From: an uncultured Acidobacteriota bacterium
Lineage (GTDB): Bacteria > Acidobacteriota > Vicinamibacteria > Vicinamibacterales > CAVVIG01
NCBI GenBank assembly: GCA_963711765.1
Contig: CAVQFC010000004.1
Location: forward strand, 835,138-899,137
Direction of reading: 5' to 3'
DNA: 64,000 nt
Shown here in pieces: positions 1-64,000 of the stretch; positions within the stretch are counted from its first letter, which is position 1, and each line of letters starts with the position of its first letter. Below the pieces are notes generated by a model. It had not been told where the DNA came from and did not search any database. It was given only the letters and a program-made list of their open reading frames with translations. The position numbers and the translations under genes were made by a program.

Positions 1-893
1 CCGGTCAGTCGCGACATGCGTACGAGCTGCATCCCGAAGTTGATGTCGAGGGTCTCCGCGCCGAGCCCGACGGTCACTGGCTTCGCGTCCGCGATCGACG
101 GGACGCCGGGGTAGTAGGTCGGCGCGTAGTTGACCTGCTCGGCGCCGCTACCGGCGCCGGGCGCTGACTGTCCGCCGCGACCGCCGCCACGTCCGCCGAA
201 GCCGCCGCCGGGTCCGCCGGGCCCGTTGGCACCGCCCGGCCCGCCGGTCCCACCAGGACCGCCGAATCCGCCCGGGCCACCACCGCGCGCGACCGCATTG
301 ATGTAGTAGTCGCCGGGCATCAGGCCCCAGACCCGGTACTGACCTCTGTCGTCGGTCTGACCGGCTCCGGCCGGCGTGAGGCGGCGCTCGCCCTGCAGGT
401 ACTGATACCGCATCACGCGTACCATGACGCCAGGCATCGCGTCGCCGTCCTCGTCGAGGACCTGCCCGCCGATGACGCTTCCGCGCGGCAGCTGAAAGTT
501 GACGTCCTTCAACTGCTGTCCCTCGACGAGCTGCAGCGGCGTCCCGGACTGCAGCGGCCGCCGTTGTCCATAGGAGAGCGACACGAATCCCGACTTGGAC
601 GCGGTGATCGTGTAGCGGCCTGCGGGCAGTTCGGTGAAGTCGAAGACGCCGTTGTCGTCGGTCAGCATGCCGCGTCCGCCCTGGAGTTCGGCGGCGGCTG
701 CAAACACGCGCGCCCGTTTGACCGGGCGTCCGTTGTCGCCGGCGATGACATGGCCGGTGATCCGGCCGGTCGGAGCAGGGGCGGCCTGCGTTTGCGCGGA
801 GGTGTCGCGGGCTGGTTGCTGCTGCGCGCCGCCGGCGGTGGCGAACGCAAGGACAAGGACGGCGATCGTGCTGCGGAGTATCACGCTACTCAT
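1..893 (-). CDS. CarboxypepD_reg (carboxypeptidase-regulatory-like) domain protein, N-terminal part; probably a TonB-dependent-receptor-type outer-membrane protein whose 3' end lies beyond the window edge
   Basis: Open at the window edge, so absent from the ORF track. Own translation from ATG at 893..891 gives MSSVILRSTIAVLVLAFATAGGAQQ (signal peptide). Two units follow, like GRITGHVIAGDNGRPVKRARVF..TDDNGVFDFTELPAGRYTITASKSGF, then a Gly-rich GGPGGFGGPGGTGGPGG tract. Confidence 0.6.
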   Translation of the reverse strand, partial: MSSVILRSTIAVLVLAFATAGGAQQQPARDTSAQTQAAPAPTGRITGHVIAGDNGRPVKRARVFAAAAELQGGRGMLTDDNGVFDFTELPAGRYTITASKSGFVSLSYGQRRPLQSGTPLQLVEGQQLKDVNFQLPRGSVIGGQVLDEDGDAMPGVMVRVMRYQYLQGERRLTPAGAGQTDDRGQYRVWGLMPGDYYINAVARGGGPGGFGGPGGTGGPGGANGPGGPGGGFGGRGGGRGGQSAPGAGSGAEQVNYAPTYYPGVPSIADAKPVTVGLGAETLDINFGMQLVRMSRLT

Positions 894-924
894 TAGACCC
901 GAGGCCGGGCGAACCGGTTGACTG

Positions 925-1737
925 TCACGATTTTTTCATCGTGATCGCGACCCAGCCCTCGTCTTCCTGCTCCCGTTCGAGATTCGCCGACGGGGACAGC
1001 GCCGCCACGACGGCATCGCGCTCGTGCGATTGAAGTCCGCTGACCACCAGCCGCCCGCCGGATTTCGCGGCCGCGAGGAGCACCGGGGCCGACCGCACCA
1101 ACAGCGCACCGGTCAGGTTCGCGACGACGACGTCGGCGGCTGCGGGGTGCGCCGAGGCGAGATCGGCGACCTCGAAGGTGACCCGCCGCGCGCCGGGATT
1201 CAACGGCAGGTTGTCGCGCGCGGACTGGACGGCGTCCTCGTCGCTGTCGATGCCGATGGCACGCGCCGCGCCGAGACGGTCGGCGGCCAACGCCAGCACA
1301 CCCGACCCGGTGCCGACGTCGAGCACCGAAAGGCCCTCGAGTTCGATGTGCTGCAGCGCGTCAAGGCACAGGCGTGTGGTGGCGTGGTGTCCGGTGCCGA
1401 ATCCCATAGACGGCAGGATCACGATCGTGAGCGCGCGGGCGTCGTTCGACGTTGCGGCGGGCGACCACGGCGGCGCCACCGTGAGGCGGCCGACCGTGAC
1501 CGGCAGCAGGTTGTCCTGGGAGCGTCGCGCCCAGTCCTCGTCAGGGACGTCAACGGCGCGCACATCGAAGGTCCCGGTGAGCGCCGCGCCTGCGGCGTCG
1601 CGTGATGCGGCCGTCGAGAAGAAGAGGCGAACCATTCCGCCGCTTTCGTCCACGGCGACCGGCGCGAAGTCGTCGACGATCGCGAGCAGCATGTCCGGAG
1701 ACGCGGTGCGGACGTCGAGTGCGGGGTAGTCCTTCAC
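925..1737 (-). CDS. prmA: Ribosomal protein L11 methyltransferase
   Basis: 270-aa ORF with SMGFGTGHHATTRLCL and VLDVGTGSGVLA SAM-binding motifs. Its start abuts the dnaJ stop with no gap. Confidence 0.85.
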   Translation of the reverse strand: MKDYPALDVRTASPDMLLAIVDDFAPVAVDESGGMVRLFFSTAASRDAAGAALTGTFDVRAVDVPDEDWARRSQDNLLPVTVGRLTVAPPWSPAATSNDARALTIVILPSMGFGTGHHATTRLCLDALQHIELEGLSVLDVGTGSGVLALAADRLGAARAIGIDSDEDAVQSARDNLPLNPGARRVTFEVADLASAHPAAADVVVANLTGALLVRSAPVLLAAAKSGGRLVVSGLQSHERDAVVAALSPSANLEREQEDEGWVAITMKKS

Positions 1738-2895
1738 CTAGCCGAACATGTCCTTGACGCGATCGAAGAGGTTGCGCTCGTCCTGCGTTTCGTCTTCGCG
1801 CGCGCGCGGTTCGAATTTTTCGGGCGGAAGCGCCTTGGTCAGCTGCTCGATCAGCTGACGCTGCTCCTTGTTCAACTTCCGGGGCGTCCGCACCTGAACG
1901 GTGGCGAAGAGATCGCCGCGTCCGTGTCCGTTGACGTCGGGCATCCCCTTGCCCTTGAGGCGCAGCGTCGTGCCGGTCTGGGTTCCTTCGGGAACCTTCA
2001 CGCGTTCCTGCCCATCGAGCGTCGGCACCTGGATCTCGCCGCCGAGCGCCACGGTGGTGAAGTTGACCGGGATTTCACAGAACAGGTTCAGGCCGTCACG
2101 TCGGAAGAACTCGTGCTCGTGCACGTTGATCACGACGTACAAGTGGCCGGCCGGCCCGCCGCCGGATCCAGCTTCGCCTTCGCCCTGCAGGCGCAGTTGC
2201 TGTCCGGTCGAGATGCCCGCCGGGATCTTCACCGGAATCTTGCGTTCGCGGGCGATGCGGCCGGCGCCTCGGCACACCGTGCACGGCTTGGTGACGACCT
2301 TGCCGGCGCCGCGGCATTGCGGACAGGTGCGCGCGACCGTGAAGAATCCCTGCTGAAATCGAACCTGACCGTGTCCCTGGCAGCCGGGGCAGGTGCTGGC
2401 TGATGATCCGGGCGCGGACCCTGACCCGTGGCAGGTGTCGCAGTTTTCCTGGCGCGGAATCTGAATCGTGGTTTGAGCGCCGTTCGCCGACTCCTCGAAC
2501 GAGATCTCGAGGTCGTACCGCAGATCCGCGCCGCGCTGCGGGCCGCCTCGCCGACGGCCGCCGCCGAACAGGTCGCCGAAGCCGAAGATGTCGCCGAGGC
2601 CACCGAGAATGTCTTCGAAGCCGTTGAAGACGCTGGGATCGAAGCCGGCGCCGCCGGAGCCGGCCGCCGCACTGACGCCCTGATGACCGAAGCGGTCGTA
2701 GAGGCCTCGCTTCTGGGTGTCGGCGAGCACCGAGTACGCCTCGGCCGCTTCCTTGAATCGCTCTTCCGCGACCTGGTCGCCCGGATTGCGATCCGGGTGA
2801 AATTTCATCGCCAGGCGGCGGTACGAACTCTTGATTTCGGTGTCGGTGGAAGTGCGCGTGACTTCCAGGATCTCGTAGTAGTCGCGTTTGCTCAC
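1738..2895 (-). CDS. dnaJ: Molecular chaperone DnaJ
   Basis: 385-aa ORF with J-domain HPDRNP, a G/F-rich linker and four CxxCxGxG zinc-finger repeats. The GTG start overlaps the grpE stop (GTGA, 2892-2895). Confidence 0.95.
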   Translation of the reverse strand: MSKRDYYEILEVTRTSTDTEIKSSYRRLAMKFHPDRNPGDQVAEERFKEAAEAYSVLADTQKRGLYDRFGHQGVSAAAGSGGAGFDPSVFNGFEDILGGLGDIFGFGDLFGGGRRRGGPQRGADLRYDLEISFEESANGAQTTIQIPRQENCDTCHGSGSAPGSSASTCPGCQGHGQVRFQQGFFTVARTCPQCRGAGKVVTKPCTVCRGAGRIARERKIPVKIPAGISTGQQLRLQGEGEAGSGGGPAGHLYVVINVHEHEFFRRDGLNLFCEIPVNFTTVALGGEIQVPTLDGQERVKVPEGTQTGTTLRLKGKGMPDVNGHGRGDLFATVQVRTPRKLNKEQRQLIEQLTKALPPEKFEPRAREDETQDERNLFDRVKDMFG

Positions 2896-3392
2896 GCCTT
2901 GGCCACCTTCACCATTGCCGGCCGCAGCAGGCGGTCGCCGAGCTTGTAGCCTTTCCGCATCTCGCCGATCACTTCGCCGTCACGGTGACCGGGGCTGGCC
3001 TCGTGGAGCACCGCCTGGTGGAGATTCGGATCGAAGTCGGCGCCGAGCGCTTCGATCGGCGTCACGCCCTGCTTGCGCAGCAGGTCCCGCAGCTTGCTGT
3101 GAATCAGTTCCACGCCCTTGCGATAGGCGCCGCCGCCTTCTCCGGCATCGACCGTCACGGCCAGATCGAAGTCGTCCACGACCGCGAGCAGTTCCTGCAG
3201 CAGATCGACGACCGCCTGATCCGCCTGTTCACGCCGCTCCCGCTCGATGCGTTTCCGGTAGTTCTCGAATTCCGCCGTCTTGCGCAGCAGGCGATCCCGG
3301 TAGTCGTCGCGGTCGCGGGTCAGGACGTCGATCTCGGGGGGCGGCGCGTCCGGCGTGGCTTCTGGCGTGTCGGTCAGTGGTTCGTCAGACAT
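2892..3392 (-). CDS. grpE: Nucleotide exchange factor GrpE
   Basis: 166-aa ORF with a GrpE-like coiled coil (TAEFENYRKRIERE) and C-terminal beta domain. Located between hrcA and dnaJ. Confidence 0.9.
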   Translation of the reverse strand: MSDEPLTDTPEATPDAPPPEIDVLTRDRDDYRDRLLRKTAEFENYRKRIERERREQADQAVVDLLQELLAVVDDFDLAVTVDAGEGGGAYRKGVELIHSKLRDLLRKQGVTPIEALGADFDPNLHQAVLHEASPGHRDGEVIGEMRKGYKLGDRLLRPAMVKVAKA

Positions 3393-3488
3393 TCATCAAC
3401 TCTCAACTGTCAACGTTCAACTCTCACGGCCGCGGTCCACTCCAACGCCCGGCGTCGAGGGCCGAGCCCCGAGAGTTGATCGCGGTGT

Positions 3489-4529
3489 TTAGTTCGGATC
3501 CCGGAGGACGCGCGAGACGGCCTGCGCCGCGCCGTCGACGACGGAGATCGCCCGCGAGTAGCGCATCCGCGTCGGACCGATCACGCCAACCGTCCCGATC
3601 CCCGAGCCGTCGTCGTAGGTGGAGAGCACCAGACTGAACGGTCGCAGGTTCGGGTTGAGGTGTTCAGCGCCGATCACGACGGTTACTCCCGGTCCGTCGA
3701 TGTATTCGTTCAGCAGCTCGAGCAGCTTCTGCTTTTCCTCGATCATCAGCATCAGTGCCTGCAGCGTCTGCACCGCCAGCCCCGTCGCATCGTCCAGCAG
3801 TGATGACGCGCCTTCGAGGAAGATCGTGCGGTCGTCCGGCAGGTCGCTGAACGTGGAGGTGGCAAGACGCATGGCCCGCGCCAGCAACGCGTCGTACAGC
3901 AGGCGCTCTTCGTTAATCCGCTCGAGCACCGCTTCCCGTGCGCGGTGCAGTGGCAGGCCGGAGAATTCCGCGTTGAGGTAGTTCGCCGCGTGACGCAGTT
4001 CGTCGGCGCTGAGCGTTTCGCCGACGTCGATCACCTTCTGAATCACATGGCCGCCGCTGGCGACGATGACCACCAGCACGCGGGTCGCGCCGAGCGGCAC
4101 GAACTCGACGCGATCGAAGGTGGCAGCCTCGTGCGCCGGCCGGATCGCGAAACCGACGGTGCGCGCGGCCTGGGACAGCATCAACGACACTTGCGGGAGC
4201 ATCGAATCGAGCAGGCGATCGGGACTGTCGCGGCGAAGACGCGCTTCGACTGCCGTGGCGGCGCGTCCGGGTCGCTTGGCTTCGAGCAGCATGTCCACGT
4301 AGAACCGGTAGCCGCGGTCGGTCGGCACACGGCCGGCCGACGTATGCGGCTGCGCCACGAACCCGTCCTCTTCGAGCCGGGACAGGATGCTGCGCACCGT
4401 CGCCGACGATACGCCGAGACCGGCCGCCGTGACCAGTAACGACGATGCAACGGGTTCACCCGAGGTGATGTACTCGCGGACCAGGGCAGCCAGGACCCGC
4501 TTCGACCGATCGGCAGCGTCTTGGGACAT
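3489..4529 (-). CDS. hrcA: Heat-inducible transcription repressor HrcA
   Basis: 346-aa ORF with an N-terminal winged-helix (LAALVREYITSGEPVASSLL). First gene of the chaperone operon; a CIRCE-like operator lies directly upstream. Confidence 0.9.
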   Translation of the reverse strand: MSQDAADRSKRVLAALVREYITSGEPVASSLLVTAAGLGVSSATVRSILSRLEEDGFVAQPHTSAGRVPTDRGYRFYVDMLLEAKRPGRAATAVEARLRRDSPDRLLDSMLPQVSLMLSQAARTVGFAIRPAHEAATFDRVEFVPLGATRVLVVIVASGGHVIQKVIDVGETLSADELRHAANYLNAEFSGLPLHRAREAVLERINEERLLYDALLARAMRLATSTFSDLPDDRTIFLEGASSLLDDATGLAVQTLQALMLMIEEKQKLLELLNEYIDGPGVTVVIGAEHLNPNLRPFSLVLSTYDDGSGIGTVGVIGPTRMRYSRAISVVDGAAQAVSRVLRDPN

Positions 4530-4535
4530 GTGAGG

Positions 4536-4562
4536 TTGGCAGTCCTACCTTTCGACTGCTAA
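4536..4562 (-). promoter_or_regulatory. CIRCE-like HrcA operator (inverted repeat)
   Basis: Minus strand reads TTAGCAGTC-GAAAGGTAG-GACTGCCAA, versus consensus TTAGCACTC-N9-GAGTGCTAA. The arms pair at 8/9 positions. It lies 7 nt upstream of the hrcA ATG. Confidence 0.7.
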
Positions 4563-4565
4563 GAC

Positions 4566-4594
4566 ATTATACAGGGTGATCGGCCCGCTCACAA
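4566..4594 (-). promoter_or_regulatory. Sigma70-type promoter of the hrcA operon
   Basis: Minus strand: TTGTGA (4594..4589), a 17-nt spacer, then a perfect TATAAT (4571..4566) 3 nt before the CIRCE element. Confidence 0.55.
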
Positions 4595-4681
4595 AGGCAA
4601 AATCAGGCTAAGTACCAATCTGTCTGTGTTTAAGCGACGTGTTGCTCCGCTTTACTTCGACGCGCGCGGTGGTTGGAGGAT

Positions 4682-6008
4682 TCAGATTCCCGCGCGGGCC
4701 GCCAGGTCGCGGGCCGCCGCTCGAGCTTCGATCGCAACCTCGAGCCGGTCGACCCGCACAGGCGCGAAGTCGTGGACCAGCAGTTCGCCGTCCACGATCG
4801 TCGTCCGTACGTCGCTGCCACGGGCCGCATAGACCAGCGTCGAATACGGATCCGGTCCCGGCGACAGATGCGGACGATCCCGCTCGACCACGATGACATC
4901 CGCGCGTTTGCCGACTTCGAGCGACCCGATCTCATGCTCGAGCCCCAGCGTCCGCGCGCCTGCCGTGGTCGCCATCGCGACGCACGTCGCGCGCCGGCAG
5001 GATCCCAGGCCGGACGCGCATCGCCTGGAGGATCGCGGCCAGGCGCATCTCGTCGAACATGTCGAGGCGGTTGTTGCAGGCAGCGCCGTCGGCTCCGAGC
5101 GACACGGTGATGCCGCGGGCGATCATCTCCGGCACCGGCGCGACGCCGGATCCCAGCTTCAGGTTCGAGCCCGGACAGTGCATCACCTTCACGTCGTGCT
5201 CGGCGAGCAGTCGCTGCTCGGCCTCGTCGGCCCACACGCAGTGCGCCGCGCACAGACGGGGCGTCGCCAGGTGAAGACTGGCCAGGTACGCGAGGTTGCC
5301 CAGGCCGCCGGACCGTTCGCGCACGATGGCAATCTCTTCGCGCGATTCCGACGCGTGGGTGTGGACCAGCGCGTGATGCTGTTGTGAAAGGCCGGCGACG
5401 GCCTCGAGGAGCTCGCGCGAGCACGAGACCGCGAATCGCGGCGCGAACGCCGCGTGCAGGCGGCCGTTGGCGGCGCCGTCCCAGCGCGCGCGGATGGCGA
5501 CGCTCTCGTCGATTGAGGCGCGGGTCTGTTCCTGCAGGCGGCCGGGGACCTGCGCGTCGAAATCCATCATGCACTTGCCGATGACCGCTCGCATCCCGCT
5601 CTCGGCGACCGCCTCGAACACCACATCCGTGTCGTGGACCGTCTCCATCGTCAGCACCGAGGTGGTGCCGCTGGCCAGAAGCTCGGTCGTGGCGAGCCGC
5701 GCCGCCGACCGAAGCGAGGCCGGGGTATGCGCCGCTTCCATCGGCCACACCCGCGTGCGCAGCCAGTCCATCAGCGGGAGGTCGTCGGCGAATCCTCGAA
5801 ACAGCGTCTGGCAGAGGTGAATGTGCGTCTGGATGAATCCGGGAAGGACGTAACCGCCGTGCGCGTCGATCGTGCGGGTGTGGGGCTCGGTGATATGCGG
5901 GGCGATGGCGGCGATGCGGCCGTCCTGGATCGAGACATCGCCCTCGACGATCTCGAACCGATCGTTCATCGTGACGACGATGCCGCCGCGTATCAGTAAC
6001 GACGACAT
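4682..6008 (-). pseudogene. Amidohydrolase (MtaD / cytosine-guanine deaminase-like), reading frame broken once
   Basis: The N-terminal 4932..6008 ORF (HIHLCQT, HTHASES, metal-ligand pattern) continues in the 4682..4975 ORF (MATTAGARTLGLEHEIGSLEVGKRADV). There is a single +1 shift near 4975-4990. Confidence 0.8.
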
Positions 6009-6014
6009 GCAGGA

Positions 6015-6118
6015 AATTCAGATTTCAGAATTCAGATTGCAGATCGAAACTTCAGGTTGGAACTTCTGACTTCTGAGTCGACACTTCTGGCTTCACACCT
6101 TTCACTTCTAACTTCAGC
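6015..6118. repeat. 7-nt periodic word array (GANTTCA then CTTCNNN words), imperfect hairpin
   Basis: The 7-nt register is kept from 6021 to 6118: gatttca gaattca gattgca ... cttctga cttctga ... cttcaca. It overlaps the last ~22 codons of the XdhC ORF. Confidence 0.6.
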
Positions 6119-6927
6119 GAAGCGGGAGTCCAGCGCATCGACGTTGGATGTTCTTTGCCGTGCTTGACCGCGATCAACTCGGCCAGAATGCTGACTGCGA
6201 TTTCCTGGGGCGTGACCGCGCCGATGTCGAGGCCGATCGGCGCATGCACCCGGGCCAGCAGATCGGCGGGCATCTGTTCGTCGACGAGCGCCTGATAGAT
6301 GCGCGCGACCTTGGCGCGGCTGCCGATCAAGCCGAGGTAGCGCAATTCGCGCGGCGCCAGCGCGCGAAGCGCATCGAGGTCGTTGGTGTGTCCCCGCGTC
6401 ACGATTACGGTGTAGGCGTGCGCGGGCAGGCGGGTGCGGGCGATCCACGCCGGAATGTCTTCGACCACGATTTCGACGGCGGCGGGAAAGCGCTCGGTGT
6501 TGGCGAACTTCTCGCGGTCGTCAACGACGTGGACGCGAAATCCCACTTCCTGGGCGACGCGGGCGAGATGAAAACCGACGTGGCCGGCGCCGATGATGTA
6601 GAGCTCGGGCGAGGGCTCGATCGGCTCGATGTAGACATCCATCTGACCGCCGCAGATGAGACCGCTTTCCTGCGCGAAATCGTCCGACAGTTCGTAGTGG
6701 ATCAACTGCGGAGCGCGGGTCACGATCGCTTCGCGCGCTTTCCCGAACGCGTCGTTCTCGTAGCAGCCGCCGCCGATGGTGCCGACGATCCGTCCGTCGC
6801 CGAACACCAGCATCTTGGCGCCGACCCGTTGAGGGGTCGAGCCGGTGGTGGAGACGATGGTCACCAGCGCGGCCGGTTCCCCGCGGTCGAGCGCGTCGGC
6901 GACGGCGGCAAAGACTTCGCGGTTCAT
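6052..6927 (-). CDS. XdhC/CoxI family accessory protein
   Basis: 291-aa ORF with an XdhC N-terminal region (VSTTGSTPQRVGAKM), a Rossmann segment (LYIIGAGHVG) and TRGHTNDLDAL. The C-terminal tail is encoded by the repeat array, so the true stop is uncertain. Confidence 0.8.
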   Translation of the reverse strand: MNREVFAAVADALDRGEPAALVTIVSTTGSTPQRVGAKMLVFGDGRIVGTIGGGCYENDAFGKAREAIVTRAPQLIHYELSDDFAQESGLICGGQMDVYIEPIEPSPELYIIGAGHVGFHLARVAQEVGFRVHVVDDREKFANTERFPAAVEIVVEDIPAWIARTRLPAHAYTVIVTRGHTNDLDALRALAPRELRYLGLIGSRAKVARIYQALVDEQMPADLLARVHAPIGLDIGAVTPQEIAVSILAELIAVKHGKEHPTSMRWTPASLKLEVKGVKPEVSTQKSEVPT

Positions 6928-6975
6928 CTATGGCGATTATACGGGACCGGCGCCATCATCACGAGGACTGGCAGG

Positions 6976-9369
6976 CTATCGGTGCACGTCGCAGGTTTGC
7001 GTCGGCTCGGTCCCGGCGATGAACGACTCGTTGATCACTTTCGGACAGAACGGCGTCGCGAGCTTGCCGGTGGCCGCGTCGATGTTCACGAACGCAATGC
7101 CGTCAGGCACGTCGAAGGGGACGCTGGCCCGCCCGGCGAGCGCGGTTTTCATGAACTGGGTCCAGATCGGCAGCGCCGCGCGCGCACCGCTGAGTCCGAC
7201 CGGCTGGTTGTCGTCGAAGCCGACCCAGACGACGGTGAGCAGGTCGGGTGTGAAACCTGCGAACCAGGCGTCCCGCAGGTCGTTGGTGGTGCCGGTCTTG
7301 CCGGCGGCGTCGAGCGTGAACCCATTGGCACGTGCGCTGGCGGCGGTGCCCTCGTTGAGCACGCTGCGCATCATGTTGGTGACCAGAAACGTCGTGTCGG
7401 AACGTGCGACGCGGCGCGGCGGCACCTCCTTGTCCCTGGTGACGTCCTTGCCGCCGCTGACGATCTTCAACAGGTGCTTCAACGGTCGGATCGCGCCGCC
7501 GTTGGGAAACAGCGTATACGCGGTGGCGATTTCATACGGCGTCGCCTCGAACACGCCGAGCGCAATCGACGGATACGCCTTCGGCGCCGCGCCGACGCCA
7601 AGCGTCTTCCAGAAATTCGCGACACGGTCGTAACCTGCCGCCTGCGCGACATGGATGGTGCCGAGGTTGCGCGAATGTGCCAGTGCGCGCCGGAAGGTGA
7701 TGGGGCCGTCGTACTCGTGCTCGTAGTTCTCCGGTGTCCACTCCTGATCGTCGAACTCGAATGTCTCCTGCTCGTCGTTGGTGATTGACGCCGGCGTGAT
7801 GTCGGCGCGCCCCTGCCTGGCGGCCTCCTCGAATGCGGTGAGGAACACGAACGGCTTGAACACCGATCCGGGCTGGCGGCGTGATGCGATGGCGCGATCG
7901 TATTGCGACTGGTTGTACGAACGCCCGCCGACGAACGCCAGAATCTCGCCGGTGTGTGGATCCACCGCGATCAGCGCGGCCTCGGCCTTTCCGCGCTTGC
8001 GCCTGGCGAGCAGGCTGTCCACCTGAAGCAGGCCATCGCGCACGGCGTCCTGCGCCAGACGCTGCAGGTGCAGATCGAGCGTCGTGTACACATCGACCGG
8101 CTGCGTCGTCGTCGTGGTCAGGCCCGGATAGCGCTCGTCGAGCGTCTGTCCGACGTAGTCGACGAAGTAGGGCGCCTCGGATTCGAGCGCCCGCTGGACC
8201 ACCAGCAGCGGCTCGTGGATGGCGCGCTCGGCGGCGTCCTGCTGAAGATAGCCGGCGTCCACCATCGACTGGAGTACCACGTTGCGGCGCTCGCGGCAGC
8301 GCACCGGGTTGTTGAATGGCGACAGCGCCGACGGCGACTGGAAGACGCCGGCGATGGTCGCCGCTTCAGCGAGCGAGACGTTGCTGACGTCCTTGCCGAA
8401 GAACAGCCGCGCCGCTTCCGCAACGCCGACGATGCCGAACGAGCCGCGCTGACCGAGGGTCATGTCGTTGAGGTACATCTCGAGGATGGCGTCCTTGGAC
8501 GCGCGGGTGGTGAGGATCAGCGAGACCCAGACTTCGAGCAGTTTGCGGCGGACCGACTTCTCGCGTGCGTCCTTCAGCGTCATACCGGGAAACATCTTCG
8601 GCAGGAAGACATTGCGCGCGACCTGCTGCGTGATCGTGCTGGCGCCGGACATATACTGACGCCGACCACTCAGGTTCGAGACGATCGCGCCAGCGATGCC
8701 GATCGGATCGATGCCGGGGTGATCGTAGAAGCGGCGATCCTCGATCGACAGCACCGCCTGGGTCAGCCGCGAGGGAATTGCCGCGATCGCCACGGGCCGC
8801 CGCTTTTCCCGATCGCCAACCGTCAACGTCGTCAAGACCGGCGCGTCCAGAATCAGCCGCTCGCTCGGCGCTCCGTTGATTTCCAGCCCGAGGACATGAT
8901 CGGCCGGACGCGGACGGACCGGAGGAGGCGGCGGTTTGCGCGCCGGCGTCTTTGGTCTCACATCCGGTCGCTGGAACACCACGCGCACGATCTGACCCTT
9001 GAGCTCGGGCGTGCGCGCCATCAGCGCCACGACACCGGTGCCGGTCGTGAATTCGCCAGGCTTCCCGATCGCGGTGCGCTGCGCGTAGCCGAGGTCGTTC
9101 AGGCGGTCGATCAGCTGCCGATCGGTGAGCGCCTGGCCCCGTCGCAGTTCGAGCGGCCGCGCGAACACGCGGGGAAACGTGGTGGCGCGCTCGCCGTGCA
9201 GCCGCACGTCGATCAAGTGCGCGAACCGGACGTAGTAATAGGTCGCGAGCCCGCAGAGGATGACGGTCGGGATGGCGAGCGCGAGGGCGACCACACGCAC
9301 CCAGCCCTTGCGCCAGGTGGCGACGACCCGGAAGCGAAGACGTTTGCCTTTCGGTTTAGATCGTGACAA
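6976..9369 (-). CDS. Penicillin-binding protein 1A family (bifunctional glycosyltransferase/transpeptidase)
   Basis: 797-aa ORF with an N-terminal TM helix, GT51 motifs (EDRRFYDHPGID, GASTITQQ) and transpeptidase motifs SVFKP, SRN, KTGTT. Confidence 0.9.
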   Translation of the reverse strand: MSRSKPKGKRLRFRVVATWRKGWVRVVALALAIPTVILCGLATYYYVRFAHLIDVRLHGERATTFPRVFARPLELRRGQALTDRQLIDRLNDLGYAQRTAIGKPGEFTTGTGVVALMARTPELKGQIVRVVFQRPDVRPKTPARKPPPPPVRPRPADHVLGLEINGAPSERLILDAPVLTTLTVGDREKRRPVAIAAIPSRLTQAVLSIEDRRFYDHPGIDPIGIAGAIVSNLSGRRQYMSGASTITQQVARNVFLPKMFPGMTLKDAREKSVRRKLLEVWVSLILTTRASKDAILEMYLNDMTLGQRGSFGIVGVAEAARLFFGKDVSNVSLAEAATIAGVFQSPSALSPFNNPVRCRERRNVVLQSMVDAGYLQQDAAERAIHEPLLVVQRALESEAPYFVDYVGQTLDERYPGLTTTTTQPVDVYTTLDLHLQRLAQDAVRDGLLQVDSLLARRKRGKAEAALIAVDPHTGEILAFVGGRSYNQSQYDRAIASRRQPGSVFKPFVFLTAFEEAARQGRADITPASITNDEQETFEFDDQEWTPENYEHEYDGPITFRRALAHSRNLGTIHVAQAAGYDRVANFWKTLGVGAAPKAYPSIALGVFEATPYEIATAYTLFPNGGAIRPLKHLLKIVSGGKDVTRDKEVPPRRVARSDTTFLVTNMMRSVLNEGTAASARANGFTLDAAGKTGTTNDLRDAWFAGFTPDLLTVVWVGFDDNQPVGLSGARAALPIWTQFMKTALAGRASVPFDVPDGIAFVNIDAATGKLATPFCPKVINESFIAGTEPTQTCDVHR

Positions 9370-11053
9370 TCCAATGACGCCCGAGGTCGAGCGGGAGCTC
9401 CTCGTCGAGCCGTTCGACGAGGGCCGGGCCGTACTCGTTCAGGAACGACAGAAAGCCGATTGTTCGCTCCTGGGCGTGGCCGCCGGGAAAGGCCAGCGCC
9501 CGTGCGTGAATGAACTGACGCCGCAGCGTCTCGTCGCGGCGCTTCGCGGCCTGGATCATCTTGCCGTGGAGCGTCTGCAGGTCGCGCTGCATGCGCTCGA
9601 GGGTCGAGCGCGCCGCGCCCTCGAGCGTCGGATCGAGCGCCGGCATGGCGTCGATGACGCGGGTCATCTGCGCCTCGATTCCCTGCGCCGCCGCCGTGAA
9701 CGAGTCCTCGACCACCGCCGGGATCTGCGCCTGCAGCAGATCGTTCAACGCCGCTTCGTCCTGCGCCTGCAGTGACTCGATCGGCAGTTTGTACCTGGTC
9801 AGGAATCGCAGCGCCGCGGAATCGAGCAGCGTCGCGGTCGAGCGCGGATAGAACAGCGGCATCGGAACGCCGAAGTGTTCGTACACGCCGCGCAGCTGGC
9901 CGAGATAGGCCAGCTCGTTCGGCCCGGCGACGTAGCAGATGGTCGGAAAAATCGTGTCCTGGACGATCGGACGGAGCAGGACATTCGGACTGAAAGCGGC
10001 CGGATGCTCGGTCGCCTGAGCGACCAGGGTCGCCGCCTGGAACGGCTGCTCGCCGACGACGAAGCGTCCGTCCTGCTGGCGAATGGCGCGGCGGCTGCCG
10101 TCGAGATGAAACAGCGCGAGGCTATCGTCCTGCGCGTTCACCTGCGCGTGATAGCCGCGGGCGGTCAGATCCGACCCCGCCAGCGCCGCCAGTTTCGCGG
10201 TCTGACCGGGCATCGACAACTCGCGCGCGAACACCTCGCCGACGAGCGGCTTGGCTGCCGGATCCGACGAGTCGTACACGACCAGGCCGCGATCCCCGAG
10301 CACGCGTTCCATCCACCGGCCGAACGCCTCGGCCATACCGCGGCCGGGCGCGTACGGCTGACGCAGGTCATCCATGACCGAGGCGCGAAAATCTGTTTTG
10401 GGCAGGAGCTGTTCGACCGCGGAAAGCACGTCGAGGATCGCCTCGTCGAGGCGGATCGTGGCGACGGGGGCTGGTTCGACGCCCGGCCGGGCCGGCAGCG
10501 ACACGCTCTGCGGCTCCAGCTGCTCGTCGAACACCGTACACGACCGCACTTCCTCCCAGTCGTGATCTTCTGCGTCGATCCAGAAAACGGCAACCGCGGG
10601 TACGCCGTGATCCCGTGCGACCTGATCCGCCAGCTTGATCGCAGTGAGCGCCTTCAGCAACGTGAAGAACGGGCCGCCGAACAGGCCGGCCTGCTGTCCG
10701 GTCACGACGGCGACGGTGCGCGGGTTGGCGAGGAGCCGCGCCGCCTCGCGCGCTTTCGTGGGAGCGCCGCGATGCTCCTGCTGCCTGGCCAGGACGTCAG
10801 CGATGTCGTCGCGGCGCCGCTGGTGCGCCTGGGTGCGCGCAATCGCGTCGGCCCACGCGGAGTGATCGGCGGGATTGCCGGAAAAAAATGGCGCGACCGA
10901 GGGAAAGTCGTACGCGTAATCCGCCGCGAGGCGGCGAATCCACGGGAAGCGGCGCACGTCGACCGGAATGCGGACCGAAGACTCCGAAGTAGATTCGGCT
11001 GAGTTCACCTGCACCGGAAGCCTACTCTCGCAGAGCGTTGCGCGGACTGTCAA
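9356..11053 (-). CDS. bshC: Bacillithiol biosynthesis cysteine-adding enzyme BshC
   Basis: 565-aa ORF carrying the signature VVTGQQAGLFGGPFFTLLKALTAIKLA. It overlaps the downstream PBP1A start by 14 nt. Confidence 0.8.
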   Translation of the reverse strand: MTVRATLCESRLPVQVNSAESTSESSVRIPVDVRRFPWIRRLAADYAYDFPSVAPFFSGNPADHSAWADAIARTQAHQRRRDDIADVLARQQEHRGAPTKAREAARLLANPRTVAVVTGQQAGLFGGPFFTLLKALTAIKLADQVARDHGVPAVAVFWIDAEDHDWEEVRSCTVFDEQLEPQSVSLPARPGVEPAPVATIRLDEAILDVLSAVEQLLPKTDFRASVMDDLRQPYAPGRGMAEAFGRWMERVLGDRGLVVYDSSDPAAKPLVGEVFARELSMPGQTAKLAALAGSDLTARGYHAQVNAQDDSLALFHLDGSRRAIRQQDGRFVVGEQPFQAATLVAQATEHPAAFSPNVLLRPIVQDTIFPTICYVAGPNELAYLGQLRGVYEHFGVPMPLFYPRSTATLLDSAALRFLTRYKLPIESLQAQDEAALNDLLQAQIPAVVEDSFTAAAQGIEAQMTRVIDAMPALDPTLEGAARSTLERMQRDLQTLHGKMIQAAKRRDETLRRQFIHARALAFPGGHAQERTIGFLSFLNEYGPALVERLDEELPLDLGRHWIVTI

Positions 11054-11127
11054 GCAATCGCGGCCGCTATGCGGTTGAACGAACAGGAGTAAGACGCGCG
11101 CGCCGGGCTGGACGGTGCGCGCGATAT

Positions 11128-13170
11128 TTGCGCGTCGGTGCGTTGAACGCGAGGCGGTTCAATGTTACGATTCGTGGGCCTTCCTCTAGGAGTTTTTCAC
11201 TGCACACGGAACCTTCCGGCACTGCGCCTCCTGACGCGTTCGGACCGTTTCGTGTTCTTCATCAGATCGGTGCAGGGACGTTGGGGCCGGTGTTCCGCGC
11301 GTACGACGCGGAACGCGAGCGGCTGGTCGCGGTCAAGCTGTTCAATCTCGACCTGCCGCCGGAAAAAGGGCACCAGCTGGTCGCGGCATTCGAGCGGCTG
11401 ATCGCCGCCGACCTCACGCATCCCGCGCTGGCGTCGCCGCTGGCGACCGGCATCACCGGCGTCTCGGCGTTTCTGGCGCAGGACTACGTTGCGGCCGAGT
11501 CGCTCGACTTGTCGGTGCGGGAGTACGGTCCGGCGCCGCCAGCCGAGGCGTTGCGTGTGGCCGCCCAGCTCGCCGGCGCGCTCGATTTCGCCGCCGTGGT
11601 CAATATCAGCCACGGCGCGCTGCACCCCCGGGACGTGTTGATGTCGTCGGACGACACGCGTCTCACCGGCATGGGCGTCGCCCATGCGCTCGAAACGGTC
11701 GGCGTCACGGCGCCCGTCCGCCGACCGTACTCGCCACCGGAGCGCGTGGCCGGCGCCGCGTGGAATCGTCGGGCCGATGTGTTCAGCCTCGCCGCCCTGA
11801 TCCACGAACTGCTCTGGGCGCGGCGCGTGTCAGGCACCGGCGCCCGGGCCGCCGAGAGCCTGACGGCAATCGAGGGTGGCGACCGCGAACGACTGCGAGC
11901 GACCTTCGGGCGCGCGCTCGCGGAGAGTCCCGACGATCGGTACGAAACGGCGCTCGAGTTCGCCGAGGCCTTGAAGGAAGCGTTTCCGGCCATCGTGCTG
12001 GCGCCGCCGGCACCAGTGGACCGTCGAGCGAGGAAGGCGCGGTCCGGATCGTCAGCGGACCGGAACGGCGGCAAGGTCGGGGAGAAGCGGGCGACGCCGG
12101 AAGTGGAGCCGCGGCTGCCGCTCGACACCGAACTGCCGATGGTTCGCGCGACGGCGGCCCCGGCCGACATCGCCGACGCGTTCACGCAGGGCCCGGTCCC
12201 CGACCTGGAAATGAGCGCGGGCGCGCACGACGACTTGAAGGGGGCGGGACGGATCGGTCAGAAGCAGGCGGTCCCGGTGCGGCCGGAACCGATCAGGGAA
12301 ACAACGAGGGAGACAACGAGGGACTCGCCGAAGGAAACGACCAGGGAAACGACCAGGGAACCCGAGTTTCTTTCCGTGCTCGAGCGGTCGCGCTCAGCGG
12401 TCTGGCCGCTGGTGCTGGCGCTCGCCGTCGGCATCGCGATCGGCTTCGCCGCCGGTTATGGCACCGGTTCGCAGCGCCAGAACCTGGCGACCACTGCAGG
12501 CAGCGCGCCTGGACGCGAGTTCACGGAAGGCGCGGTGCCCGAGACGGGCAAGCCGGCTCTCGCCGCAGCGTCACCGGATGCCGCCAAGACGACCGCGAAA
12601 CCGGCGGCGAGAGTCAGCCCGCCGGCGCCGCAAGCGCCGGTCGAACCTGGGCCCGAGAGCGGTCGGCTGCTGGTGCGGTCCACCCCTGGAAACGCTGCGG
12701 TGTCAGTCGACGGCCATGACGCCGGTCGAACGCCGGCGACTGTCCGCGATATCTCTTTCGGTGCGCATCACGTGCGTGTCACTCGCGACGGCTACACGGC
12801 GCTCGATCGACGCGTGGTCGTCACCGCATCGCGTCCGGCGGCATCGATCGACTTCGAACTGGTCCGCGAAAAGGCGCCGATACCTGAGCCGCGTCGTGCG
12901 CCCGCGGCAGGGGCGGCAGGAGCGCCGCCGCCGGCGCCGCCAGTCAGGGCGGCCAGCGGTCCCGGTCCGCTGCGCGTGGATTCGCGGCCGGTGGGAGCGT
13001 CGGTGTATCTGGACGGACGGCTGGTCGGCGTGACGCCGTTGTCGTTGCCGGCCGTGCCGGCCGGCGAGCACACCATTCGTCTTCAGCTTGACGGCTATCA
13101 GTCGTGGGCGTCTGCAGTCCAGGTGGTGTCGACTGAAGCCAATCGGGTCACGGCGTCGTTGGAGCGATGA
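11128..13170 (+). CDS. Ser/Thr-kinase-like (predicted pseudokinase) membrane protein with two C-terminal PEGA domains
   Basis: Kinase-fold N-terminus (GAGTLGPVFRA, VAVKLF), but HGALHPRD replaces HRDLKPxN and GMG replaces DFG. Then a TTRE-rich repeat, one TM helix and two PEGA-like units (LLVRSTPGNAAVSVDG.., LRVDSRPVGASVYLDG..). The start is uncertain: there is no in-frame ATG, the ORF opens at 11038, and TTG codons sit at 11128 and 11143. Confidence 0.75.
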   Translation: MRVGALNARRFNVTIRGPSSRSFSLHTEPSGTAPPDAFGPFRVLHQIGAGTLGPVFRAYDAERERLVAVKLFNLDLPPEKGHQLVAAFERLIAADLTHPALASPLATGITGVSAFLAQDYVAAESLDLSVREYGPAPPAEALRVAAQLAGALDFAAVVNISHGALHPRDVLMSSDDTRLTGMGVAHALETVGVTAPVRRPYSPPERVAGAAWNRRADVFSLAALIHELLWARRVSGTGARAAESLTAIEGGDRERLRATFGRALAESPDDRYETALEFAEALKEAFPAIVLAPPAPVDRRARKARSGSSADRNGGKVGEKRATPEVEPRLPLDTELPMVRATAAPADIADAFTQGPVPDLEMSAGAHDDLKGAGRIGQKQAVPVRPEPIRETTRETTRDSPKETTRETTREPEFLSVLERSRSAVWPLVLALAVGIAIGFAAGYGTGSQRQNLATTAGSAPGREFTEGAVPETGKPALAAASPDAAKTTAKPAARVSPPAPQAPVEPGPESGRLLVRSTPGNAAVSVDGHDAGRTPATVRDISFGAHHVRVTRDGYTALDRRVVVTASRPAASIDFELVREKAPIPEPRRAPAAGAAGAPPPAPPVRAASGPGPLRVDSRPVGASVYLDGRLVGVTPLSLPAVPAGEHTIRLQLDGYQSWASAVQVVSTEANRVTASLER

Positions 13171-13186
13171 GTCGTTGACAAGACAG

Positions 13187-13259
13187 GAACGCAGAGGTCG
13201 CAGAGCACGCAGAGATACTTGATACTTGTGAAAGAGAATTTTCTGCGAACTCTGCGTTC
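13187..13259. repeat. Long hairpin built from CGCAGAG words (probable terminator/insulator between the kinase-like gene and carA)
   Basis: gaacgcagaggtcgcagag (13187-13205) pairs with ttctgcgaactctgcgttc (13241-13259), about a 19-bp stem. The loop holds a third cgcagag word and the direct repeat atacttgatacttg. Confidence 0.55.
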
Positions 13260-13273
13260 AGTGTAGGGGTGAG

Positions 13274-14404
13274 ATGGAAGCGATTCTGGCGTTGGAAGAT
13301 GGCACGGTGTTTCGCGGCGCGGCCGCGGGGGCCGAGGGCGAAGCCGGCGGCGAAGTGGTGTTCAACACCAGCATGACCGGCTATCAGGAAGTGCTCACCG
13401 ATCCGTCCTACGCGGGACAGATCGTCACGATGACCTGTCCCGAGATCGGCAACTACGGCGTGTCGAACGCCGACGTCGAGTCGCGCGCGCCGCAGGTCGC
13501 CGGTTTCATCATCCGTGACGAGTCGCCGGTCGCCAGCAACTGGCGCTCGGAGATGACGCTGCGCGAATACCTGGTCGCCAACCGCATCGTCGCCATCTCG
13601 GACATCGACACGCGCGCGCTGACGCGGCAGCTCCGCTCCGGCGGCGTCATGCGCGGCGTCATCGCCACCGGCAACGATCTCGACGTCAAGGCACTCGTCG
13701 ATCACGCCAACGCCGTGCCGCAGATGGAAGGCTCGGATCTCGTCAAAGGCGTCACGGCGAAGGCCGCGTTCGACTGGCCGCAGGAAGACCCGGACGAGTT
13801 CGGCATCGCGCTCGAGAAGCGCACGAAGCGGCGCCTGAAGATCGCCGCCTACGACTACGGCATGAAGTGGAACATCCTGCGGCGGCTGAGCGCGCACGGC
13901 TGCGATGTCCGCGTCTATCCCGGCGACGACGCCGGCCGCCGAGCTGCTCGCGACCAAGCCCGACGGCGTGTTTCTCAGCAACGGCCCCGGCGATCCGGCG
14001 CCGCTGAGCTACGCGGTCGACAACGCGAAGGCGCTGGTCGCGTCGAACGTGCCGATCTTCGGCATCTGCCTCGGCCATCAGATTCTCGGCCTCGCGATGG
14101 GCGGCAACACCTTCAAGCTGAAGTTCGGCCATCGCGGCGCGAATCATCCGGTGAAGAACCTGTCGGACCGGCAAGATCGAGATCACCTCGCAGAATCACG
14201 GCTTCGCCGTCGATCCGGCGTCGCTGCCGGACGACGTCGAGGTGACGCACCTGAATCTGTACGACGGCACGATCGAAGGCTTGCGGCACAAGACGCAGCC
14301 GGTGTTCTGCGTGCAGTACCATCCCGGAGGCGTCGCCGGGCCCGCACGACGCGGACTACCTGTTCGACGACTTTTTGAACCTGATCGAGGGGACTCGGGC
14401 CTAG
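13274..14404 (+). pseudogene. carA: Carbamoyl-phosphate synthase small subunit, frame broken three times (probably sequence insertions)
   Basis: CarA motifs run across three frames: FNTSMTGYQE; GICLGHQ; CVQYHPE-like. The +1 shifts are at ccc 13919-13921, gg 14165-14166 and ccc 14323-14325. Removing one base at each restores [27 protein letters not shown] and [16 protein letters not shown]. Confidence 0.9.
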
Positions 14405-14469
14405 GCGCTGGGGCTGAACGCTCGGAGTCTTTTTCGAGCCCCAAGTCCCCAGCCTCAGCCCCAACTGCT

Positions 14470-17731
<3,262 letters not shown>

Positions 17732-17762
17732 CGCGCGCAGTTTCTGCGATCTGCGGCGGCTG

Positions 17763-17859
17763 CATCACGAAGGCACGAAGGCCACGAAGGCCACGAAGTC
17801 TCTTTAATACGAGAGCTTAATGCGGTTCCTGTGCTTCGTGACCTTCGTGTCACCGTGAT
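17763..17859. repeat. ACGAAG-word hairpin element, copy 1 (REP/MITE-like)
   Basis: Left arm catcacgaaggcacgaaggccacgaaggccacgaag; right arm cttcgtgaccttcgtgtcaccgtgat. Intergenic between carB and comEC. Confidence 0.65.
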
Positions 17860-17895
17860 AAAGGCCCCGCCCCGGAATTTGCAGCCACGGATCGG

Positions 17896-20544
17896 ATGCG
17901 CGCGGCTGCCGCGGTTCCGGCCGCTGGCTTGCTCGGTGGGGCGGCTGCGGGCCTGCTGCTTCCTGATTTCTCTCATTCAATTCTCTTCGTCACGCTGATA
18001 CTCGCCGGCCTGTCGTCAGGGTGGGCGTGGCGCGGTGGCAAGCCCCGCGTCATTGTCATCGGTGTCGCGGCCGGGTTTTTCGCCGGCGGGATGCTCCTCT
18101 CTTCGACCGCCTGGGAGCGGGCGTGGCGGCCGTCGTTGCGGACGGCGTTCGAGGAACTCGCGCGATCGCGTCGCGTCGAGGCAGCGGCCGAAGGCCGCAG
18201 GTTGCCGGAAGACGACGAGGCGTTCGCAGTCGTCGAGGGGAGGTTGCGGGCCGACGCCGCGCGCCTGGACAGCGGCGTCTCGTTGAGCCTGGACGTCGAC
18301 ACGCTGGCCGAGCCGAACCCGCTGCTGAAGTCTGGCGCCGCGGTCTCCGCCGCCCCGATCGGCTCGGCGGGCCGACGCGTGGGCGGTGCGAAGGCTGGAG
18401 GCGCTCTCCTCACGATTCTCGGTTCGTCTGCGCCGGGCCTGGCGGACAGCTGGCGTGCCGGCCGCCGCGTGCGAATGCCGGCCGAGTTGCGGCGGCCCTC
18501 GCGTTACCTCGATCCGGGCGTGCCCGACAACGAGCGGGCGCTCGCCAGACGCGGCACGACGCTGGTTGGAACCGTGAAGAGCGGAGCGCTGGTCGAGATC
18601 GTGGCCCGCGGCAGCGTCCTCGACGAAGCGATGGCGAGCGCCAGGGCCACGGCACGCGTGGCGATTGGCGGAAGCGTTGGTCGATGGAGCCCCCAGGCCG
18701 GTGCGATTGTCGCCGCGATCGTGATCGGCGATCGGGCCGGTCTCGATCAGGACGTCCAGCGGCGCCTGCAGGAAGCCGGTACCTACCATGTGATCGCGAT
18801 TTCCGGCGGCAACATCGCCATCCTGGCCGGCCTGCTGATTGGCGGCTTCAGGTTCGCCGGCAGCCTTGGTCGCGGAGCGATGGTGTCCTCGATCGCAGTG
18901 CTGCTTGGCTACGCTCAATTCGTCGGCGGCGGCGCATCCGTCAACCGCGCGACGCTGATGGCGGTGCTCTACTTCGGCGCGCAGATCTTCGACCACAAGA
19001 GCTCGCCCTTGAACGTGCTGGCTGTGGTCGGGGCGCTGCTGGTCGCCGTCGATCCGCTTTCGGTTGCCGACCCGGCGTTTCTGCTCACGTGCGGCGCGAC
19101 CTTCGCGATTCTCGTCGTTGCGCCGCTGGCCGCGATGATCAACGCCAAGCTCGCGAAGCACGCAGAGAGAAAGCAACGATCTGCTGATTCTGCGAGTACC
19201 GCGGTCGCTGCATTGATCGTCGTGGCGCTGCAGGAGGGTGTCTCGATGTTCGTTGCATCGGCGGCCACCGAGGCGCTGCTGTTTCCAGTTGGCGCAGCGG
19301 TGTTTTCCCGCGTCACGTTCGCCGGCCTGGCGCTGAACTTCCTGGCCATTCCGTTGATGGCGGTCGCGCAGATTGCCGGCATGACGGTGGTGCCGGTATC
19401 CCTGGTGTCGACGCGAGCGGCGCAACTGTTCGGATGGGTTGCGTATCTGGGCGCCGCCGGACTGGTCGCATCGGCCGATCTGGTTCGCTTCGTGCCCGCG
19501 TTGACATATCGAATCGCCAAGCCGCCATGGATCACCATCGCCGTCTACTACATCGCGCTGGTGGCGGTCTGGCTCGCAGCCGGGCGACTGCGCCGCCGCG
19601 TGGTGCGCGTCGCCGCACCGATTGCCGTCGCCGCCGCGCTCTGGATTCTGGTCGATCCGCGCACCCTGGTTCGACGCGGGGACGGCCGCCTGCATGTGAC
19701 ATTCCTGGATGTCGGACAGGGCGACTCTGCGCTGGTCACGTTTCCGTTGGGATCGACGCTGCTCGTGGACGCCGGCGGAGTTGGGTCGTCCTCGTCGTTC
19801 GATATCGGCGATCGCGTGGTGGCGCCGGTGATCAGGACCGCAGGGTATCGCCGCCTCGATCGCATGGCGTTCAGTCACGGCGATCCGGATCACATCGGCG
19901 GGGCGTCTTCGGTTCTTCGCGAATTCCGGCCGCTGCAGGTGTGGGAGGGGATCCCAGTGCCGCGGTCCACGGCGCTGACGTCATTGCGCCTTGCCACCGA
20001 ATCCGCGGGCGAGCGGTGGGCCAATGTCTATGCCGACGATCACGAGTGGATCGACGGGGTGGAAGTCGTCGCGCGCCATCCGGTGCCGGCCGACTGGGAG
20101 CGGCAGAAGGTGCGGAACGACGACTCGCTGGTGCTGGAGCTTCGCTGGCGCGAGGTCTCGGTCGTGCTGACTGGCGACATCGGCGCCGGCGTCGAGCGGT
20201 CCATCGCCGATCGGTTTCCGGCATCGACGCTGCGGGTGATCAAGGTGCCGCACCACGGCAGCGCGACGTCGAGTTCGCGGGACTTCATCGAGGCGCTGCA
20301 TCCGCAGGTCGCGGTCGTCAGCGTCGGCCGGGGCAATCATTTCGGTCACCCCGTGCCGGCGGTGCTCGAGCGCTACCGAGCCGTCGGCGCCGAGATCTTC
20401 AGAACCGACCAGGACGGCGCGGTCACGATGGACAGCGATGGCGACTCGATTGCGATGACGACGTTCAACGGCCGAAGGTTGAACATGTCGGCACTCGAGG
20501 CACATCACGAAGACACGAAGAGCACGAAAGCCACGAAGCCTTGA
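17896..20544 (+). CDS. comEC: DNA internalization-related competence protein ComEC/Rec2 (with C-terminal MBL domain)
   Basis: 882-aa ORF with a multi-TM competence domain and an MBL domain (FLDVGQGDSALV, HGDPDHIGG, KVPHHGS). The last ~13 codons (HHEDTKSTKATKP) lie in repeat copy 2. Confidence 0.85.
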   Translation: MRAAAAVPAAGLLGGAAAGLLLPDFSHSILFVTLILAGLSSGWAWRGGKPRVIVIGVAAGFFAGGMLLSSTAWERAWRPSLRTAFEELARSRRVEAAAEGRRLPEDDEAFAVVEGRLRADAARLDSGVSLSLDVDTLAEPNPLLKSGAAVSAAPIGSAGRRVGGAKAGGALLTILGSSAPGLADSWRAGRRVRMPAELRRPSRYLDPGVPDNERALARRGTTLVGTVKSGALVEIVARGSVLDEAMASARATARVAIGGSVGRWSPQAGAIVAAIVIGDRAGLDQDVQRRLQEAGTYHVIAISGGNIAILAGLLIGGFRFAGSLGRGAMVSSIAVLLGYAQFVGGGASVNRATLMAVLYFGAQIFDHKSSPLNVLAVVGALLVAVDPLSVADPAFLLTCGATFAILVVAPLAAMINAKLAKHAERKQRSADSASTAVAALIVVALQEGVSMFVASAATEALLFPVGAAVFSRVTFAGLALNFLAIPLMAVAQIAGMTVVPVSLVSTRAAQLFGWVAYLGAAGLVASADLVRFVPALTYRIAKPPWITIAVYYIALVAVWLAAGRLRRRVVRVAAPIAVAAALWILVDPRTLVRRGDGRLHVTFLDVGQGDSALVTFPLGSTLLVDAGGVGSSSSFDIGDRVVAPVIRTAGYRRLDRMAFSHGDPDHIGGASSVLREFRPLQVWEGIPVPRSTALTSLRLATESAGERWANVYADDHEWIDGVEVVARHPVPADWERQKVRNDDSLVLELRWREVSVVLTGDIGAGVERSIADRFPASTLRVIKVPHHGSATSSSRDFIEALHPQVAVVSVGRGNHFGHPVPAVLERYRAVGAEIFRTDQDGAVTMDSDGDSIAMTTFNGRRLNMSALEAHHEDTKSTKATKP

Positions 20545-20578
20545 GCGTGCGGCTCGATCTTCGTGCCTTCGTGATGAG
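20503..20578. repeat. ACGAAG-word hairpin element, copy 2
   Basis: Left arm catcacgaagacacgaagagcacgaaagccacgaag, a loop, then cttcgtgccttcgtgatgag. It sits between the convergent comEC and mazG genes. Confidence 0.65.
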
Positions 20579-20581
20579 CGG

Positions 20582-21406
20582 CTATGTGCTGTGCGTACGC
20601 GTTTTCGCCAGTTCCCACTCGACTTCGAGCTGGTCGATGGTCATGTCTCCCATTGCCCGGCCTGATGCCTCGATGGTCTGTTCCATCGACGTGAATCGCC
20701 GCGTGAATTTGTCGTTGGCCTTGCGCAGCGCGGTCTCGGGCTCGATCCCGAGCTGCCGTGACAAGTGTGCGATCGAGAAGAGCAGATCGCCCATCTCGTC
20801 TTCCGCACGCTCGTGGTCCATGCCTTCCGGGCAATCGACCACTTCGCGCAGTTCGTCGACCTCCTCCTGGATCTTGTCCATCACCTGAGCGACCTGCGAC
20901 CAGTCGAAGCCGACCGACGCGGCGCGGACGCCGATCTGGTAGGCACGGAGCAGGGCGGGCAGCGCCGGCGCAATCCCGCTGAGCAGCGTCCTGGCCTTCT
21001 CGCCGCCGCGTTCCTGCGCCTTGATTTCCTCCCACCGCGTGCGGACACGCGCGGCCGAATGGATTGGCGGTTCGCCGTCGCCGCGGGCGAACACATGCGG
21101 ATGACGTCGGGTCAGCTTGTCCGAGATGTCACTCAACGAGTCGGCGATCGTGAAATGCCCAGCCTCGGACTCGACCTGCGCGAGCAACACCGCTTCGAAG
21201 ACGAAGTCGCCGAGTTCCTCGCGCAACGAGTGGTGGTCGCCCTTGTCGATCGCTTCGACCACCTCGTAGGTCTCCTCGAGCACGAACGGTTTCAGCGAAT
21301 CGATGGTCTGCTCCCGATCCCAGGGACAGCCGTCAGGCGCCCGCAGCGTCGCAACGATGTCAACCAGACGCGTAAACGCTTGGGCAGCGCGGCTCGACTC
21401 GGACAT
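20582..21406 (-). CDS. mazG: Nucleoside triphosphate pyrophosphohydrolase MazG
   Basis: 274-aa ORF with tandem MazG domains (GCPWDREQT, EETYEVVEAI, EEVDELRE, EMGDLLF). Confidence 0.85.
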   Translation of the reverse strand: MSESSRAAQAFTRLVDIVATLRAPDGCPWDREQTIDSLKPFVLEETYEVVEAIDKGDHHSLREELGDFVFEAVLLAQVESEAGHFTIADSLSDISDKLTRRHPHVFARGDGEPPIHSAARVRTRWEEIKAQERGGEKARTLLSGIAPALPALLRAYQIGVRAASVGFDWSQVAQVMDKIQEEVDELREVVDCPEGMDHERAEDEMGDLLFSIAHLSRQLGIEPETALRKANDKFTRRFTSMEQTIEASGRAMGDMTIDQLEVEWELAKTRTHST

Positions 21407-21425
21407 TTGGTAATCTTAAGATCAA

Positions 21426-21704
21426 ATGTCCGAGCCGCTCCTGAGCTTCACTGGTTTCGTGCTGTCTCTCGCCAGCACCGCCGCCATCCATTTCGGCGAC
21501 CTTCCCGACCCTGAATCTGGTCAACCGTCCGAGGTGAATCTCGGCGGCGCAGCCCAGATGATTGAAATCCTGGCGCTGCTCGAGGAGAAAACGAAGGGCA
21601 ACCTGACGGCGGAAGAACGTCAGATTCTCGAGCAGGTGCTCTACGAGCTCCGTATGCGTTTCGTGGACGCCAGTGGCGGCGGCAAGCGGATTATCGAGCC
21701 ATAA
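21426..21704 (+). CDS. DUF1844 domain-containing protein
   Basis: 92-aa ORF. FTGFVLSLASTAAIHFGDLPDP...KTKGNLTAEERQILEQVLYELRMRFV matches my recollection of the DUF1844 pattern. Confidence 0.7.
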   Translation: MSEPLLSFTGFVLSLASTAAIHFGDLPDPESGQPSEVNLGGAAQMIEILALLEEKTKGNLTAEERQILEQVLYELRMRFVDASGGGKRIIEP

Positions 21705-21788
21705 CAGGCGTCAGGCGTCAGCCAGAAGTCGTTAGCCAGCAGCCACAGGTCCTCCCGTGCAGTCAGCAACTAGCATTCAGCCATCAGA

Positions 21789-22601
21789 ATGTCCGTGAGC
21801 GCCATTCGCGTCACCGTCCTCGGTAGCGGCACGTCCCATGGCGTGCCGGCGATTGGCTGCAACTGCGCGGTCTGCACGTCGACGGATCCGCGCGACCGCC
21901 GGAGCCGTCCGTCGATCCTGATCGAGATCGTTCGCCGCCAGGACGAACCGGCGTTTGCGGCCGGCGTCCGCTCGATTCTTGTGGACACTTCGACCGACTT
22001 GCGGAGCCAGGCGCTGGCCCACGACATCCGTCGCGTTGATGCGATCCTGTTCACGCACTGCCACGCCGACCATGTGTTCGGCCTGGACGACGTGCGTCGG
22101 TTCAATCAACTGCAGAAGGGATCGATTCCGTGTTACGCGGATGAAGAGACCGTGAACGGTCTGCGGCGCATGTTCTCGTACGTGTTCGAGCCGCCCCGAC
22201 AGAAAGGCGGCGGCATTCCGCAACTCGCGCTGTTTCGCATCGCCGGACCATTCACGCTCGGCGGCGTCGAGATCGTCCCGGTCCCGCTGATGCACGGCAC
22301 GCTGCCGGTGCTCGGCTTCAGAATCGGATCGTTCGCGTACCTGACCGACTGCAACAGCATTCCCGACGCGTCGTGGCCGCTGCTGGATGGCGTCAATACC
22401 CTCATCCTCGACGCGCTGCGCCATCGTCCGCATTCGACGCATTTCAGCGTCGGCGAATCGCTCGACGTGGTGGCGCGGCTCGGCGTGGAGCGCGCCTACT
22501 TCACGCACATCTGCCACGATCTACCGCACGCGCAGACCTGCGCCGAACTGCCGGCCGGCGTGCAGTTGGCCTATGATGGCCTGGTCTTGGAGAACGCGTG
22601 A
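21789..22601 (+). CDS. MBL-fold metallo-hydrolase (PhnP-like)
   Basis: 270-aa ORF with LGSGTSHGVP, CxCxxC and THCHADHVFGLDD motifs. Confidence 0.75.
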   Translation: MSVSAIRVTVLGSGTSHGVPAIGCNCAVCTSTDPRDRRSRPSILIEIVRRQDEPAFAAGVRSILVDTSTDLRSQALAHDIRRVDAILFTHCHADHVFGLDDVRRFNQLQKGSIPCYADEETVNGLRRMFSYVFEPPRQKGGGIPQLALFRIAGPFTLGGVEIVPVPLMHGTLPVLGFRIGSFAYLTDCNSIPDASWPLLDGVNTLILDALRHRPHSTHFSVGESLDVVARLGVERAYFTHICHDLPHAQTCAELPAGVQLAYDGLVLENA

Positions 22602-23539
22602 TGGACGTCATCCATTTTCCGGAGGACGTGCGCCCCGCGCGCTGGGGGCAGCCGGTGCTGGCGCTCGGCAACTTCGACGGCCTGCATCGCGGTCATCGCA
22701 AGATCCTCGATCGCGTCCAGCGCGTCGCCAACGAGCGCGGCGCGACCTCGGTGGTGATGACCTTCGACCCGCACCCGCCTCGTGTGGTTCGGCCAGACAA
22801 GGCGCCGGCGCTGCTCATGACCAAGGCGCAGAAGATCGACGCGCTGGCCGCCGCCGGCGTCCAGGGCACCGCCATCGTCCGCTTTACGCCAGAGCTGTCG
22901 CACTGGGACCCCGAGATGTTCGTGCGAACGGTGCTCGTGGAATGGCTGCACGTCGCTGAAGTCTGGGTCGGCGCGAATTTTCTTTTCGGACACGATCGGG
23001 CCGGCAACTTCTCGATGCTGCGCACGCTCGGCGCGCGCTACGGCTTCAAGGCCGAGAAAATCGATCCGGTGCGCTACAAGGACTTCGTGGTCAGCAGCAC
23101 GCGGATCCGGCGTCTGGTGAGCGAGGGGCGGGTGGACGAGGCCGGGGCGCTGCTCGGTCACGAGTACTACGTCGACGGGACCGTGACGCTCGGCGACCAG
23201 CGCGGCCGTACCATCGGATTTCCCACCGCCAATCTGTGCAGCGAAAACGAGCTGCTGCCGCCGCTCGGCGTGTATGCGACGACGATGAGGATTGGGGACG
23301 TCGTGTACCCGTCGATCACCAACATCGGCACCCGGCCGACGGTGGACAGCTCCGGCCGGGTGGTGATCGAGACGCACGTCTTCGACCTGAACCGCGACCT
23401 CTACGGCCAGACGGTCCGTGTCGGCTTCGTGCAGCGCCTGCGGGACGAACGGCGGTTCGAGTCGCTGGAGGCGCTGCGTGCGCAGATCGACGCCGACTCC
23501 CACCGCGCGCGCGTGCTGTTCAGCCGGCTTTCACTGTAG
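22598..23539 (+). CDS. ribF: Bifunctional riboflavin kinase / FAD synthetase
   Basis: 313-aa ORF with ALGNFDGLHRGH, GFPTANL, a YGxxxRVxF-like kinase C-terminus and PHPP. Overlaps the upstream gene by 4 nt. Confidence 0.9.
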   Translation: MMDVIHFPEDVRPARWGQPVLALGNFDGLHRGHRKILDRVQRVANERGATSVVMTFDPHPPRVVRPDKAPALLMTKAQKIDALAAAGVQGTAIVRFTPELSHWDPEMFVRTVLVEWLHVAEVWVGANFLFGHDRAGNFSMLRTLGARYGFKAEKIDPVRYKDFVVSSTRIRRLVSEGRVDEAGALLGHEYYVDGTVTLGDQRGRTIGFPTANLCSENELLPPLGVYATTMRIGDVVYPSITNIGTRPTVDSSGRVVIETHVFDLNRDLYGQTVRVGFVQRLRDERRFESLEALRAQIDADSHRARVLFSRLSL

Positions 23540-23550
23540 AATTCCGGAAC

Positions 23551-23835
23551 GTGCCCGAGCAGGAGTTTTTCTTCGCGCTCGACCTGTCCGACGAGCCGCC
23601 CTTCGATCAGATGGTCGGCGACCTGGCACTGGCCGTGCTCGGTCAGATCGGCTACGAGCCTGGCGTCACCGGTGAACTGATCAAGGGGTTGCGCGCCGCC
23701 CTGGCCGAACGGGTCGCCGGTGGGCAGCGTCGCTGCACGGTCCGGTTCGTAGCCGGCGGTGGCGAGCTCCAGTTGACTGTCGATGGTGGCGGCGGCCCGG
23801 AGTGGCGCACCACTCGTCCTCTTCCGGCCTCCTGA
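23551..23835 (+). CDS. Hypothetical small protein (94 aa, GTG start)
   Basis: GC3-rich frame filling the ribF-cysS gap. The sequence VPEQEFFFALDLSDEPPFDQMVGDLALAVLGQIGY..CTVRFVAGGGELQLTVDGGGG is only vaguely HATPase/anti-sigma-like. The start is unsupported by an SD. Confidence 0.4.
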   Translation: MPEQEFFFALDLSDEPPFDQMVGDLALAVLGQIGYEPGVTGELIKGLRAALAERVAGGQRRCTVRFVAGGGELQLTVDGGGGPEWRTTRPLPAS

Positions 23836-23838
23836 CCC

Positions 23839-25257
23839 ATGCGCCTGTACAACACCCTCACCCGCACGCGAAGAGCCCTTCGCGCCCGGCACCGATCAGC
23901 ACCGTCCGCATGTACACGTGCGGGCTTACCGTCTACGCCCGCGGACACATCGGCAACTTCCGGACGTTCATCTGCGTGGACGTTCTGCGCCGGACGCTCA
24001 AATACCTGCTCGGCTACAAGATCCGGCAGGTGATGAATTTCACCGACGTGGACGATCGCACCATCATCGGCGCGCAGAAGGCCGGCATGGATCTGCGCAG
24101 CTACACCGATCAGTACATCGCGATGTTTCGCGAAGACGCGCGTCGCTCTTGGACTCGAGGCGGTCGAGGAAACGCCGCGCGCCACCGACCAGGCGAACCT
24201 GCAGGCGATGGCCGATCTGATCCGCGCGCTCGACAAGAACGGTCACACGTACGTCAGCGACGGTTCGATCTATTTCAAGATTTCGACGCTTGCCCGGCTA
24301 CGGCAAGCTGGCGCATCTCGATTTCGAGGGCATGCAGCCGGGCGCGCGCGTCGACACCGACACCTACGCGAAAGACGATGCGCGGGATTTCGTGCTGTGG
24401 AAGGCGACCAAGCCGGACGAGCCGACCTGGGATCTGGTCGATCCGCCGGGACGTCCAGGCTGGCACCTCGAGTGCTCGGCGATGGCGCTGCGGCTGCTCG
24501 GCGAGTCGCCGATCGACATCCACGCCGGCGGCATCGACCTGATTTTTCCGCATCACGAGAACGAGATCGCGCAGAGCGAAGGCGCGACCGGCAAGCTGTT
24601 CTCGCGCTTCTGGGTCCACGTCGAGTATCTGATCGTGGACGAGCAGAAGATGTCGAAGTCGCTCGGCAACACCTACACGATTCCGCGACGTCATCGAGCG
24701 CGGCTACCGGCCGTCAGCGGTCCGCTACCTGCTGCTGTCCGCGCACTATCGCAAGCAGCTGAACTTCACCTGGGCCAGCCTGGGCCAGGCCGAAGAAGCG
24801 CTTCGTCGGCTCACCGATTTTCTGGCGCGGCTCGACACTGTCACCGTCGCGGGTGAGTATCCGTCGATTGCGGCGCGGGTCGCCACCGCCCGTCAGGAAT
24901 TCTCCGAGGCGATGCAAGACGATCTGAACACCGCGTCCGCGCTGGGGGCGGTATTCGAGCTGGTGCGCTCGCTGAACTCCGCGATGGACGCGGGTCAGGT
25001 CGGCACCGGCGATCTGCCGGGCATCAAGGACGCGTTCGAGCAATTCGACCTCGTGCTCGGGGTGTTGAGCCTGCGTCAGGCCGAGGACGAACGTCCGCCG
25101 GTGCCGATCGAGGAGATCGATCGCCTGATCGAGGATCGTCACGCCGCGCGACGCCGTCGCGATTTCGCCGGCCGCCGATCGCATCCGCGACGATCTGGCT
25201 ACCCGGGGTGTGCTCCTCGAAGACAGCGCCGGCGGCACCCGCTGGAAGAAGAAGTGA
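23839..25257 (+). pseudogene. cysS: Cysteine--tRNA ligase, frame broken six times (frames 1-2-0-1-2-0-1)
   Basis: MRLYNTLTRT.., MYTCGLTVYARGHIGNFR (HIGH-type), [10 protein letters not shown] and KMSKSLGN are all present but lie in successive +1 frames. The stop is at 25255-25257. Confidence 0.9.
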
Positions 25258-26585
25258 CGAGCCCGCCCCAGATCAACACTCCGCTGCCAGGTCCGAGGGC
25301 AAAAGCCATCATCGAGCGCGACCGCACGGTCGTGTCGCCGTCTTACACGCGCGGCTATCCGCTGGTCATCGAACGCGGGATCGGGCGCGATGGTCGAGGA
25401 CGTGGACGGCAACGTATTCCTCGACTGCGCGGCTGGCATCGCCGTCAACTCGACCGGCCACTCGCATCCCGACGTCGTGCGCGCGATCACCGAGCAGGCG
25501 CAGCGCTTCCTGCACATGTCCGGCACCGACTTCTACTACGAGCCGCAGGTGCGGCTCGCGGAGGAACTCGCGTCGATCGTGCCGATTGCCGGCGGCGTCC
25601 GATCGTTCTTCGGCAACTCGGGCGCGGAAGCCATCGAAGCCTGCCTGAAACTGGCCCGTTACGCCACCGGCCGTCAGAACCTCATCGCGTTTCTACGGCG
25701 GTTTCCACGGCCGGACGATGGGGGCGCTGTCGCTGACGGCGAGCAAGGCGATTCAGCGTCGCGGATTCGGGCCGATGATGCCGGGCGTGTTTCACGCGCA
25801 CTATCCGGATCGGTACCGCTGTCCGCTCGGCGCGACGCCCGACACCGTCGCGGAAGCGTGCATCGACTTCGTCGAGCATCAGCTGTTCACGCAGGTCGTC
25901 TCACCTGACGAAGTCGCCGCGATCGTCGTCGAACCGATCCAGGGCGAAGGCGGTTACATCGTGGCCGCCGACGAGTTCTTCGCAGCGTCTGCGCGAGCTG
26001 ACCAGGAAGCACGGCATCCTCCTCGTGGTGGACGAAGTGCAGTCCGGGATGGGGCGGTCCGGGAAGATGTTCGCGATCGAGTACACCGGCGTCGAGCCGG
26101 ACGTGATGGCGATTGCCAAGGGCATCGCCTCGGGTCTGCCGCTCGGCGTGGCGGTGGCGCGGGCCGGGCTGATGGCGTGGCCGCCGGGCGCGCACGCGAG
26201 CACGTTCGGCGGCAACCCGGTCTCGTGCGCGGCGGCGCTGGCGACGATCTCGCTGCTGAAGACGCGGCTGGTAGCGAATGCGGCCGCGGTCGGCGCGTAT
26301 CTGATGGACGGGCTGCGGTCGCTGGCCGACAAGCATCCGCTGATCGGCGACGTTCGCGGTCGTGGTCTGATGATCGGCGTCGAGCTGGTCGGGATCGCCA
26401 GACCAAGGAGCGCGCGACCAGCGAGCGCGACGCGGTCGTCACGGCGGCGTTCAACCGCGGACTGCTGGTGCTCGGGGCGGGGAAGAATGCGGTCCGCTTC
26501 TCGCCGCCGCTGGTGCTGACGCGAGAGCAGGCAGACACCGCGGTCGAGGATTTTCGACGAGGCGCTGACCGAGGTCTCGGCCTGA
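25254..26585 (+). pseudogene. Class-III PLP aminotransferase (4-aminobutyrate/acetylornithine aminotransferase-like), frame broken about 5 times
   Basis: The GTG start overlaps the cysS stop. Motifs FLDCAAGIAVNSTGHSHP, FFGNSGAEA, GFHGRT, LVVDEVQSGMGRSGKMFA, KGIASGLP and STFGGNP are spread across frames. Confidence 0.8.
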
Positions 26586-26600
26586 TGTTTGCTGCGCTGA

Positions 26601-26972
26601 TTGAGCATGACGCAGGCTCGCATCGCCCTTGGAAAATCCGGTGAAGATCTCGCGTGTGCGGAACTCGAGCGGCGAGGGTACGTCGTTCTTGCGAGGCGAT
26701 ACCGCCGACGTGGTGGAGAATTGGACATCATCGCTCGCGACGGTCAGACGATCGTGTTCGTGGAAGTGAAGACGCGGGAGGGTCGTGCATTCGGCGACGG
26801 CAGCGAAGCCGTGACGCCGTGGAAGCAGCGTCGGATGACTCATCTGGCCAACGACTTTCTTGCGCGTCATCATCTCATCGACCGTCCCTGCCGGTTCGAC
26901 GTCGTCGCGATCCATTTCGCGAACGGCGCGCCGGTCATCGACGTGTTTCAGAACGCATTCGACGCTGCTTAG
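26601..26972 (+). CDS. YraN family endonuclease (UPF0102)
   Basis: 123-aa ORF with GKSGEDLACAELERRGY, GELDIIARDG, VFVEVKTR and RFDVVAI. Confidence 0.8.
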   Translation: MSMTQARIALGKSGEDLACAELERRGYVVLARRYRRRGGELDIIARDGQTIVFVEVKTREGRAFGDGSEAVTPWKQRRMTHLANDFLARHHLIDRPCRFDVVAIHFANGAPVIDVFQNAFDAA

Positions 26973-27035
26973 GATTTCAGATCTCAGACTTCAGATTTCA
27001 GACTTCACACTTCACTCACACTTCAAACTTCTGTA
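26973..27035. repeat. Nine direct heptads exactly filling the yraN-galT spacer
   Basis: GATTTCA GATCTCA GACTTCA GATTTCA GACTTCA CACTTCA CTCACAC TTCAAAC TTCTGTA, followed immediately by the galT ATG at 27036. Confidence 0.7.
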
Positions 27036-28038
27036 ATGCCTGACCTTCGCAAGGATCCGATTACCGGCCGGTGGGTCATCATCTCCACCGATCGCCAGAA
27101 GCGCCCGAACGACTTCCGCGTCGAGTCGGCGACCATTCTCGGCCGCGAGCACTGCCCGTTCTGTCCCGGCCACGAGGCGATGACGCCGTCCGAAGTGCTG
27201 TCGTATCGCACTGATGGCGGCGCGCCCAACACGCCGGGCTGGAACGTGCGGGTCGTTCCGAACAAGTTCCCGGCGCTTCAAGTCGAGGGCAATCTCGATC
27301 GCCAGGGCGAGGGCATGTTCGACCGCATGAACGGCATCGGCGCCCACGAGGTGATCATCGAGACCCCGGATCACGATCGGCCGCTGGCGATGATGACCGA
27401 GCAGGAGATCGAGCGGGTGTTCTGGGCGTGCCGCGAGCGCATGCTGGACCTGAAGCGCGACGTTCGGCTGCGCTACATCCTCATTTTCAAGAATCATGGC
27501 GCGGCGGCGGGCGCGACGCTGGCGCATCCGCACTCGCAGCTGATCGCGCTGCCGATCGTGCCCGAACTGGTGCGCCAGGAAATCGAAGGCGCGCGGCGGC
27601 ATTTCGAGATCAAGGAGCGCTGCGTGTTCTGCGACATCATCCAGCAGGAGCGTGCCGACGGCCGTCGGGTCATCGAGGAGAACGCCGACGTGGTGGCGCT
27701 GGCGCCGTACGCGCCGCGATTCGCGTTCGAGACGTGGCTCCTGCCGCAGGCGTCACGGGTCGCGGTTCGAGGAGGCGGAGCGTCACCAATACGCGAGCCT
27801 GGCCCGGCTGCTGAAGACGGTGCTGCAGCGGCTGAACCGCGCGCTCGAGGTGCCGCCGTTCAACCTGGTCGTGCACACCTCGCCATTTTCGGAGGACGTG
27901 GCCAGCGAGTACCACTGGCACGTCGAGATCATGCCGAAGCTGACGCGGGTGGCGGGCTTCGAGTGGGGGACCGGGTTCTACATCAACCCGACGTCGCCGG
28001 AGGAGGCGGCCCAGGTGCTGCGCGAGGTCAAGGTATGA
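27036..28038 (+). pseudogene. galT: Galactose-1-phosphate uridylyltransferase (GalT family), one +1 frame break
   Basis: CPFCPGHE zinc site and HPHSQ active-site motif. The shift is at gg 27749-27750; removing one g gives LLPQRHGSRFEEAERHQY... and joins ORFs 27036.. and 27652..28038. Confidence 0.8.
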
Positions 28039-28120
28039 TGGCGGAGGGTTCCGGAGCGGTCGGTCGCGCGGCTCGCGAGCTTGAAAGCGAGCCCAGCGGT
28101 GTGGTACTTTGGGGGTTCGG

Positions 28121-28195
28121 GCGGGAATAGCTCAGTGGTAGAGTGCGACCTTGCCAAGGTCGAAGTCGCGGGTTCGAATCCCGTTTCCCGCTCCA
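28121..28195 (+). tRNA. tRNA-Gly (anticodon GCC)
   Basis: Acceptor gcgggaa/ttcccgc, anticodon loop cttGCCaag, T-arm ggttcgaatcc, encoded CCA end. Confidence 0.9.
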
Positions 28196-28219
28196 AATTT
28201 TTCTCTCCGCGGTCAGAAG

Positions 28220-28250
28220 GGCGGGTCTCTCGACCCGCCGTTCTTGTTTA
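28220..28250 (+). terminator. Intrinsic-terminator-like hairpin between the two tRNA genes
   Basis: ggcgggtc-tctc-gacccgcc (perfect 8-bp stem) followed by the T-rich gttcttgttta. Confidence 0.55.
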
Positions 28251-28254
28251 TTGA

Positions 28255-28328
28255 GGCGCCGTCGCCAAGAGGTAAGGCAGAGGTCTGCAAAACCTCCACC
28301 CCCGGTTCAAATCCGGGCGGCGCCTCCA
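28255..28328 (+). tRNA. tRNA-Cys (anticodon GCA)
   Basis: Acceptor ggcgccg/cggcgcc, anticodon loop tctGCAaaa, T-arm ggttcaaatcc, encoded CCA end. Confidence 0.9.
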
Positions 28329-28373
28329 ATCTTCTCCGGTCGCACCCTCCGATGTGAACGGAGCGGAAACGCT

Positions 28374-29145
28374 CTACGACTTGGGCGGTTTCCGTGCCTT
28401 GATAATGAAGGTCGTCGGCATGGTCTGTGCCCTGGCGACGGAGTACCAACGCGCCGGGTCTCGGTGCTCGTCCTTCATAGCCTCTGCATTGAACGGGGTT
28501 TCCACCAGTGCTTCGATCTGCAGCCCCGCCTGAACGAGGTTGCCAACGAAGGTGGCGAGCGTGCGATGGTGGATCACGATAGGCACGCCCTTCCACGATG
28601 AGTGCTCAACCGGGCCTTCCCTGAGGTAGGGCCTGGCCACGATGTAATCTGTGCCATTCCATTCGAGACAACCGTAAGCGGGATGTTCCCCGCTGACGAT
28701 GAAACTTCCGCCTGGCCGTAAGTAAGTGCTGACGAGCCTCATCTGTACTTGGCAGGTCCGTCGTCCAACCAAGCCCATAGATCGAGAACACGAGATCGAA
28801 GTGATTCAGCGGGATCCCCGGATTTACTTCCATTGGCGATTCGATCAGCCGCACGCACGACGCAAACGGCCGGAGCGTCTCTTCGGCGAACGCGATCTGG
28901 GTGGATGACAAGTCGAGGCCCCACAGTTCACGAGCGCCGCGCTCGGCGAGGTAGCGCAGCGAGTGCCCGCTCCCGCAGCCGAGTTCAAGCGCACACACGT
29001 CGGACGTTCTATCCAGAAGCCTCAGCGTGTCCTCAGTCGGCGCCAGCGGTCCATATTCCGGTAGCGCGGTGCCTCCGTGGAAGTGCCTGGCAACGCGGTT
29101 CCAGCCATCCCGGTTTGTCGCAAGCGCAGTCTCGTCTCCGGCCAT
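28374..29145 (-). pseudogene. Class I SAM-dependent methyltransferase, one +1 frame break near 28740
   Basis: N-terminal ORF 28606..29145 (LELGCGSGHS) continues in ORF 28374..28778 (YLRPGGSFIVS). Confidence 0.75.
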
Positions 29146-29156
29146 GTATCAAATGC

Positions 29157-29891
29157 TCACTCAACAGTTGGGCCAATGTCCGTGACCAGAAAGTCCTCGC
29201 CGCGTCTCGTCGCAGCCATCAAGAGGGACCCGTCCGGACGAACGATTTCCGATGCCCCCACGGACGTCAGCTCGCTGGTTTCGCCTGCGACATCAGCCCG
29301 GATGATCCACATCTTGTTCTCGATCGCGCGAGCCAGATCGCATTCTCTCGCGTGCGCCACAATGTCTTCGCCAGCCCTTGAATGCGGCAGGGCGGTGTTC
29401 GAGGGAACGAAGAGGACGGTCGCCCCTTGCGCCGCCGATCGGGCAGCCAGCGCAGGGAAGGTCGAGTCGTAGCAGATGACGATGCCAAACGTCAGGCCAT
29501 CCACGCGGAACACCGGCGTTTCAGTGCCGGCTGCATACACGGATCGCCGGATTGCGGGACGTTGCTTGCGGTACACGCCGGCGATGGTGCCGCGATGCAA
29601 AACAGCGGCGGTGTTGTAGAGCCTTCCGTCGTCGGCCAATTCCGTCAGGCCGATGATGCATGTAACACGGTCACTCGCGAGCGGGGCGAGCGCGGGACCA
29701 ATTCGACTGGTGGCGATTGCGAACGGCGTCGGGTCTTTGCTGTTGTCCGCCAGACCACCGAGAATTGCTTCGGGGCAGCACAGAATCGCGATGTTGCGTA
29801 CTTCACACTGCTCGACACGTCGCCGTATCAAAGCCAACGCTTCCATCGAGCCGGACTCTAACAGCGGTGTTTGATAGGCTGCTACTTTCAT
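29157..29891 (-). CDS. Carbon-nitrogen hydrolase (nitrilase superfamily) protein
   Basis: 244-aa ORF with E-K-C triad contexts CCPEA, YRKQ and GIVICYD. Confidence 0.8.
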   Translation of the reverse strand: MKVAAYQTPLLESGSMEALALIRRRVEQCEVRNIAILCCPEAILGGLADNSKDPTPFAIATSRIGPALAPLASDRVTCIIGLTELADDGRLYNTAAVLHRGTIAGVYRKQRPAIRRSVYAAGTETPVFRVDGLTFGIVICYDSTFPALAARSAAQGATVLFVPSNTALPHSRAGEDIVAHARECDLARAIENKMWIIRADVAGETSELTSVGASEIVRPDGSLLMAATRRGEDFLVTDIGPTVE

Positions 29892-29984
29892 CCGCGCCCA
29901 TCAACGGATCGGGTTCGACGCGCAGTTCGGCACGGAAGGGAGACTACCATTCGCGACCCGCTGCCGTGAGGCGCCGTGTTGCGG

Positions 29985-30863
29985 CTAGTGCACCCGACCG
30001 CTTTTGAATTCTGCCTCGGCGCTGTCGATGTAGGCGCGATAGCCGTCGGGATCGATGAACGCGTCCACCGGATTCTTCGAGGTGGAACTCGCGACGAACT
30101 TGCGGTACCTGCCCCATGCCCTCGCATGGTTGGTCACCCAGATGTCGGCGGGCAGACTCCGCAGCACGCGCAAGCTGCGCTCGCGGTCTGTCCTTTGTTC
30201 CGGATACTCCGACCTTTCCAGCACGCCCGGGTCGCACACGCTCACGACGTTCAGCACGCGGTCACCGTCGCGGACCGGAAACGAAAACGAGGTGCAGCCA
30301 CGCGTGTGGCCCGACGTGATGTGCGCGGTGAGCGCGATCGGCCCGACCCGGATCGTGTCGCCGTCCTTGAACCGGTGGTCGACACGCGTGGCCGGGTAGC
30401 CGAGGATCTTCATCCGGATGAGGGCTCTCAGCGGCAGGACGAGGTCGCGGTCATCGCCGCCGGAGGCGATGACGTCTGCGCTCGCGTCGCTCGCCCACAG
30501 CTCGGCACCGGACGCCCGCTGCAGCACCGCCAGCCCGCCCGCGTGGTCGGGATGCGGCTCCGAGTTCAGGAGCACTTTGACGTCCTTGATGTTGAAACCG
30601 AGCTTCGCGATGCTCCCGATGATCATCACCGCTGTGGTTGGATAGCCGGCGTCGAGCAGGATGTGCCCCTCGGGACCGGTGATGAGGAAGGCCGCGACGT
30701 CGTTGGCGCCGACGTAGTAGAAGTTGCCGGCGATGCGGAAGGGTTCAACAGGCTGCTGCCCGCCGACTTTCGTTGCGTTCAGCCGCTGGCCGACGAGTAC
30801 CAATGCAAGAACGATCACCAGTGCCAGTACGATCAGCGCACGGCGCTTCGTGAGGCGGATCAC
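29985..30863 (-). CDS. Subclass B3-like metallo-beta-lactamase fold protein with an E-x-H-x-D-H metal motif
   Basis: 292-aa ORF with signal/TM, FYYVGAND, LLNSEPHPDHAGG (Glu where B3 enzymes have His116), SGHTRGCTS and VTNHA. Confidence 0.75.
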   Translation of the reverse strand: MIRLTKRRALIVLALVIVLALVLVGQRLNATKVGGQQPVEPFRIAGNFYYVGANDVAAFLITGPEGHILLDAGYPTTAVMIIGSIAKLGFNIKDVKVLLNSEPHPDHAGGLAVLQRASGAELWASDASADVIASGGDDRDLVLPLRALIRMKILGYPATRVDHRFKDGDTIRVGPIALTAHITSGHTRGCTSFSFPVRDGDRVLNVVSVCDPGVLERSEYPEQRTDRERSLRVLRSLPADIWVTNHARAWGRYRKFVASSTSKNPVDAFIDPDGYRAYIDSAEAEFKSGRVH

Positions 30864-30917
30864 CTGCTCGGCCTTGTCGCCATCCTGCCTGAGCGGCAGT
30901 TGACCCGGGCCTGATGG

Positions 30918-31465
<548 letters not shown>

Positions 31466-31466
<1 letters not shown>

Positions 31467-33417
31467 TAGAATGTTCCGCTCACGACCGGCAGCGAAATGA
31501 AGCTCGCCGCATCCGGACCGTGATAAATCCGCTGCGTCGCCTTCACGTAGTCGGCCGGACGCGCGAAGAAGATGTTCGGCACGAAGGTCTGCGGATTGCG
31601 GTCGTAGAGCGGGAACCAGCTCGATTGCACCTGGATCATGATCCGGTGCCCCGGCTGGAACACGTGATTGACGGTCGGCAGGCCGAACGTATATCTGAGC
31701 GGTGTGTTCGGCGTGATTGCCTTCGCGCGTGTCGAAGCTTTCGCGATAGCGTCCGCGGAAAATGTCCATGGACACGCTCAGCTGATAGCCGCCCATCTCC
31801 GGCTGGCTCGGCACTTCGTCGGGATAGACGTCGATCACCTTGACCACCCAGTCGCTGTCGCTGCCGCTGGTGGACGCCATCAGGTTCACGATCGGCGCAC
31901 CCGCGATGTGAATGGGCTCCGTGAGCGGCGGCGTCACGTACGACAGCACGTCGGGTCGGTCGGCGACGAAGCGCTGATCGATCAGCAGCCAGCGCTGCCA
32001 CACCGATCCGTCGGCGAAACGTGCGGGCCGCGGAACGTAGCGGTACCGGCTTCGCCGGATCGGACACGTACTCGTCGAACGCCGGGCGGCCGTTCGTTCC
32101 GCTTTGCGCGGGTCTGTTGAACGACAGACCGAAGTCACCGGTCAGATAGAGCGGCTTCGACTTCGTGGCGCAGCCCTCGTCGCACGCCTGCGGCCACTGC
32201 TTGAACCGATCCCAGTGATTCTCGCCGGTGTTGTAGATGAAGACCGGCGGCGTGTCCGCTTTCGGTGCGCCGTCCTTCAGATACTGATCGAAGAACGGCT
32301 TCAGCACGTCGCGGCGGAATTCGAGCGCGGTGTCGCCGTTCCAGATGCAGAGGACCGAGCGTCGATCCGTCGTAGTTGACGCCGCTGTGCCGCCACGGAC
32401 CCATCACGAGGTAGTTCATGTCGTTCCGGCTGTCCTTCGGCTCGGTCGTCAGGTAGCTGTGGATGGCGCCCCACATGTCCTCCTGATCCCACAATCCCTG
32501 AATCCACATCGTCGGCACCTTGAGCGGCTGCTTGCCCATGATGTTGTCGAGCGCCTGCTCCGACCAGAACGTGTCGTACGACGGGATGCTCGGCCATCTT
32601 CCGCCAGAAGGGAAACTCGCGAGTCCGTTCGCGATGGCGAAGTCGCCGGCGGATCCGGCGCGGCGGAAATTGTCGTAGTCGTCGTAACCCTGGCGCACGA
32701 TCGCCGTTGCCGGCGCCTCGGGCCGTCGTCTGCTCGGAGATGTAGTCGAAGTTCGGCTGGCGGAAGGCGCCGTAGTGAAACCAGTCGTCGCCCATCCAGC
32801 CGTCCACCATCGGGCTCTTCCGGCGCCGCCACTTTCAGCGCCGGATGCGGATTGACCAGCGCCATCACCACGGTGAATCCTTCGTAGGAGCTGCCGAGCA
32901 TGCCGACCTTGCCGTTCGACTCGGGCACGTTTTTCACGAGCCAGTCGATGGTGTCGTAGGCATCGGTGGAGTGATCGACCGCGGTCGGATTCAGCGGACC
33001 GCGCAGCGGCCGCGTCATCACGTACTCACCCTCTGATCCGTATTTGCCGCGCACGTCCTGAAACACGCGAATGTAGCCGTCGCCCGTGAAGACTTCATCG
33101 CCCTGCGGCAGCGTCGCCAGCATGCGTGGCGATTCATTTCGGGTCGCGCGCTGCGCCGCGTTGTACGGCGTCCGCGTCAGGAGAATCGGCGCTTCTTTTG
33201 CGCCTTTTGGCACGACGATGACGGTGTAGAGCTTGACGCCATCGCGCATCGGCATCATGACGACGCGCTTGACGTAATCGGCATTGATGTCGGGCGGCGT
33301 GTACTTCGCGGGGATGTCGGGCGCGCTCGGCGGCGTTTGCGCCGCGGCAAACGAAGCGAAGGACAGAATCGCCGACGCGACGACTACCCGGAACACGCAA
33401 AGAAAAGATGCGCTCAT
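31466..33417 (-). pseudogene. CocE/NonD family hydrolase (X-Pro dipeptidyl-peptidase S15 type), five +1 frame breaks
   Basis: Signal peptide, LTRTPY and GSSYEGF nucleophile motif. Segments lie in ORFs 32449..33417, 32301..32810, 32135..32698, 31636..32307, the 32138 frame, and 31466..31663. The frame residues step 0-2-1-0-2-1. Confidence 0.8.
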
Positions 33418-33461
33418 CTGTCTACGCTAGCACACGGTATCTGCGCCTGTGATGCTGAGCG

Positions 33462-34211
33462 TCAACGATGGTGTCTCGGCAGCGCGAGCGAGTCGGCCAC
33501 GACCCAGGCGGCGCCCATGATCGCGAGGTTCGTGGCGTTCTCGGTCCAGATTCCATGATTGAAGGGGTCGCCGAGCAGCATCGGCCCGTGCACCAGCAGG
33601 GTAAAAATCGCGAGCATGACGGTCGTCAGAATCGCCGCGAGGCGCGCCTGTACGCCAGACAGAATCGCCAGGCCCGCCGCGATGAACGCAACTCCGGTCG
33701 CATACCCCCAGAACAACTGCGTCGGCGGCAGCCACCTGGGAACCAGCGGCGCGGTGAGGTTCATGTAGAAGAAATGCGCTCCGCCGAACAGCAGTGCGCA
33801 AACCCCGAACGCCAGTTGTCCAGCTCTTGTGAGTCGTTCGACGAGGTTCGCTTCGATCCGGGCGCTATTGGCGTAGACGATCAGCCCGGCCGCCGCGATC
33901 GAGAGTTGCTCGGCGGCGTTGCTGTAAGCAATGAACTCGCGGTAATGCGCGAGCGCGACGCGCCCGTCCATCAGGATGACGACAAGCAGCGTGTAGTAAG
34001 CGGTGAGCGTCGCGGCGCCCAGGGCCGTCGTGCGACGCCACACGATGGCCACGCCTGCCACGAGCATGAATATGCCCGCGGCATGGGCCAGCGCGGTCCG
34101 CGCGGGTAAGCCCTTGGGTACAGGCTGCCCGGGAAGAAAATCTCCCAGCGCCAGGCAGACCACAGCCAATGCCATGATGCCCAGGCCGTAGACGCGCCAG
34201 CCGAAGGCCAT
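33462..34211 (-). CDS. Integral membrane protein, family not recognised
   Basis: 249 aa from the internal ATG (MAFGWRVYGLGIMALAVV..), with about 7-8 hydrophobic helices. The upstream part of the 352-aa ORF is Arg-rich and non-protein-like. Confidence 0.5.
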   Translation of the reverse strand: MAFGWRVYGLGIMALAVVCLALGDFLPGQPVPKGLPARTALAHAAGIFMLVAGVAIVWRRTTALGAATLTAYYTLLVVILMDGRVALAHYREFIAYSNAAEQLSIAAAGLIVYANSARIEANLVERLTRAGQLAFGVCALLFGGAHFFYMNLTAPLVPRWLPPTQLFWGYATGVAFIAAGLAILSGVQARLAAILTTVMLAIFTLLVHGPMLLGDPFNHGIWTENATNLAIMGAAWVVADSLALPRHHR

Positions 34212-34243
34212 CCTCGTTTCACCGTCGTGCCAGTCAGGAAAGG

Positions 34244-34822
34244 TCACGCGCGTTTCCTTGCCAGATAGTAGGTGTTTCCACCGCGGTCGGCGTGCACATT
34301 CTCCAGCGTGAAGCAGTGGTCGCCGAGGACGCGTCGATAGTTGTCGACGCTGAACGAAAAATAGCGGAACACCACGCCGTCCATCGTGCCTTCGATCGGC
34401 TCGGGACCTTCGGCGTCGCCGGCGGTGAAGAGGAACGGCGCCCCGACCCTGAGGACCCGCGACACGCTCGCGATCGCCCGGATCTGTTCCGTCTGATCGA
34501 TGTGGAACATGACGCCCCACGCGACCGCAGCATCGAAGCAGCTGTCGGCGAATGCACAGTCCTGGACGCGGCCGCGAATGACGGGTGTGTCTGGCAGGTT
34601 GACGCGAAACCGCCCCAACATCTTCGCCGAACTATCGAGCCCGATGACGTGATGGCCGGCGGCGAGGAGGGTCCGGGTGATCGGATTGCCGTTGCCACAG
34701 CCGACGTCGAGAATGCGTGCGCCGACGTGAAGGGACGCGGCGAGCGCCGCCACTTCCGGAACCCCTGTCAGGTGTGTGCGATCCGAGGCGTACCACTCTG
34801 CGATGAGATCGTATTCGTGCAC
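34244..34822 (-). CDS. Class I SAM-dependent methyltransferase
   Basis: 192-aa ORF with ILDVGCGNGNP and GLDSSAKML motifs. Confidence 0.75.
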   Translation of the reverse strand: MHEYDLIAEWYASDRTHLTGVPEVAALAASLHVGARILDVGCGNGNPITRTLLAAGHHVIGLDSSAKMLGRFRVNLPDTPVIRGRVQDCAFADSCFDAAVAWGVMFHIDQTEQIRAIASVSRVLRVGAPFLFTAGDAEGPEPIEGTMDGVVFRYFSFSVDNYRRVLGDHCFTLENVHADRGGNTYYLARKRA

Positions 34823-34907
34823 GCTCGCCGTGCTCCCCCGGGGAGTCTACATCGGCGCAGCGAACCTTGATGGTGGCGTGAGCCCGACTTTGGGCGGGAC
34901 TGCTGCG

Positions 34908-35060
34908 TCAGGCCGCCCGTGACTGTGTGAGCGGGCCCGGAAAGCGAATGTGGCAGCGCGTGCAGACGAACCAGCGCGCGCATGCGGTGCACTCGGATTG
35001 CTCTTCTGCGGAATCGCCGCGGCGGCAGTTGGGGCACTGGGGAGTGGGTGGGGTGTTCAT
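34908..35060 (-). CDS. Small zinc-ribbon protein (50 aa), below the ORF-track size cutoff
   Basis: Own translation: MNTPPTPQCPNCRRGDSAEEQSECTACARWFVCTRCHIRFPGPLTQSRAA, with three CxxC pairs. GAGAGGCGAGAGG lies upstream of the ATG, which is 21 nt after the upstream ORF's stop. Confidence 0.45.
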   Translation of the reverse strand: MNTPPTPQCPNCRRGDSAEEQSECTACARWFVCTRCHIRFPGPLTQSRAA

Positions 35061-35081
35061 GGTGCGTCCTCTCGCCTCTCT

Positions 35082-35396
35082 CTAAGCGACCGACTCTTCG
35101 ACATGGCATTCGATCTGCTGCCAGCCATCAGCCAACAGAACTGTCTGGTGGGAATGACATTGTGCGAGCGCGGTGTCGGCGGTTGCGCACGGCTTGCCTA
35201 GGTAGACGAGACCAGCCGAGCTCAGTTGGATCGCGAAGCCGTGCGGGCCCGAGTGAAGGCGGCACTCGGTTTCGACCCCATCTTTGGTGACGCACCACAG
35301 CCGCTCGTCGCGTCGTTGATCATTTCGCACGCCGATTGTTGTGCAGTTCTCGGGCCAACGCCGTTCGCGGCGGCGCCGTGAATTCGGTGCGCGCAA
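35082..35396 (-). CDS. Hypothetical protein (82-104 aa)
   Basis: ORF-track entry. The C-terminal two-thirds looks protein-like (LWCVTKDGVETECRLHSGPHGFAIQLSSAGLVYLGKP). The likely start is the internal GTG at 35330. No family recognised. Confidence 0.35.
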   Translation of the reverse strand: MRAPNSRRRRERRWPENCTTIGVRNDQRRDERLWCVTKDGVETECRLHSGPHGFAIQLSSAGLVYLGKPCATADTALAQCHSHQTVLLADGWQQIECHVEESVA

Positions 35397-35604
35397 ATTC
35401 GGAGGACTGTCGTGTCGCGAGGATCCAAAGCGCAGCGATTCAAGTCAGGGGCGACATGGATTCGCCTGCGGCCATTTCAACGTCCATGACCGGTCCAACA
35501 ACGGTCTCAACTTGTGGAGTGAAAAGCTACGCGCGGTCTGACGACTACGCCTCTTTTACACACCGAAACACGAATCTTGCACAGCTCGTCAGCAAGAGGG
35601 GCCG

Positions 35605-35781
35605 ATGATCAGGCTGCTACTCGAGGGTTTCGGCGTCTGGTTGCTGGTTTCGACGGTCCTGGGCCTGCTGCTCGGTCAGCTCATGAGCGACCGTAGTCAC
35701 TCTGTCATCGAATCGGGCCTCGGTGGGTTCGAGAGCCGGGGATTCGATCGGGGCGCGACCGCGGCTCGAGCGGCTTCCTAG
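35605..35781 (+). CDS. Small hypothetical membrane protein (58 aa)
   Basis: Own translation: MIRLLLEGFGVWLLVSTVLGLLLGQLMSDRSH.. . AAGAGGGG lies 3 nt before the ATG, and there is one TM helix. Confidence 0.35.
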   Translation: MIRLLLEGFGVWLLVSTVLGLLLGQLMSDRSHSVIESGLGGFESRGFDRGATAARAAS

Positions 35782-35900
35782 TGTCCCGCCGGCATCCCTG
35801 CCGGTGATGTGCCAGCGTCAGCCGACTGCGATCCCGCCGCTTCTTTGTCGGTAGTGTCCGACTTCAGCCGGACCACTCGCGAGATACCGCCTCCAGACCC

Positions 35901-36506
35901 TCATCGGATCTCCACCTCCAGAAAACCCAAACCGCGCAGGAACGACGTCAGCGTGGTGCGAGCGTTCTCGGTCGCGGTCTTCAGAATCCCGTTGTCGAGC
36001 GCCGCCTGCCGAATCTGACGCTCCGCCTCGCGCCGCACCTCGGATTCGAGGCTCGCGCTGACGTGCGTAAACAGACCGCTCTCTCGTGAATACACGCGCG
36101 TGCGTTCGTTGTCCACCCTCGCCGAGAACACTTGCGCGTCCGGCAGCTTCATTCGGACGGTCTGCCCGGTGACCGCCACTTCCGACGGACCGATTCCCGC
36201 GAGGTCGACGCCTGCAGTGACGTCGCCATACACAATCAGCAGGAGACGCTCGCCGGAAAGGAAAGTCGGGAGGTAGCGACTCTCCCAGCCGCCGGACACG
36301 ATCTTGTCCATGCTGAAGAACACGGTTTCAAGCCGCTGCAGCTGCTGGATCTGCCGGACGACGGTTGGCTGTGAGGCGTCGATGCGGACGGGCGAGCGCG
36401 GTGTGAGGAAGTGCCAGGCAAGGGTCGCGGCCAGCGCCGCGGTCAGAAATCCGAGCAGGAATCCGACCGTCGTGGACCCGCCAGTCGATCGAGCCTGCTG
36501 CATCAC
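35901..36506 (-). CDS. DUF4230 domain-containing protein
   Basis: 201-aa ORF with an N-terminal TM helix. The pattern VVRQIQQLQRLETVFFSMDKIV...LLLIVYGDVTAGVDL is typical of DUF4230 as I recall it. Confidence 0.7.
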   Translation of the reverse strand: MMQQARSTGGSTTVGFLLGFLTAALAATLAWHFLTPRSPVRIDASQPTVVRQIQQLQRLETVFFSMDKIVSGGWESRYLPTFLSGERLLLIVYGDVTAGVDLAGIGPSEVAVTGQTVRMKLPDAQVFSARVDNERTRVYSRESGLFTHVSASLESEVRREAERQIRQAALDNGILKTATENARTTLTSFLRGLGFLEVEIR

Positions 36507-36515
36507 ATGGCGGGA

Positions 36516-37124
36516 CTAGGTCTTCGGAAACTTCTTCGACACCAGATCCTTGACGGCGTCGCGAATGACCTGTTTCCGTTCGTCGTCGTTCTTGAGTTTC
36601 TCGATTTCGGTCTGGCTGATGCCGCGCCACACGACGCGGTTCAGTTTCGACGAGACCGCGTCGAGCACAATCGATCCGGTCTGGATGACGTTGAGCGACT
36701 GCGTCATCGGGGTGAACGGCGGAATGCCCCAGTCGGCGATCGGCGGCAGGAACTGTCCCATCGTCTGCGCCTCGAAGCCGACGGTGACCAGCACGTAGTA
36801 GTGCATCTTGAGCGGAGCCTCGGCGGGATCCACCTGGCTGAGGCCGCGCGCACCCAGTTCCTTGACCACGGACTCGACCACGGTCGGTCCGAAAATCGCG
36901 AGCAGGGCCTTGGGATCGTCCTGCGAGCTGCGCGCCATCTTCACGTCGCCGGGGCCGTCCGCCGCCCATGCCCAGCTGTGGATGCCTTTGAAATCGAAGT
37001 TCGGGTCGGCGTTACCGGTGCTCTTGATCTTGGAAGCCAGGAGCGGCGCGCCCATGAGGATGGCCGTGAGGGAGGTGGCGAGGACCAGTCGCGTCCCGTA
37101 TCGCATCCACATGTCAGCCATCAT
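36516..37124 (-). CDS. DUF4136-like lipoprotein/secreted protein
   Basis: Likely start at one of the Met codons 37124-37106 (MRYGTRLVLATSLTAILMGAPLLASK signal). Contains DFKGIHSWAW and VWRGISQTEI patterns. Confidence 0.6.
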   Translation of the reverse strand: MMADMWMRYGTRLVLATSLTAILMGAPLLASKIKSTGNADPNFDFKGIHSWAWAADGPGDVKMARSSQDDPKALLAIFGPTVVESVVKELGARGLSQVDPAEAPLKMHYYVLVTVGFEAQTMGQFLPPIADWGIPPFTPMTQSLNVIQTGSIVLDAVSSKLNRVVWRGISQTEIEKLKNDDERKQVIRDAVKDLVSKKFPKT

Positions 37125-37200
37125 AGCAACAGGAGGGTCGGCAGCTAAGCACTTTCGGCGACAACCTGCCGCCCTGATGCATGGTGGTAAGATCAGCCGC

Positions 37201-37497
37201 ATGGGCGAACAATCGACGGCGCGGCCGGAAATGATCAGACGACTGGGACGACCCGACCAGATTCGCCCTCCCGCGACGCACAGCATGAGCGGGCGGGTGA
37301 CGAAGATCAACGCCGGACAGAGTCACGGGTTGATTCGCGCCGACGATCACCGCGAGGTCTTCTTTCATCGGAATGACTCGACCTTCGGCATCTTCAACTC
37401 GCTCACGGCGGGTGACGCCGTGACGTTCGAAGTGATCGAGGACCGGTGCAGCGGGCCTCGGGCCACCCACGTCCGGCTCGCGGCGCCTCGCAAGTAA
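37201..37497 (+). CDS. Divergent cold-shock-domain-like protein
   Basis: GRVTKINAGQSHGLIRADDHREVFFHRNDS..FNSLTAGDAVTFEVIEDRCSGPRATHVRL parallels the CspA layout (GxVKWFNxxKGFGFI..DVFVH...G..V.FE). The start (37201 or the Met at 37285) is uncertain. Confidence 0.5.
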   Translation: MGEQSTARPEMIRRLGRPDQIRPPATHSMSGRVTKINAGQSHGLIRADDHREVFFHRNDSTFGIFNSLTAGDAVTFEVIEDRCSGPRATHVRLAAPRK

Positions 37498-37527
37498 AGA
37501 GGCGCCGGGAAGGCTACTCGGGCAGGA

Positions 37528-37725
37528 CTATTCCGGCAGGATGATCGGATTCAGCTCCACCGGGATTCTGGCGACCAGTCCCTGAGCGACCTCGAGCTGC
37601 GCGGTGGTGATGACCTTGTGCGCGCGCTCGACACGCGGAATGCTGCCGCGCATCAGTTGCGCCGCACGCAATCCGGCGACCACGACGAACTCGAAAGGGT
37701 TTGTTCCGCTCGGGCGTTGAACCAC
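37528..37725 (-). CDS. rpoZ: DNA-directed RNA polymerase subunit omega
   Basis: 65-aa ORF. NPFEFVVVAGLRAAQLMRGS matches the RpoZ helix pattern. A perfect TATAAT (rc of 37804-37809) lies about 80 nt upstream. Confidence 0.75.
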   Translation of the reverse strand: MVQRPSGTNPFEFVVVAGLRAAQLMRGSIPRVERAHKVITTAQLEVAQGLVARIPVELNPIILPE

Positions 37726-37840
37726 TGAACCTTCTTTTCCTTGCGGCTTTGGTGAGGCTGGAGGCTGGAATAGCCGCAGGCTTCAGGAAAGCGGGGAACC
37801 GACATTATACCCCGGACGCCTGTACGGCCCGTGCGATCAG

Positions 37841-38575
37841 TTACTCGGTGAACCGGTATTTCAGCAGCACCATCAGCGCGACCACGCCGTCGCGCCAGGT
37901 GATCTTCTTGCCCTCGTCGTAGCCCCGGCCGTCGTAACTGATTGGCACTTCGTAGACGCGGTAATGGCGCTTGAAGATCTTGGCGGTGATCTCCGGCTCG
38001 ATGCCGAAGCCGTTCGAGTGCAGGGTCATCGACCGTAACACGTCGGTTCGCATCACCTTGTAGCAGGTTTCCATGTCGGTGAGCATGGTGTTGTAGAGGA
38101 CGTTGGTGATAAAGGTCAGGAGCCGGTTGCCCAGATAGTGGGTGAGCAGGAACACGCGGTGCGTGCCCAGGAACCGGGAGCCGAACACCACGTCGGCTCG
38201 TCCCGAGGTAATGAGCGAGGTCAGGAGCGGATACTCCTCCGGCGAGTATTCGAGATCGGCATCCTGGATGATCATCATGTCGCCGCTGACCGCGGCGAAG
38301 CCGCGGCGCAACGCCGAGCCTTTGCCTCCGTTTTTCGGCTGCTTGATCAGGGTGAACCCGAGTTCCTTCTGCAGTCTCTCGAGAATCTCGCTGGTCCCGT
38401 CGGTTGACACGTCGTCGACGACGATGAGCTCGATGCGCATCTTCACGGCGAGGACCCGGCGGATGATTTCGTCGATGGTGTCCCGTTCGTTGAACACGGG
38501 CATTACGACGGTGAGCAGCGGATCGGGCGGCACGAGCTGCGCCGCGCGCTGCAGCGCGGAAGGCGTGTGCGTCAT
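37841..38575 (-). CDS. Family 2 glycosyltransferase
   Basis: Start MTHTP at 38575 overlaps the upstream stop (ATGA). Motifs VVMPVFNE, VVDDVSTDGT, QDADLEY. Confidence 0.8.
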   Translation of the reverse strand: MTHTPSALQRAAQLVPPDPLLTVVMPVFNERDTIDEIIRRVLAVKMRIELIVVDDVSTDGTSEILERLQKELGFTLIKQPKNGGKGSALRRGFAAVSGDMMIIQDADLEYSPEEYPLLTSLITSGRADVVFGSRFLGTHRVFLLTHYLGNRLLTFITNVLYNTMLTDMETCYKVMRTDVLRSMTLHSNGFGIEPEITAKIFKRHYRVYEVPISYDGRGYDEGKKITWRDGVVALMVLLKYRFTE

Positions 38576-39381
38576 GCGGGTCGAATGCGGGCGCGGCCCA
38601 CCGCGACGACCGACAGGCCGATCGGCGGCGCGACGAAGCGTTCGATCGGCAGCGCCCACGGCGCGATCAGCCGGTCGAACAGGCGAACCTGACTCGGCGT
38701 GTGCTCGGTGTTTCCGCTGACGTACAGGTTGTAGATCCAGCCGAGGAGGCCGATCGGATTGCTGTACTTGATGGCGACGAGTTCGAGTCCGGCGCTGTCG
38801 AACGCTTTGGTGAGCGACGCCTTCGAATAACGGCGGTGGTGGCCCAGCGCGGCATCATGAGGCCCGTAAATCGCCTGGACCGCCGGCACCCAAATCAGCA
38901 CCTGACCGCCGGTGCCGGCGACCACGTCGCGAAACACCCTCAGGGCCCTGACGTCGTCTTCGATGTGCTCGAGCACGTTGACGCAGACCACGGTGTCGAA
39001 GCGGTTCGCCAGCTGCGAAGTATCCGATTCCTCGAGGTGCTCGACGCGGATGGTGACGCGCGGGTGGTCGCCGAGCGCGGCGCGCGCCTGGGCCGCGCAA
39101 TTCAGATTCGGTTCGATGCACACGACATCGTCAGCGGTCTCGATCAGCTGGCGCGTCATCGTGCCGATGCCGCACCCGACTTCGAGGACGTGTTTGCCGA
39201 CGTACGGCCGCAGCACGTCGTAAATGTGCTGCTGGTAGCGCACCGCCTCGCTCATCGTCTCGAGGTCGTCGGCGGCGTAGCGCTTCTGTGTCTGTGTGAA
39301 TCGGTGGTCGACGTTCATGCCAAAAGTGGAAGCAGTAAGACGGTACCATATGCTATCGTCCTTCCGCCAGAGTGATGACAA
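38572..39381 (-). CDS. Class I SAM-dependent methyltransferase
   Basis: VLEVGCGIGTMT and VNVLEHIEDD motifs. The true start may be Met22 at 39318, since 39381 would overlap the divergent ankyrin gene. Confidence 0.75.
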   Translation of the reverse strand: MSSLWRKDDSIWYRLTASTFGMNVDHRFTQTQKRYAADDLETMSEAVRYQQHIYDVLRPYVGKHVLEVGCGIGTMTRQLIETADDVVCIEPNLNCAAQARAALGDHPRVTIRVEHLEESDTSQLANRFDTVVCVNVLEHIEDDVRALRVFRDVVAGTGGQVLIWVPAVQAIYGPHDAALGHHRRYSKASLTKAFDSAGLELVAIKYSNPIGLLGWIYNLYVSGNTEHTPSQVRLFDRLIAPWALPIERFVAPPIGLSVVAVGRARIRPA

Positions 39382-40382
39382 GTGTGCTCAGCTGCGTCCT
39401 CGGGGCGCTGATGGCGCTCGCCCAGCCCACCCCGCTGTCGGAGGCCGTGCTCTACGGCCGGACGGCGGAGGTCACGACGCTGATCGCCGGCGGCGCTGAC
39501 GTCAACGAGAAGGATGAGACCGGCATGACGCCGCTGATGGTGGCGGCGGTGCAGGGTCAGACCGCCATTGCCAGGTCCCTCCTGGCGGCCGGCGCGCGCG
39601 TCGCGGACACCGACGAGGACGGCGCGACGGCGTTGATTCGCGCCGCCTCCGCCGACCGCGGCGACGTCGTGAAGCTGCTGATCGCGAGCGGCGCCGAGGT
39701 CAACGTCAAGAGCAGTGGCGGCATGACCGCACTCGCGGTGGCCGCGTATGGCGGCCATGCCGATGTCGTCCGCGTGCTGATCGCGAGCCATGCCGATCCC
39801 AACATCGCCGACAACCAGGGGCGCACGCCATTGATGGCAGCGGTCACCAACGGTGACCCCACCACCACCCAGGCGTTGTTGGCGGCGGGGGCGAATACCT
39901 CCGCCGCGGATGCCGGTGGCGGAGTCGCCCTGACCTACGCGTCCGCGGCTGGCGCCGCCGACGCGATCCAGGTGCTGCAGAAGCGAGGCGCCAAGGCAAC
40001 CGGCGGCGACCTGATTCTGGCCGCGACCGGCTGTCACACGGCCGCGGTGAAGGTGTTGCTCGCCGGTGGGCTCAGCGCCGGCGTCGACGTCAACGGCAGC
40101 GTGCCGCTCCTGGCGGCTGCCGGAGAAAACTGCGTCGAGACCGTCAGTCTCCTGCTCGATCGGGGCGCCGACGTCAACGCCAAAGACGGTGACGGCTGGA
40201 CCGCGCTCATCAAGGCCGCTTCGGCCAACATGACCGACCTCGCGCGCGTGCTGCTGACGCATGGCGCTGACATGGACATGCCCGACCGACTCGATCGCAC
40301 GGCGTCGATGTACGCGTCGATGAAGGATCACGAGGAGATGGCGGCGCTGTTTGCCGAGTTCAGGGCGAAGAAGAAGAAATGA
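39372..40382 (+). CDS. Secreted ankyrin-repeat protein
   Basis: 336-aa ORF with a signal-like N-terminus and about 9 ankyrin units (GxTALxxAAxxGHxxVVxxLLxxGADVN). Confidence 0.85.
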   Translation: MMTSVLSCVLGALMALAQPTPLSEAVLYGRTAEVTTLIAGGADVNEKDETGMTPLMVAAVQGQTAIARSLLAAGARVADTDEDGATALIRAASADRGDVVKLLIASGAEVNVKSSGGMTALAVAAYGGHADVVRVLIASHADPNIADNQGRTPLMAAVTNGDPTTTQALLAAGANTSAADAGGGVALTYASAAGAADAIQVLQKRGAKATGGDLILAATGCHTAAVKVLLAGGLSAGVDVNGSVPLLAAAGENCVETVSLLLDRGADVNAKDGDGWTALIKAASANMTDLARVLLTHGADMDMPDRLDRTASMYASMKDHEEMAALFAEFRAKKKK

Positions 40383-40389
40383 GGGTGCG

Positions 40390-40980
40390 ATGAAACTCGC
40401 GGCGTTAGCGGTGATCGTAGGAAGCATGACGTCGGTCGCCGGAGCCACGGCACATGCCGGTCTCTTGCAGGCGGCCCCCGCCAAAATCGTCGTCTCCAGT
40501 CCCACCTTGAAGATGGACGAGACGATGCCGCGCGAGTACACGCCGGACGGACGGAACGTGTCGCCGCCGCTGACGTGGACCGGCGCACCCGCCGCCACCA
40601 GAGAGTTCGCCGTCGTCTGCGAGGATCCCGACGCCGGAAACCCGCCGCCGTTCGTGCACTGGGTCATCTACCGGATTCCCTCGTCCGCGAAAGGCGTTCC
40701 CGAAGGCGTGCCGATCGATCCGGAAGCGCCGATGCCGGCGGAAATCACCGGCGCGGTCCAGGGCGTGTCCGGTTTTCGCCGCGCGATCTACCGCGGACCG
40801 GCGCCCCCTCCAGGCAAGCCGCATCACTATCACTTCATCGTCTACGCCATCGACGCGACGCTCAATCTGAAACCGGGCCTGAATCGCGCCGAGCTGCTCG
40901 ACGCAATCAAGGGGCACGTCATCGGACAGGGCGAGCTGGTTGCCATCTACGAACGCAAGGCGCCGGGAGCGGAGGATTGA
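40390..40980 (+). CDS. YbhB/YbcL family Raf-kinase-inhibitor-like (PEBP) protein
   Basis: Signal peptide from the ATG at 40390. Motifs SPPLTW, DPDAG, FVHWVIY, PPPGKPHHYHFIVYAID. Confidence 0.85.
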   Translation: MKLAALAVIVGSMTSVAGATAHAGLLQAAPAKIVVSSPTLKMDETMPREYTPDGRNVSPPLTWTGAPAATREFAVVCEDPDAGNPPPFVHWVIYRIPSSAKGVPEGVPIDPEAPMPAEITGAVQGVSGFRRAIYRGPAPPPGKPHHYHFIVYAIDATLNLKPGLNRAELLDAIKGHVIGQGELVAIYERKAPGAED

Positions 40981-40981
40981 A

Positions 40982-41716
40982 ATGACGTTTATCTCTCGTC
41001 GAGAACTGTTGAAGCGCGCGGCAGTCGTTGGCACTGCAGCCGCGGTTCCTCTTGACGTAGCGCGGGGCTTTGAGCCGAGCGCTACGACGCCGTCCCACGA
41101 CGAACGCTCGGCTGAAGCGGTCGCGCCACACGATCACGACATGGCCGCCGCGCGCGAGCCGCTCGAGAGCCTGACCGCTTCTGAAGCGGATCTGCTCGAC
41201 GCGATCGTCGCGCGACTGATTCCGACCGACGCCAACGGGCCTGGCGCGACCGAAGCGCGGGCGGTTCACTACATCGATCGAGCGCTTGGCGGCGCCCTTG
41301 CTTCGTCGCGGCAGGCGTACACCGCAGGCCTGGCAGCGCTGGATCGATACGCGCGATCGTCACGCGGTAAGCCGTTCCTCGAATTGACGCACACCGATCA
41401 GGATTCGGTGCTCATCGACGTCGAAACCGGTGCGGCCACCGGTTTTACTGGAAGTTCGGCGGCATTCTTTGCGCTGATGCTGAACCACACCCATCAGGGC
41501 ACCTTCGGCGATCCGTACTACGGCGGCAATGCCAACTTCATCGGCTGGGACATGATTCGCTATCCCGGCATCCGGACGATGGTGACCGCTGCCGATCAGA
41601 AGAGCCTTGAAGGAAACGCCCTGAAGTCGAATCACAAATCGGCGTACGACTACACCTCGTTCACCAAGGCGACCGCCCGCGTCGAACCGCACGAGGGGAT
41701 CAAACATGGCGACTAG
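40982..41716 (+). CDS. Gluconate 2-dehydrogenase subunit 3 family protein (Tat signal)
   Basis: MTFISRRELLKRAAVVG twin-arginine signal. Located directly upstream of, and overlapping, the GMC flavoprotein gene. Confidence 0.7.
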   Translation: MTFISRRELLKRAAVVGTAAAVPLDVARGFEPSATTPSHDERSAEAVAPHDHDMAAAREPLESLTASEADLLDAIVARLIPTDANGPGATEARAVHYIDRALGGALASSRQAYTAGLAALDRYARSSRGKPFLELTHTDQDSVLIDVETGAATGFTGSSAAFFALMLNHTHQGTFGDPYYGGNANFIGWDMIRYPGIRTMVTAADQKSLEGNALKSNHKSAYDYTSFTKATARVEPHEGIKHGD

Positions 41717-43425
41717 GCTCAAAGACACGGATGTCGTGATCATCGGACTCGGCGCGGCCGGCGGCGTAGCGGCGCTGCCGCTGGCGCAGGCCGGCATCGA
41801 GGTGATTGGCCTCGAGGCGGGCAGCTGGCTCACCAAGCGCGATTTCGCGCCGGACGAACTCCGCAACAACTATCGCGGCTGGCCGCAGTCCGTGCAGAAG
41901 GCCAACCAGGAGATCCCGACGTCGCGTCCGACCGCGTCGTCGCCGACCGGCCCGCGCGGCGAACATTCACCCGATGCAGAACGGCGTCGGTGGGACCACG
42001 CTGCATTACTGGGCGCAGAGCTGGCGGCTGAATCCCTGGGACTTCAAGGTCGTGAGCGAGACGACACGCCGCTACGGCGCGTCGCGGCTCCCGAAGGGCA
42101 CCACCGTCGAAGACTGGCCGTTCGGCTACGACGAGCTCGAGCCGTACTACGACAAGATCGAATACGAGGTCGGCGTCTCCGGTCAGGCCGGCAACATCAA
42201 CGGCACCATCGATCCGCGCGGCAACAAGTTCGAGGCGCCGCGCAAACGCGGCTACCCGATGCCGCCGCTGCGCGGCACGTGCGTTCATCGAGAAAATGAC
42301 GGCGACGGCGAAGAACATCGGCTGGCATCCCTTCCCGGGCCCCGCGGCGATCAACTCGCGCCCATATCAGAACCGCTCGGCCTGCATGTATCACGGGTTC
42401 TGCAATCGCGGCGGGTGCCACGTCGACGCCAAGAATTCGACGATGGTGACGACGATTCCGCGGGCGCAGGAGACGGGACATTTCAAGGTGGTCACCCGCG
42501 CCCACGTCACCACCATCGAAGTGGACGGCAACGGCGCCGTGGCCGGCGTCAACTACCTGACCGACGGCGTCGAGTACTTTCAGCCGGCGAAGGTCGTACT
42601 GCTGGCGAGCTTCACCTACGAGAATTCCCGGCTCCTCCTGTTGTCGAAATCGCAAGGCCTATCCGGATGGCTTGTCGAACAATCACAAGCAGGTCGGACG
42701 TCACTATTTCAGCCACCATCAGGGCGCACCGGTCTCGGCGTTGTTCCCGTTCGATCTCGACAGCTGGTACGGCTTGCCGGCACAGGGCGTCGCCGTGGAC
42801 AACTGGGCCGACGACAACTTCGACCATTCATCGCTCGACTTCATCGGCGGCGGCAACCTGTGGGTGATGTCGGACCGCCGGCCGATTGCCGCGGCCGGCA
42901 TGAACACGTTCGGACGCGCGCCGGGATGGGGCGCTCAGTGGAAGGCGTTCATCAAGGAGAACGCCGACCGCTCGACACAGCTCGTACATCCAGAAGACGA
43001 CGCTGCCGTACGAGGACAACTTCCTCGACCTCGACCCGGTCGTGAAAGATCCGCTGGGTTACCCGGTGTGCCGGGTCACGGCCGAGTTCAAGGACAACGA
43101 GCGCAGGATTGCCGCGTTCACCCAGGACAAGATGGAGCAGTGGTACCGCGAGGCGGGAGCGATCGCGACGCAGCGTGCGCCGGTCGGCGGCGCCATGGGC
43201 GTCTCGACGCACGCCTACGGCGGCACGCGCATGGGCGACAACGCCGAGACCAACGTCGTCAATCGCTATGGGTTTTCTCACGAGGCGCCGAACCTCGGCA
43301 TCCTCGGCGGATCGGTGATGGGGACGAGCGGCGCGCACAACCCGACGCTCACCGTTCAGGCACTCGCCTGGCGTACGGCCGACCACCTGATCAAGAACTG
43401 GAACACGATCGCGCACAAGACCTAG
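41706..43425 (+). pseudogene. GMC family oxidoreductase (gluconate 2-dehydrogenase flavoprotein-like), four +1 frame breaks
   Basis: DVVIIGLGAAGG FAD motif. Segments lie in frames 0-1-2-0-1 (ORFs 41706.., 41806.., 42296.., 42672.., 43042..43425). Confidence 0.8.
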
Positions 43426-43451
43426 GCGCGATCCAACGAGCAGCAGACGGA

Positions 43452-43475
43452 GGGAACGGCCGCGCGGCCGTTCCC
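43452..43475. terminator. Perfect 10-bp GC hairpin between convergent transcription units
   Basis: gggaacggcc-gcgc-ggccgttccc. It lies 18 nt past the Lys-rich ORF stop and 26 nt past the GMC stop. There is no clear U-tract. Confidence 0.5.
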
Positions 43476-43493
43476 TGGGCTGCGCGGGCGGCT

Positions 43494-43601
43494 CTACCCG
43501 AAAACGTCGCCGACCGGCTTCTTCTTTTTCTTGGCGGCCTTCTTCTTCTTGACGACCTTCTTCGGTGCAGCCTTTTTCTTCGCAGCCTTCTTCTTTGCCA
43601 T
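43494..43601 (-). CDS. Unannotated 35-aa Lys/Ala-rich peptide (candidate product or substrate of the upstream operon)
   Basis: Own translation: MAKKKAAKKKAAPKKVVKKKKAAKKKKKPVGDVFG (17 Lys). AGGAGG lies 4 nt before the ATG. Codons are AAG-biased and GC3-rich. The ORF starts 20 nt downstream of the radical SAM stop and is followed by the hairpin. Confidence 0.5.
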   Translation of the reverse strand: MAKKKAAKKKAAPKKVVKKKKAAKKKKKPVGDVFG

Positions 43602-43621
43602 TCTGCCTCCTGGGTTGACGG

Positions 43622-45556
43622 TTAACGAGGGTGGAACGCCGATGTGATCCGCGAGCGATCCGCGCGATCGATTTCCGAGAACAGCGGCCTCAACAACGCC
43701 ATCGACGCGCGTGACGGCTGATACTCGCCGATCGCGACGGCCAGCGACAGGTACTTTGCGCCGTCGTTCAGCATCAGACCGCGATCGGCCATCGTCCTCA
43801 GGCGCGCCACGGTCGGCGCGTCGAACGGACTGGAGTCGGTGATCGAGTCGCAGGCGAGATAGAGCTCGCGATCGGCGCCGTCGAGCACCGACAGCGGCGC
43901 GACTGGACGAGGACGGGTGTCGAATACGAACAGCCGGTCATCAAGATCGACCGAGACCAGCTCGGCGTGCTTCCAGGTGGTCTTCCACGCGTGGACGCGC
44001 TTGACGAGCGGGTTTGCGTAGCGGGCGACATCCTGCGGGACCTTGTAGTCGTAGGAGAAATAGTAGGCGAGGTTGTGCCGCGCTGCTTCGGGCAGGTCGT
44101 AGAGGAATTCGTAAAATGGAACCGGACGCAGGCGAGTGAAGCCGAGCTGGCCGGCCTGGTTGAAGTTCGGACTGAACCGATCCAGGCGGATCACGCTGAC
44201 GCCGGATGGTCTCGGGAGATGGCAGACCCGGGTCGCGAGATCCGCCATCGCGAAATAATCGTCCGCCGACTCCTGCGGAAAGCCGATCAGGAAATTCCAG
44301 ATCGGATGGACGCCGATCTCCTTGCACCATTTGAGCAGCTGGATGTTCTGCAGCCCGGTGACGCCCTTCTTCATCTGCTTCAGCACCCGATCGCTGAAGC
44401 TTTCGATGCCCGGTTGAATGGTGAGTACGCCGGCATCGCGAAGCAGCCGGACCTGGTCTTTCTTGAGGTTCGCCTTGGTCTCGTAGAACAGCGAGACGTT
44501 CAGCTTGCGAGCGGCGAGTTCCGGCAGCAACGTCTTGAAGTATTTGAGGTCGAGGATGTTGTCGACGACCTGAATGTCGCAGCCGGGATGCGCGCCGGTC
44601 AGGTGCAGGAGTTCCGCCAGCGCACGGGGCGCCGACTTGCTGCGGTAGGTCATCGTCGCGCCGTTGAGGCCGCAGAACGTGCAGTGCATCCGCTCGCCCC
44701 ACCAGCACCCGCGCGAGGTCTCGACGAACACGCTTGCCTGCCAGTCACGGCTGAAGCGGCTCTGCTGAAACTGCGCGAAGAAGTCGGTGAAGTCCGGGTA
44801 CGGCAGCGCGTCGAGGTCCATGACGCCCTGAGCGGTCGGCGGTGGGAGCGTGGCTGCGGCCGCCTCGACTGTGTCTCGAGTCACCACGCCTTTGAGCGGG
44901 CCGGCGGGTTCGCCGGCCACGATCCGCGCGGCCAGCTCGGGAAACACCCGATCGGCCTCGCCGGAGACGATCGCGTCGACATACGGGAACTGCCGAACGG
45001 TCTCCACCCCCATCGTCGCTTCGCAGTTGGCGCCGCCCATGACCACATAGCAGTCCGGCAGCCGTTCTTTCACTCGTCTGGCAAGCGCGAGCGACGCCAG
45101 GTGCTGCTGGAACACACTCGTGAAGCCGACCACCCGCGGTTGCGACCCGGCGATCCGATCCGCGCAGGCGTCGACGAAGGCGGCGGCGGCGTCGCGCGCT
45201 TTCAGAATGGCGCGCAGTTCCCCGGGACCCGGCGGCCGGGTCGGGTTGCGACCCAGCCACGAGGGCGGTTTCAGGAGCACTTCGGAGACGTAGCGTTCGT
45301 CGTGCGAGGCGTCCCAATCGAACAGGGCGTGCGAGAAGATCCACTCGCCGACGAAGGCTCGCGACATCGCACGATGCTGGCTGGTGATCTTCGAATAGAG
45401 TTTTTCGCCGATCGTCTCGGCGAAGGGCAGCGTGAAATAGTCCTGGCGGCAGCTCATTCCACGCGCCGCGACCAGCGGCTGCAAGAGGCTGAGGCCGAGT
45501 GACGGCGAAAACAGCGGACCGAACGGCATCGAGACGAGCAGGACGTCGACGTTCAT
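43622..45556 (-). CDS. B12-binding-domain radical SAM enzyme resembling RiPP-maturation radical SAM C-methyltransferases (TIGR03975-like)
   Basis: 644-aa ORF with an N-terminal VLLVSMPFGPLFSPSLGLSLL Rossmann-like region and the unusual cluster motif ETSRGCWWGERMHCTFCGLNG (Cx7Cx2C). The C-terminal region looks like a peptide-binding winged helix. The family assignment is from memory, not from a search. Confidence 0.75.
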   Translation of the reverse strand: MNVDVLLVSMPFGPLFSPSLGLSLLQPLVAARGMSCRQDYFTLPFAETIGEKLYSKITSQHRAMSRAFVGEWIFSHALFDWDASHDERYVSEVLLKPPSWLGRNPTRPPGPGELRAILKARDAAAAFVDACADRIAGSQPRVVGFTSVFQQHLASLALARRVKERLPDCYVVMGGANCEATMGVETVRQFPYVDAIVSGEADRVFPELAARIVAGEPAGPLKGVVTRDTVEAAAATLPPPTAQGVMDLDALPYPDFTDFFAQFQQSRFSRDWQASVFVETSRGCWWGERMHCTFCGLNGATMTYRSKSAPRALAELLHLTGAHPGCDIQVVDNILDLKYFKTLLPELAARKLNVSLFYETKANLKKDQVRLLRDAGVLTIQPGIESFSDRVLKQMKKGVTGLQNIQLLKWCKEIGVHPIWNFLIGFPQESADDYFAMADLATRVCHLPRPSGVSVIRLDRFSPNFNQAGQLGFTRLRPVPFYEFLYDLPEAARHNLAYYFSYDYKVPQDVARYANPLVKRVHAWKTTWKHAELVSVDLDDRLFVFDTRPRPVAPLSVLDGADRELYLACDSITDSSPFDAPTVARLRTMADRGLMLNDGAKYLSLAVAIGEYQPSRASMALLRPLFSEIDRADRSRITSAFHPR

Positions 45557-48540
45557 GGGTGAGCGGACGGCGGGCCGGGCGACGAGGCGTTCGAGGACGC
45601 CGATGGCGCGGGCAGTGCGGCGGCCTCATGGAGCGCAGTCTGCATCAGCGGTTGTCCGGGGTCTGCGTCGCGCCACGCGGCGGCGAAGTCGGCATACTGC
45701 TGCCGCGCCTCGGTGACGGCGCCGACGCCGACCAGCGCGCGGGCCAGCGGCACTCGCGCAATCACGTGAAGAAGACTTGTCGGATCCTGACCGTGCCGGG
45801 ACACCACGTCGCGCAGCGCCGTGACCGCGGCCTGATTGTCCCCGGCCGACTCGGCTGCCAATCCCCGCAGATAGGGCAGCCATGAGCCGTTGTTGTGCTC
45901 GAACGGGCCGGCGTTGCTGAGGATATCGAGCGCCTTTCGCCCGTCGTTGCCCGCGAGCGCCAGCGCGGCGCGCAGGGCTGGTGAGGCGGCGCGGGACACG
46001 TCTGGTGACGGTGGACTCTGCCGGTCGAAGGCGTCGGCGAGCTCGGACGCTCGAGCGGTGCGTCCCGAGAACGCCGCCGCCAGCGAAGCCGTCCATGTCG
46101 TCTCCACACCGTTGCCGATGCCGACCGCCTGCTGCAGTTCGGCCTGCGCGCGGGTCGTGTCGCCGAGCAGCGCATCGAAAAGCGCCTCTTCCGCGACCAG
46201 ACTGCCGGCGACATCGGAGGCGCCGGCCGCACGCGCCGCGACGACCGCTTCCGTATACAACGTGTGGCCGTCGGTGATCCGTCCGGTGGCCATCGCCGCC
46301 CGCGCCGCCTCGGTCGTCACGAGATAGCCATCGGCGCGCGCGCGCGTCGCCTGCAGATGTTCCTGCATGCCGCCCGCGTCGTTGGCCACGAACGCGAGAT
46401 CGTAGCCAAACTGGTGAAGGACCGACGAGTCGAGGCCGTTCGCGGCCGCCTCCGCGAGCACGCCGCTGACGTCGGGCAGCCGATCGAGCGCCATCAGGCT
46501 GCGCGCGTACTGCTGGTAGCCGAGCACCGAATTCGATCCGAGCCGTACCGCGATCTTTCCCTCGCGCGCTGCGTCCTCGAACCGGTTCAACTTGGCATAG
46601 GCGGCGGAGACGTTGTTGTGCGGCACCCAGTCGTCGGGATAGGTGTCGATCCAGGTCTGATACGTCGCCACCACTTCGTCCAGGCGGCCGGTGACGGTGA
46701 AGTGATACTGCGAGCGGATGAAGAGGCGCTCGGGCGCGCTCAGCGAGTCGCTGCGCGCATAGGCGCGCTTGATGTAGGTCTGCGCCTGAACCAGGTCACG
46801 GAGGTTCGTGTAGATTGCTGCCAGGCGGGCCGAGGCCAGCGCGAAGTTCGGGTCCTGCTCGAGGGCGCGTTCGAAGAACGGAATCGATTGCGCGTCGCCG
46901 TTCTTGAAGCGCGTGTCCAGGCCGCGGCTGTAGGACTGCAGCGCTTCGAGCGACGCCGTCGTTGCATTCTGCGCCGGCACGTTGAACCGTTCGATCGAGC
47001 CGATCGACTCGCCGAGCTTCTCGCGGATGCTGGCCGAGGCGGCGCTCACGCTGGCCAGCACGTTGGTCTTCGCGGCAGCCTGGATCTGCTCGGTGGCGAG
47101 GGTGTCGCCGGTGCGGCAGGCGCGCGCCTCGAGCGTAATCACGTAGGCTGGCGCCAGCGGCGCAATCGAGCCGAGCACGATCGCCTTCACCCCGAGCCGC
47201 TCGCACAACTCGAGGGCCACCGCCTCGGTCACCGACTGGTCCGGCGACCGCGCCATCAGTTGCAGCGTCGATCGCACCTGCGAGCGGGGCACCACGCTGA
47301 CATAAGGCGACTGCTGGAGCTGGATCTCGAGCGCATCTTTCAGCGCGCCGTCGAACACCGTCTCGCCGGTGGTGTTGTCGAACTCGGTCAGCAGCAGTGG
47401 TTCGCGTGCGACGGTCAGGTTCGGCCGGCCGCGGTACCAGGTGAACACGCCGTAACCTCCCAGCGCCAGCAGCATCAGCACGACCGCGAACGCCGCCGCT
47501 TCGCGCACGTTGCCCGCCGACAGCGCCCGGGTCAGGCCGGACGATCCATCCCGCGACCCGCGCTGCGAGCGCTTCGTGACGATGCTCGAAGGGGCGCGTG
47601 GAACAGCGGGTCCGCCGGTATCGCTGCCGAGCGCCGCGGCGTATTCACGTCCGGCGATCGACCCGCTCTGGACCGCCCGCAGCTGCCCCGCGACCTCCGC
47701 CGCCGTGGCCGGACGGCGGTCGCGGTCTTTGTCGAGCAGGCGCGTCAGCAGTCGGCGCAGATCCTTCGGGACGTTCGAGACGTCGGCCGCCTCCAGTCCG
47801 CTCGGCGTCGCGTGAAGGATCGCATCGACAATGGCAGTCGTGGAGCGTCCTTCGAACGCCCGCCGTCCGGTCAGCATCTCGTAGAGCACGAGTCCGAGCG
47901 AAAACAGGTCCGTACGCTGGTCGAGCGGATCGCCCAGCGCCTGTTCCGGCGACATGTAGAGCACCGTTCCGACCGCGGTGCCCGGGTTGGTCAGCACCGT
48001 GGGATGGCGCTCGTCGGCCATACCCGCCGGTTGACTGGCATCGACCGCAGCGTTCATGGCGGCGAGGCCGAAGTCGAGGAGCTTCGCATCGCCGCGAGCC
48101 GTGACGAAGATGTTCGCCGGTTTCAGATCGCGGTGAATGATGCCGGCGTTGTGCGCGGCGTCGAGCGCGTCGGAGATTTGCACGCCAAGCCCGATCGTCG
48201 TGGACACCGACAACGGGCCCGAGCCCAGCACCTCGAACAGCGTCATGCCGCGCAGCAGTTCCATCACCAGGTAAGGACGGTTCTCGGCTTCGGGCGCCTG
48301 GCCGACGTCGTAAATGGTGCAGATGTGTGGATGATTGAGCGCGGACGCGGCGCGCGCTTCACGCTCGAAGCGCAGCAGGTGTTCCTCGGATTTGGCCAGC
48401 GCGGCCGACAGCAGCTTCAACGCGACGTCGCGCCGCAGCTTCAGGTCATGCGCCTGGTAAACCTCGCCCATGCTGCCCGCGCCGAGCGGCGCGAGAATCT
48501 CGAATCGTCCGACGATTTGAACGCCCGCGGTCAGTGGCAC
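45553..48540 (-). CDS. Ser/Thr protein kinase with TM helix and large periplasmic/TPR-like sensor region
   Basis: 995-aa ORF with intact GAGSMGEV, ALKLL, HRDLKPANIF, DFGLA and YMSPEQ motifs. Its stop overlaps the radical SAM start (ATGA at 45553-45556). Confidence 0.85.
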   Translation of the reverse strand: MPLTAGVQIVGRFEILAPLGAGSMGEVYQAHDLKLRRDVALKLLSAALAKSEEHLLRFEREARAASALNHPHICTIYDVGQAPEAENRPYLVMELLRGMTLFEVLGSGPLSVSTTIGLGVQISDALDAAHNAGIIHRDLKPANIFVTARGDAKLLDFGLAAMNAAVDASQPAGMADERHPTVLTNPGTAVGTVLYMSPEQALGDPLDQRTDLFSLGLVLYEMLTGRRAFEGRSTTAIVDAILHATPSGLEAADVSNVPKDLRRLLTRLLDKDRDRRPATAAEVAGQLRAVQSGSIAGREYAAALGSDTGGPAVPRAPSSIVTKRSQRGSRDGSSGLTRALSAGNVREAAAFAVVLMLLALGGYGVFTWYRGRPNLTVAREPLLLTEFDNTTGETVFDGALKDALEIQLQQSPYVSVVPRSQVRSTLQLMARSPDQSVTEAVALELCERLGVKAIVLGSIAPLAPAYVITLEARACRTGDTLATEQIQAAAKTNVLASVSAASASIREKLGESIGSIERFNVPAQNATTASLEALQSYSRGLDTRFKNGDAQSIPFFERALEQDPNFALASARLAAIYTNLRDLVQAQTYIKRAYARSDSLSAPERLFIRSQYHFTVTGRLDEVVATYQTWIDTYPDDWVPHNNVSAAYAKLNRFEDAAREGKIAVRLGSNSVLGYQQYARSLMALDRLPDVSGVLAEAAANGLDSSVLHQFGYDLAFVANDAGGMQEHLQATRARADGYLVTTEAARAAMATGRITDGHTLYTEAVVAARAAGASDVAGSLVAEEALFDALLGDTTRAQAELQQAVGIGNGVETTWTASLAAAFSGRTARASELADAFDRQSPPSPDVSRAASPALRAALALAGNDGRKALDILSNAGPFEHNNGSWLPYLRGLAAESAGDNQAAVTALRDVVSRHGQDPTSLLHVIARVPLARALVGVGAVTEARQQYADFAAAWRDADPGQPLMQTALHEAAALPAPSASSNASSPGPPSAHP

Positions 48541-48906
48541 GACAGCTACGACGCCTGCCGCGCAGGCCCGAGGTCCGGCGCGGCGAACTGCGACACCGCG
48601 ATGTGATCGTGCGCGATCATCGAGCCGAACGGCTCAGGAGTTTCCATGCGTCGTGTCGTTGGCCATTGGCCACACACCGAAGGACACCGGCGGACACGGC
48701 CAGCCGTGAAGGAATACGGGTGCAGCGCCTGTGGGAATGCGGAGAATTCTATCCCATTTTACTGAGCAAAACCGTCGCGCTTTGCGCCGTTTACCGTCGC
48801 TGTGAACACTGTTGTCGGTGCCTCAGAGTCACCTCATGTCTGTCGAAATGCACAGTCGAGGTAGCCTCGGCATTGTTTTCGCTAGACTGTTCGTCAGGAG
48901 AATCGA

Positions 48907-49380
48907 ATGCCTGATGTGACTGTTACGCGCCAGCAACTGATCGACCGACTCAACGAGGACTTGTCGCGGGAGTATCAAGCCATCATCGCGTACGTCGTGT
49001 ACTCGCAGGTCCTCAAAGGGGCGGAGTACATGAACATCGCCAAGGAACTCGAGAAGCACGCGGGCGAGGAGTTGAGCCACGCGCTGACGATTTCCAAACA
49101 CATCGACTATCTCGGCGGAATGCCGACCGTCACGGCGCAGCCAGTGAAGCAATCGAAGAAGGCCGAGGCGATGCTGCGCGCCGATCTCGAAAACGAGAAC
49201 AACACCATTCGCGCCTACCGCGAGCGGGTGCGTCAGTGCGAGGCGCTGGGCGAGTACGCGATCGCGGAAGACATTCGAGAGATTCTTCGTCAGGAGCAGG
49301 AACATCAGACTGATCTGGCGACCGCGCTCGGTGAAGACGCGCCGAATCTCTCCACCACGACCAAGAGCCGAACGAAGTAG
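48907..49380 (+). CDS. Ferritin-like / bacterioferritin family protein
   Basis: 157-aa ORF with di-iron ligand contexts (EYQAIIAY, EELSHA, ENENNTIRAY, EQEHQ). GGAG lies upstream of the ATG. Confidence 0.7.
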   Translation: MPDVTVTRQQLIDRLNEDLSREYQAIIAYVVYSQVLKGAEYMNIAKELEKHAGEELSHALTISKHIDYLGGMPTVTAQPVKQSKKAEAMLRADLENENNTIRAYRERVRQCEALGEYAIAEDIREILRQEQEHQTDLATALGEDAPNLSTTTKSRTK

Positions 49381-49497
49381 TTGGCGCTTTCTTTGCAAAC
49401 TTGACAGGCATGGTGTTTTCGCTGGCGTGAATTCACGATGCCCGCAGAAGTCCGATGCGTCGCGGAGTTGGCGCATCTCAGCTCTGCATCGTCAGGG

Positions 49498-49767
49498 ATG
49501 TTTATGTCCGACAAGAATCCGAACCGCCGCCGTGTAGGACGGCCGCCCGCTGGCGCGAAGCACGGAGAACGGGTCAAGGACTATCCGCAATTGAGCATCC
49601 GTGTGCCGGCCGAGTTCAAAGCGCGGTTGAACGCGCTGAGCGCCGTCACCGGCATGTCTCAGTGGCGTGTCGTCGTCCAGGCGATCAACTGCTTTTTCGA
49701 GGACCTTCCCGTCACAGACAAGGAGCTCGTCGACGGCCTCAGTCAGAGGCTGCTGCAGGCCGGCTGA
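49498..49767 (+). CDS. Ribbon-helix-helix (CopG/Arc-like) DNA-binding protein
   Basis: Basic N-terminus, then QLSIRVPAEFKARLNALSAVTGMSQWRVVVQAI (beta-strand plus two helices). The start is at 49498 or 49504. Confidence 0.5.
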   Translation: MFMSDKNPNRRRVGRPPAGAKHGERVKDYPQLSIRVPAEFKARLNALSAVTGMSQWRVVVQAINCFFEDLPVTDKELVDGLSQRLLQAG

Positions 49768-49862
49768 GCCTGCAGCAGGTCGGCGGTTCGACCGAAACAT
49801 CACTGGCAACATTTGTCAGCTAAACGTCCACTGACGTAAAACGTCAGCTTTGGCCGGGATCA

Positions 49863-50486
49863 GTGATGTGTAAGTCGTTGAAAACAAAGAGCGTGGTTGG
49901 CGGAGAGAGTCGGCACGAGCTCTGCAGTCGTGGTGCAGAAGTGCAGACACTGCCCTTGCGGAAAACGGACGGCGGCTTTGCGTTGTTGGATGTGATGTTC
50001 GTGTGCGGGCTAATTGGCATCCTCAGCGGAATTGCTATTCCGAAGCTCCTGCTGGCCAAGCAGGCCGCTGGCGCGGCGTCGGCCATCGGTTCGATGCGCG
50101 CCATCAACAGCGCCGAGCTCACCTACGCGCTCACCTGCGGCAACGGCTTCTACGCGCCAAGCCTGCCGTCGCTCGGGCAGACGCCGCCCGGATCGAACGA
50201 ACCATTTCTCTCGCCGGATCTGACGAGCGGCAATTCGGTCGTCAAGTCGGGCTATGTAGTGCAGCTCGCGGCCGAACCGTTTGGCGGCTCGCCCGCCTCA
50301 TGCAACGGCGTCGGAGCCGGTGAAGGCGGACAGGGATTCCGCGCCGCGGCCGACCCGACTGAACTCACGAACCTGCGCTACTTCGGGATCAATTCATACG
50401 GGCTGATCTACGAGGACGTCACCACTATGTTTCCGGTGATGCCCGAACTCGGAGAACCCGCCGCCGGCCATCCACTGCTGCGCTGA
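49863..50486 (+). CDS. Prepilin-type N-terminal cleavage/methylation domain protein (pilin/pseudopilin-like)
   Basis: RKTDGG|FALLDVMFVCGLIGILSGIAIPKL, then SMRAINSAELTYA. The start is uncertain: GTG at 49941 would give a typical 12-aa leader. Confidence 0.7.
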   Translation: MMCKSLKTKSVVGGESRHELCSRGAEVQTLPLRKTDGGFALLDVMFVCGLIGILSGIAIPKLLLAKQAAGAASAIGSMRAINSAELTYALTCGNGFYAPSLPSLGQTPPGSNEPFLSPDLTSGNSVVKSGYVVQLAAEPFGGSPASCNGVGAGEGGQGFRAAADPTELTNLRYFGINSYGLIYEDVTTMFPVMPELGEPAAGHPLLR

Positions 50487-50505
50487 TTCGGCTATAATCC
50501 GCCCC

Positions 50506-50847
50506 ATGTGGACGAAGATGATGTCGGGGCCGCGCAAGAAGGCTCCGAAGACGATCGCGGTCATCGATCCCGATAGCTGCTTCGGTGCGTTTGCGTGTTC
50601 CATCTGCCAGGCTGCCTGCCCGGTCGCCGGCTGCATCGTCGAAGAGCCGGACCGAGACGGCCGGATGGTCTGCGCCGTGCGCGCCGACCTCTGCATCGGC
50701 TGCGGCCTCTGCGTCACGCTCGGAAATCCCACCGCGCCCCAACAGCGCGAGTTCGGCTGCCCGGCCGACTACGACGCCATCAACATGATGCCGTGGGAAG
50801 AGGTCGTCAAGATTCTCACAAGTGAGAACTCGGAAGTCACAACTTAG
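50506..50847 (+). CDS. 4Fe-4S dicluster domain protein
   Basis: 113-aa ORF with CFGAFACSICQAACP and CIGCGLCV...GCP cysteine patterns. Confidence 0.7.
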   Translation: MWTKMMSGPRKKAPKTIAVIDPDSCFGAFACSICQAACPVAGCIVEEPDRDGRMVCAVRADLCIGCGLCVTLGNPTAPQQREFGCPADYDAINMMPWEEVVKILTSENSEVTT

Positions 50848-50886
50848 AAGTGTGAAGTTCGAACTTCACACTTCACCCTTCTCACT
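50821..50886. terminator. Heptad-word hairpin with a 28-bp perfect palindrome, between convergent genes
   Basis: gaagtgtgaagt-tcga-acttcacacttc (50847-50874) is flanked by agtgagaa (50821-50828) and ttctcact (50879-50886). It overlaps both stop codons (50845-47 and 50882-84). Confidence 0.6.
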
Positions 50887-51794
50887 TCTTCGTCGTTCCG
50901 TGCGTAGCGCGGAAGTAGCGCGACGGCAGCGGGTGATCGATCTTCGAGGCGATGAACGTCGGACGCGTCGCTCACCGCATCCAGCGACACTCCCGTTTCG
51001 AATCCCCAGTCCGTCCAGCATGTAGAGCAGGTCGTCGGTGGCCAGATTGCCTGCGGCGCCCGGCGCGTACGGGCAGCCACCGAGGCCACCGGCTGACGCG
51101 TCGAAGGTGGCGATGCCATAACGGCAACGCGGTCAGAACGTTCGCGAGCGCCGTTCCGCGCGTGTCGTGGAAGTGCAGCGCGACGTGATCGACAGGCAGC
51201 CGCGTCAAGCACCGCGTCGAGCACCCGCGGCACCTGGCCCGGATGCGCGATGCCGATGGTGTCGCTGATCGCGACTTCGAACACGCCGAGTTCGCTCAGT
51301 CGCGCGGCGACGTCGGCGACACGTTCCGGCGCCACCTCTCCTTCGAACGGGCAGCCGAACGCCGTGGACAGATAACCGCGCACGCGAAGACCGGCCGCGA
51401 TCGCCCGATCGCACACCTGCCGGTAGCCGGCGAGCGATTCGTCGATCGACTGGTTGATGTTCTTCCGGCTGAACGTTTCGGTCGACGCTGCGAAGATCGC
51501 GATCTCGGTGACGCCGGCGGCCAGCGCGCGATCGAGCCCGGCGAGATTCGGCACCAGCGCGGTGTAGCGGATGCCGGCAGCACGGCGCGATGCCCGCGAA
51601 CACCTCGCCGGCGTCGCGCCATCTGCGGCACCCATTTCGGGCTGACGAACGCCGACACCTCGATCACCGGGAGGCCGCGCCGCGCTCAGGCGGTCGACGA
51701 AGGCGATCTTGTCGGCCGTCGCGACGGTGACGTGCTCGTTCTGCAGACCGTCGCGCGGACCGACTTCGACGATCGTGACGCGAGTTGGGGTCAT
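50882..51794 (-). pseudogene. Hydroxymethylglutaryl-CoA lyase, seven +1 frame breaks
   Basis: MTPTRVTIVEVGPRDGLQNE, IEVSAFVSPKWVPQMA, HFHDTRGTALANV and [12 protein letters not shown]-type segments are found in stepping frames 2-1-0-2-1-0-2-1. Conceptual tail: ..[25 protein letters not shown]. Confidence 0.8.
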
Positions 51795-53728
51795 GCGGCC
51801 CCGGGCCCCAACGCCACGAGCACCGCGTCCGCCTGCACGAGATCGCCTTCGCGACAGGACACAGCCGTCACGGTGGTCGTCGCCCGGCGCGCGCATCGGC
51901 AACTCCATCTTCATCGCTTCGAGGACGATCAGCACGTCGCCCTTGGCGACGGTGTCGCCCGGCTTGACGTTTACTTTCAGGACGGTCGCCGGCATCGGCG
52001 CCAGAATCTCCGACGCGGCGGGCCGGCCGGAGCGCTGCCTCGATCTCGCAGCGGGCTCGGCTGTTGTCCGCGTCCGAAACACCTCGCCGTTCGAGAACGC
52101 CCAGCCATCGGCTGCGGTGCCTGCCACGTACACGATTTCGGCGCGACCGCCGGCCTCGACTCGATACACGCCGTCGCCGACGCGGGTCACCGTGGGCGTC
52201 TTATTCACGTCCCCACCGCTGGATGGTCGTCCACGGATCCGTCTGGTAGCGTCCGCCGGTTCGAGGCGAAGATCGCGGGTCCCGCGATGTCTGGCGGTCG
52301 CGTTCGGCCGCCTCGAGCGCTGCACAGACGTGTGGGGGCATTTCCGGCGGGCTGCCGGCCAGCGCCGCGCCCTCGCGATCGAGAAACGCGGTGTCCATCG
52401 TCCCCGCCCCGAAAGCGCGCGTGGTCGAGGACACGAAGCAGGAACGGAATATTGGTTCGAACGCCGAGAATCGGGAAGTCGCGCAGCGCCGAGCCGAGCC
52501 GGGCAATCGCGAGCTCGCGATTTTCGGCGGTGGCGATGACTTTCGCGATCATCGGGTCGTAGTAGATCGAGATGTTGCCGCCTTCGACGACGCCGGAGTC
52601 GATGCGGATGCCCGGCGATCGCGGTTCGCGATAGAGGAGGAGCCGTCCGGCCTGCGGCAGGAATCCCTGCGCCGGATCTTCGGCGTAGACGCGCGCCTCG
52701 ATGGCGTGTCCACGCTGGGTGATCGACTCCTGCGTCCACGGCAGCGGCTCGCCGGCCGCGACCAGAAGCTGCGCCTGAACCAGGTCGAGGCCGGTCACCT
52801 GCTCGGTGACCGGATGCTCGACCTGGAGCCGGGTGTTCATCTCGAGAAAATAAAATGGCGCGTCGGCCGCGCCGGCGCGAGCGCCGTCCACGAGAAACTC
52901 GATGGTGCCGGCGTTGCGATAGCCCGCGGCCTTCGCGGCGGTCGACCGCCGCTGTCGGTCATGCGGCGAGCGCAGTTCGGGCGTCAACGCCGGCGACGGG
53001 CTCTCCTCGATCACCTTCTGATGCCGCCGCTGGACCGAACACTCACGCTCGAACAGGTGAACGACGTGTCCGTGGTCGTCGGCGAAGACCTGGACCTCGA
53101 CGTGACGAGGCGACTCGATCAGACGCTCGACGTAGAGCGTGCCGTCGCCGAACGCAGCGGTTGCCTCGCGCCGGGCCGCCCGAACCGACTCGTCGATATC
53201 GCCAGCGTCGCGGATGGTGCGCATGCCCTTGCCGCCGCCGCCGGCTGACGCCTTGATCAGCGCCGGCAGGCCGATTCGCTCGACCGCCGCCCGCAGACCC
53301 TGGTCCGATTGATCCTCAGGCGTGTCGCCGGGGACGACCGGCACGCCGGCCGCTGAGACCAGCCGCCGCGCGTTGATCTTCGAGCCCATGCGCGCGATGA
53401 CATCAGGCGGTGGTCCGACGAAAATCAGGCCCGCGTCTCCGCAGGCGCGCGCGAACGCCGCGTTCTCGGACAGGAATCCGTAGCCGGGATGCACGGCGTC
53501 GGCGCCGGCGCGATCGCGCCGCCTCGAGCAGGCGGGCGGTCGAAAGGTAGCTGTCGCTGGCGGCCGCCGGTCCGATCGCGACCGCGCGGTCGGCGGCATC
53601 GACATGCGGCGCATCGCGACGTCGGCATCAGAGTAAACCGCGACGCTCTCGACCCCCATCTCGCGGCAGGCTCGGACGATACGCAAGGCGATTTCGCCGC
53701 GGTTCGCGATCAGCAGTCGCTCGATCAC
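51791..53728 (-). pseudogene. Methylcrotonyl-CoA (acyl-CoA) carboxylase alpha subunit: biotin carboxylase plus biotinyl domain, multiple frame breaks
   Basis: The GTG start overlaps the hydratase stop (GTGA). Motifs LLIANRGEIALRIVRA, the ATP-grasp region and EAMKME (biotinyl-Lys) are present. The stop overlaps the lyase ATG (ATGA). Confidence 0.8.
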
Positions 53729-54515
53729 GACCAGCTGGCCTTCCGTTTTTCGAGGAAGGCGTGCAGTCCTTCCTGGCCTTCTGGCGAGACACGCCGTTCG
53801 GCGATCGCGTTCGTCGTGATCCCGCTCGCCTCGTCGATGCCTCGGCCCCAGACGGCCGGAATCAACGCCTTCGCGGCGGCCACGGCCTCGGGGCCTGCGC
53901 TGGCGAATTCGCGAAGGTAACGCTCGACCGCGCCATCGAGCTCCGCGGCGGGGACCACGGCGTGGACCAGTCCGATTTCCTTGGCTCTGGCGGCCGAGAA
54001 TCGCGCACCGGTGAGGAACAGTTCGCGCGCCGCCGAGCGGCCCGATTTTGGCCAGCGCGAATGGCGAGATCACCGCCGGAAGAATGCCGAGCTTCACTTC
54101 CGTGAAGCCGAAAAGCGCGTCCTCCGCCGCGACCACGACGTCGCACACGGCGGCCAGACCGGCGCCGCCGCCAAGGGCAGCGCCCTGAATCCGACCGACC
54201 ACCGGCACCGGCAAGGCGTCGATCGCCGCGAACATCGCTGACATTGCCATCGCGTCGCGTTGGTTGTCCTCGCGTGAATAGCGAACCGTTTTCGACATCC
54301 AGTTCACGTCGGCGCCGGCGCAGAACATCTTGCCCGCGCCTGCCGAGCACCACCGCTCGAGTCTCGTGCCGCTCCGCTCGTGCGCGTACCTCGCCGGTCC
54401 ACGCCGTCAGCTCGGCGATGACGTGCTCGTTGAAGGCGTTGCGCACCTCAGGCCGATTGAGCGTGAGACGCTCGACAGAGCCTTCTTGTCGAATCGTCAG
54501 AAAGTCGTAGGCCAT
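53725..54515 (-). pseudogene. Enoyl-CoA hydratase (methylglutaconyl-CoA hydratase-like), frame broken
   Basis: MAYDFLTIRQEGSVERLTLNRPEVRNAF, FCAGADV, GGGAGLAAVCD and FLEKRKASW lie across frames. Confidence 0.8.
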
Positions 54516-54533
54516 GGCGTCCCGGTTGTCAGT

Positions 54534-54623
54534 ATCACGAAGGCACGAAAAACACGAAGGTCACGAGAGATCATTGGTTGAGCGTACTTGGCACTCGATG
54601 TTCTTTGTGTGCTTCGTGATGAG
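54534..54623. repeat. ACGAAG-word hairpin element, copy 3
   Basis: tatcacgaaggcacgaaaaacacgaaggtcacgag, a loop, then ttctttgtgtgcttcgtgatgag. It lies inside the liu-like operon, between the carboxyltransferase stop and the hydratase start. Confidence 0.65.
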
Positions 54624-54626
54624 CAT

Positions 54627-56236
<1,610 letters not shown>

Positions 56237-56237
<1 letters not shown>

Positions 56238-56476
56238 CACCAGCCGCAGCAGTCCGTCTTGAATCCGCACGACGCGCAACGCCAGACCGCATGCATGCGA
56301 TACATGTCGGCCCCGCACCGTTCGCACAGCGTTTTGTCTTCGCCGCCCGCAACCGTCGTCAGCGCCGACGCGATTCGCGTGATCGGACGTTTGGACGAAG
56401 GCTGCGCATCGGCCGGCGTGGAAGACGTTGGCGGGGTAGATCCCGAGGGTGAATCAGAGGCGTCGGATTCGGACAT
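56237..56476 (-). CDS. Small Ser/Pro-rich protein with a C-terminal zinc-ribbon (79 aa)
   Basis: ORF-track entry ending ..[30 protein letters not shown]. Its TGA shares one base with the ATG of the carboxyltransferase gene. Confidence 0.45.
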
Positions 56477-56661
56477 GCGCCTGAATTATGGCACCGTCGG
56501 CGCGGAACAGTTAGAGGCCTCGGCCGCCGCCTAACCGCGGGTTCTGCTTGAGATAGGTTATTAGCCCAGCCGTGCAAGTAATCTTCGTCTGTGTATTGAA
56601 ATACAACGCGTGATGTATTTGTGCATTGACTCATTGCGCGTTTTCGCTTCAGTATTCGTCC

Positions 56662-58081
56662 ATGAGTCTGAAACGCAAGAAGCGGGTGCTGGCGATAGAC
56701 GATGAGCCGGCGATGACCGAGTGGCTGAAAATTCTGCTCGAGCACGCGGGCTACGAGGTCAAAACCGCGCTCATCGGCACCCGCGGCGAGGAGTTGTTTC
56801 GCGCCTGGCGTCCAGATGTCGTGATCACCGACATGATGCTCCCGGACGTCGACGGGATTGAGCTGGTCCGCAAGTTTCGTCAGCTCGATTCCGAAGCCGA
56901 GGTCATCGTCGTCAGCGGCCAGGGCAACATCCCGCGATCCGTGGAAGCGGTGAAAGCCGGCGCGTTCGACTTTCTCGAAAAGCCGATCGACGCGGAGCGG
57001 CTGCTCGACAAACTCGAGAAGGCGATCAAGCAGAAGACGCTCGTTGACGAGAACGAGCAGCTGAAAGCCAAGCTGCAGGATCGCTACAAGTTTCAGAACG
57101 TGGTCGGCAAGAGCAAGAAGATGCAGGACCTGTTCGAGCTGGTGGAAAGCGTGGCCGCCAGCGAAGCCAACATCCTGATTCAGGGTGAGAACGGCACCGG
57201 CAAGGAGCTCATCGCCAATGCGATGCACTACAACAGCAAGCGGCTGAAGGGACCGTTCATCAAGATCAACTGCGCCGCGATTCCAAAAGATCTCATCGAG
57301 TCCGAGCTGTTCGGCTACAAGAAAGGCGCGTTCACCGGCGCCACGCTGGACAAGGAAGGCCTGTTCGAAATGGCGGAGGGCGGCTCGCTGTTGCTCGACG
57401 AGATCGGCGAGATGCCTCCGTACCTGCAGACCAAGCTGCTGCGGGTGCTCCAGGAACGCGAATATCGTCCCGATCGGCAGCGATCGCATCGTCCACGTCG
57501 ATTTCCGGCTGCTGTGCGCCACCAATATCGACCTCGATGCGGCGCTGCGCGACGGCCGGTTGCGCGAGGATCTCTATTTCCGGATCAACACCATCACGCT
57601 ACGGGTGCCGCCGCTGCGCGAGCGCACCGAGGACATCCCGCTCCTGTGCGATTACTTCCTCGACAAATTCCGCCAGCGCTATCAGAAGAACGTCAAGACG
57701 CTGGCCCCTTCGGTCTATCACCTGCTGATTCGCAACCGCTGGCCCGGCAACGTCCGCGAGCTCGAGAATGCGATCGAGCGCGCGGTGCTGGTGGCGAAGG
57801 GGACAGAGATCGCCGTCACCGATCTGCCCGAATCGATTCGTGAGGAGTCGACGACATCCGCCGACTTCGTCGTGCCGCCGCACCGGACGCTGGCGGAAAT
57901 CGAAAAGATGGCGATTGTGCAGACGCTGCAGCGCACCAACTGGAACAAGCAGGAAGCCGCGCAGATTCTCGGACTGTATCGTCCGACCTTGTACAGCAAG
58001 ATGAAGAAGCACGACATTCGCGATACGGCGAAGTCCGCGCGGAGCTCAGCCGCTGCCGTTCCGACCACTGCCGAGAAGTGA
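56662..58081 (+). pseudogene. Sigma54-dependent Fis-family response regulator (NtrC/AtoC-like), one +1 frame break
   Basis: Receiver domain (DDEP..D..MPDVDG), AAA+ domain with GENGTGKE and the sigma54-contact motif GAFTGA, and a C-terminal Fis HTH. The shift is at ccc 57469-57471. Confidence 0.85.
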
Positions 58082-58096
58082 CAAGCCCCGAGCGGC

Positions 58097-58112
58097 TGGC
58101 ACACAACTTGTA
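58097..58112 (+). promoter_or_regulatory. Candidate sigma54 (-24/-12) promoter
   Basis: TGGCAC-acaac-TTGTA versus consensus TGGCAC-N5-TTGC. The -12 element reads GT instead of GC. It lies 47 nt upstream of the ATG at 58159 and 16 nt after the activator's stop. Confidence 0.5.
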
Positions 58113-58158
58113 GCCCATTAGCGGCAAGTGACCTCGGGCGGACCCGAAGGAGGCATTG

Positions 58159-58446
58159 ATGGACAACTCCCGTGCAGTTCTGGCATCTCTGGTTGGCGCG
58201 ATGGTCGGCGGTGTCGTCGCTTACCTCTTTTTCACCGACCATGGCAAACGCCTGCGTCACCAGATCGAGCCAGCCATCGACGACTTGGCCCGCGAACTGG
58301 CCAGTTTCCGCTCGACCGTGCAGAAGGCGACCGGCGTCGCCACCGACAGCTGGCAGATGTTCAACGACGCCATCGGCGAATCATCTCCATCGCATGCCAC
58401 GCCGAGCGTGCGCTATTCCAATCCTCGCCAGACGTCTCCTTTCTGA
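58159..58446 (+). CDS. YtxH-like small membrane/stress protein
   Basis: AGGAGG lies 5 nt before the ATG. LASLVGAMVGGVVAYLFFTDHGKRLRHQI resembles the YtxH N-terminus. Confidence 0.55.
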   Translation: MDNSRAVLASLVGAMVGGVVAYLFFTDHGKRLRHQIEPAIDDLARELASFRSTVQKATGVATDSWQMFNDAIGESSPSHATPSVRYSNPRQTSPF

Positions 58447-58455
58447 GGTGAATCC

Positions 58456-58848
58456 ATGCCCGGCGGACTCGAAACCACGAACCTGCTCCTGGGCATCATG
58501 GCGGCGATCAGCCTGCTCGAGTCCATCGCGCTGCTGGCCATCGGCGTCACGATGTTCCGGATGTATCGCCGAGTGACGACCGCTGCTGAAACGATGGAAT
58601 CGCGTCTCTTGAGTCCGATGGCGACGCAGTTGAGCGACGTCCTGAACGATCTCAAGGAAATCACGACGACGGTGAAGGCGGACACCGAACGGGTGGAGCA
58701 CGCGATTCAAGACACGATGGTTCGCCTCGACGACACCGCCGACCGCATGCGAACCAACGTCCGCGTCAAGACCCGTCACATGGTCGGCCTCGTCCGCGGC
58801 GTGCGCGCAGCGATTGAAGAAGTCCTGCGTTCGCGCGAGGCCGCGTAG
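58456..58848 (+). CDS. Membrane-anchored coiled-coil protein (DUF948-like)
   Basis: 130-aa ORF with an N-terminal TM helix followed by long helical repeats. Sits between two YtxH-type genes. Confidence 0.45.
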   Translation: MPGGLETTNLLLGIMAAISLLESIALLAIGVTMFRMYRRVTTAAETMESRLLSPMATQLSDVLNDLKEITTTVKADTERVEHAIQDTMVRLDDTADRMRTNVRVKTRHMVGLVRGVRAAIEEVLRSREAA

Positions 58849-58890
58849 CCCAAGTCAGCAACCTGAACCTGAACTGTTACGGAGAGACAC

Positions 58891-59355
58891 ATGAGTAATG
58901 ACTACCGCACCGAAAACGACAGCAATGCCAATGGTGGTGCCGGCTTTGTTCTGGGGCTGCTGACTGGCGCCACGATCGGAGTGGGACTGGGACTGCTGTT
59001 TGCGCCCAAAGCCGGCGCCGAGTTGAGGAATCAGCTGGCCGATCGCGCCAACGACCTGGCGAACCAGGCCAACGAAGGCTATAAGCGCGCGGCCGGCACC
59101 GCGGGCGAGTGGGCCGATCGCGGCCGCGACGTGCTCGAGAAGGCGCGCGGCGCCGCGGTCAAGGGCGCGGACGAAGCGCAGCGCTATGTTCGCGACACCG
59201 CCAACTCGGCGTCGTCCGTCGCGCGCGACGCCGCCAAGACCACTTCCGCCATGGTGGACGAAGCGAGTCAGCAGGGCAGCACCGCCGCATCACAGGCCAA
59301 AGCCTCGATCCAGTCGTCGATCAACGACGCGGCCGCCGCAACGCGCCGGAGCTGA
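58891..59355 (+). CDS. YtxH domain-containing protein
   Basis: GFVLGLLTGATIGVGLGLLFAPKAGAELRNQL is the classic YtxH motif. It is followed by an Ala/Gln-rich helical region. Confidence 0.75.
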   Translation: MSNDYRTENDSNANGGAGFVLGLLTGATIGVGLGLLFAPKAGAELRNQLADRANDLANQANEGYKRAAGTAGEWADRGRDVLEKARGAAVKGADEAQRYVRDTANSASSVARDAAKTTSAMVDEASQQGSTAASQAKASIQSSINDAAAATRRS

Positions 59356-59360
59356 GGCGC

Positions 59361-59579
59361 ATGACCGACTCGACAGCACGAACCGTCGCCAACGTCGTGG
59401 TGATGACTGCGGGTGTGGCCGCGGCTTATCTGATCGTGACCAAGCCACCGCTGCGCCGGCTGGCGTACAGCGCGCTCAGGGTTTGGCTCGGCGCCAGCGT
59501 TCCCGTGTACCTCGCGAACCAAGTGCGCGACGCCTGGATCGAGGCGGGCCGGCCCGCGCCTGACATAATGGCGCGGTGA
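59361..59579 (+). CDS. Small hypothetical membrane protein (72 aa)
   Basis: The ATG is 5 nt after the upstream stop. One TM helix (VANVVVMTAGVAAAYLIV). The stop overlaps the YihY start. Confidence 0.4.
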   Translation: MTDSTARTVANVVVMTAGVAAAYLIVTKPPLRRLAYSALRVWLGASVPVYLANQVRDAWIEAGRPAPDIMAR

Positions 59580-60487
59580 ACGCGGCTCCTGCCGGTGGAC
59601 TCGGTCAGCGCGTGCGAGCCTTCGCGCGGCTGACCGGGCAATCGGCATGGCTCGGCCTCGACAGCTTTTATCACAGCGATAACCTGACGTACGCGGCGTC
59701 GATCGCCTATTACGGGTTGTTGTCGCTGTTTCCGCTGCTCCTGCTCGCACTGACCCTGCTGGGTCGCGTGACCGCCGACGCTCACGATCGGAACACGGTC
59801 CTCGAATTCGTCCTCCGCTACTTTCCGACCCAGTTCGGTTTCATCACCACACAGCTCGACTCGTTCGGCACCGGCGCGCTGACGCTGGGCGTGGGTGGAA
59901 CTATTGTGCTCGTCTGGGGCGCGCTCGGCGTCTTCGGCGCGATCAGCACCGCCGTCAACTACGCCTGGCGCGTCGAGCAGCAGCGCAGCTTCTGGAAGCA
60001 CAAGTTGATTTCCTTTGCGATGCTGCTGGTCGCGGCGCTGATTCTGCTCGTCGCCCTGCTGCTGGTCAGCGCATCGCAGGTGGTTGGGGCGCGATGGTTC
60101 GCCGAGGTTCTCGATCATTTTCCCGGCCTCGGCGTCCTGCGCAGCCTCACCGTCCGCAACGCCACCACACTGCTCTTCATCGTCGTCGTCGGCTTCATCT
60201 TCTATTACGTTCCCAATGCGAAAGTACGCCTGCGCGACGTCTGGATAGGCGCGCTGGTCACGGGCTTGTTGTGGCGGGTGGCGCTGGCTGGATTCTCGTG
60301 GTACGTGCGCGACATGTCCCGCTTCACGCGGGTCAACGGCTCGATCGGCGCAGTCGTCGTGTTTCTGGCGTGGATCTACGTGTCGGCGGTGATTCTGCTG
60401 TACGGGGTCGAGTTCACGGCCGCGTTCGCGCGACTCGTTCGTGGACGACCTGACGATGTGCCGGCCGCGCCAAGTCCACGCGTCTGA
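59576..60487 (+). CDS. YihY/BrkB family membrane protein
   Basis: 303-aa ORF with [15 protein letters not shown] and six TM helices typical of the family. Confidence 0.85.
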
Positions 60488-60504
60488 AGTGTCATAATGA
60501 TCGG

Positions 60505-62631
60505 ATGAATCGTCTCGCGCGTGAGCGCAGCCCGTACCTTCTGCAGCACGCCGAGAATCCGGTCGACTGGTATCCGTGGGGCGACGAAGCGTTTGCCGCC
60601 GCCCGTACCGCCGACAAGCCGATCTTCCTGTCGATCGGCTATTCCACCTGCCACTGGTGCCACGTCATGGAGCACGAGTCGTTCGAGAACGGCTCGCTGG
60701 CGGCGGTTCTCAACCAGCACTTCGTCTCGATCAAGGTCGATCGCGAGGAGCGACCGGACGTCGATCGCGTCTACATGACGTTCGTGCAGGCGACCACCGG
60801 ATCGGGCGGATGGCCGATGAGCGTGTGGCTGACGCCGGAGTTGAAGCCGTTCTACGGCGGCACCTATTTCCCGCCGGAATCCAAGTGGGGACGTCCCGGA
60901 TTCATCGACATCCTGCAGGAGATCGCGCGCGTCTGGAAGGCCGAGCGGGCCAAGGTGGTCGATTCGGCCGAAGCGTTGACGTCGCGGCTGCGAACCATCG
61001 AGCCGGCGGCGCCCTCGGCGACGGTGCCGGGTCCTGACGCGCTCGCTCACACGCTCGCGCAGTTCCGCGACGCATTCAGCGCTCGTCTGGGTGGATTCGG
61101 TGAGGCCCCGAAATTTCCGCGGCCGTCTGAATTGCTGTTCCTGCTGCGCGAATACGCGAGGACCGGGAACGCTGACGCGCGCGAGATGGTGCTCCGCACC
61201 CTCCGGGCGATGGCCCTCGGCGGCATGCGCGATCATGTCGGCGGCGGATTCCATCGCTATTCGGTCGACGCCGAATGGCGCGTGCCGCATTTCGAGAAAA
61301 TGCTCTACGACCAGGCCCAGCTCGTGCTGGCGCTGGCCGAGGCCGCTCAGGTATCGGGCGACCGCTTCTATTCCGAAGTCGCCGAAGACACCGTTCAATA
61401 TGTGCTACGCGAGATGACCGATGCCGGCGGTGGGTTTTTCTCCGCCGAGGATGCCGACAGCGTGCCGCCGGAAACGCCGGGCGCGCGAAAGACGGAGGGC
61501 GCCTATTACCTCTGGCGCGCCGACGAACTGGATGCCCTGCTCGGCGCTGACGCGGAAGTGGTGAAGCTGCGATTTGGCGTCGAGCCGCATGGCAACGCAC
61601 CGCAGGATCCGCAGCAGGAATTCACGGGCAAGAACCTGCTCTACATCGCGCGTTCGATCGACGACATCGCCGGCCGGACCGGGAAGCCGGTCGCTGACGT
61701 CGTGGACATCCTGAATCGCACGCGGCTGCAGATGTTCGACGCCCGGCTTGGCCGTCCTCGACCGCAGCGCGATGACAAGATCCTGACCGCCTGGAACGGC
61801 CTGATGATCGCCGCGTGCGCGCGTGTCGCTCGTCTCCTCGCCGGGCTCGGCGACGCTGGCGTCAGCGTGGCGCAGCCGTATCTCGAGGCGGCCCGCCGCT
61901 CGGCGGGATTCATCCGTGCATCGATGTGGATCGCCGATTCGAAAACGCTGTTGCGCCGGCATCGCGGCGGCGTCGCCGAAATTGAAGGCTACGCCGAGGA
62001 CTACGCCTACCTTGTCGCGGGCCTGCTCGAACTGTTCCAGGCCGACGCCGATTCGGCCTGGCTCGAGTGGGCCATCGCCCTGCAGCAGCGCCAGGATGAA
62101 TTGTTCTGGGACGATACCGCCGGCGGCTGGTTCAGCACGACCGGCCGCGATCCGAGCGTGCTGATCCGGATGAAAGAGGACTACGACGGCGCGGAGCCGA
62201 CGGCAAGCTCGATGTCGGTGATGAATCTGCTGACCCTGTCGCATCTGGTTCACGAGCCGGCGTGGACTGATCGCATCGAGCGGACGCTGCGGTTGTTCGG
62301 GCCGCGGCTCGAGCAGATGGGCCGCGGCGTCCCGATGATGGCGGCTGCGCTTTCGACGGCGATCGCCGGACTGCAGCAGGTGGTGCTCGTCGATGGAACG
62401 GCGGGGAACCACGAGCTGCGCCGCGCGCTGGCGCTCGAGTACATGCCGTTCGCCATCCAGCTCCCCGTCACTGCCAATCGACAGGCCGCCCTGAGCGGGC
62501 GGTTGCCGTTCATCGCGGGCATGAGGCCCGTCGACGGCATGGCGTCCGCGTATGTGTGCCGCGACTTTACTTGTCTTCAACCAGTCACATCGGTTGACGC
62601 CCTGCAGCATGTCCTGAGGAACCCCGCATGA
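60505..62631 (+). CDS. Thioredoxin-domain protein (DUF255 / YyaL-type with a six-hairpin glycosidase-like domain)
   Basis: 708-aa ORF with [22 protein letters not shown] and [16 protein letters not shown]. Confidence 0.85.
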
Positions 62632-62987
62632 CGATGTCCGTTGATGTGCTGCTGAAAGGCGAGAACGACGCGACCACCGTGGCGCTCGACGAACTGCCGC
62701 ACGCGCCGCAGGCGTGGACCGACACCGACGTGCGCCTGGTGCTCGAGCAGATGCTGCGGGCCATGGATCGCGTGAAGCGTCCTGGCGAGGAGGATCGCGC
62801 GGTGACGCTGCGCGGCCTCAGCTGGATCGTCAATCCGTTCGAAGACGGCGGCGTGGTGATCGCGATCGAGATCACGCTCGGCGCGGCAGTGGCGGGACCG
62901 TTCGATATCGACCAGGCGCGCCTCGAGTCGATGATCACCCGGGTGCTCGCAGCGCCTGAAGCGCCGACGTCGCCCACCGTTCACTGA
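62628..62987 (+). CDS. Hypothetical protein (119 aa)
   Basis: The ATG overlaps the upstream stop (ATGA). GC3-rich. No family recognised. Confidence 0.45.
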
Positions 62988-63018
62988 CGGCTCACTGATG
63001 CTCCCTGATGATTAACTG

Positions 63019-63228
63019 ATGGCGGACCCACTCACAGATGTGGTTCGTCGGCTGCTGTCTGAGCCCGAGTTCGCGGGTGTGCTGGCCGCTCGGATTGCGT
63101 CGCGAACCGAGCCGGTGGAATCGATCGACAGGCTCGTGGCGTACGCGCGCGGCAGGCAGGTCAGCGACGGTCAGGCGAAAGTCCGGCGCATCCTGACTGA
63201 CGCCGGTGTGTCGTGGGAGGCACTCTGA
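63019..63228 (+). CDS. Hypothetical protein (69 aa)
   Basis: ORF-track entry. Helical and acidic/basic mixed. No family recognised. Confidence 0.35.
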   Translation: MADPLTDVVRRLLSEPEFAGVLAARIASRTEPVESIDRLVAYARGRQVSDGQAKVRRILTDAGVSWEAL

Positions 63229-63336
63229 CGCGATTGTCTTGGATCCGCTTGTATATGGTTGCGCTGGCCGCCTCGGCGCGTGCATAGTGTCGCCTTGACC
63301 GTGGCCGTGCCTGGCCCGGCATCTCAGGAGGTTGAC

Positions 63337-63888
63337 ATGAACGCGTTCGCTTCTCTGCGCCGCCGCGTAGCGATCCTCGTGGTCGCGGTCGCGCTTTCTC
63401 TCGGGGCCTCTGTCAGCAGTGTTCGCGCGGACGGGCGCGATCGACTCTTGTTCACGCAGCAGGATGCCGTGCAGGCGTTCGACCTGACGACCGGACTGGG
63501 CTATCAAATCGGTACCGCGACCGGCGACATCATCGGAACGACGCTGGTGGAATTTAAGTTTATTCCGACCGGCGCGCCGGTTGGCGATGCGCTGCCGATT
63601 GCGTTTCAGAACAAGGTGACGATCACTGACATCGACGGCGACCAGATTTTCTTCGACAACAACGGCACCGGAACATTTCACCTCGGCGTGCCGGGCGCCG
63701 ATTTCCGCGGCACCGGCGGACCGCTGTCCGGCACCTACGTGGTGACGGGTGGGACGGGCAAGTTCAAGTCGGTGAAGGTCGGCAGCACGTTCAGCTATCG
63801 GGCAGTTGCGACCAATCCTCCGTCGCCGCCCGATCGCCTGGGCAACGTGTTGGTCCAGGTCTCGGAGCAGCAACACGGCCACCGATAG
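63337..63888 (+). CDS. Secreted beta-rich hypothetical protein (possibly dirigent/AOC-barrel-like)
   Basis: CAGGAGG lies before the ATG at 63337. Signal peptide present. The GTYVVTGGTGKFKS motif is reminiscent of dirigent-like barrels (weak recollection). Confidence 0.5.
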   Translation: MNAFASLRRRVAILVVAVALSLGASVSSVRADGRDRLLFTQQDAVQAFDLTTGLGYQIGTATGDIIGTTLVEFKFIPTGAPVGDALPIAFQNKVTITDIDGDQIFFDNNGTGTFHLGVPGADFRGTGGPLSGTYVVTGGTGKFKSVKVGSTFSYRAVATNPPSPPDRLGNVLVQVSEQQHGHR

Positions 63889-64000
63889 CCGAGCGAATGT
63901 CATGCCGGATCATTCGAGCTTGCAGGAGTGCGGCTCGAATGGTCCGTTGATTCGCAGCGAGGTTCCCGCAACGCTCATCACCATCCACGCGCGCATTCCC

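Follow-up and report, generated by a model that had tools for sequence, protein, structure and literature searches.

The window (the whole stretch of DNA that was analyzed, 64,000 nt), which belongs to a Vicinamibacterales (Acidobacteriota) genome, carried the gene pair yraN–galT on its plus strand. yraN (UPF0102 family; Pfam PF02021, E=1e-27) spanned 26601 to 26972, with TTG at 26601 or ATG at 26607 as its start and TAG at 26970 to 26972 as its stop codon, and its C-terminus ...VFQNAFDA was conserved in 20 loci. The galT-like gene (galactose-1-phosphate uridylyltransferase family; Pfam PF01087) was listed as 27036 to 28130: its start at 27036 was supported by a Met-Pro-Glu/Asp-Leu opening common to 19 relatives, and the listed open reading frame (ORF) was frameshifted near residue 238, the conserved C-terminus lying in the +1 frame with a stop codon at about 28036. 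Frameshifts were also found in cysS and an aminotransferase gene of the window; they suggest indel errors of the assembly, which could also alter exact spacer lengths, and because of them exact lengths in this assembly are not fully trustworthy. An assembly artefact was rejected as the origin of the heptad arrays described below, since such arrays were present in many independent short-read and long-read assemblies.

Between the yraN stop codon and the galT ATG lay a spacer of 63 nt (26973 to 27035), the coordinates and sequence of which an earlier note on this DNA had given correctly. The note had divided the spacer into exactly nine heptads of a pure direct 7-nt array, while the following modules were found here: (i) a core array at 26973 to 27014, in which six heptads (GATTTCA, GATCTCA, GACTTCA, GATTTCA, GACTTCA, and CACTTCA) kept one register, recognized by TRF, register analysis, and shuffles; (ii) a 4-nt partial unit CTCA at 27015 to 27018, which broke the 7-nt register and shifted it from 1 to 5; and (iii) a stretch at 27019 to 27035 that adjoined the ATG and was made up of two more heptads, CACTTCA and AACTTCT, which kept to the shifted register, and a final GTA. 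The ACTTCA/ATTTCA word occurred in the register analysis six times in register 1 (26974 to 27009) and twice in register 5 (27020 and 27027). The spacer was thus decomposed into 6x7+4+2x7+3 nt, and its total of 63 nt being a multiple of 7 was a coincidence. At least three head-to-tail 7-nt copies are required of a heptad array, and six were found in register. TRF reported period 7, 5.6 copies, score 50, and 81% matches for 26976 to 27014, along with the super-periods 14 (score 57) and 21 (score 63). Block-wise dinucleotide shuffling of the window, repeated 100 times, gave period-7 scores of up to 40 (50 for the galT spacer array) and a mean of 0.69 period-7 rows per shuffle (five in the window). 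The period-7 array before galT was real and above chance, and to this extent the earlier reading stood; the strict phasing and the count of nine heptads did not, the register being broken at CTCA with GTA left over.

The same note had described the 84-nt spacer between the DUF1844 and MBL genes (21705 to 21788, plus strand) as exactly 12 heptads. This spacer was composed of six CAGNNNN heptads in register 0, a non-repeat stretch of 13 to 14 nt, and four NNNNCAG heptads in register 3, the last of them adjoining the ATG at 21789, and it therefore held two arrays in different registers with non-repeat sequence between them. With register shifts inside both the galT and the DUF1844–MBL spacers, strict 7-nt phasing over whole spacers was not upheld.

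The galT spacer had the composition T21 A18 C18 G6 (38% G+C) and was without any GG. As the earlier note had observed, it contained neither a Shine-Dalgarno motif (none on direct reading of the 63 nt) nor an inverted half (no partner arm within 300 nt). No promoter-like or terminator-like sites were predicted in it by scans, it held no stem-forming inverted repeat of the intrinsic-terminator or REP-like type, and its 6 G in 63 nt could not supply the at least four G-tracts of at least three G needed for a G-quadruplex. Rfam gave no match to the galT region (26850 to 27150) even at E<=1, and at the gathering threshold it matched only tRNAs over the window. The spacer RNA, with a minimum free energy of -9.1 kcal/mol (z = +1.1), folded less stably than its own shuffles; the array-bearing yraN–galT leaders ranged from -0.004 to -0.24 kcal/mol/nt, compared to -0.343 +/- 0.093 kcal/mol/nt for random 75-mers of the window, and the non-array yraN–galT spacers of two other loci (L001 and L018) formed strong hairpins.

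The word family of the galT spacer (ATTTCAG/ACTTCAG/ACTTCAC) was dispersed over three loci of the window. Its two further loci were as follows: (i) about 100 nt of the family (ATTTCAG/ACTTCAG/ACTTCTG) at 6010 to 6117, between an xdhC-like gene (6052 to 6927, minus strand) and an amidohydrolase gene (4932 to 6008, minus strand), where the array was antisense on the mRNA (reading CTGAAAT), adjoined the amidohydrolase ATG, and formed the final ~21 codons of the XdhC ORF; and (ii) AGAAGTGTGAAGTT and AACTTCACACTTC as an inverted pair, together with direct copies, at 50846 to 50888, an array which started within the stop codon that closes a ferredoxin-like gene (50506 to 50847), sharing the last two bases of that gene, and gave a hairpin from the inverted arms at 50846 to 50875. 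A degenerate two-unit pattern matched the window nine times against 1.5 expected, and 0 of 100 shuffles reached nine. The hrcA–grpE spacer carried an array of another word, TCAACTC x4.4, at 3393 to 3426, which adjoined the grpE ATG at 3392 and read GAGAGTT GAACGTT GACAGTT... on the sense strand. Heptads adjoined the start codon in four genes of the window.

A GalT protein scan with one genome per species yielded 80 loci, nearly all labelled Acidobacteriota (a few were mislabelled), the closest ones coming from Vicinamibacterales or 'gp6' MAGs; an exact look-up of the GalT protein found no other contig on record, and a metagenome scan with the galT 5' end gave no match. The window and the 80 loci made up a TRF sample of 0.9 Mb, in which the loci were syntenic and hence not independent samples. 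Of period-7 arrays with at least three copies, the Vicinamibacteria-like part of the sample (237 kb) had 27 and the Terriglobia-like part (678 kb) had 83, a density of 11 to 12 per 100 kb, and every other period was several-fold rarer, at no more than about 5 per 100 kb (5 per 100 kb for period 8 in Terriglobia). Period-7 arrays were by far the commonest tandem-repeat class in the 0.9 Mb of acidobacterial sequence sampled, and the 7-nt periodicity that the earlier note had proposed to look for genome-wide was present in these loci by TRF. After merging, 136 of 142 period-7/8 arrays (~96%) lay outside called genes, while about 85% of the sequence was coding according to our own codon-bias calls, which were crude and hampered by frameshifts. 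Run on 50 kb of Nostoc PCC 7120 plasmid alpha, taken as the positive control for STRRs (see below), the same pipeline detected three arrays; on 50 kb of E. coli K-12 it detected a single array, which was weak and intragenic. Lag autocorrelation was less informative than TRF counts and displayed only a modest lag-7/14 bump in an 'intergenic' set contaminated by uncalled, frameshifted coding sequence. The galT spacer array was one copy of a dispersed intergenic heptanucleotide array class characteristic of Acidobacteriota; being one of many such arrays between genes in Acidobacteria, it was ordinary for its lineage.

More than 60 distinct canonical units were recognized, and they were without a common core: a core such as CAG/CTG was rejected, CAG being found in 20 of the 62 units where 14.5 were expected (not significant), and single-linkage clustering of the units was uninformative. 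The arrays had a median of 4.4 and a maximum of 10.9 copies. Inverted pairing was found for 58% of the Terriglobia arrays, compared to 2 of 29 in the Vicinamibacteria set. Among pairs of arrays located more than 400 nt apart within a genome, 11.3% had an identical canonical unit, the corresponding rates being 0.09% for random heptamers and 0.6% for pairs across classes; this word sharing, hundred-fold over chance, points to dispersal, homogenization, or word-specific selection. In Terriglobia, the pair CAGTTTC x4/GAAACTG x4 was located between the stop codon and the Shine-Dalgarno site at seven loci, and its stem was kept, the variable positions being paired on the sense strand by U-G and G-U wobbles. 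Because these hairpins were positionally conserved with G-U wobbles, at least some of the paired arrays in Terriglobia may be under RNA-level constraint, as the comparison of their sequences suggests.

A metagenome scan with a pattern of four perfect CAGAYTT units, from the CAGAYTT/GAYTTCA word family to which the galT spacer array belongs, matched at least 120 contigs. Among the matches listed, the contigs were mostly of 60 to 70% G+C, and many arrays were long runs of perfect copies, some of them paired with an inverted array; 16 of the 88 high-GC copies listed (about a fifth) were paired by a strict test. With the CAGAYTT array taken as '+', the flanking genes of the high-GC matches listed were arranged -- in 18 cases, ++ in 14, convergently in 18, and divergently in 2 to 3; among these matches, the family displayed no orientation bias relative to transcription (18 vs. 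14), and divergent (promoter) spacers were strongly avoided. Since 17 of the 120 arrays listed (about one in seven) were no more than 60 nt away from where the stored locus ended, arrays of this kind may break short-read assemblies; heptad arrays can also lengthen or truncate ORF calls.

The yraN–galT junction was compared across 20 Vicinamibacteria-like loci, with the synteny kept in 20 of 20. yraN and galT overlapped by 8 nt (ATGCCTGA, the stop inside the start) in five loci and by 1 nt in one, and the remaining gaps measured 16 to 193 nt. Nine of these gaps were filled with heptads of differing sequence, namely the unit words GAYTTCA, GAACCNN, GNCTTTT, TTTTCAC, AGCCCTS, and CTGCAAT, the last of which was close to the word of the window in reverse orientation. 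The lengths of the nine array-bearing spacers left the residues 0, 2, 6, 4, 0, 1, 1, 4, and 4 modulo 7; the enrichment for multiples of 7 that the earlier note had proposed to check was not found among them, and a spacer length fixed as a multiple of 7 was rejected. Neither word nor orientation was conserved at orthologous sites, which held unrelated units, reversed units, or no spacer, and words and length varied freely among relatives, so that the arrays themselves, a second check proposed for the orthologous spacers, were not conserved. An origin of the units from the galT 5' end (CCTGAACT) through local duplication was put to longest-common-substring tests, in which p was 0.04 to 0.56 per locus; it was 0.10 in the comparison with non-galT arrays.

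On the neighbor-joining tree of GalT, the overlap state was scattered among array-bearing lineages, and sister lineages had a common word family (the window and L004; L012 and L015). The 8-nt stop/start overlap thus appears to be the ancestral state of the junction, and on the simplest reading of the tree heptad arrays would have opened it on at least five occasions and would then have persisted over moderate divergence. Heptad arrays arose repeatedly at this junction, and their copy number and sequence changed quickly. Copy-number and sequence variation was found both across the 20 syntenic junctions and between the window and its nearest relative L004 (~90% DNA identity over 7 kb), in which the yraN–galT spacer was 76 nt long instead of 63 nt and the first array of the DUF1844–MBL spacer was 37 nt longer, in the form of CAGTCRT units. 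A 120-nt hairpin element was inserted at another gene junction of L004.

Shine-Dalgarno-like motifs preceded 18% of called starts in the Vicinamibacteria set (14% in the control region) and 43% in Terriglobia (15% in the control region), these counts being diluted in both classes by miscalls, as gene starts were crudely taken as the first start codon in each ORF. The reading that we hold to be rather probable is that the galT spacer carries a slippage-resized, fast-turnover simple-sequence array, which serves as a passive low-GC, unstructured spacer without Shine-Dalgarno and not as a sequence-specific phased binding site. Such arrays would grow and shrink via replication slippage or unequal exchange between units, and they would survive only where a repeat that is not a multiple of 3 is harmless, i.e., in transcribed operon spacers and at 3' ends; coding sequence and promoter-bearing divergent spacers would exclude them. 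The galT array would be tolerated because a repeat of this unit length, not being a multiple of 3, is lethal within a gene but not outside one. The effect on galT would be passive: the array would part the yraN and galT reading frames, whose translation is coupled in relatives, and place an essentially unstructured, G-poor leader of 38% G+C directly before the galT ATG, with no specific factor reading the 7-nt phase. Because Shine-Dalgarno motifs were barely enriched in this lineage and the leader was unstructured, the galT start codon should stay accessible, and we infer an accessible-leader role of the array from this. Of the two origins considered in the earlier note, slippage-generated filler gained support: the arrays formed a genome-wide and phylum-wide intergenic class, their copy number and length differed in L004, and the same junction held unrelated heptads or no spacer in other relatives. 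Slippage alone does not account for the choice of 7 nt over 5, 8, or 10, nor does pure local slippage account for the reuse of words at separate loci of one genome.

The other origin considered there was a phased protein- or RNA-binding array, in which every heptad would be bound by a protein that reads the repeat in RNA or DNA, or would pair with a complementary RNA, and galT would be regulated in this way, with TRAP or CsrA-type multi-site leaders and iterons as analogues. A fixed core TTCA with two to three variable positions per unit would suit such a platform, a genome-specific factor could be reflected in the few favored words per genome, and minus-strand transcripts of 6010 to 6117 would be complementary as RNA to those of 26973 to 27035. 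A sequence-specific binder is nevertheless improbable given more than 60 unit types without a common core, arrays equally frequent in both orientations relative to transcription, an orthologous junction with unrelated words or none, a phase that was not strict but broken inside the galT spacer itself, and the lack of any Rfam match to the galT region even at E<=1. Heptanucleotide repeats in promoters tune expression in some pathogens, and the galT array might likewise be a tuning knob or contingency locus, with slippage changing its copy number and thereby reversibly altering galT translation or transcription. The array does touch the galT start codon, its length differs between close relatives, and the long perfect-copy runs of the CAGAYTT family among the metagenome matches listed would be hypermutable; however, the copies in the galT spacer are imperfect (81% matches), by which slippage is suppressed, the flanking genes (yraN, galT, hrcA–grpE, and xdhC) have housekeeping and not surface or host-interaction functions, and arrays are found just as often at 3' ends and between convergent genes, where start-site tuning is impossible, so that we regard such a switch as quite unlikely. 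A Rho-utilization-like tract, a C-rich, G-poor, unstructured RNA of 60 nt that would load Rho and set yraN/galT polarity, is in keeping with the composition and the unstructured RNA of the galT spacer, yet it is a very improbable account, for the other start-upstream arrays of the window (hrcA–grpE and xdhC–amidohydrolase) are G-rich on the sense strand, the CAGAYTT family has no orientation bias, and the closest analogues are found in cyanobacteria, which are not known to possess Rho. As a general explanation of the arrays, a rut tract was rejected on the grounds of a sense-strand C/G skew that differed between arrays and the absence of orientation bias.

Two further explanations take up the dispersal of words. 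The galT array may be the decayed half of a hairpin or of a REP-like dispersed element (originally a terminator, an mRNA stabilizer, or a mobile palindrome), with one arm left and its partner lost. The same word family does form a hairpin at 50846 to 50875, the strict test found pairs in 16 of 88 high-GC metagenome copies among those listed, more than half of the Terriglobia arrays were in inverted pairs (see above), the within-genome word sharing suggests dispersal, and L004 contained its 120-nt hairpin element at another junction. Against this, the galT array has no inverted partner within 300 nt, just 2 of the 29 arrays of the Vicinamibacteria set were paired, and the flanks and loops of the family were unrelated among the matches listed, leaving no conserved element body; a decayed hairpin is accordingly given only a slight chance. 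We assign a similarly small chance to a phylum-wide, genome-specific dispersed element system analogous to REP/BIME, in which words would be spread by a copy mechanism or by a dedicated enzyme setting the 7-nt quantum, and arrays would be modular RNA parts: a single array would act as an unstructured, Shine-Dalgarno-independent translation leader or as an insulator, an inverted pair would act as a hairpin between cistrons, and oppositely oriented copies might pair in trans. A dispersal or trans-factor model stays alive because of the within-genome word sharing (11.3% vs. 0.09%). No rival fits the combined data on orientation, conservation, and context as well as the slippage-array reading does.

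Taken alone, the galT spacer has a striking look, yet it is a routine simple-sequence array of modest import. Of wider import, heptanucleotide arrays dominated among the tandem repeats of non-coding DNA in two acidobacterial classes, and the metagenome contigs recovered, which were mostly of high G+C, were rich in them as well. Three observations bear on the old questions about STRRs and heptamers, namely why the unit is 7 nt and how words disperse: (i) arrays repeatedly colonized the yraN–galT junction; (ii) each genome had a small word vocabulary of its own; and (iii) Terriglobia harbored mostly hairpin pairs beside Shine-Dalgarno-bearing starts, while Vicinamibacteria harbored mostly single arrays adjoining starts without Shine-Dalgarno.

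No account of heptad arrays in Acidobacteria came up in a full-text search of the literature. The arrays were compared to known systems of other kinds or lineages. Multi-site protein-bound leaders such as that of TRAP, which has 11 triplet repeats, resemble the galT spacer in having a short periodic word directly upstream of a start codon; such leaders keep word, spacing, and orientation among orthologues, whereas none of these was conserved in the heptad arrays. REPs/BIMEs and heptad arrays are both short, dispersed, genome-specific, transcribed intergenic repeats at junctions and 3' ends, and paired heptad arrays form comparable hairpins; REPs, however, are not tandem 7-mers: each is a single palindrome bearing the conserved GTAG/CGTC tag, and they have a cognate RAYT transposase. 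The galT spacer array is without a palindrome.

Heptameric repeats are over-represented among bacterial SSRs according to PMC4692102, which cites Mrazek et al. (2007) on this point and also relays a hypothesis for the 7-nt preference, involving the DNA segment in the polymerase active site and polymerase slippage. The acidobacterial arrays resemble this heptanucleotide SSR excess, in the form in which Mrazek et al. (2007) is cited there and together with PMC4060949, in favoring period 7 over neighboring periods and in lying in non-coding DNA. Huang and Mrazek (2014; PMC4060949) found perfect 7n3 repeats to be normally represented (median 0.00) in four acidobacterial genera; the arrays reported here, in contrast to the perfect 7n3 repeats of that survey, are mostly imperfect and are not described there. 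The GGGAATC repeats of Xanthomonas and the GGGGAYT repeats of Nostoc are located mostly between aligned ORFs, on either strand, with ~16% in convergent and 7 to 9% in divergent contexts and within 50 bp of start or stop codons; they are transcribed, form many inverted pairs, vary widely in length and sequence between close species, and have G-tracts proposed to form G-quadruplexes, four units being preferred (PMC4692102). The acidobacterial arrays shared with them the heptameric unit, the intergenic location in either orientation, mostly between aligned ORFs and close to start or stop codons, the scarcity in divergent spacers, the inverted pairs, and the interspecies variability, but the galT spacer array, with its 6 G in 63 nt, cannot form a G-quadruplex.

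The three tandem heptanucleotides (STRRs) of Calothrix are mentioned by Rehm et al. (2015; PMC4692102). STRRs are usually 7 bp long, may form hairpins between cistrons, e.g., hupS–hupL, and are of unknown function, with a role in transcript stability or translational coupling having been suggested (PMC2670836). The STRRs of Calothrix, Nostoc, and Anabaena and the acidobacterial arrays are alike 7-bp, tandem, imperfect, and intergenic repeats, often placed between the cistrons of an operon, with several word families per genome, many dispersed loci, and some inverted-pair hairpins, and the density of STRRs in the Nostoc plasmid was comparable to that of acidobacterial arrays in the same pipeline. 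The similarity of individual acidobacterial and Nostoc words (e.g., CAGTCAT) was within chance, given the 14 rotations and strands per unit. The focal array differed from STRRs in belonging to Acidobacteriota and a genome of 65% G+C and in having other words (CAGAYTT, CAGTCRT, GAACCNN, and others), and the arrays of the Vicinamibacteria set differed in being mostly unpaired and often adjoining starts without Shine-Dalgarno. On the reading favored here, the galT spacer array is of the same kind as the cyanobacterial STRRs and the Xanthomonas GGGAATC repeats, which it closely resembles.

The focal heptad array (GAYTTCA/CAGAYTT word family) in the 63-nt yraN–galT spacer (window 26973-27035) contained no in-frame stop, and yraN and galT were in the same reading frame (window 26970-27038); read-through of the single TAG would therefore yield a YraN–GalT fusion. 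Within the same interval, the galT start was overlapped by a TAA in another frame (TAATG). Another heptad array (window 6055-6117, minus strand) encoded the last ~21 codons of an XdhC-like ORF (6052-6927), these codons falling past the Pfam domain end, and thus arrays can lengthen ORFs up to a stop within the repeat.

The galT ORF (window 27036-28130) was itself disrupted: a frameshift was located near residue 238 (near 27750), and the conserved C-terminus went on in the +1 frame, with a stop near 28036. A truncated galT was also present in L004, the nearest relative, and the domains of cysteinyl-tRNA synthetase, like one of an aminotransferase, were split over ORFs and frames (window 23551-25736 and 25718-26644). 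These disruptions in the window suggest either assembly indel errors (possibly in a long-read MAG) or pseudogenes. Two tRNA genes lay a short way downstream of galT, tRNA-Gly(GCC) (28121-28195) and tRNA-Cys(GCA) (28255-28328); the galT ORF seemed to overlap tRNA-Gly by 10 nt, but this was an artefact of the frameshift.

A second repeat family was composed of hairpin elements, the arms of which were tandem CACGAAG(N1-3) units with a period of 8-9. It was found at window 17764-17858, 20504-20576, and 54533-54622, at 5405-5526 in L004, and at about 4400-4470 in L015 (a Vicinamibacteria-like locus). These elements had the ends ATCACGAAG...CTTCGTGAT and loops of 20-35 nt without mutual relationship, and two of them flanked a comEC-like gene. 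At the aminotransferase–yraN junction, a 120-nt copy was inserted in L004 and absent from the window, and no target duplication was evident at this insertion. Two further short repeats were observed in the window: a 12-nt tandem repeat (AGGGAAACGACG, 5.5 copies) within a long ORF (12295-12360), and a short AACCTG hexamer run (58860-58874) upstream of the gene at 58891.

The CAGATTT arrays of L125, L156, and L195 (metagenome contigs with 35-40% G+C) had an identical 3' flank, CAGATTAAGAATGTTAAA[C/T]ATC, and this shared sequence suggests that an unrelated organism of low G+C content has a distinct dispersed element that carries this heptad too. Among the matches listed, the CAGAYTT array lay at most 60 nt from the stored sequence end in 17 of 120 metagenome loci (L081, L090, L093, L099, L118, L126, L137, and others); short-read assemblies may be broken by such arrays.

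A CAGTTTC/GAAACTG hairpin (four units per arm) was observed at 9295-9357 of the Terriglobia locus L032, and L043, L051, L062, L065, L038, and L059 had orthologous sites. Across these loci, it kept its position between a stop codon and the Shine-Dalgarno (SD) site of the following gene, and on the sense strand its variable positions formed U-G and G-U wobbles; a single CAGTCRT array ~450 nt away was likewise conserved. Array pairing and SD use contrasted between the two lineages: (i) 58% of arrays in the Terriglobia loci (L020-L080) were inverted pairs, adjoining SD-bearing starts, whereas (ii) 27 of 29 Vicinamibacteria arrays were single, and SD motifs upstream of Vicinamibacteria starts were hardly enriched (18% versus 14% in the control region).
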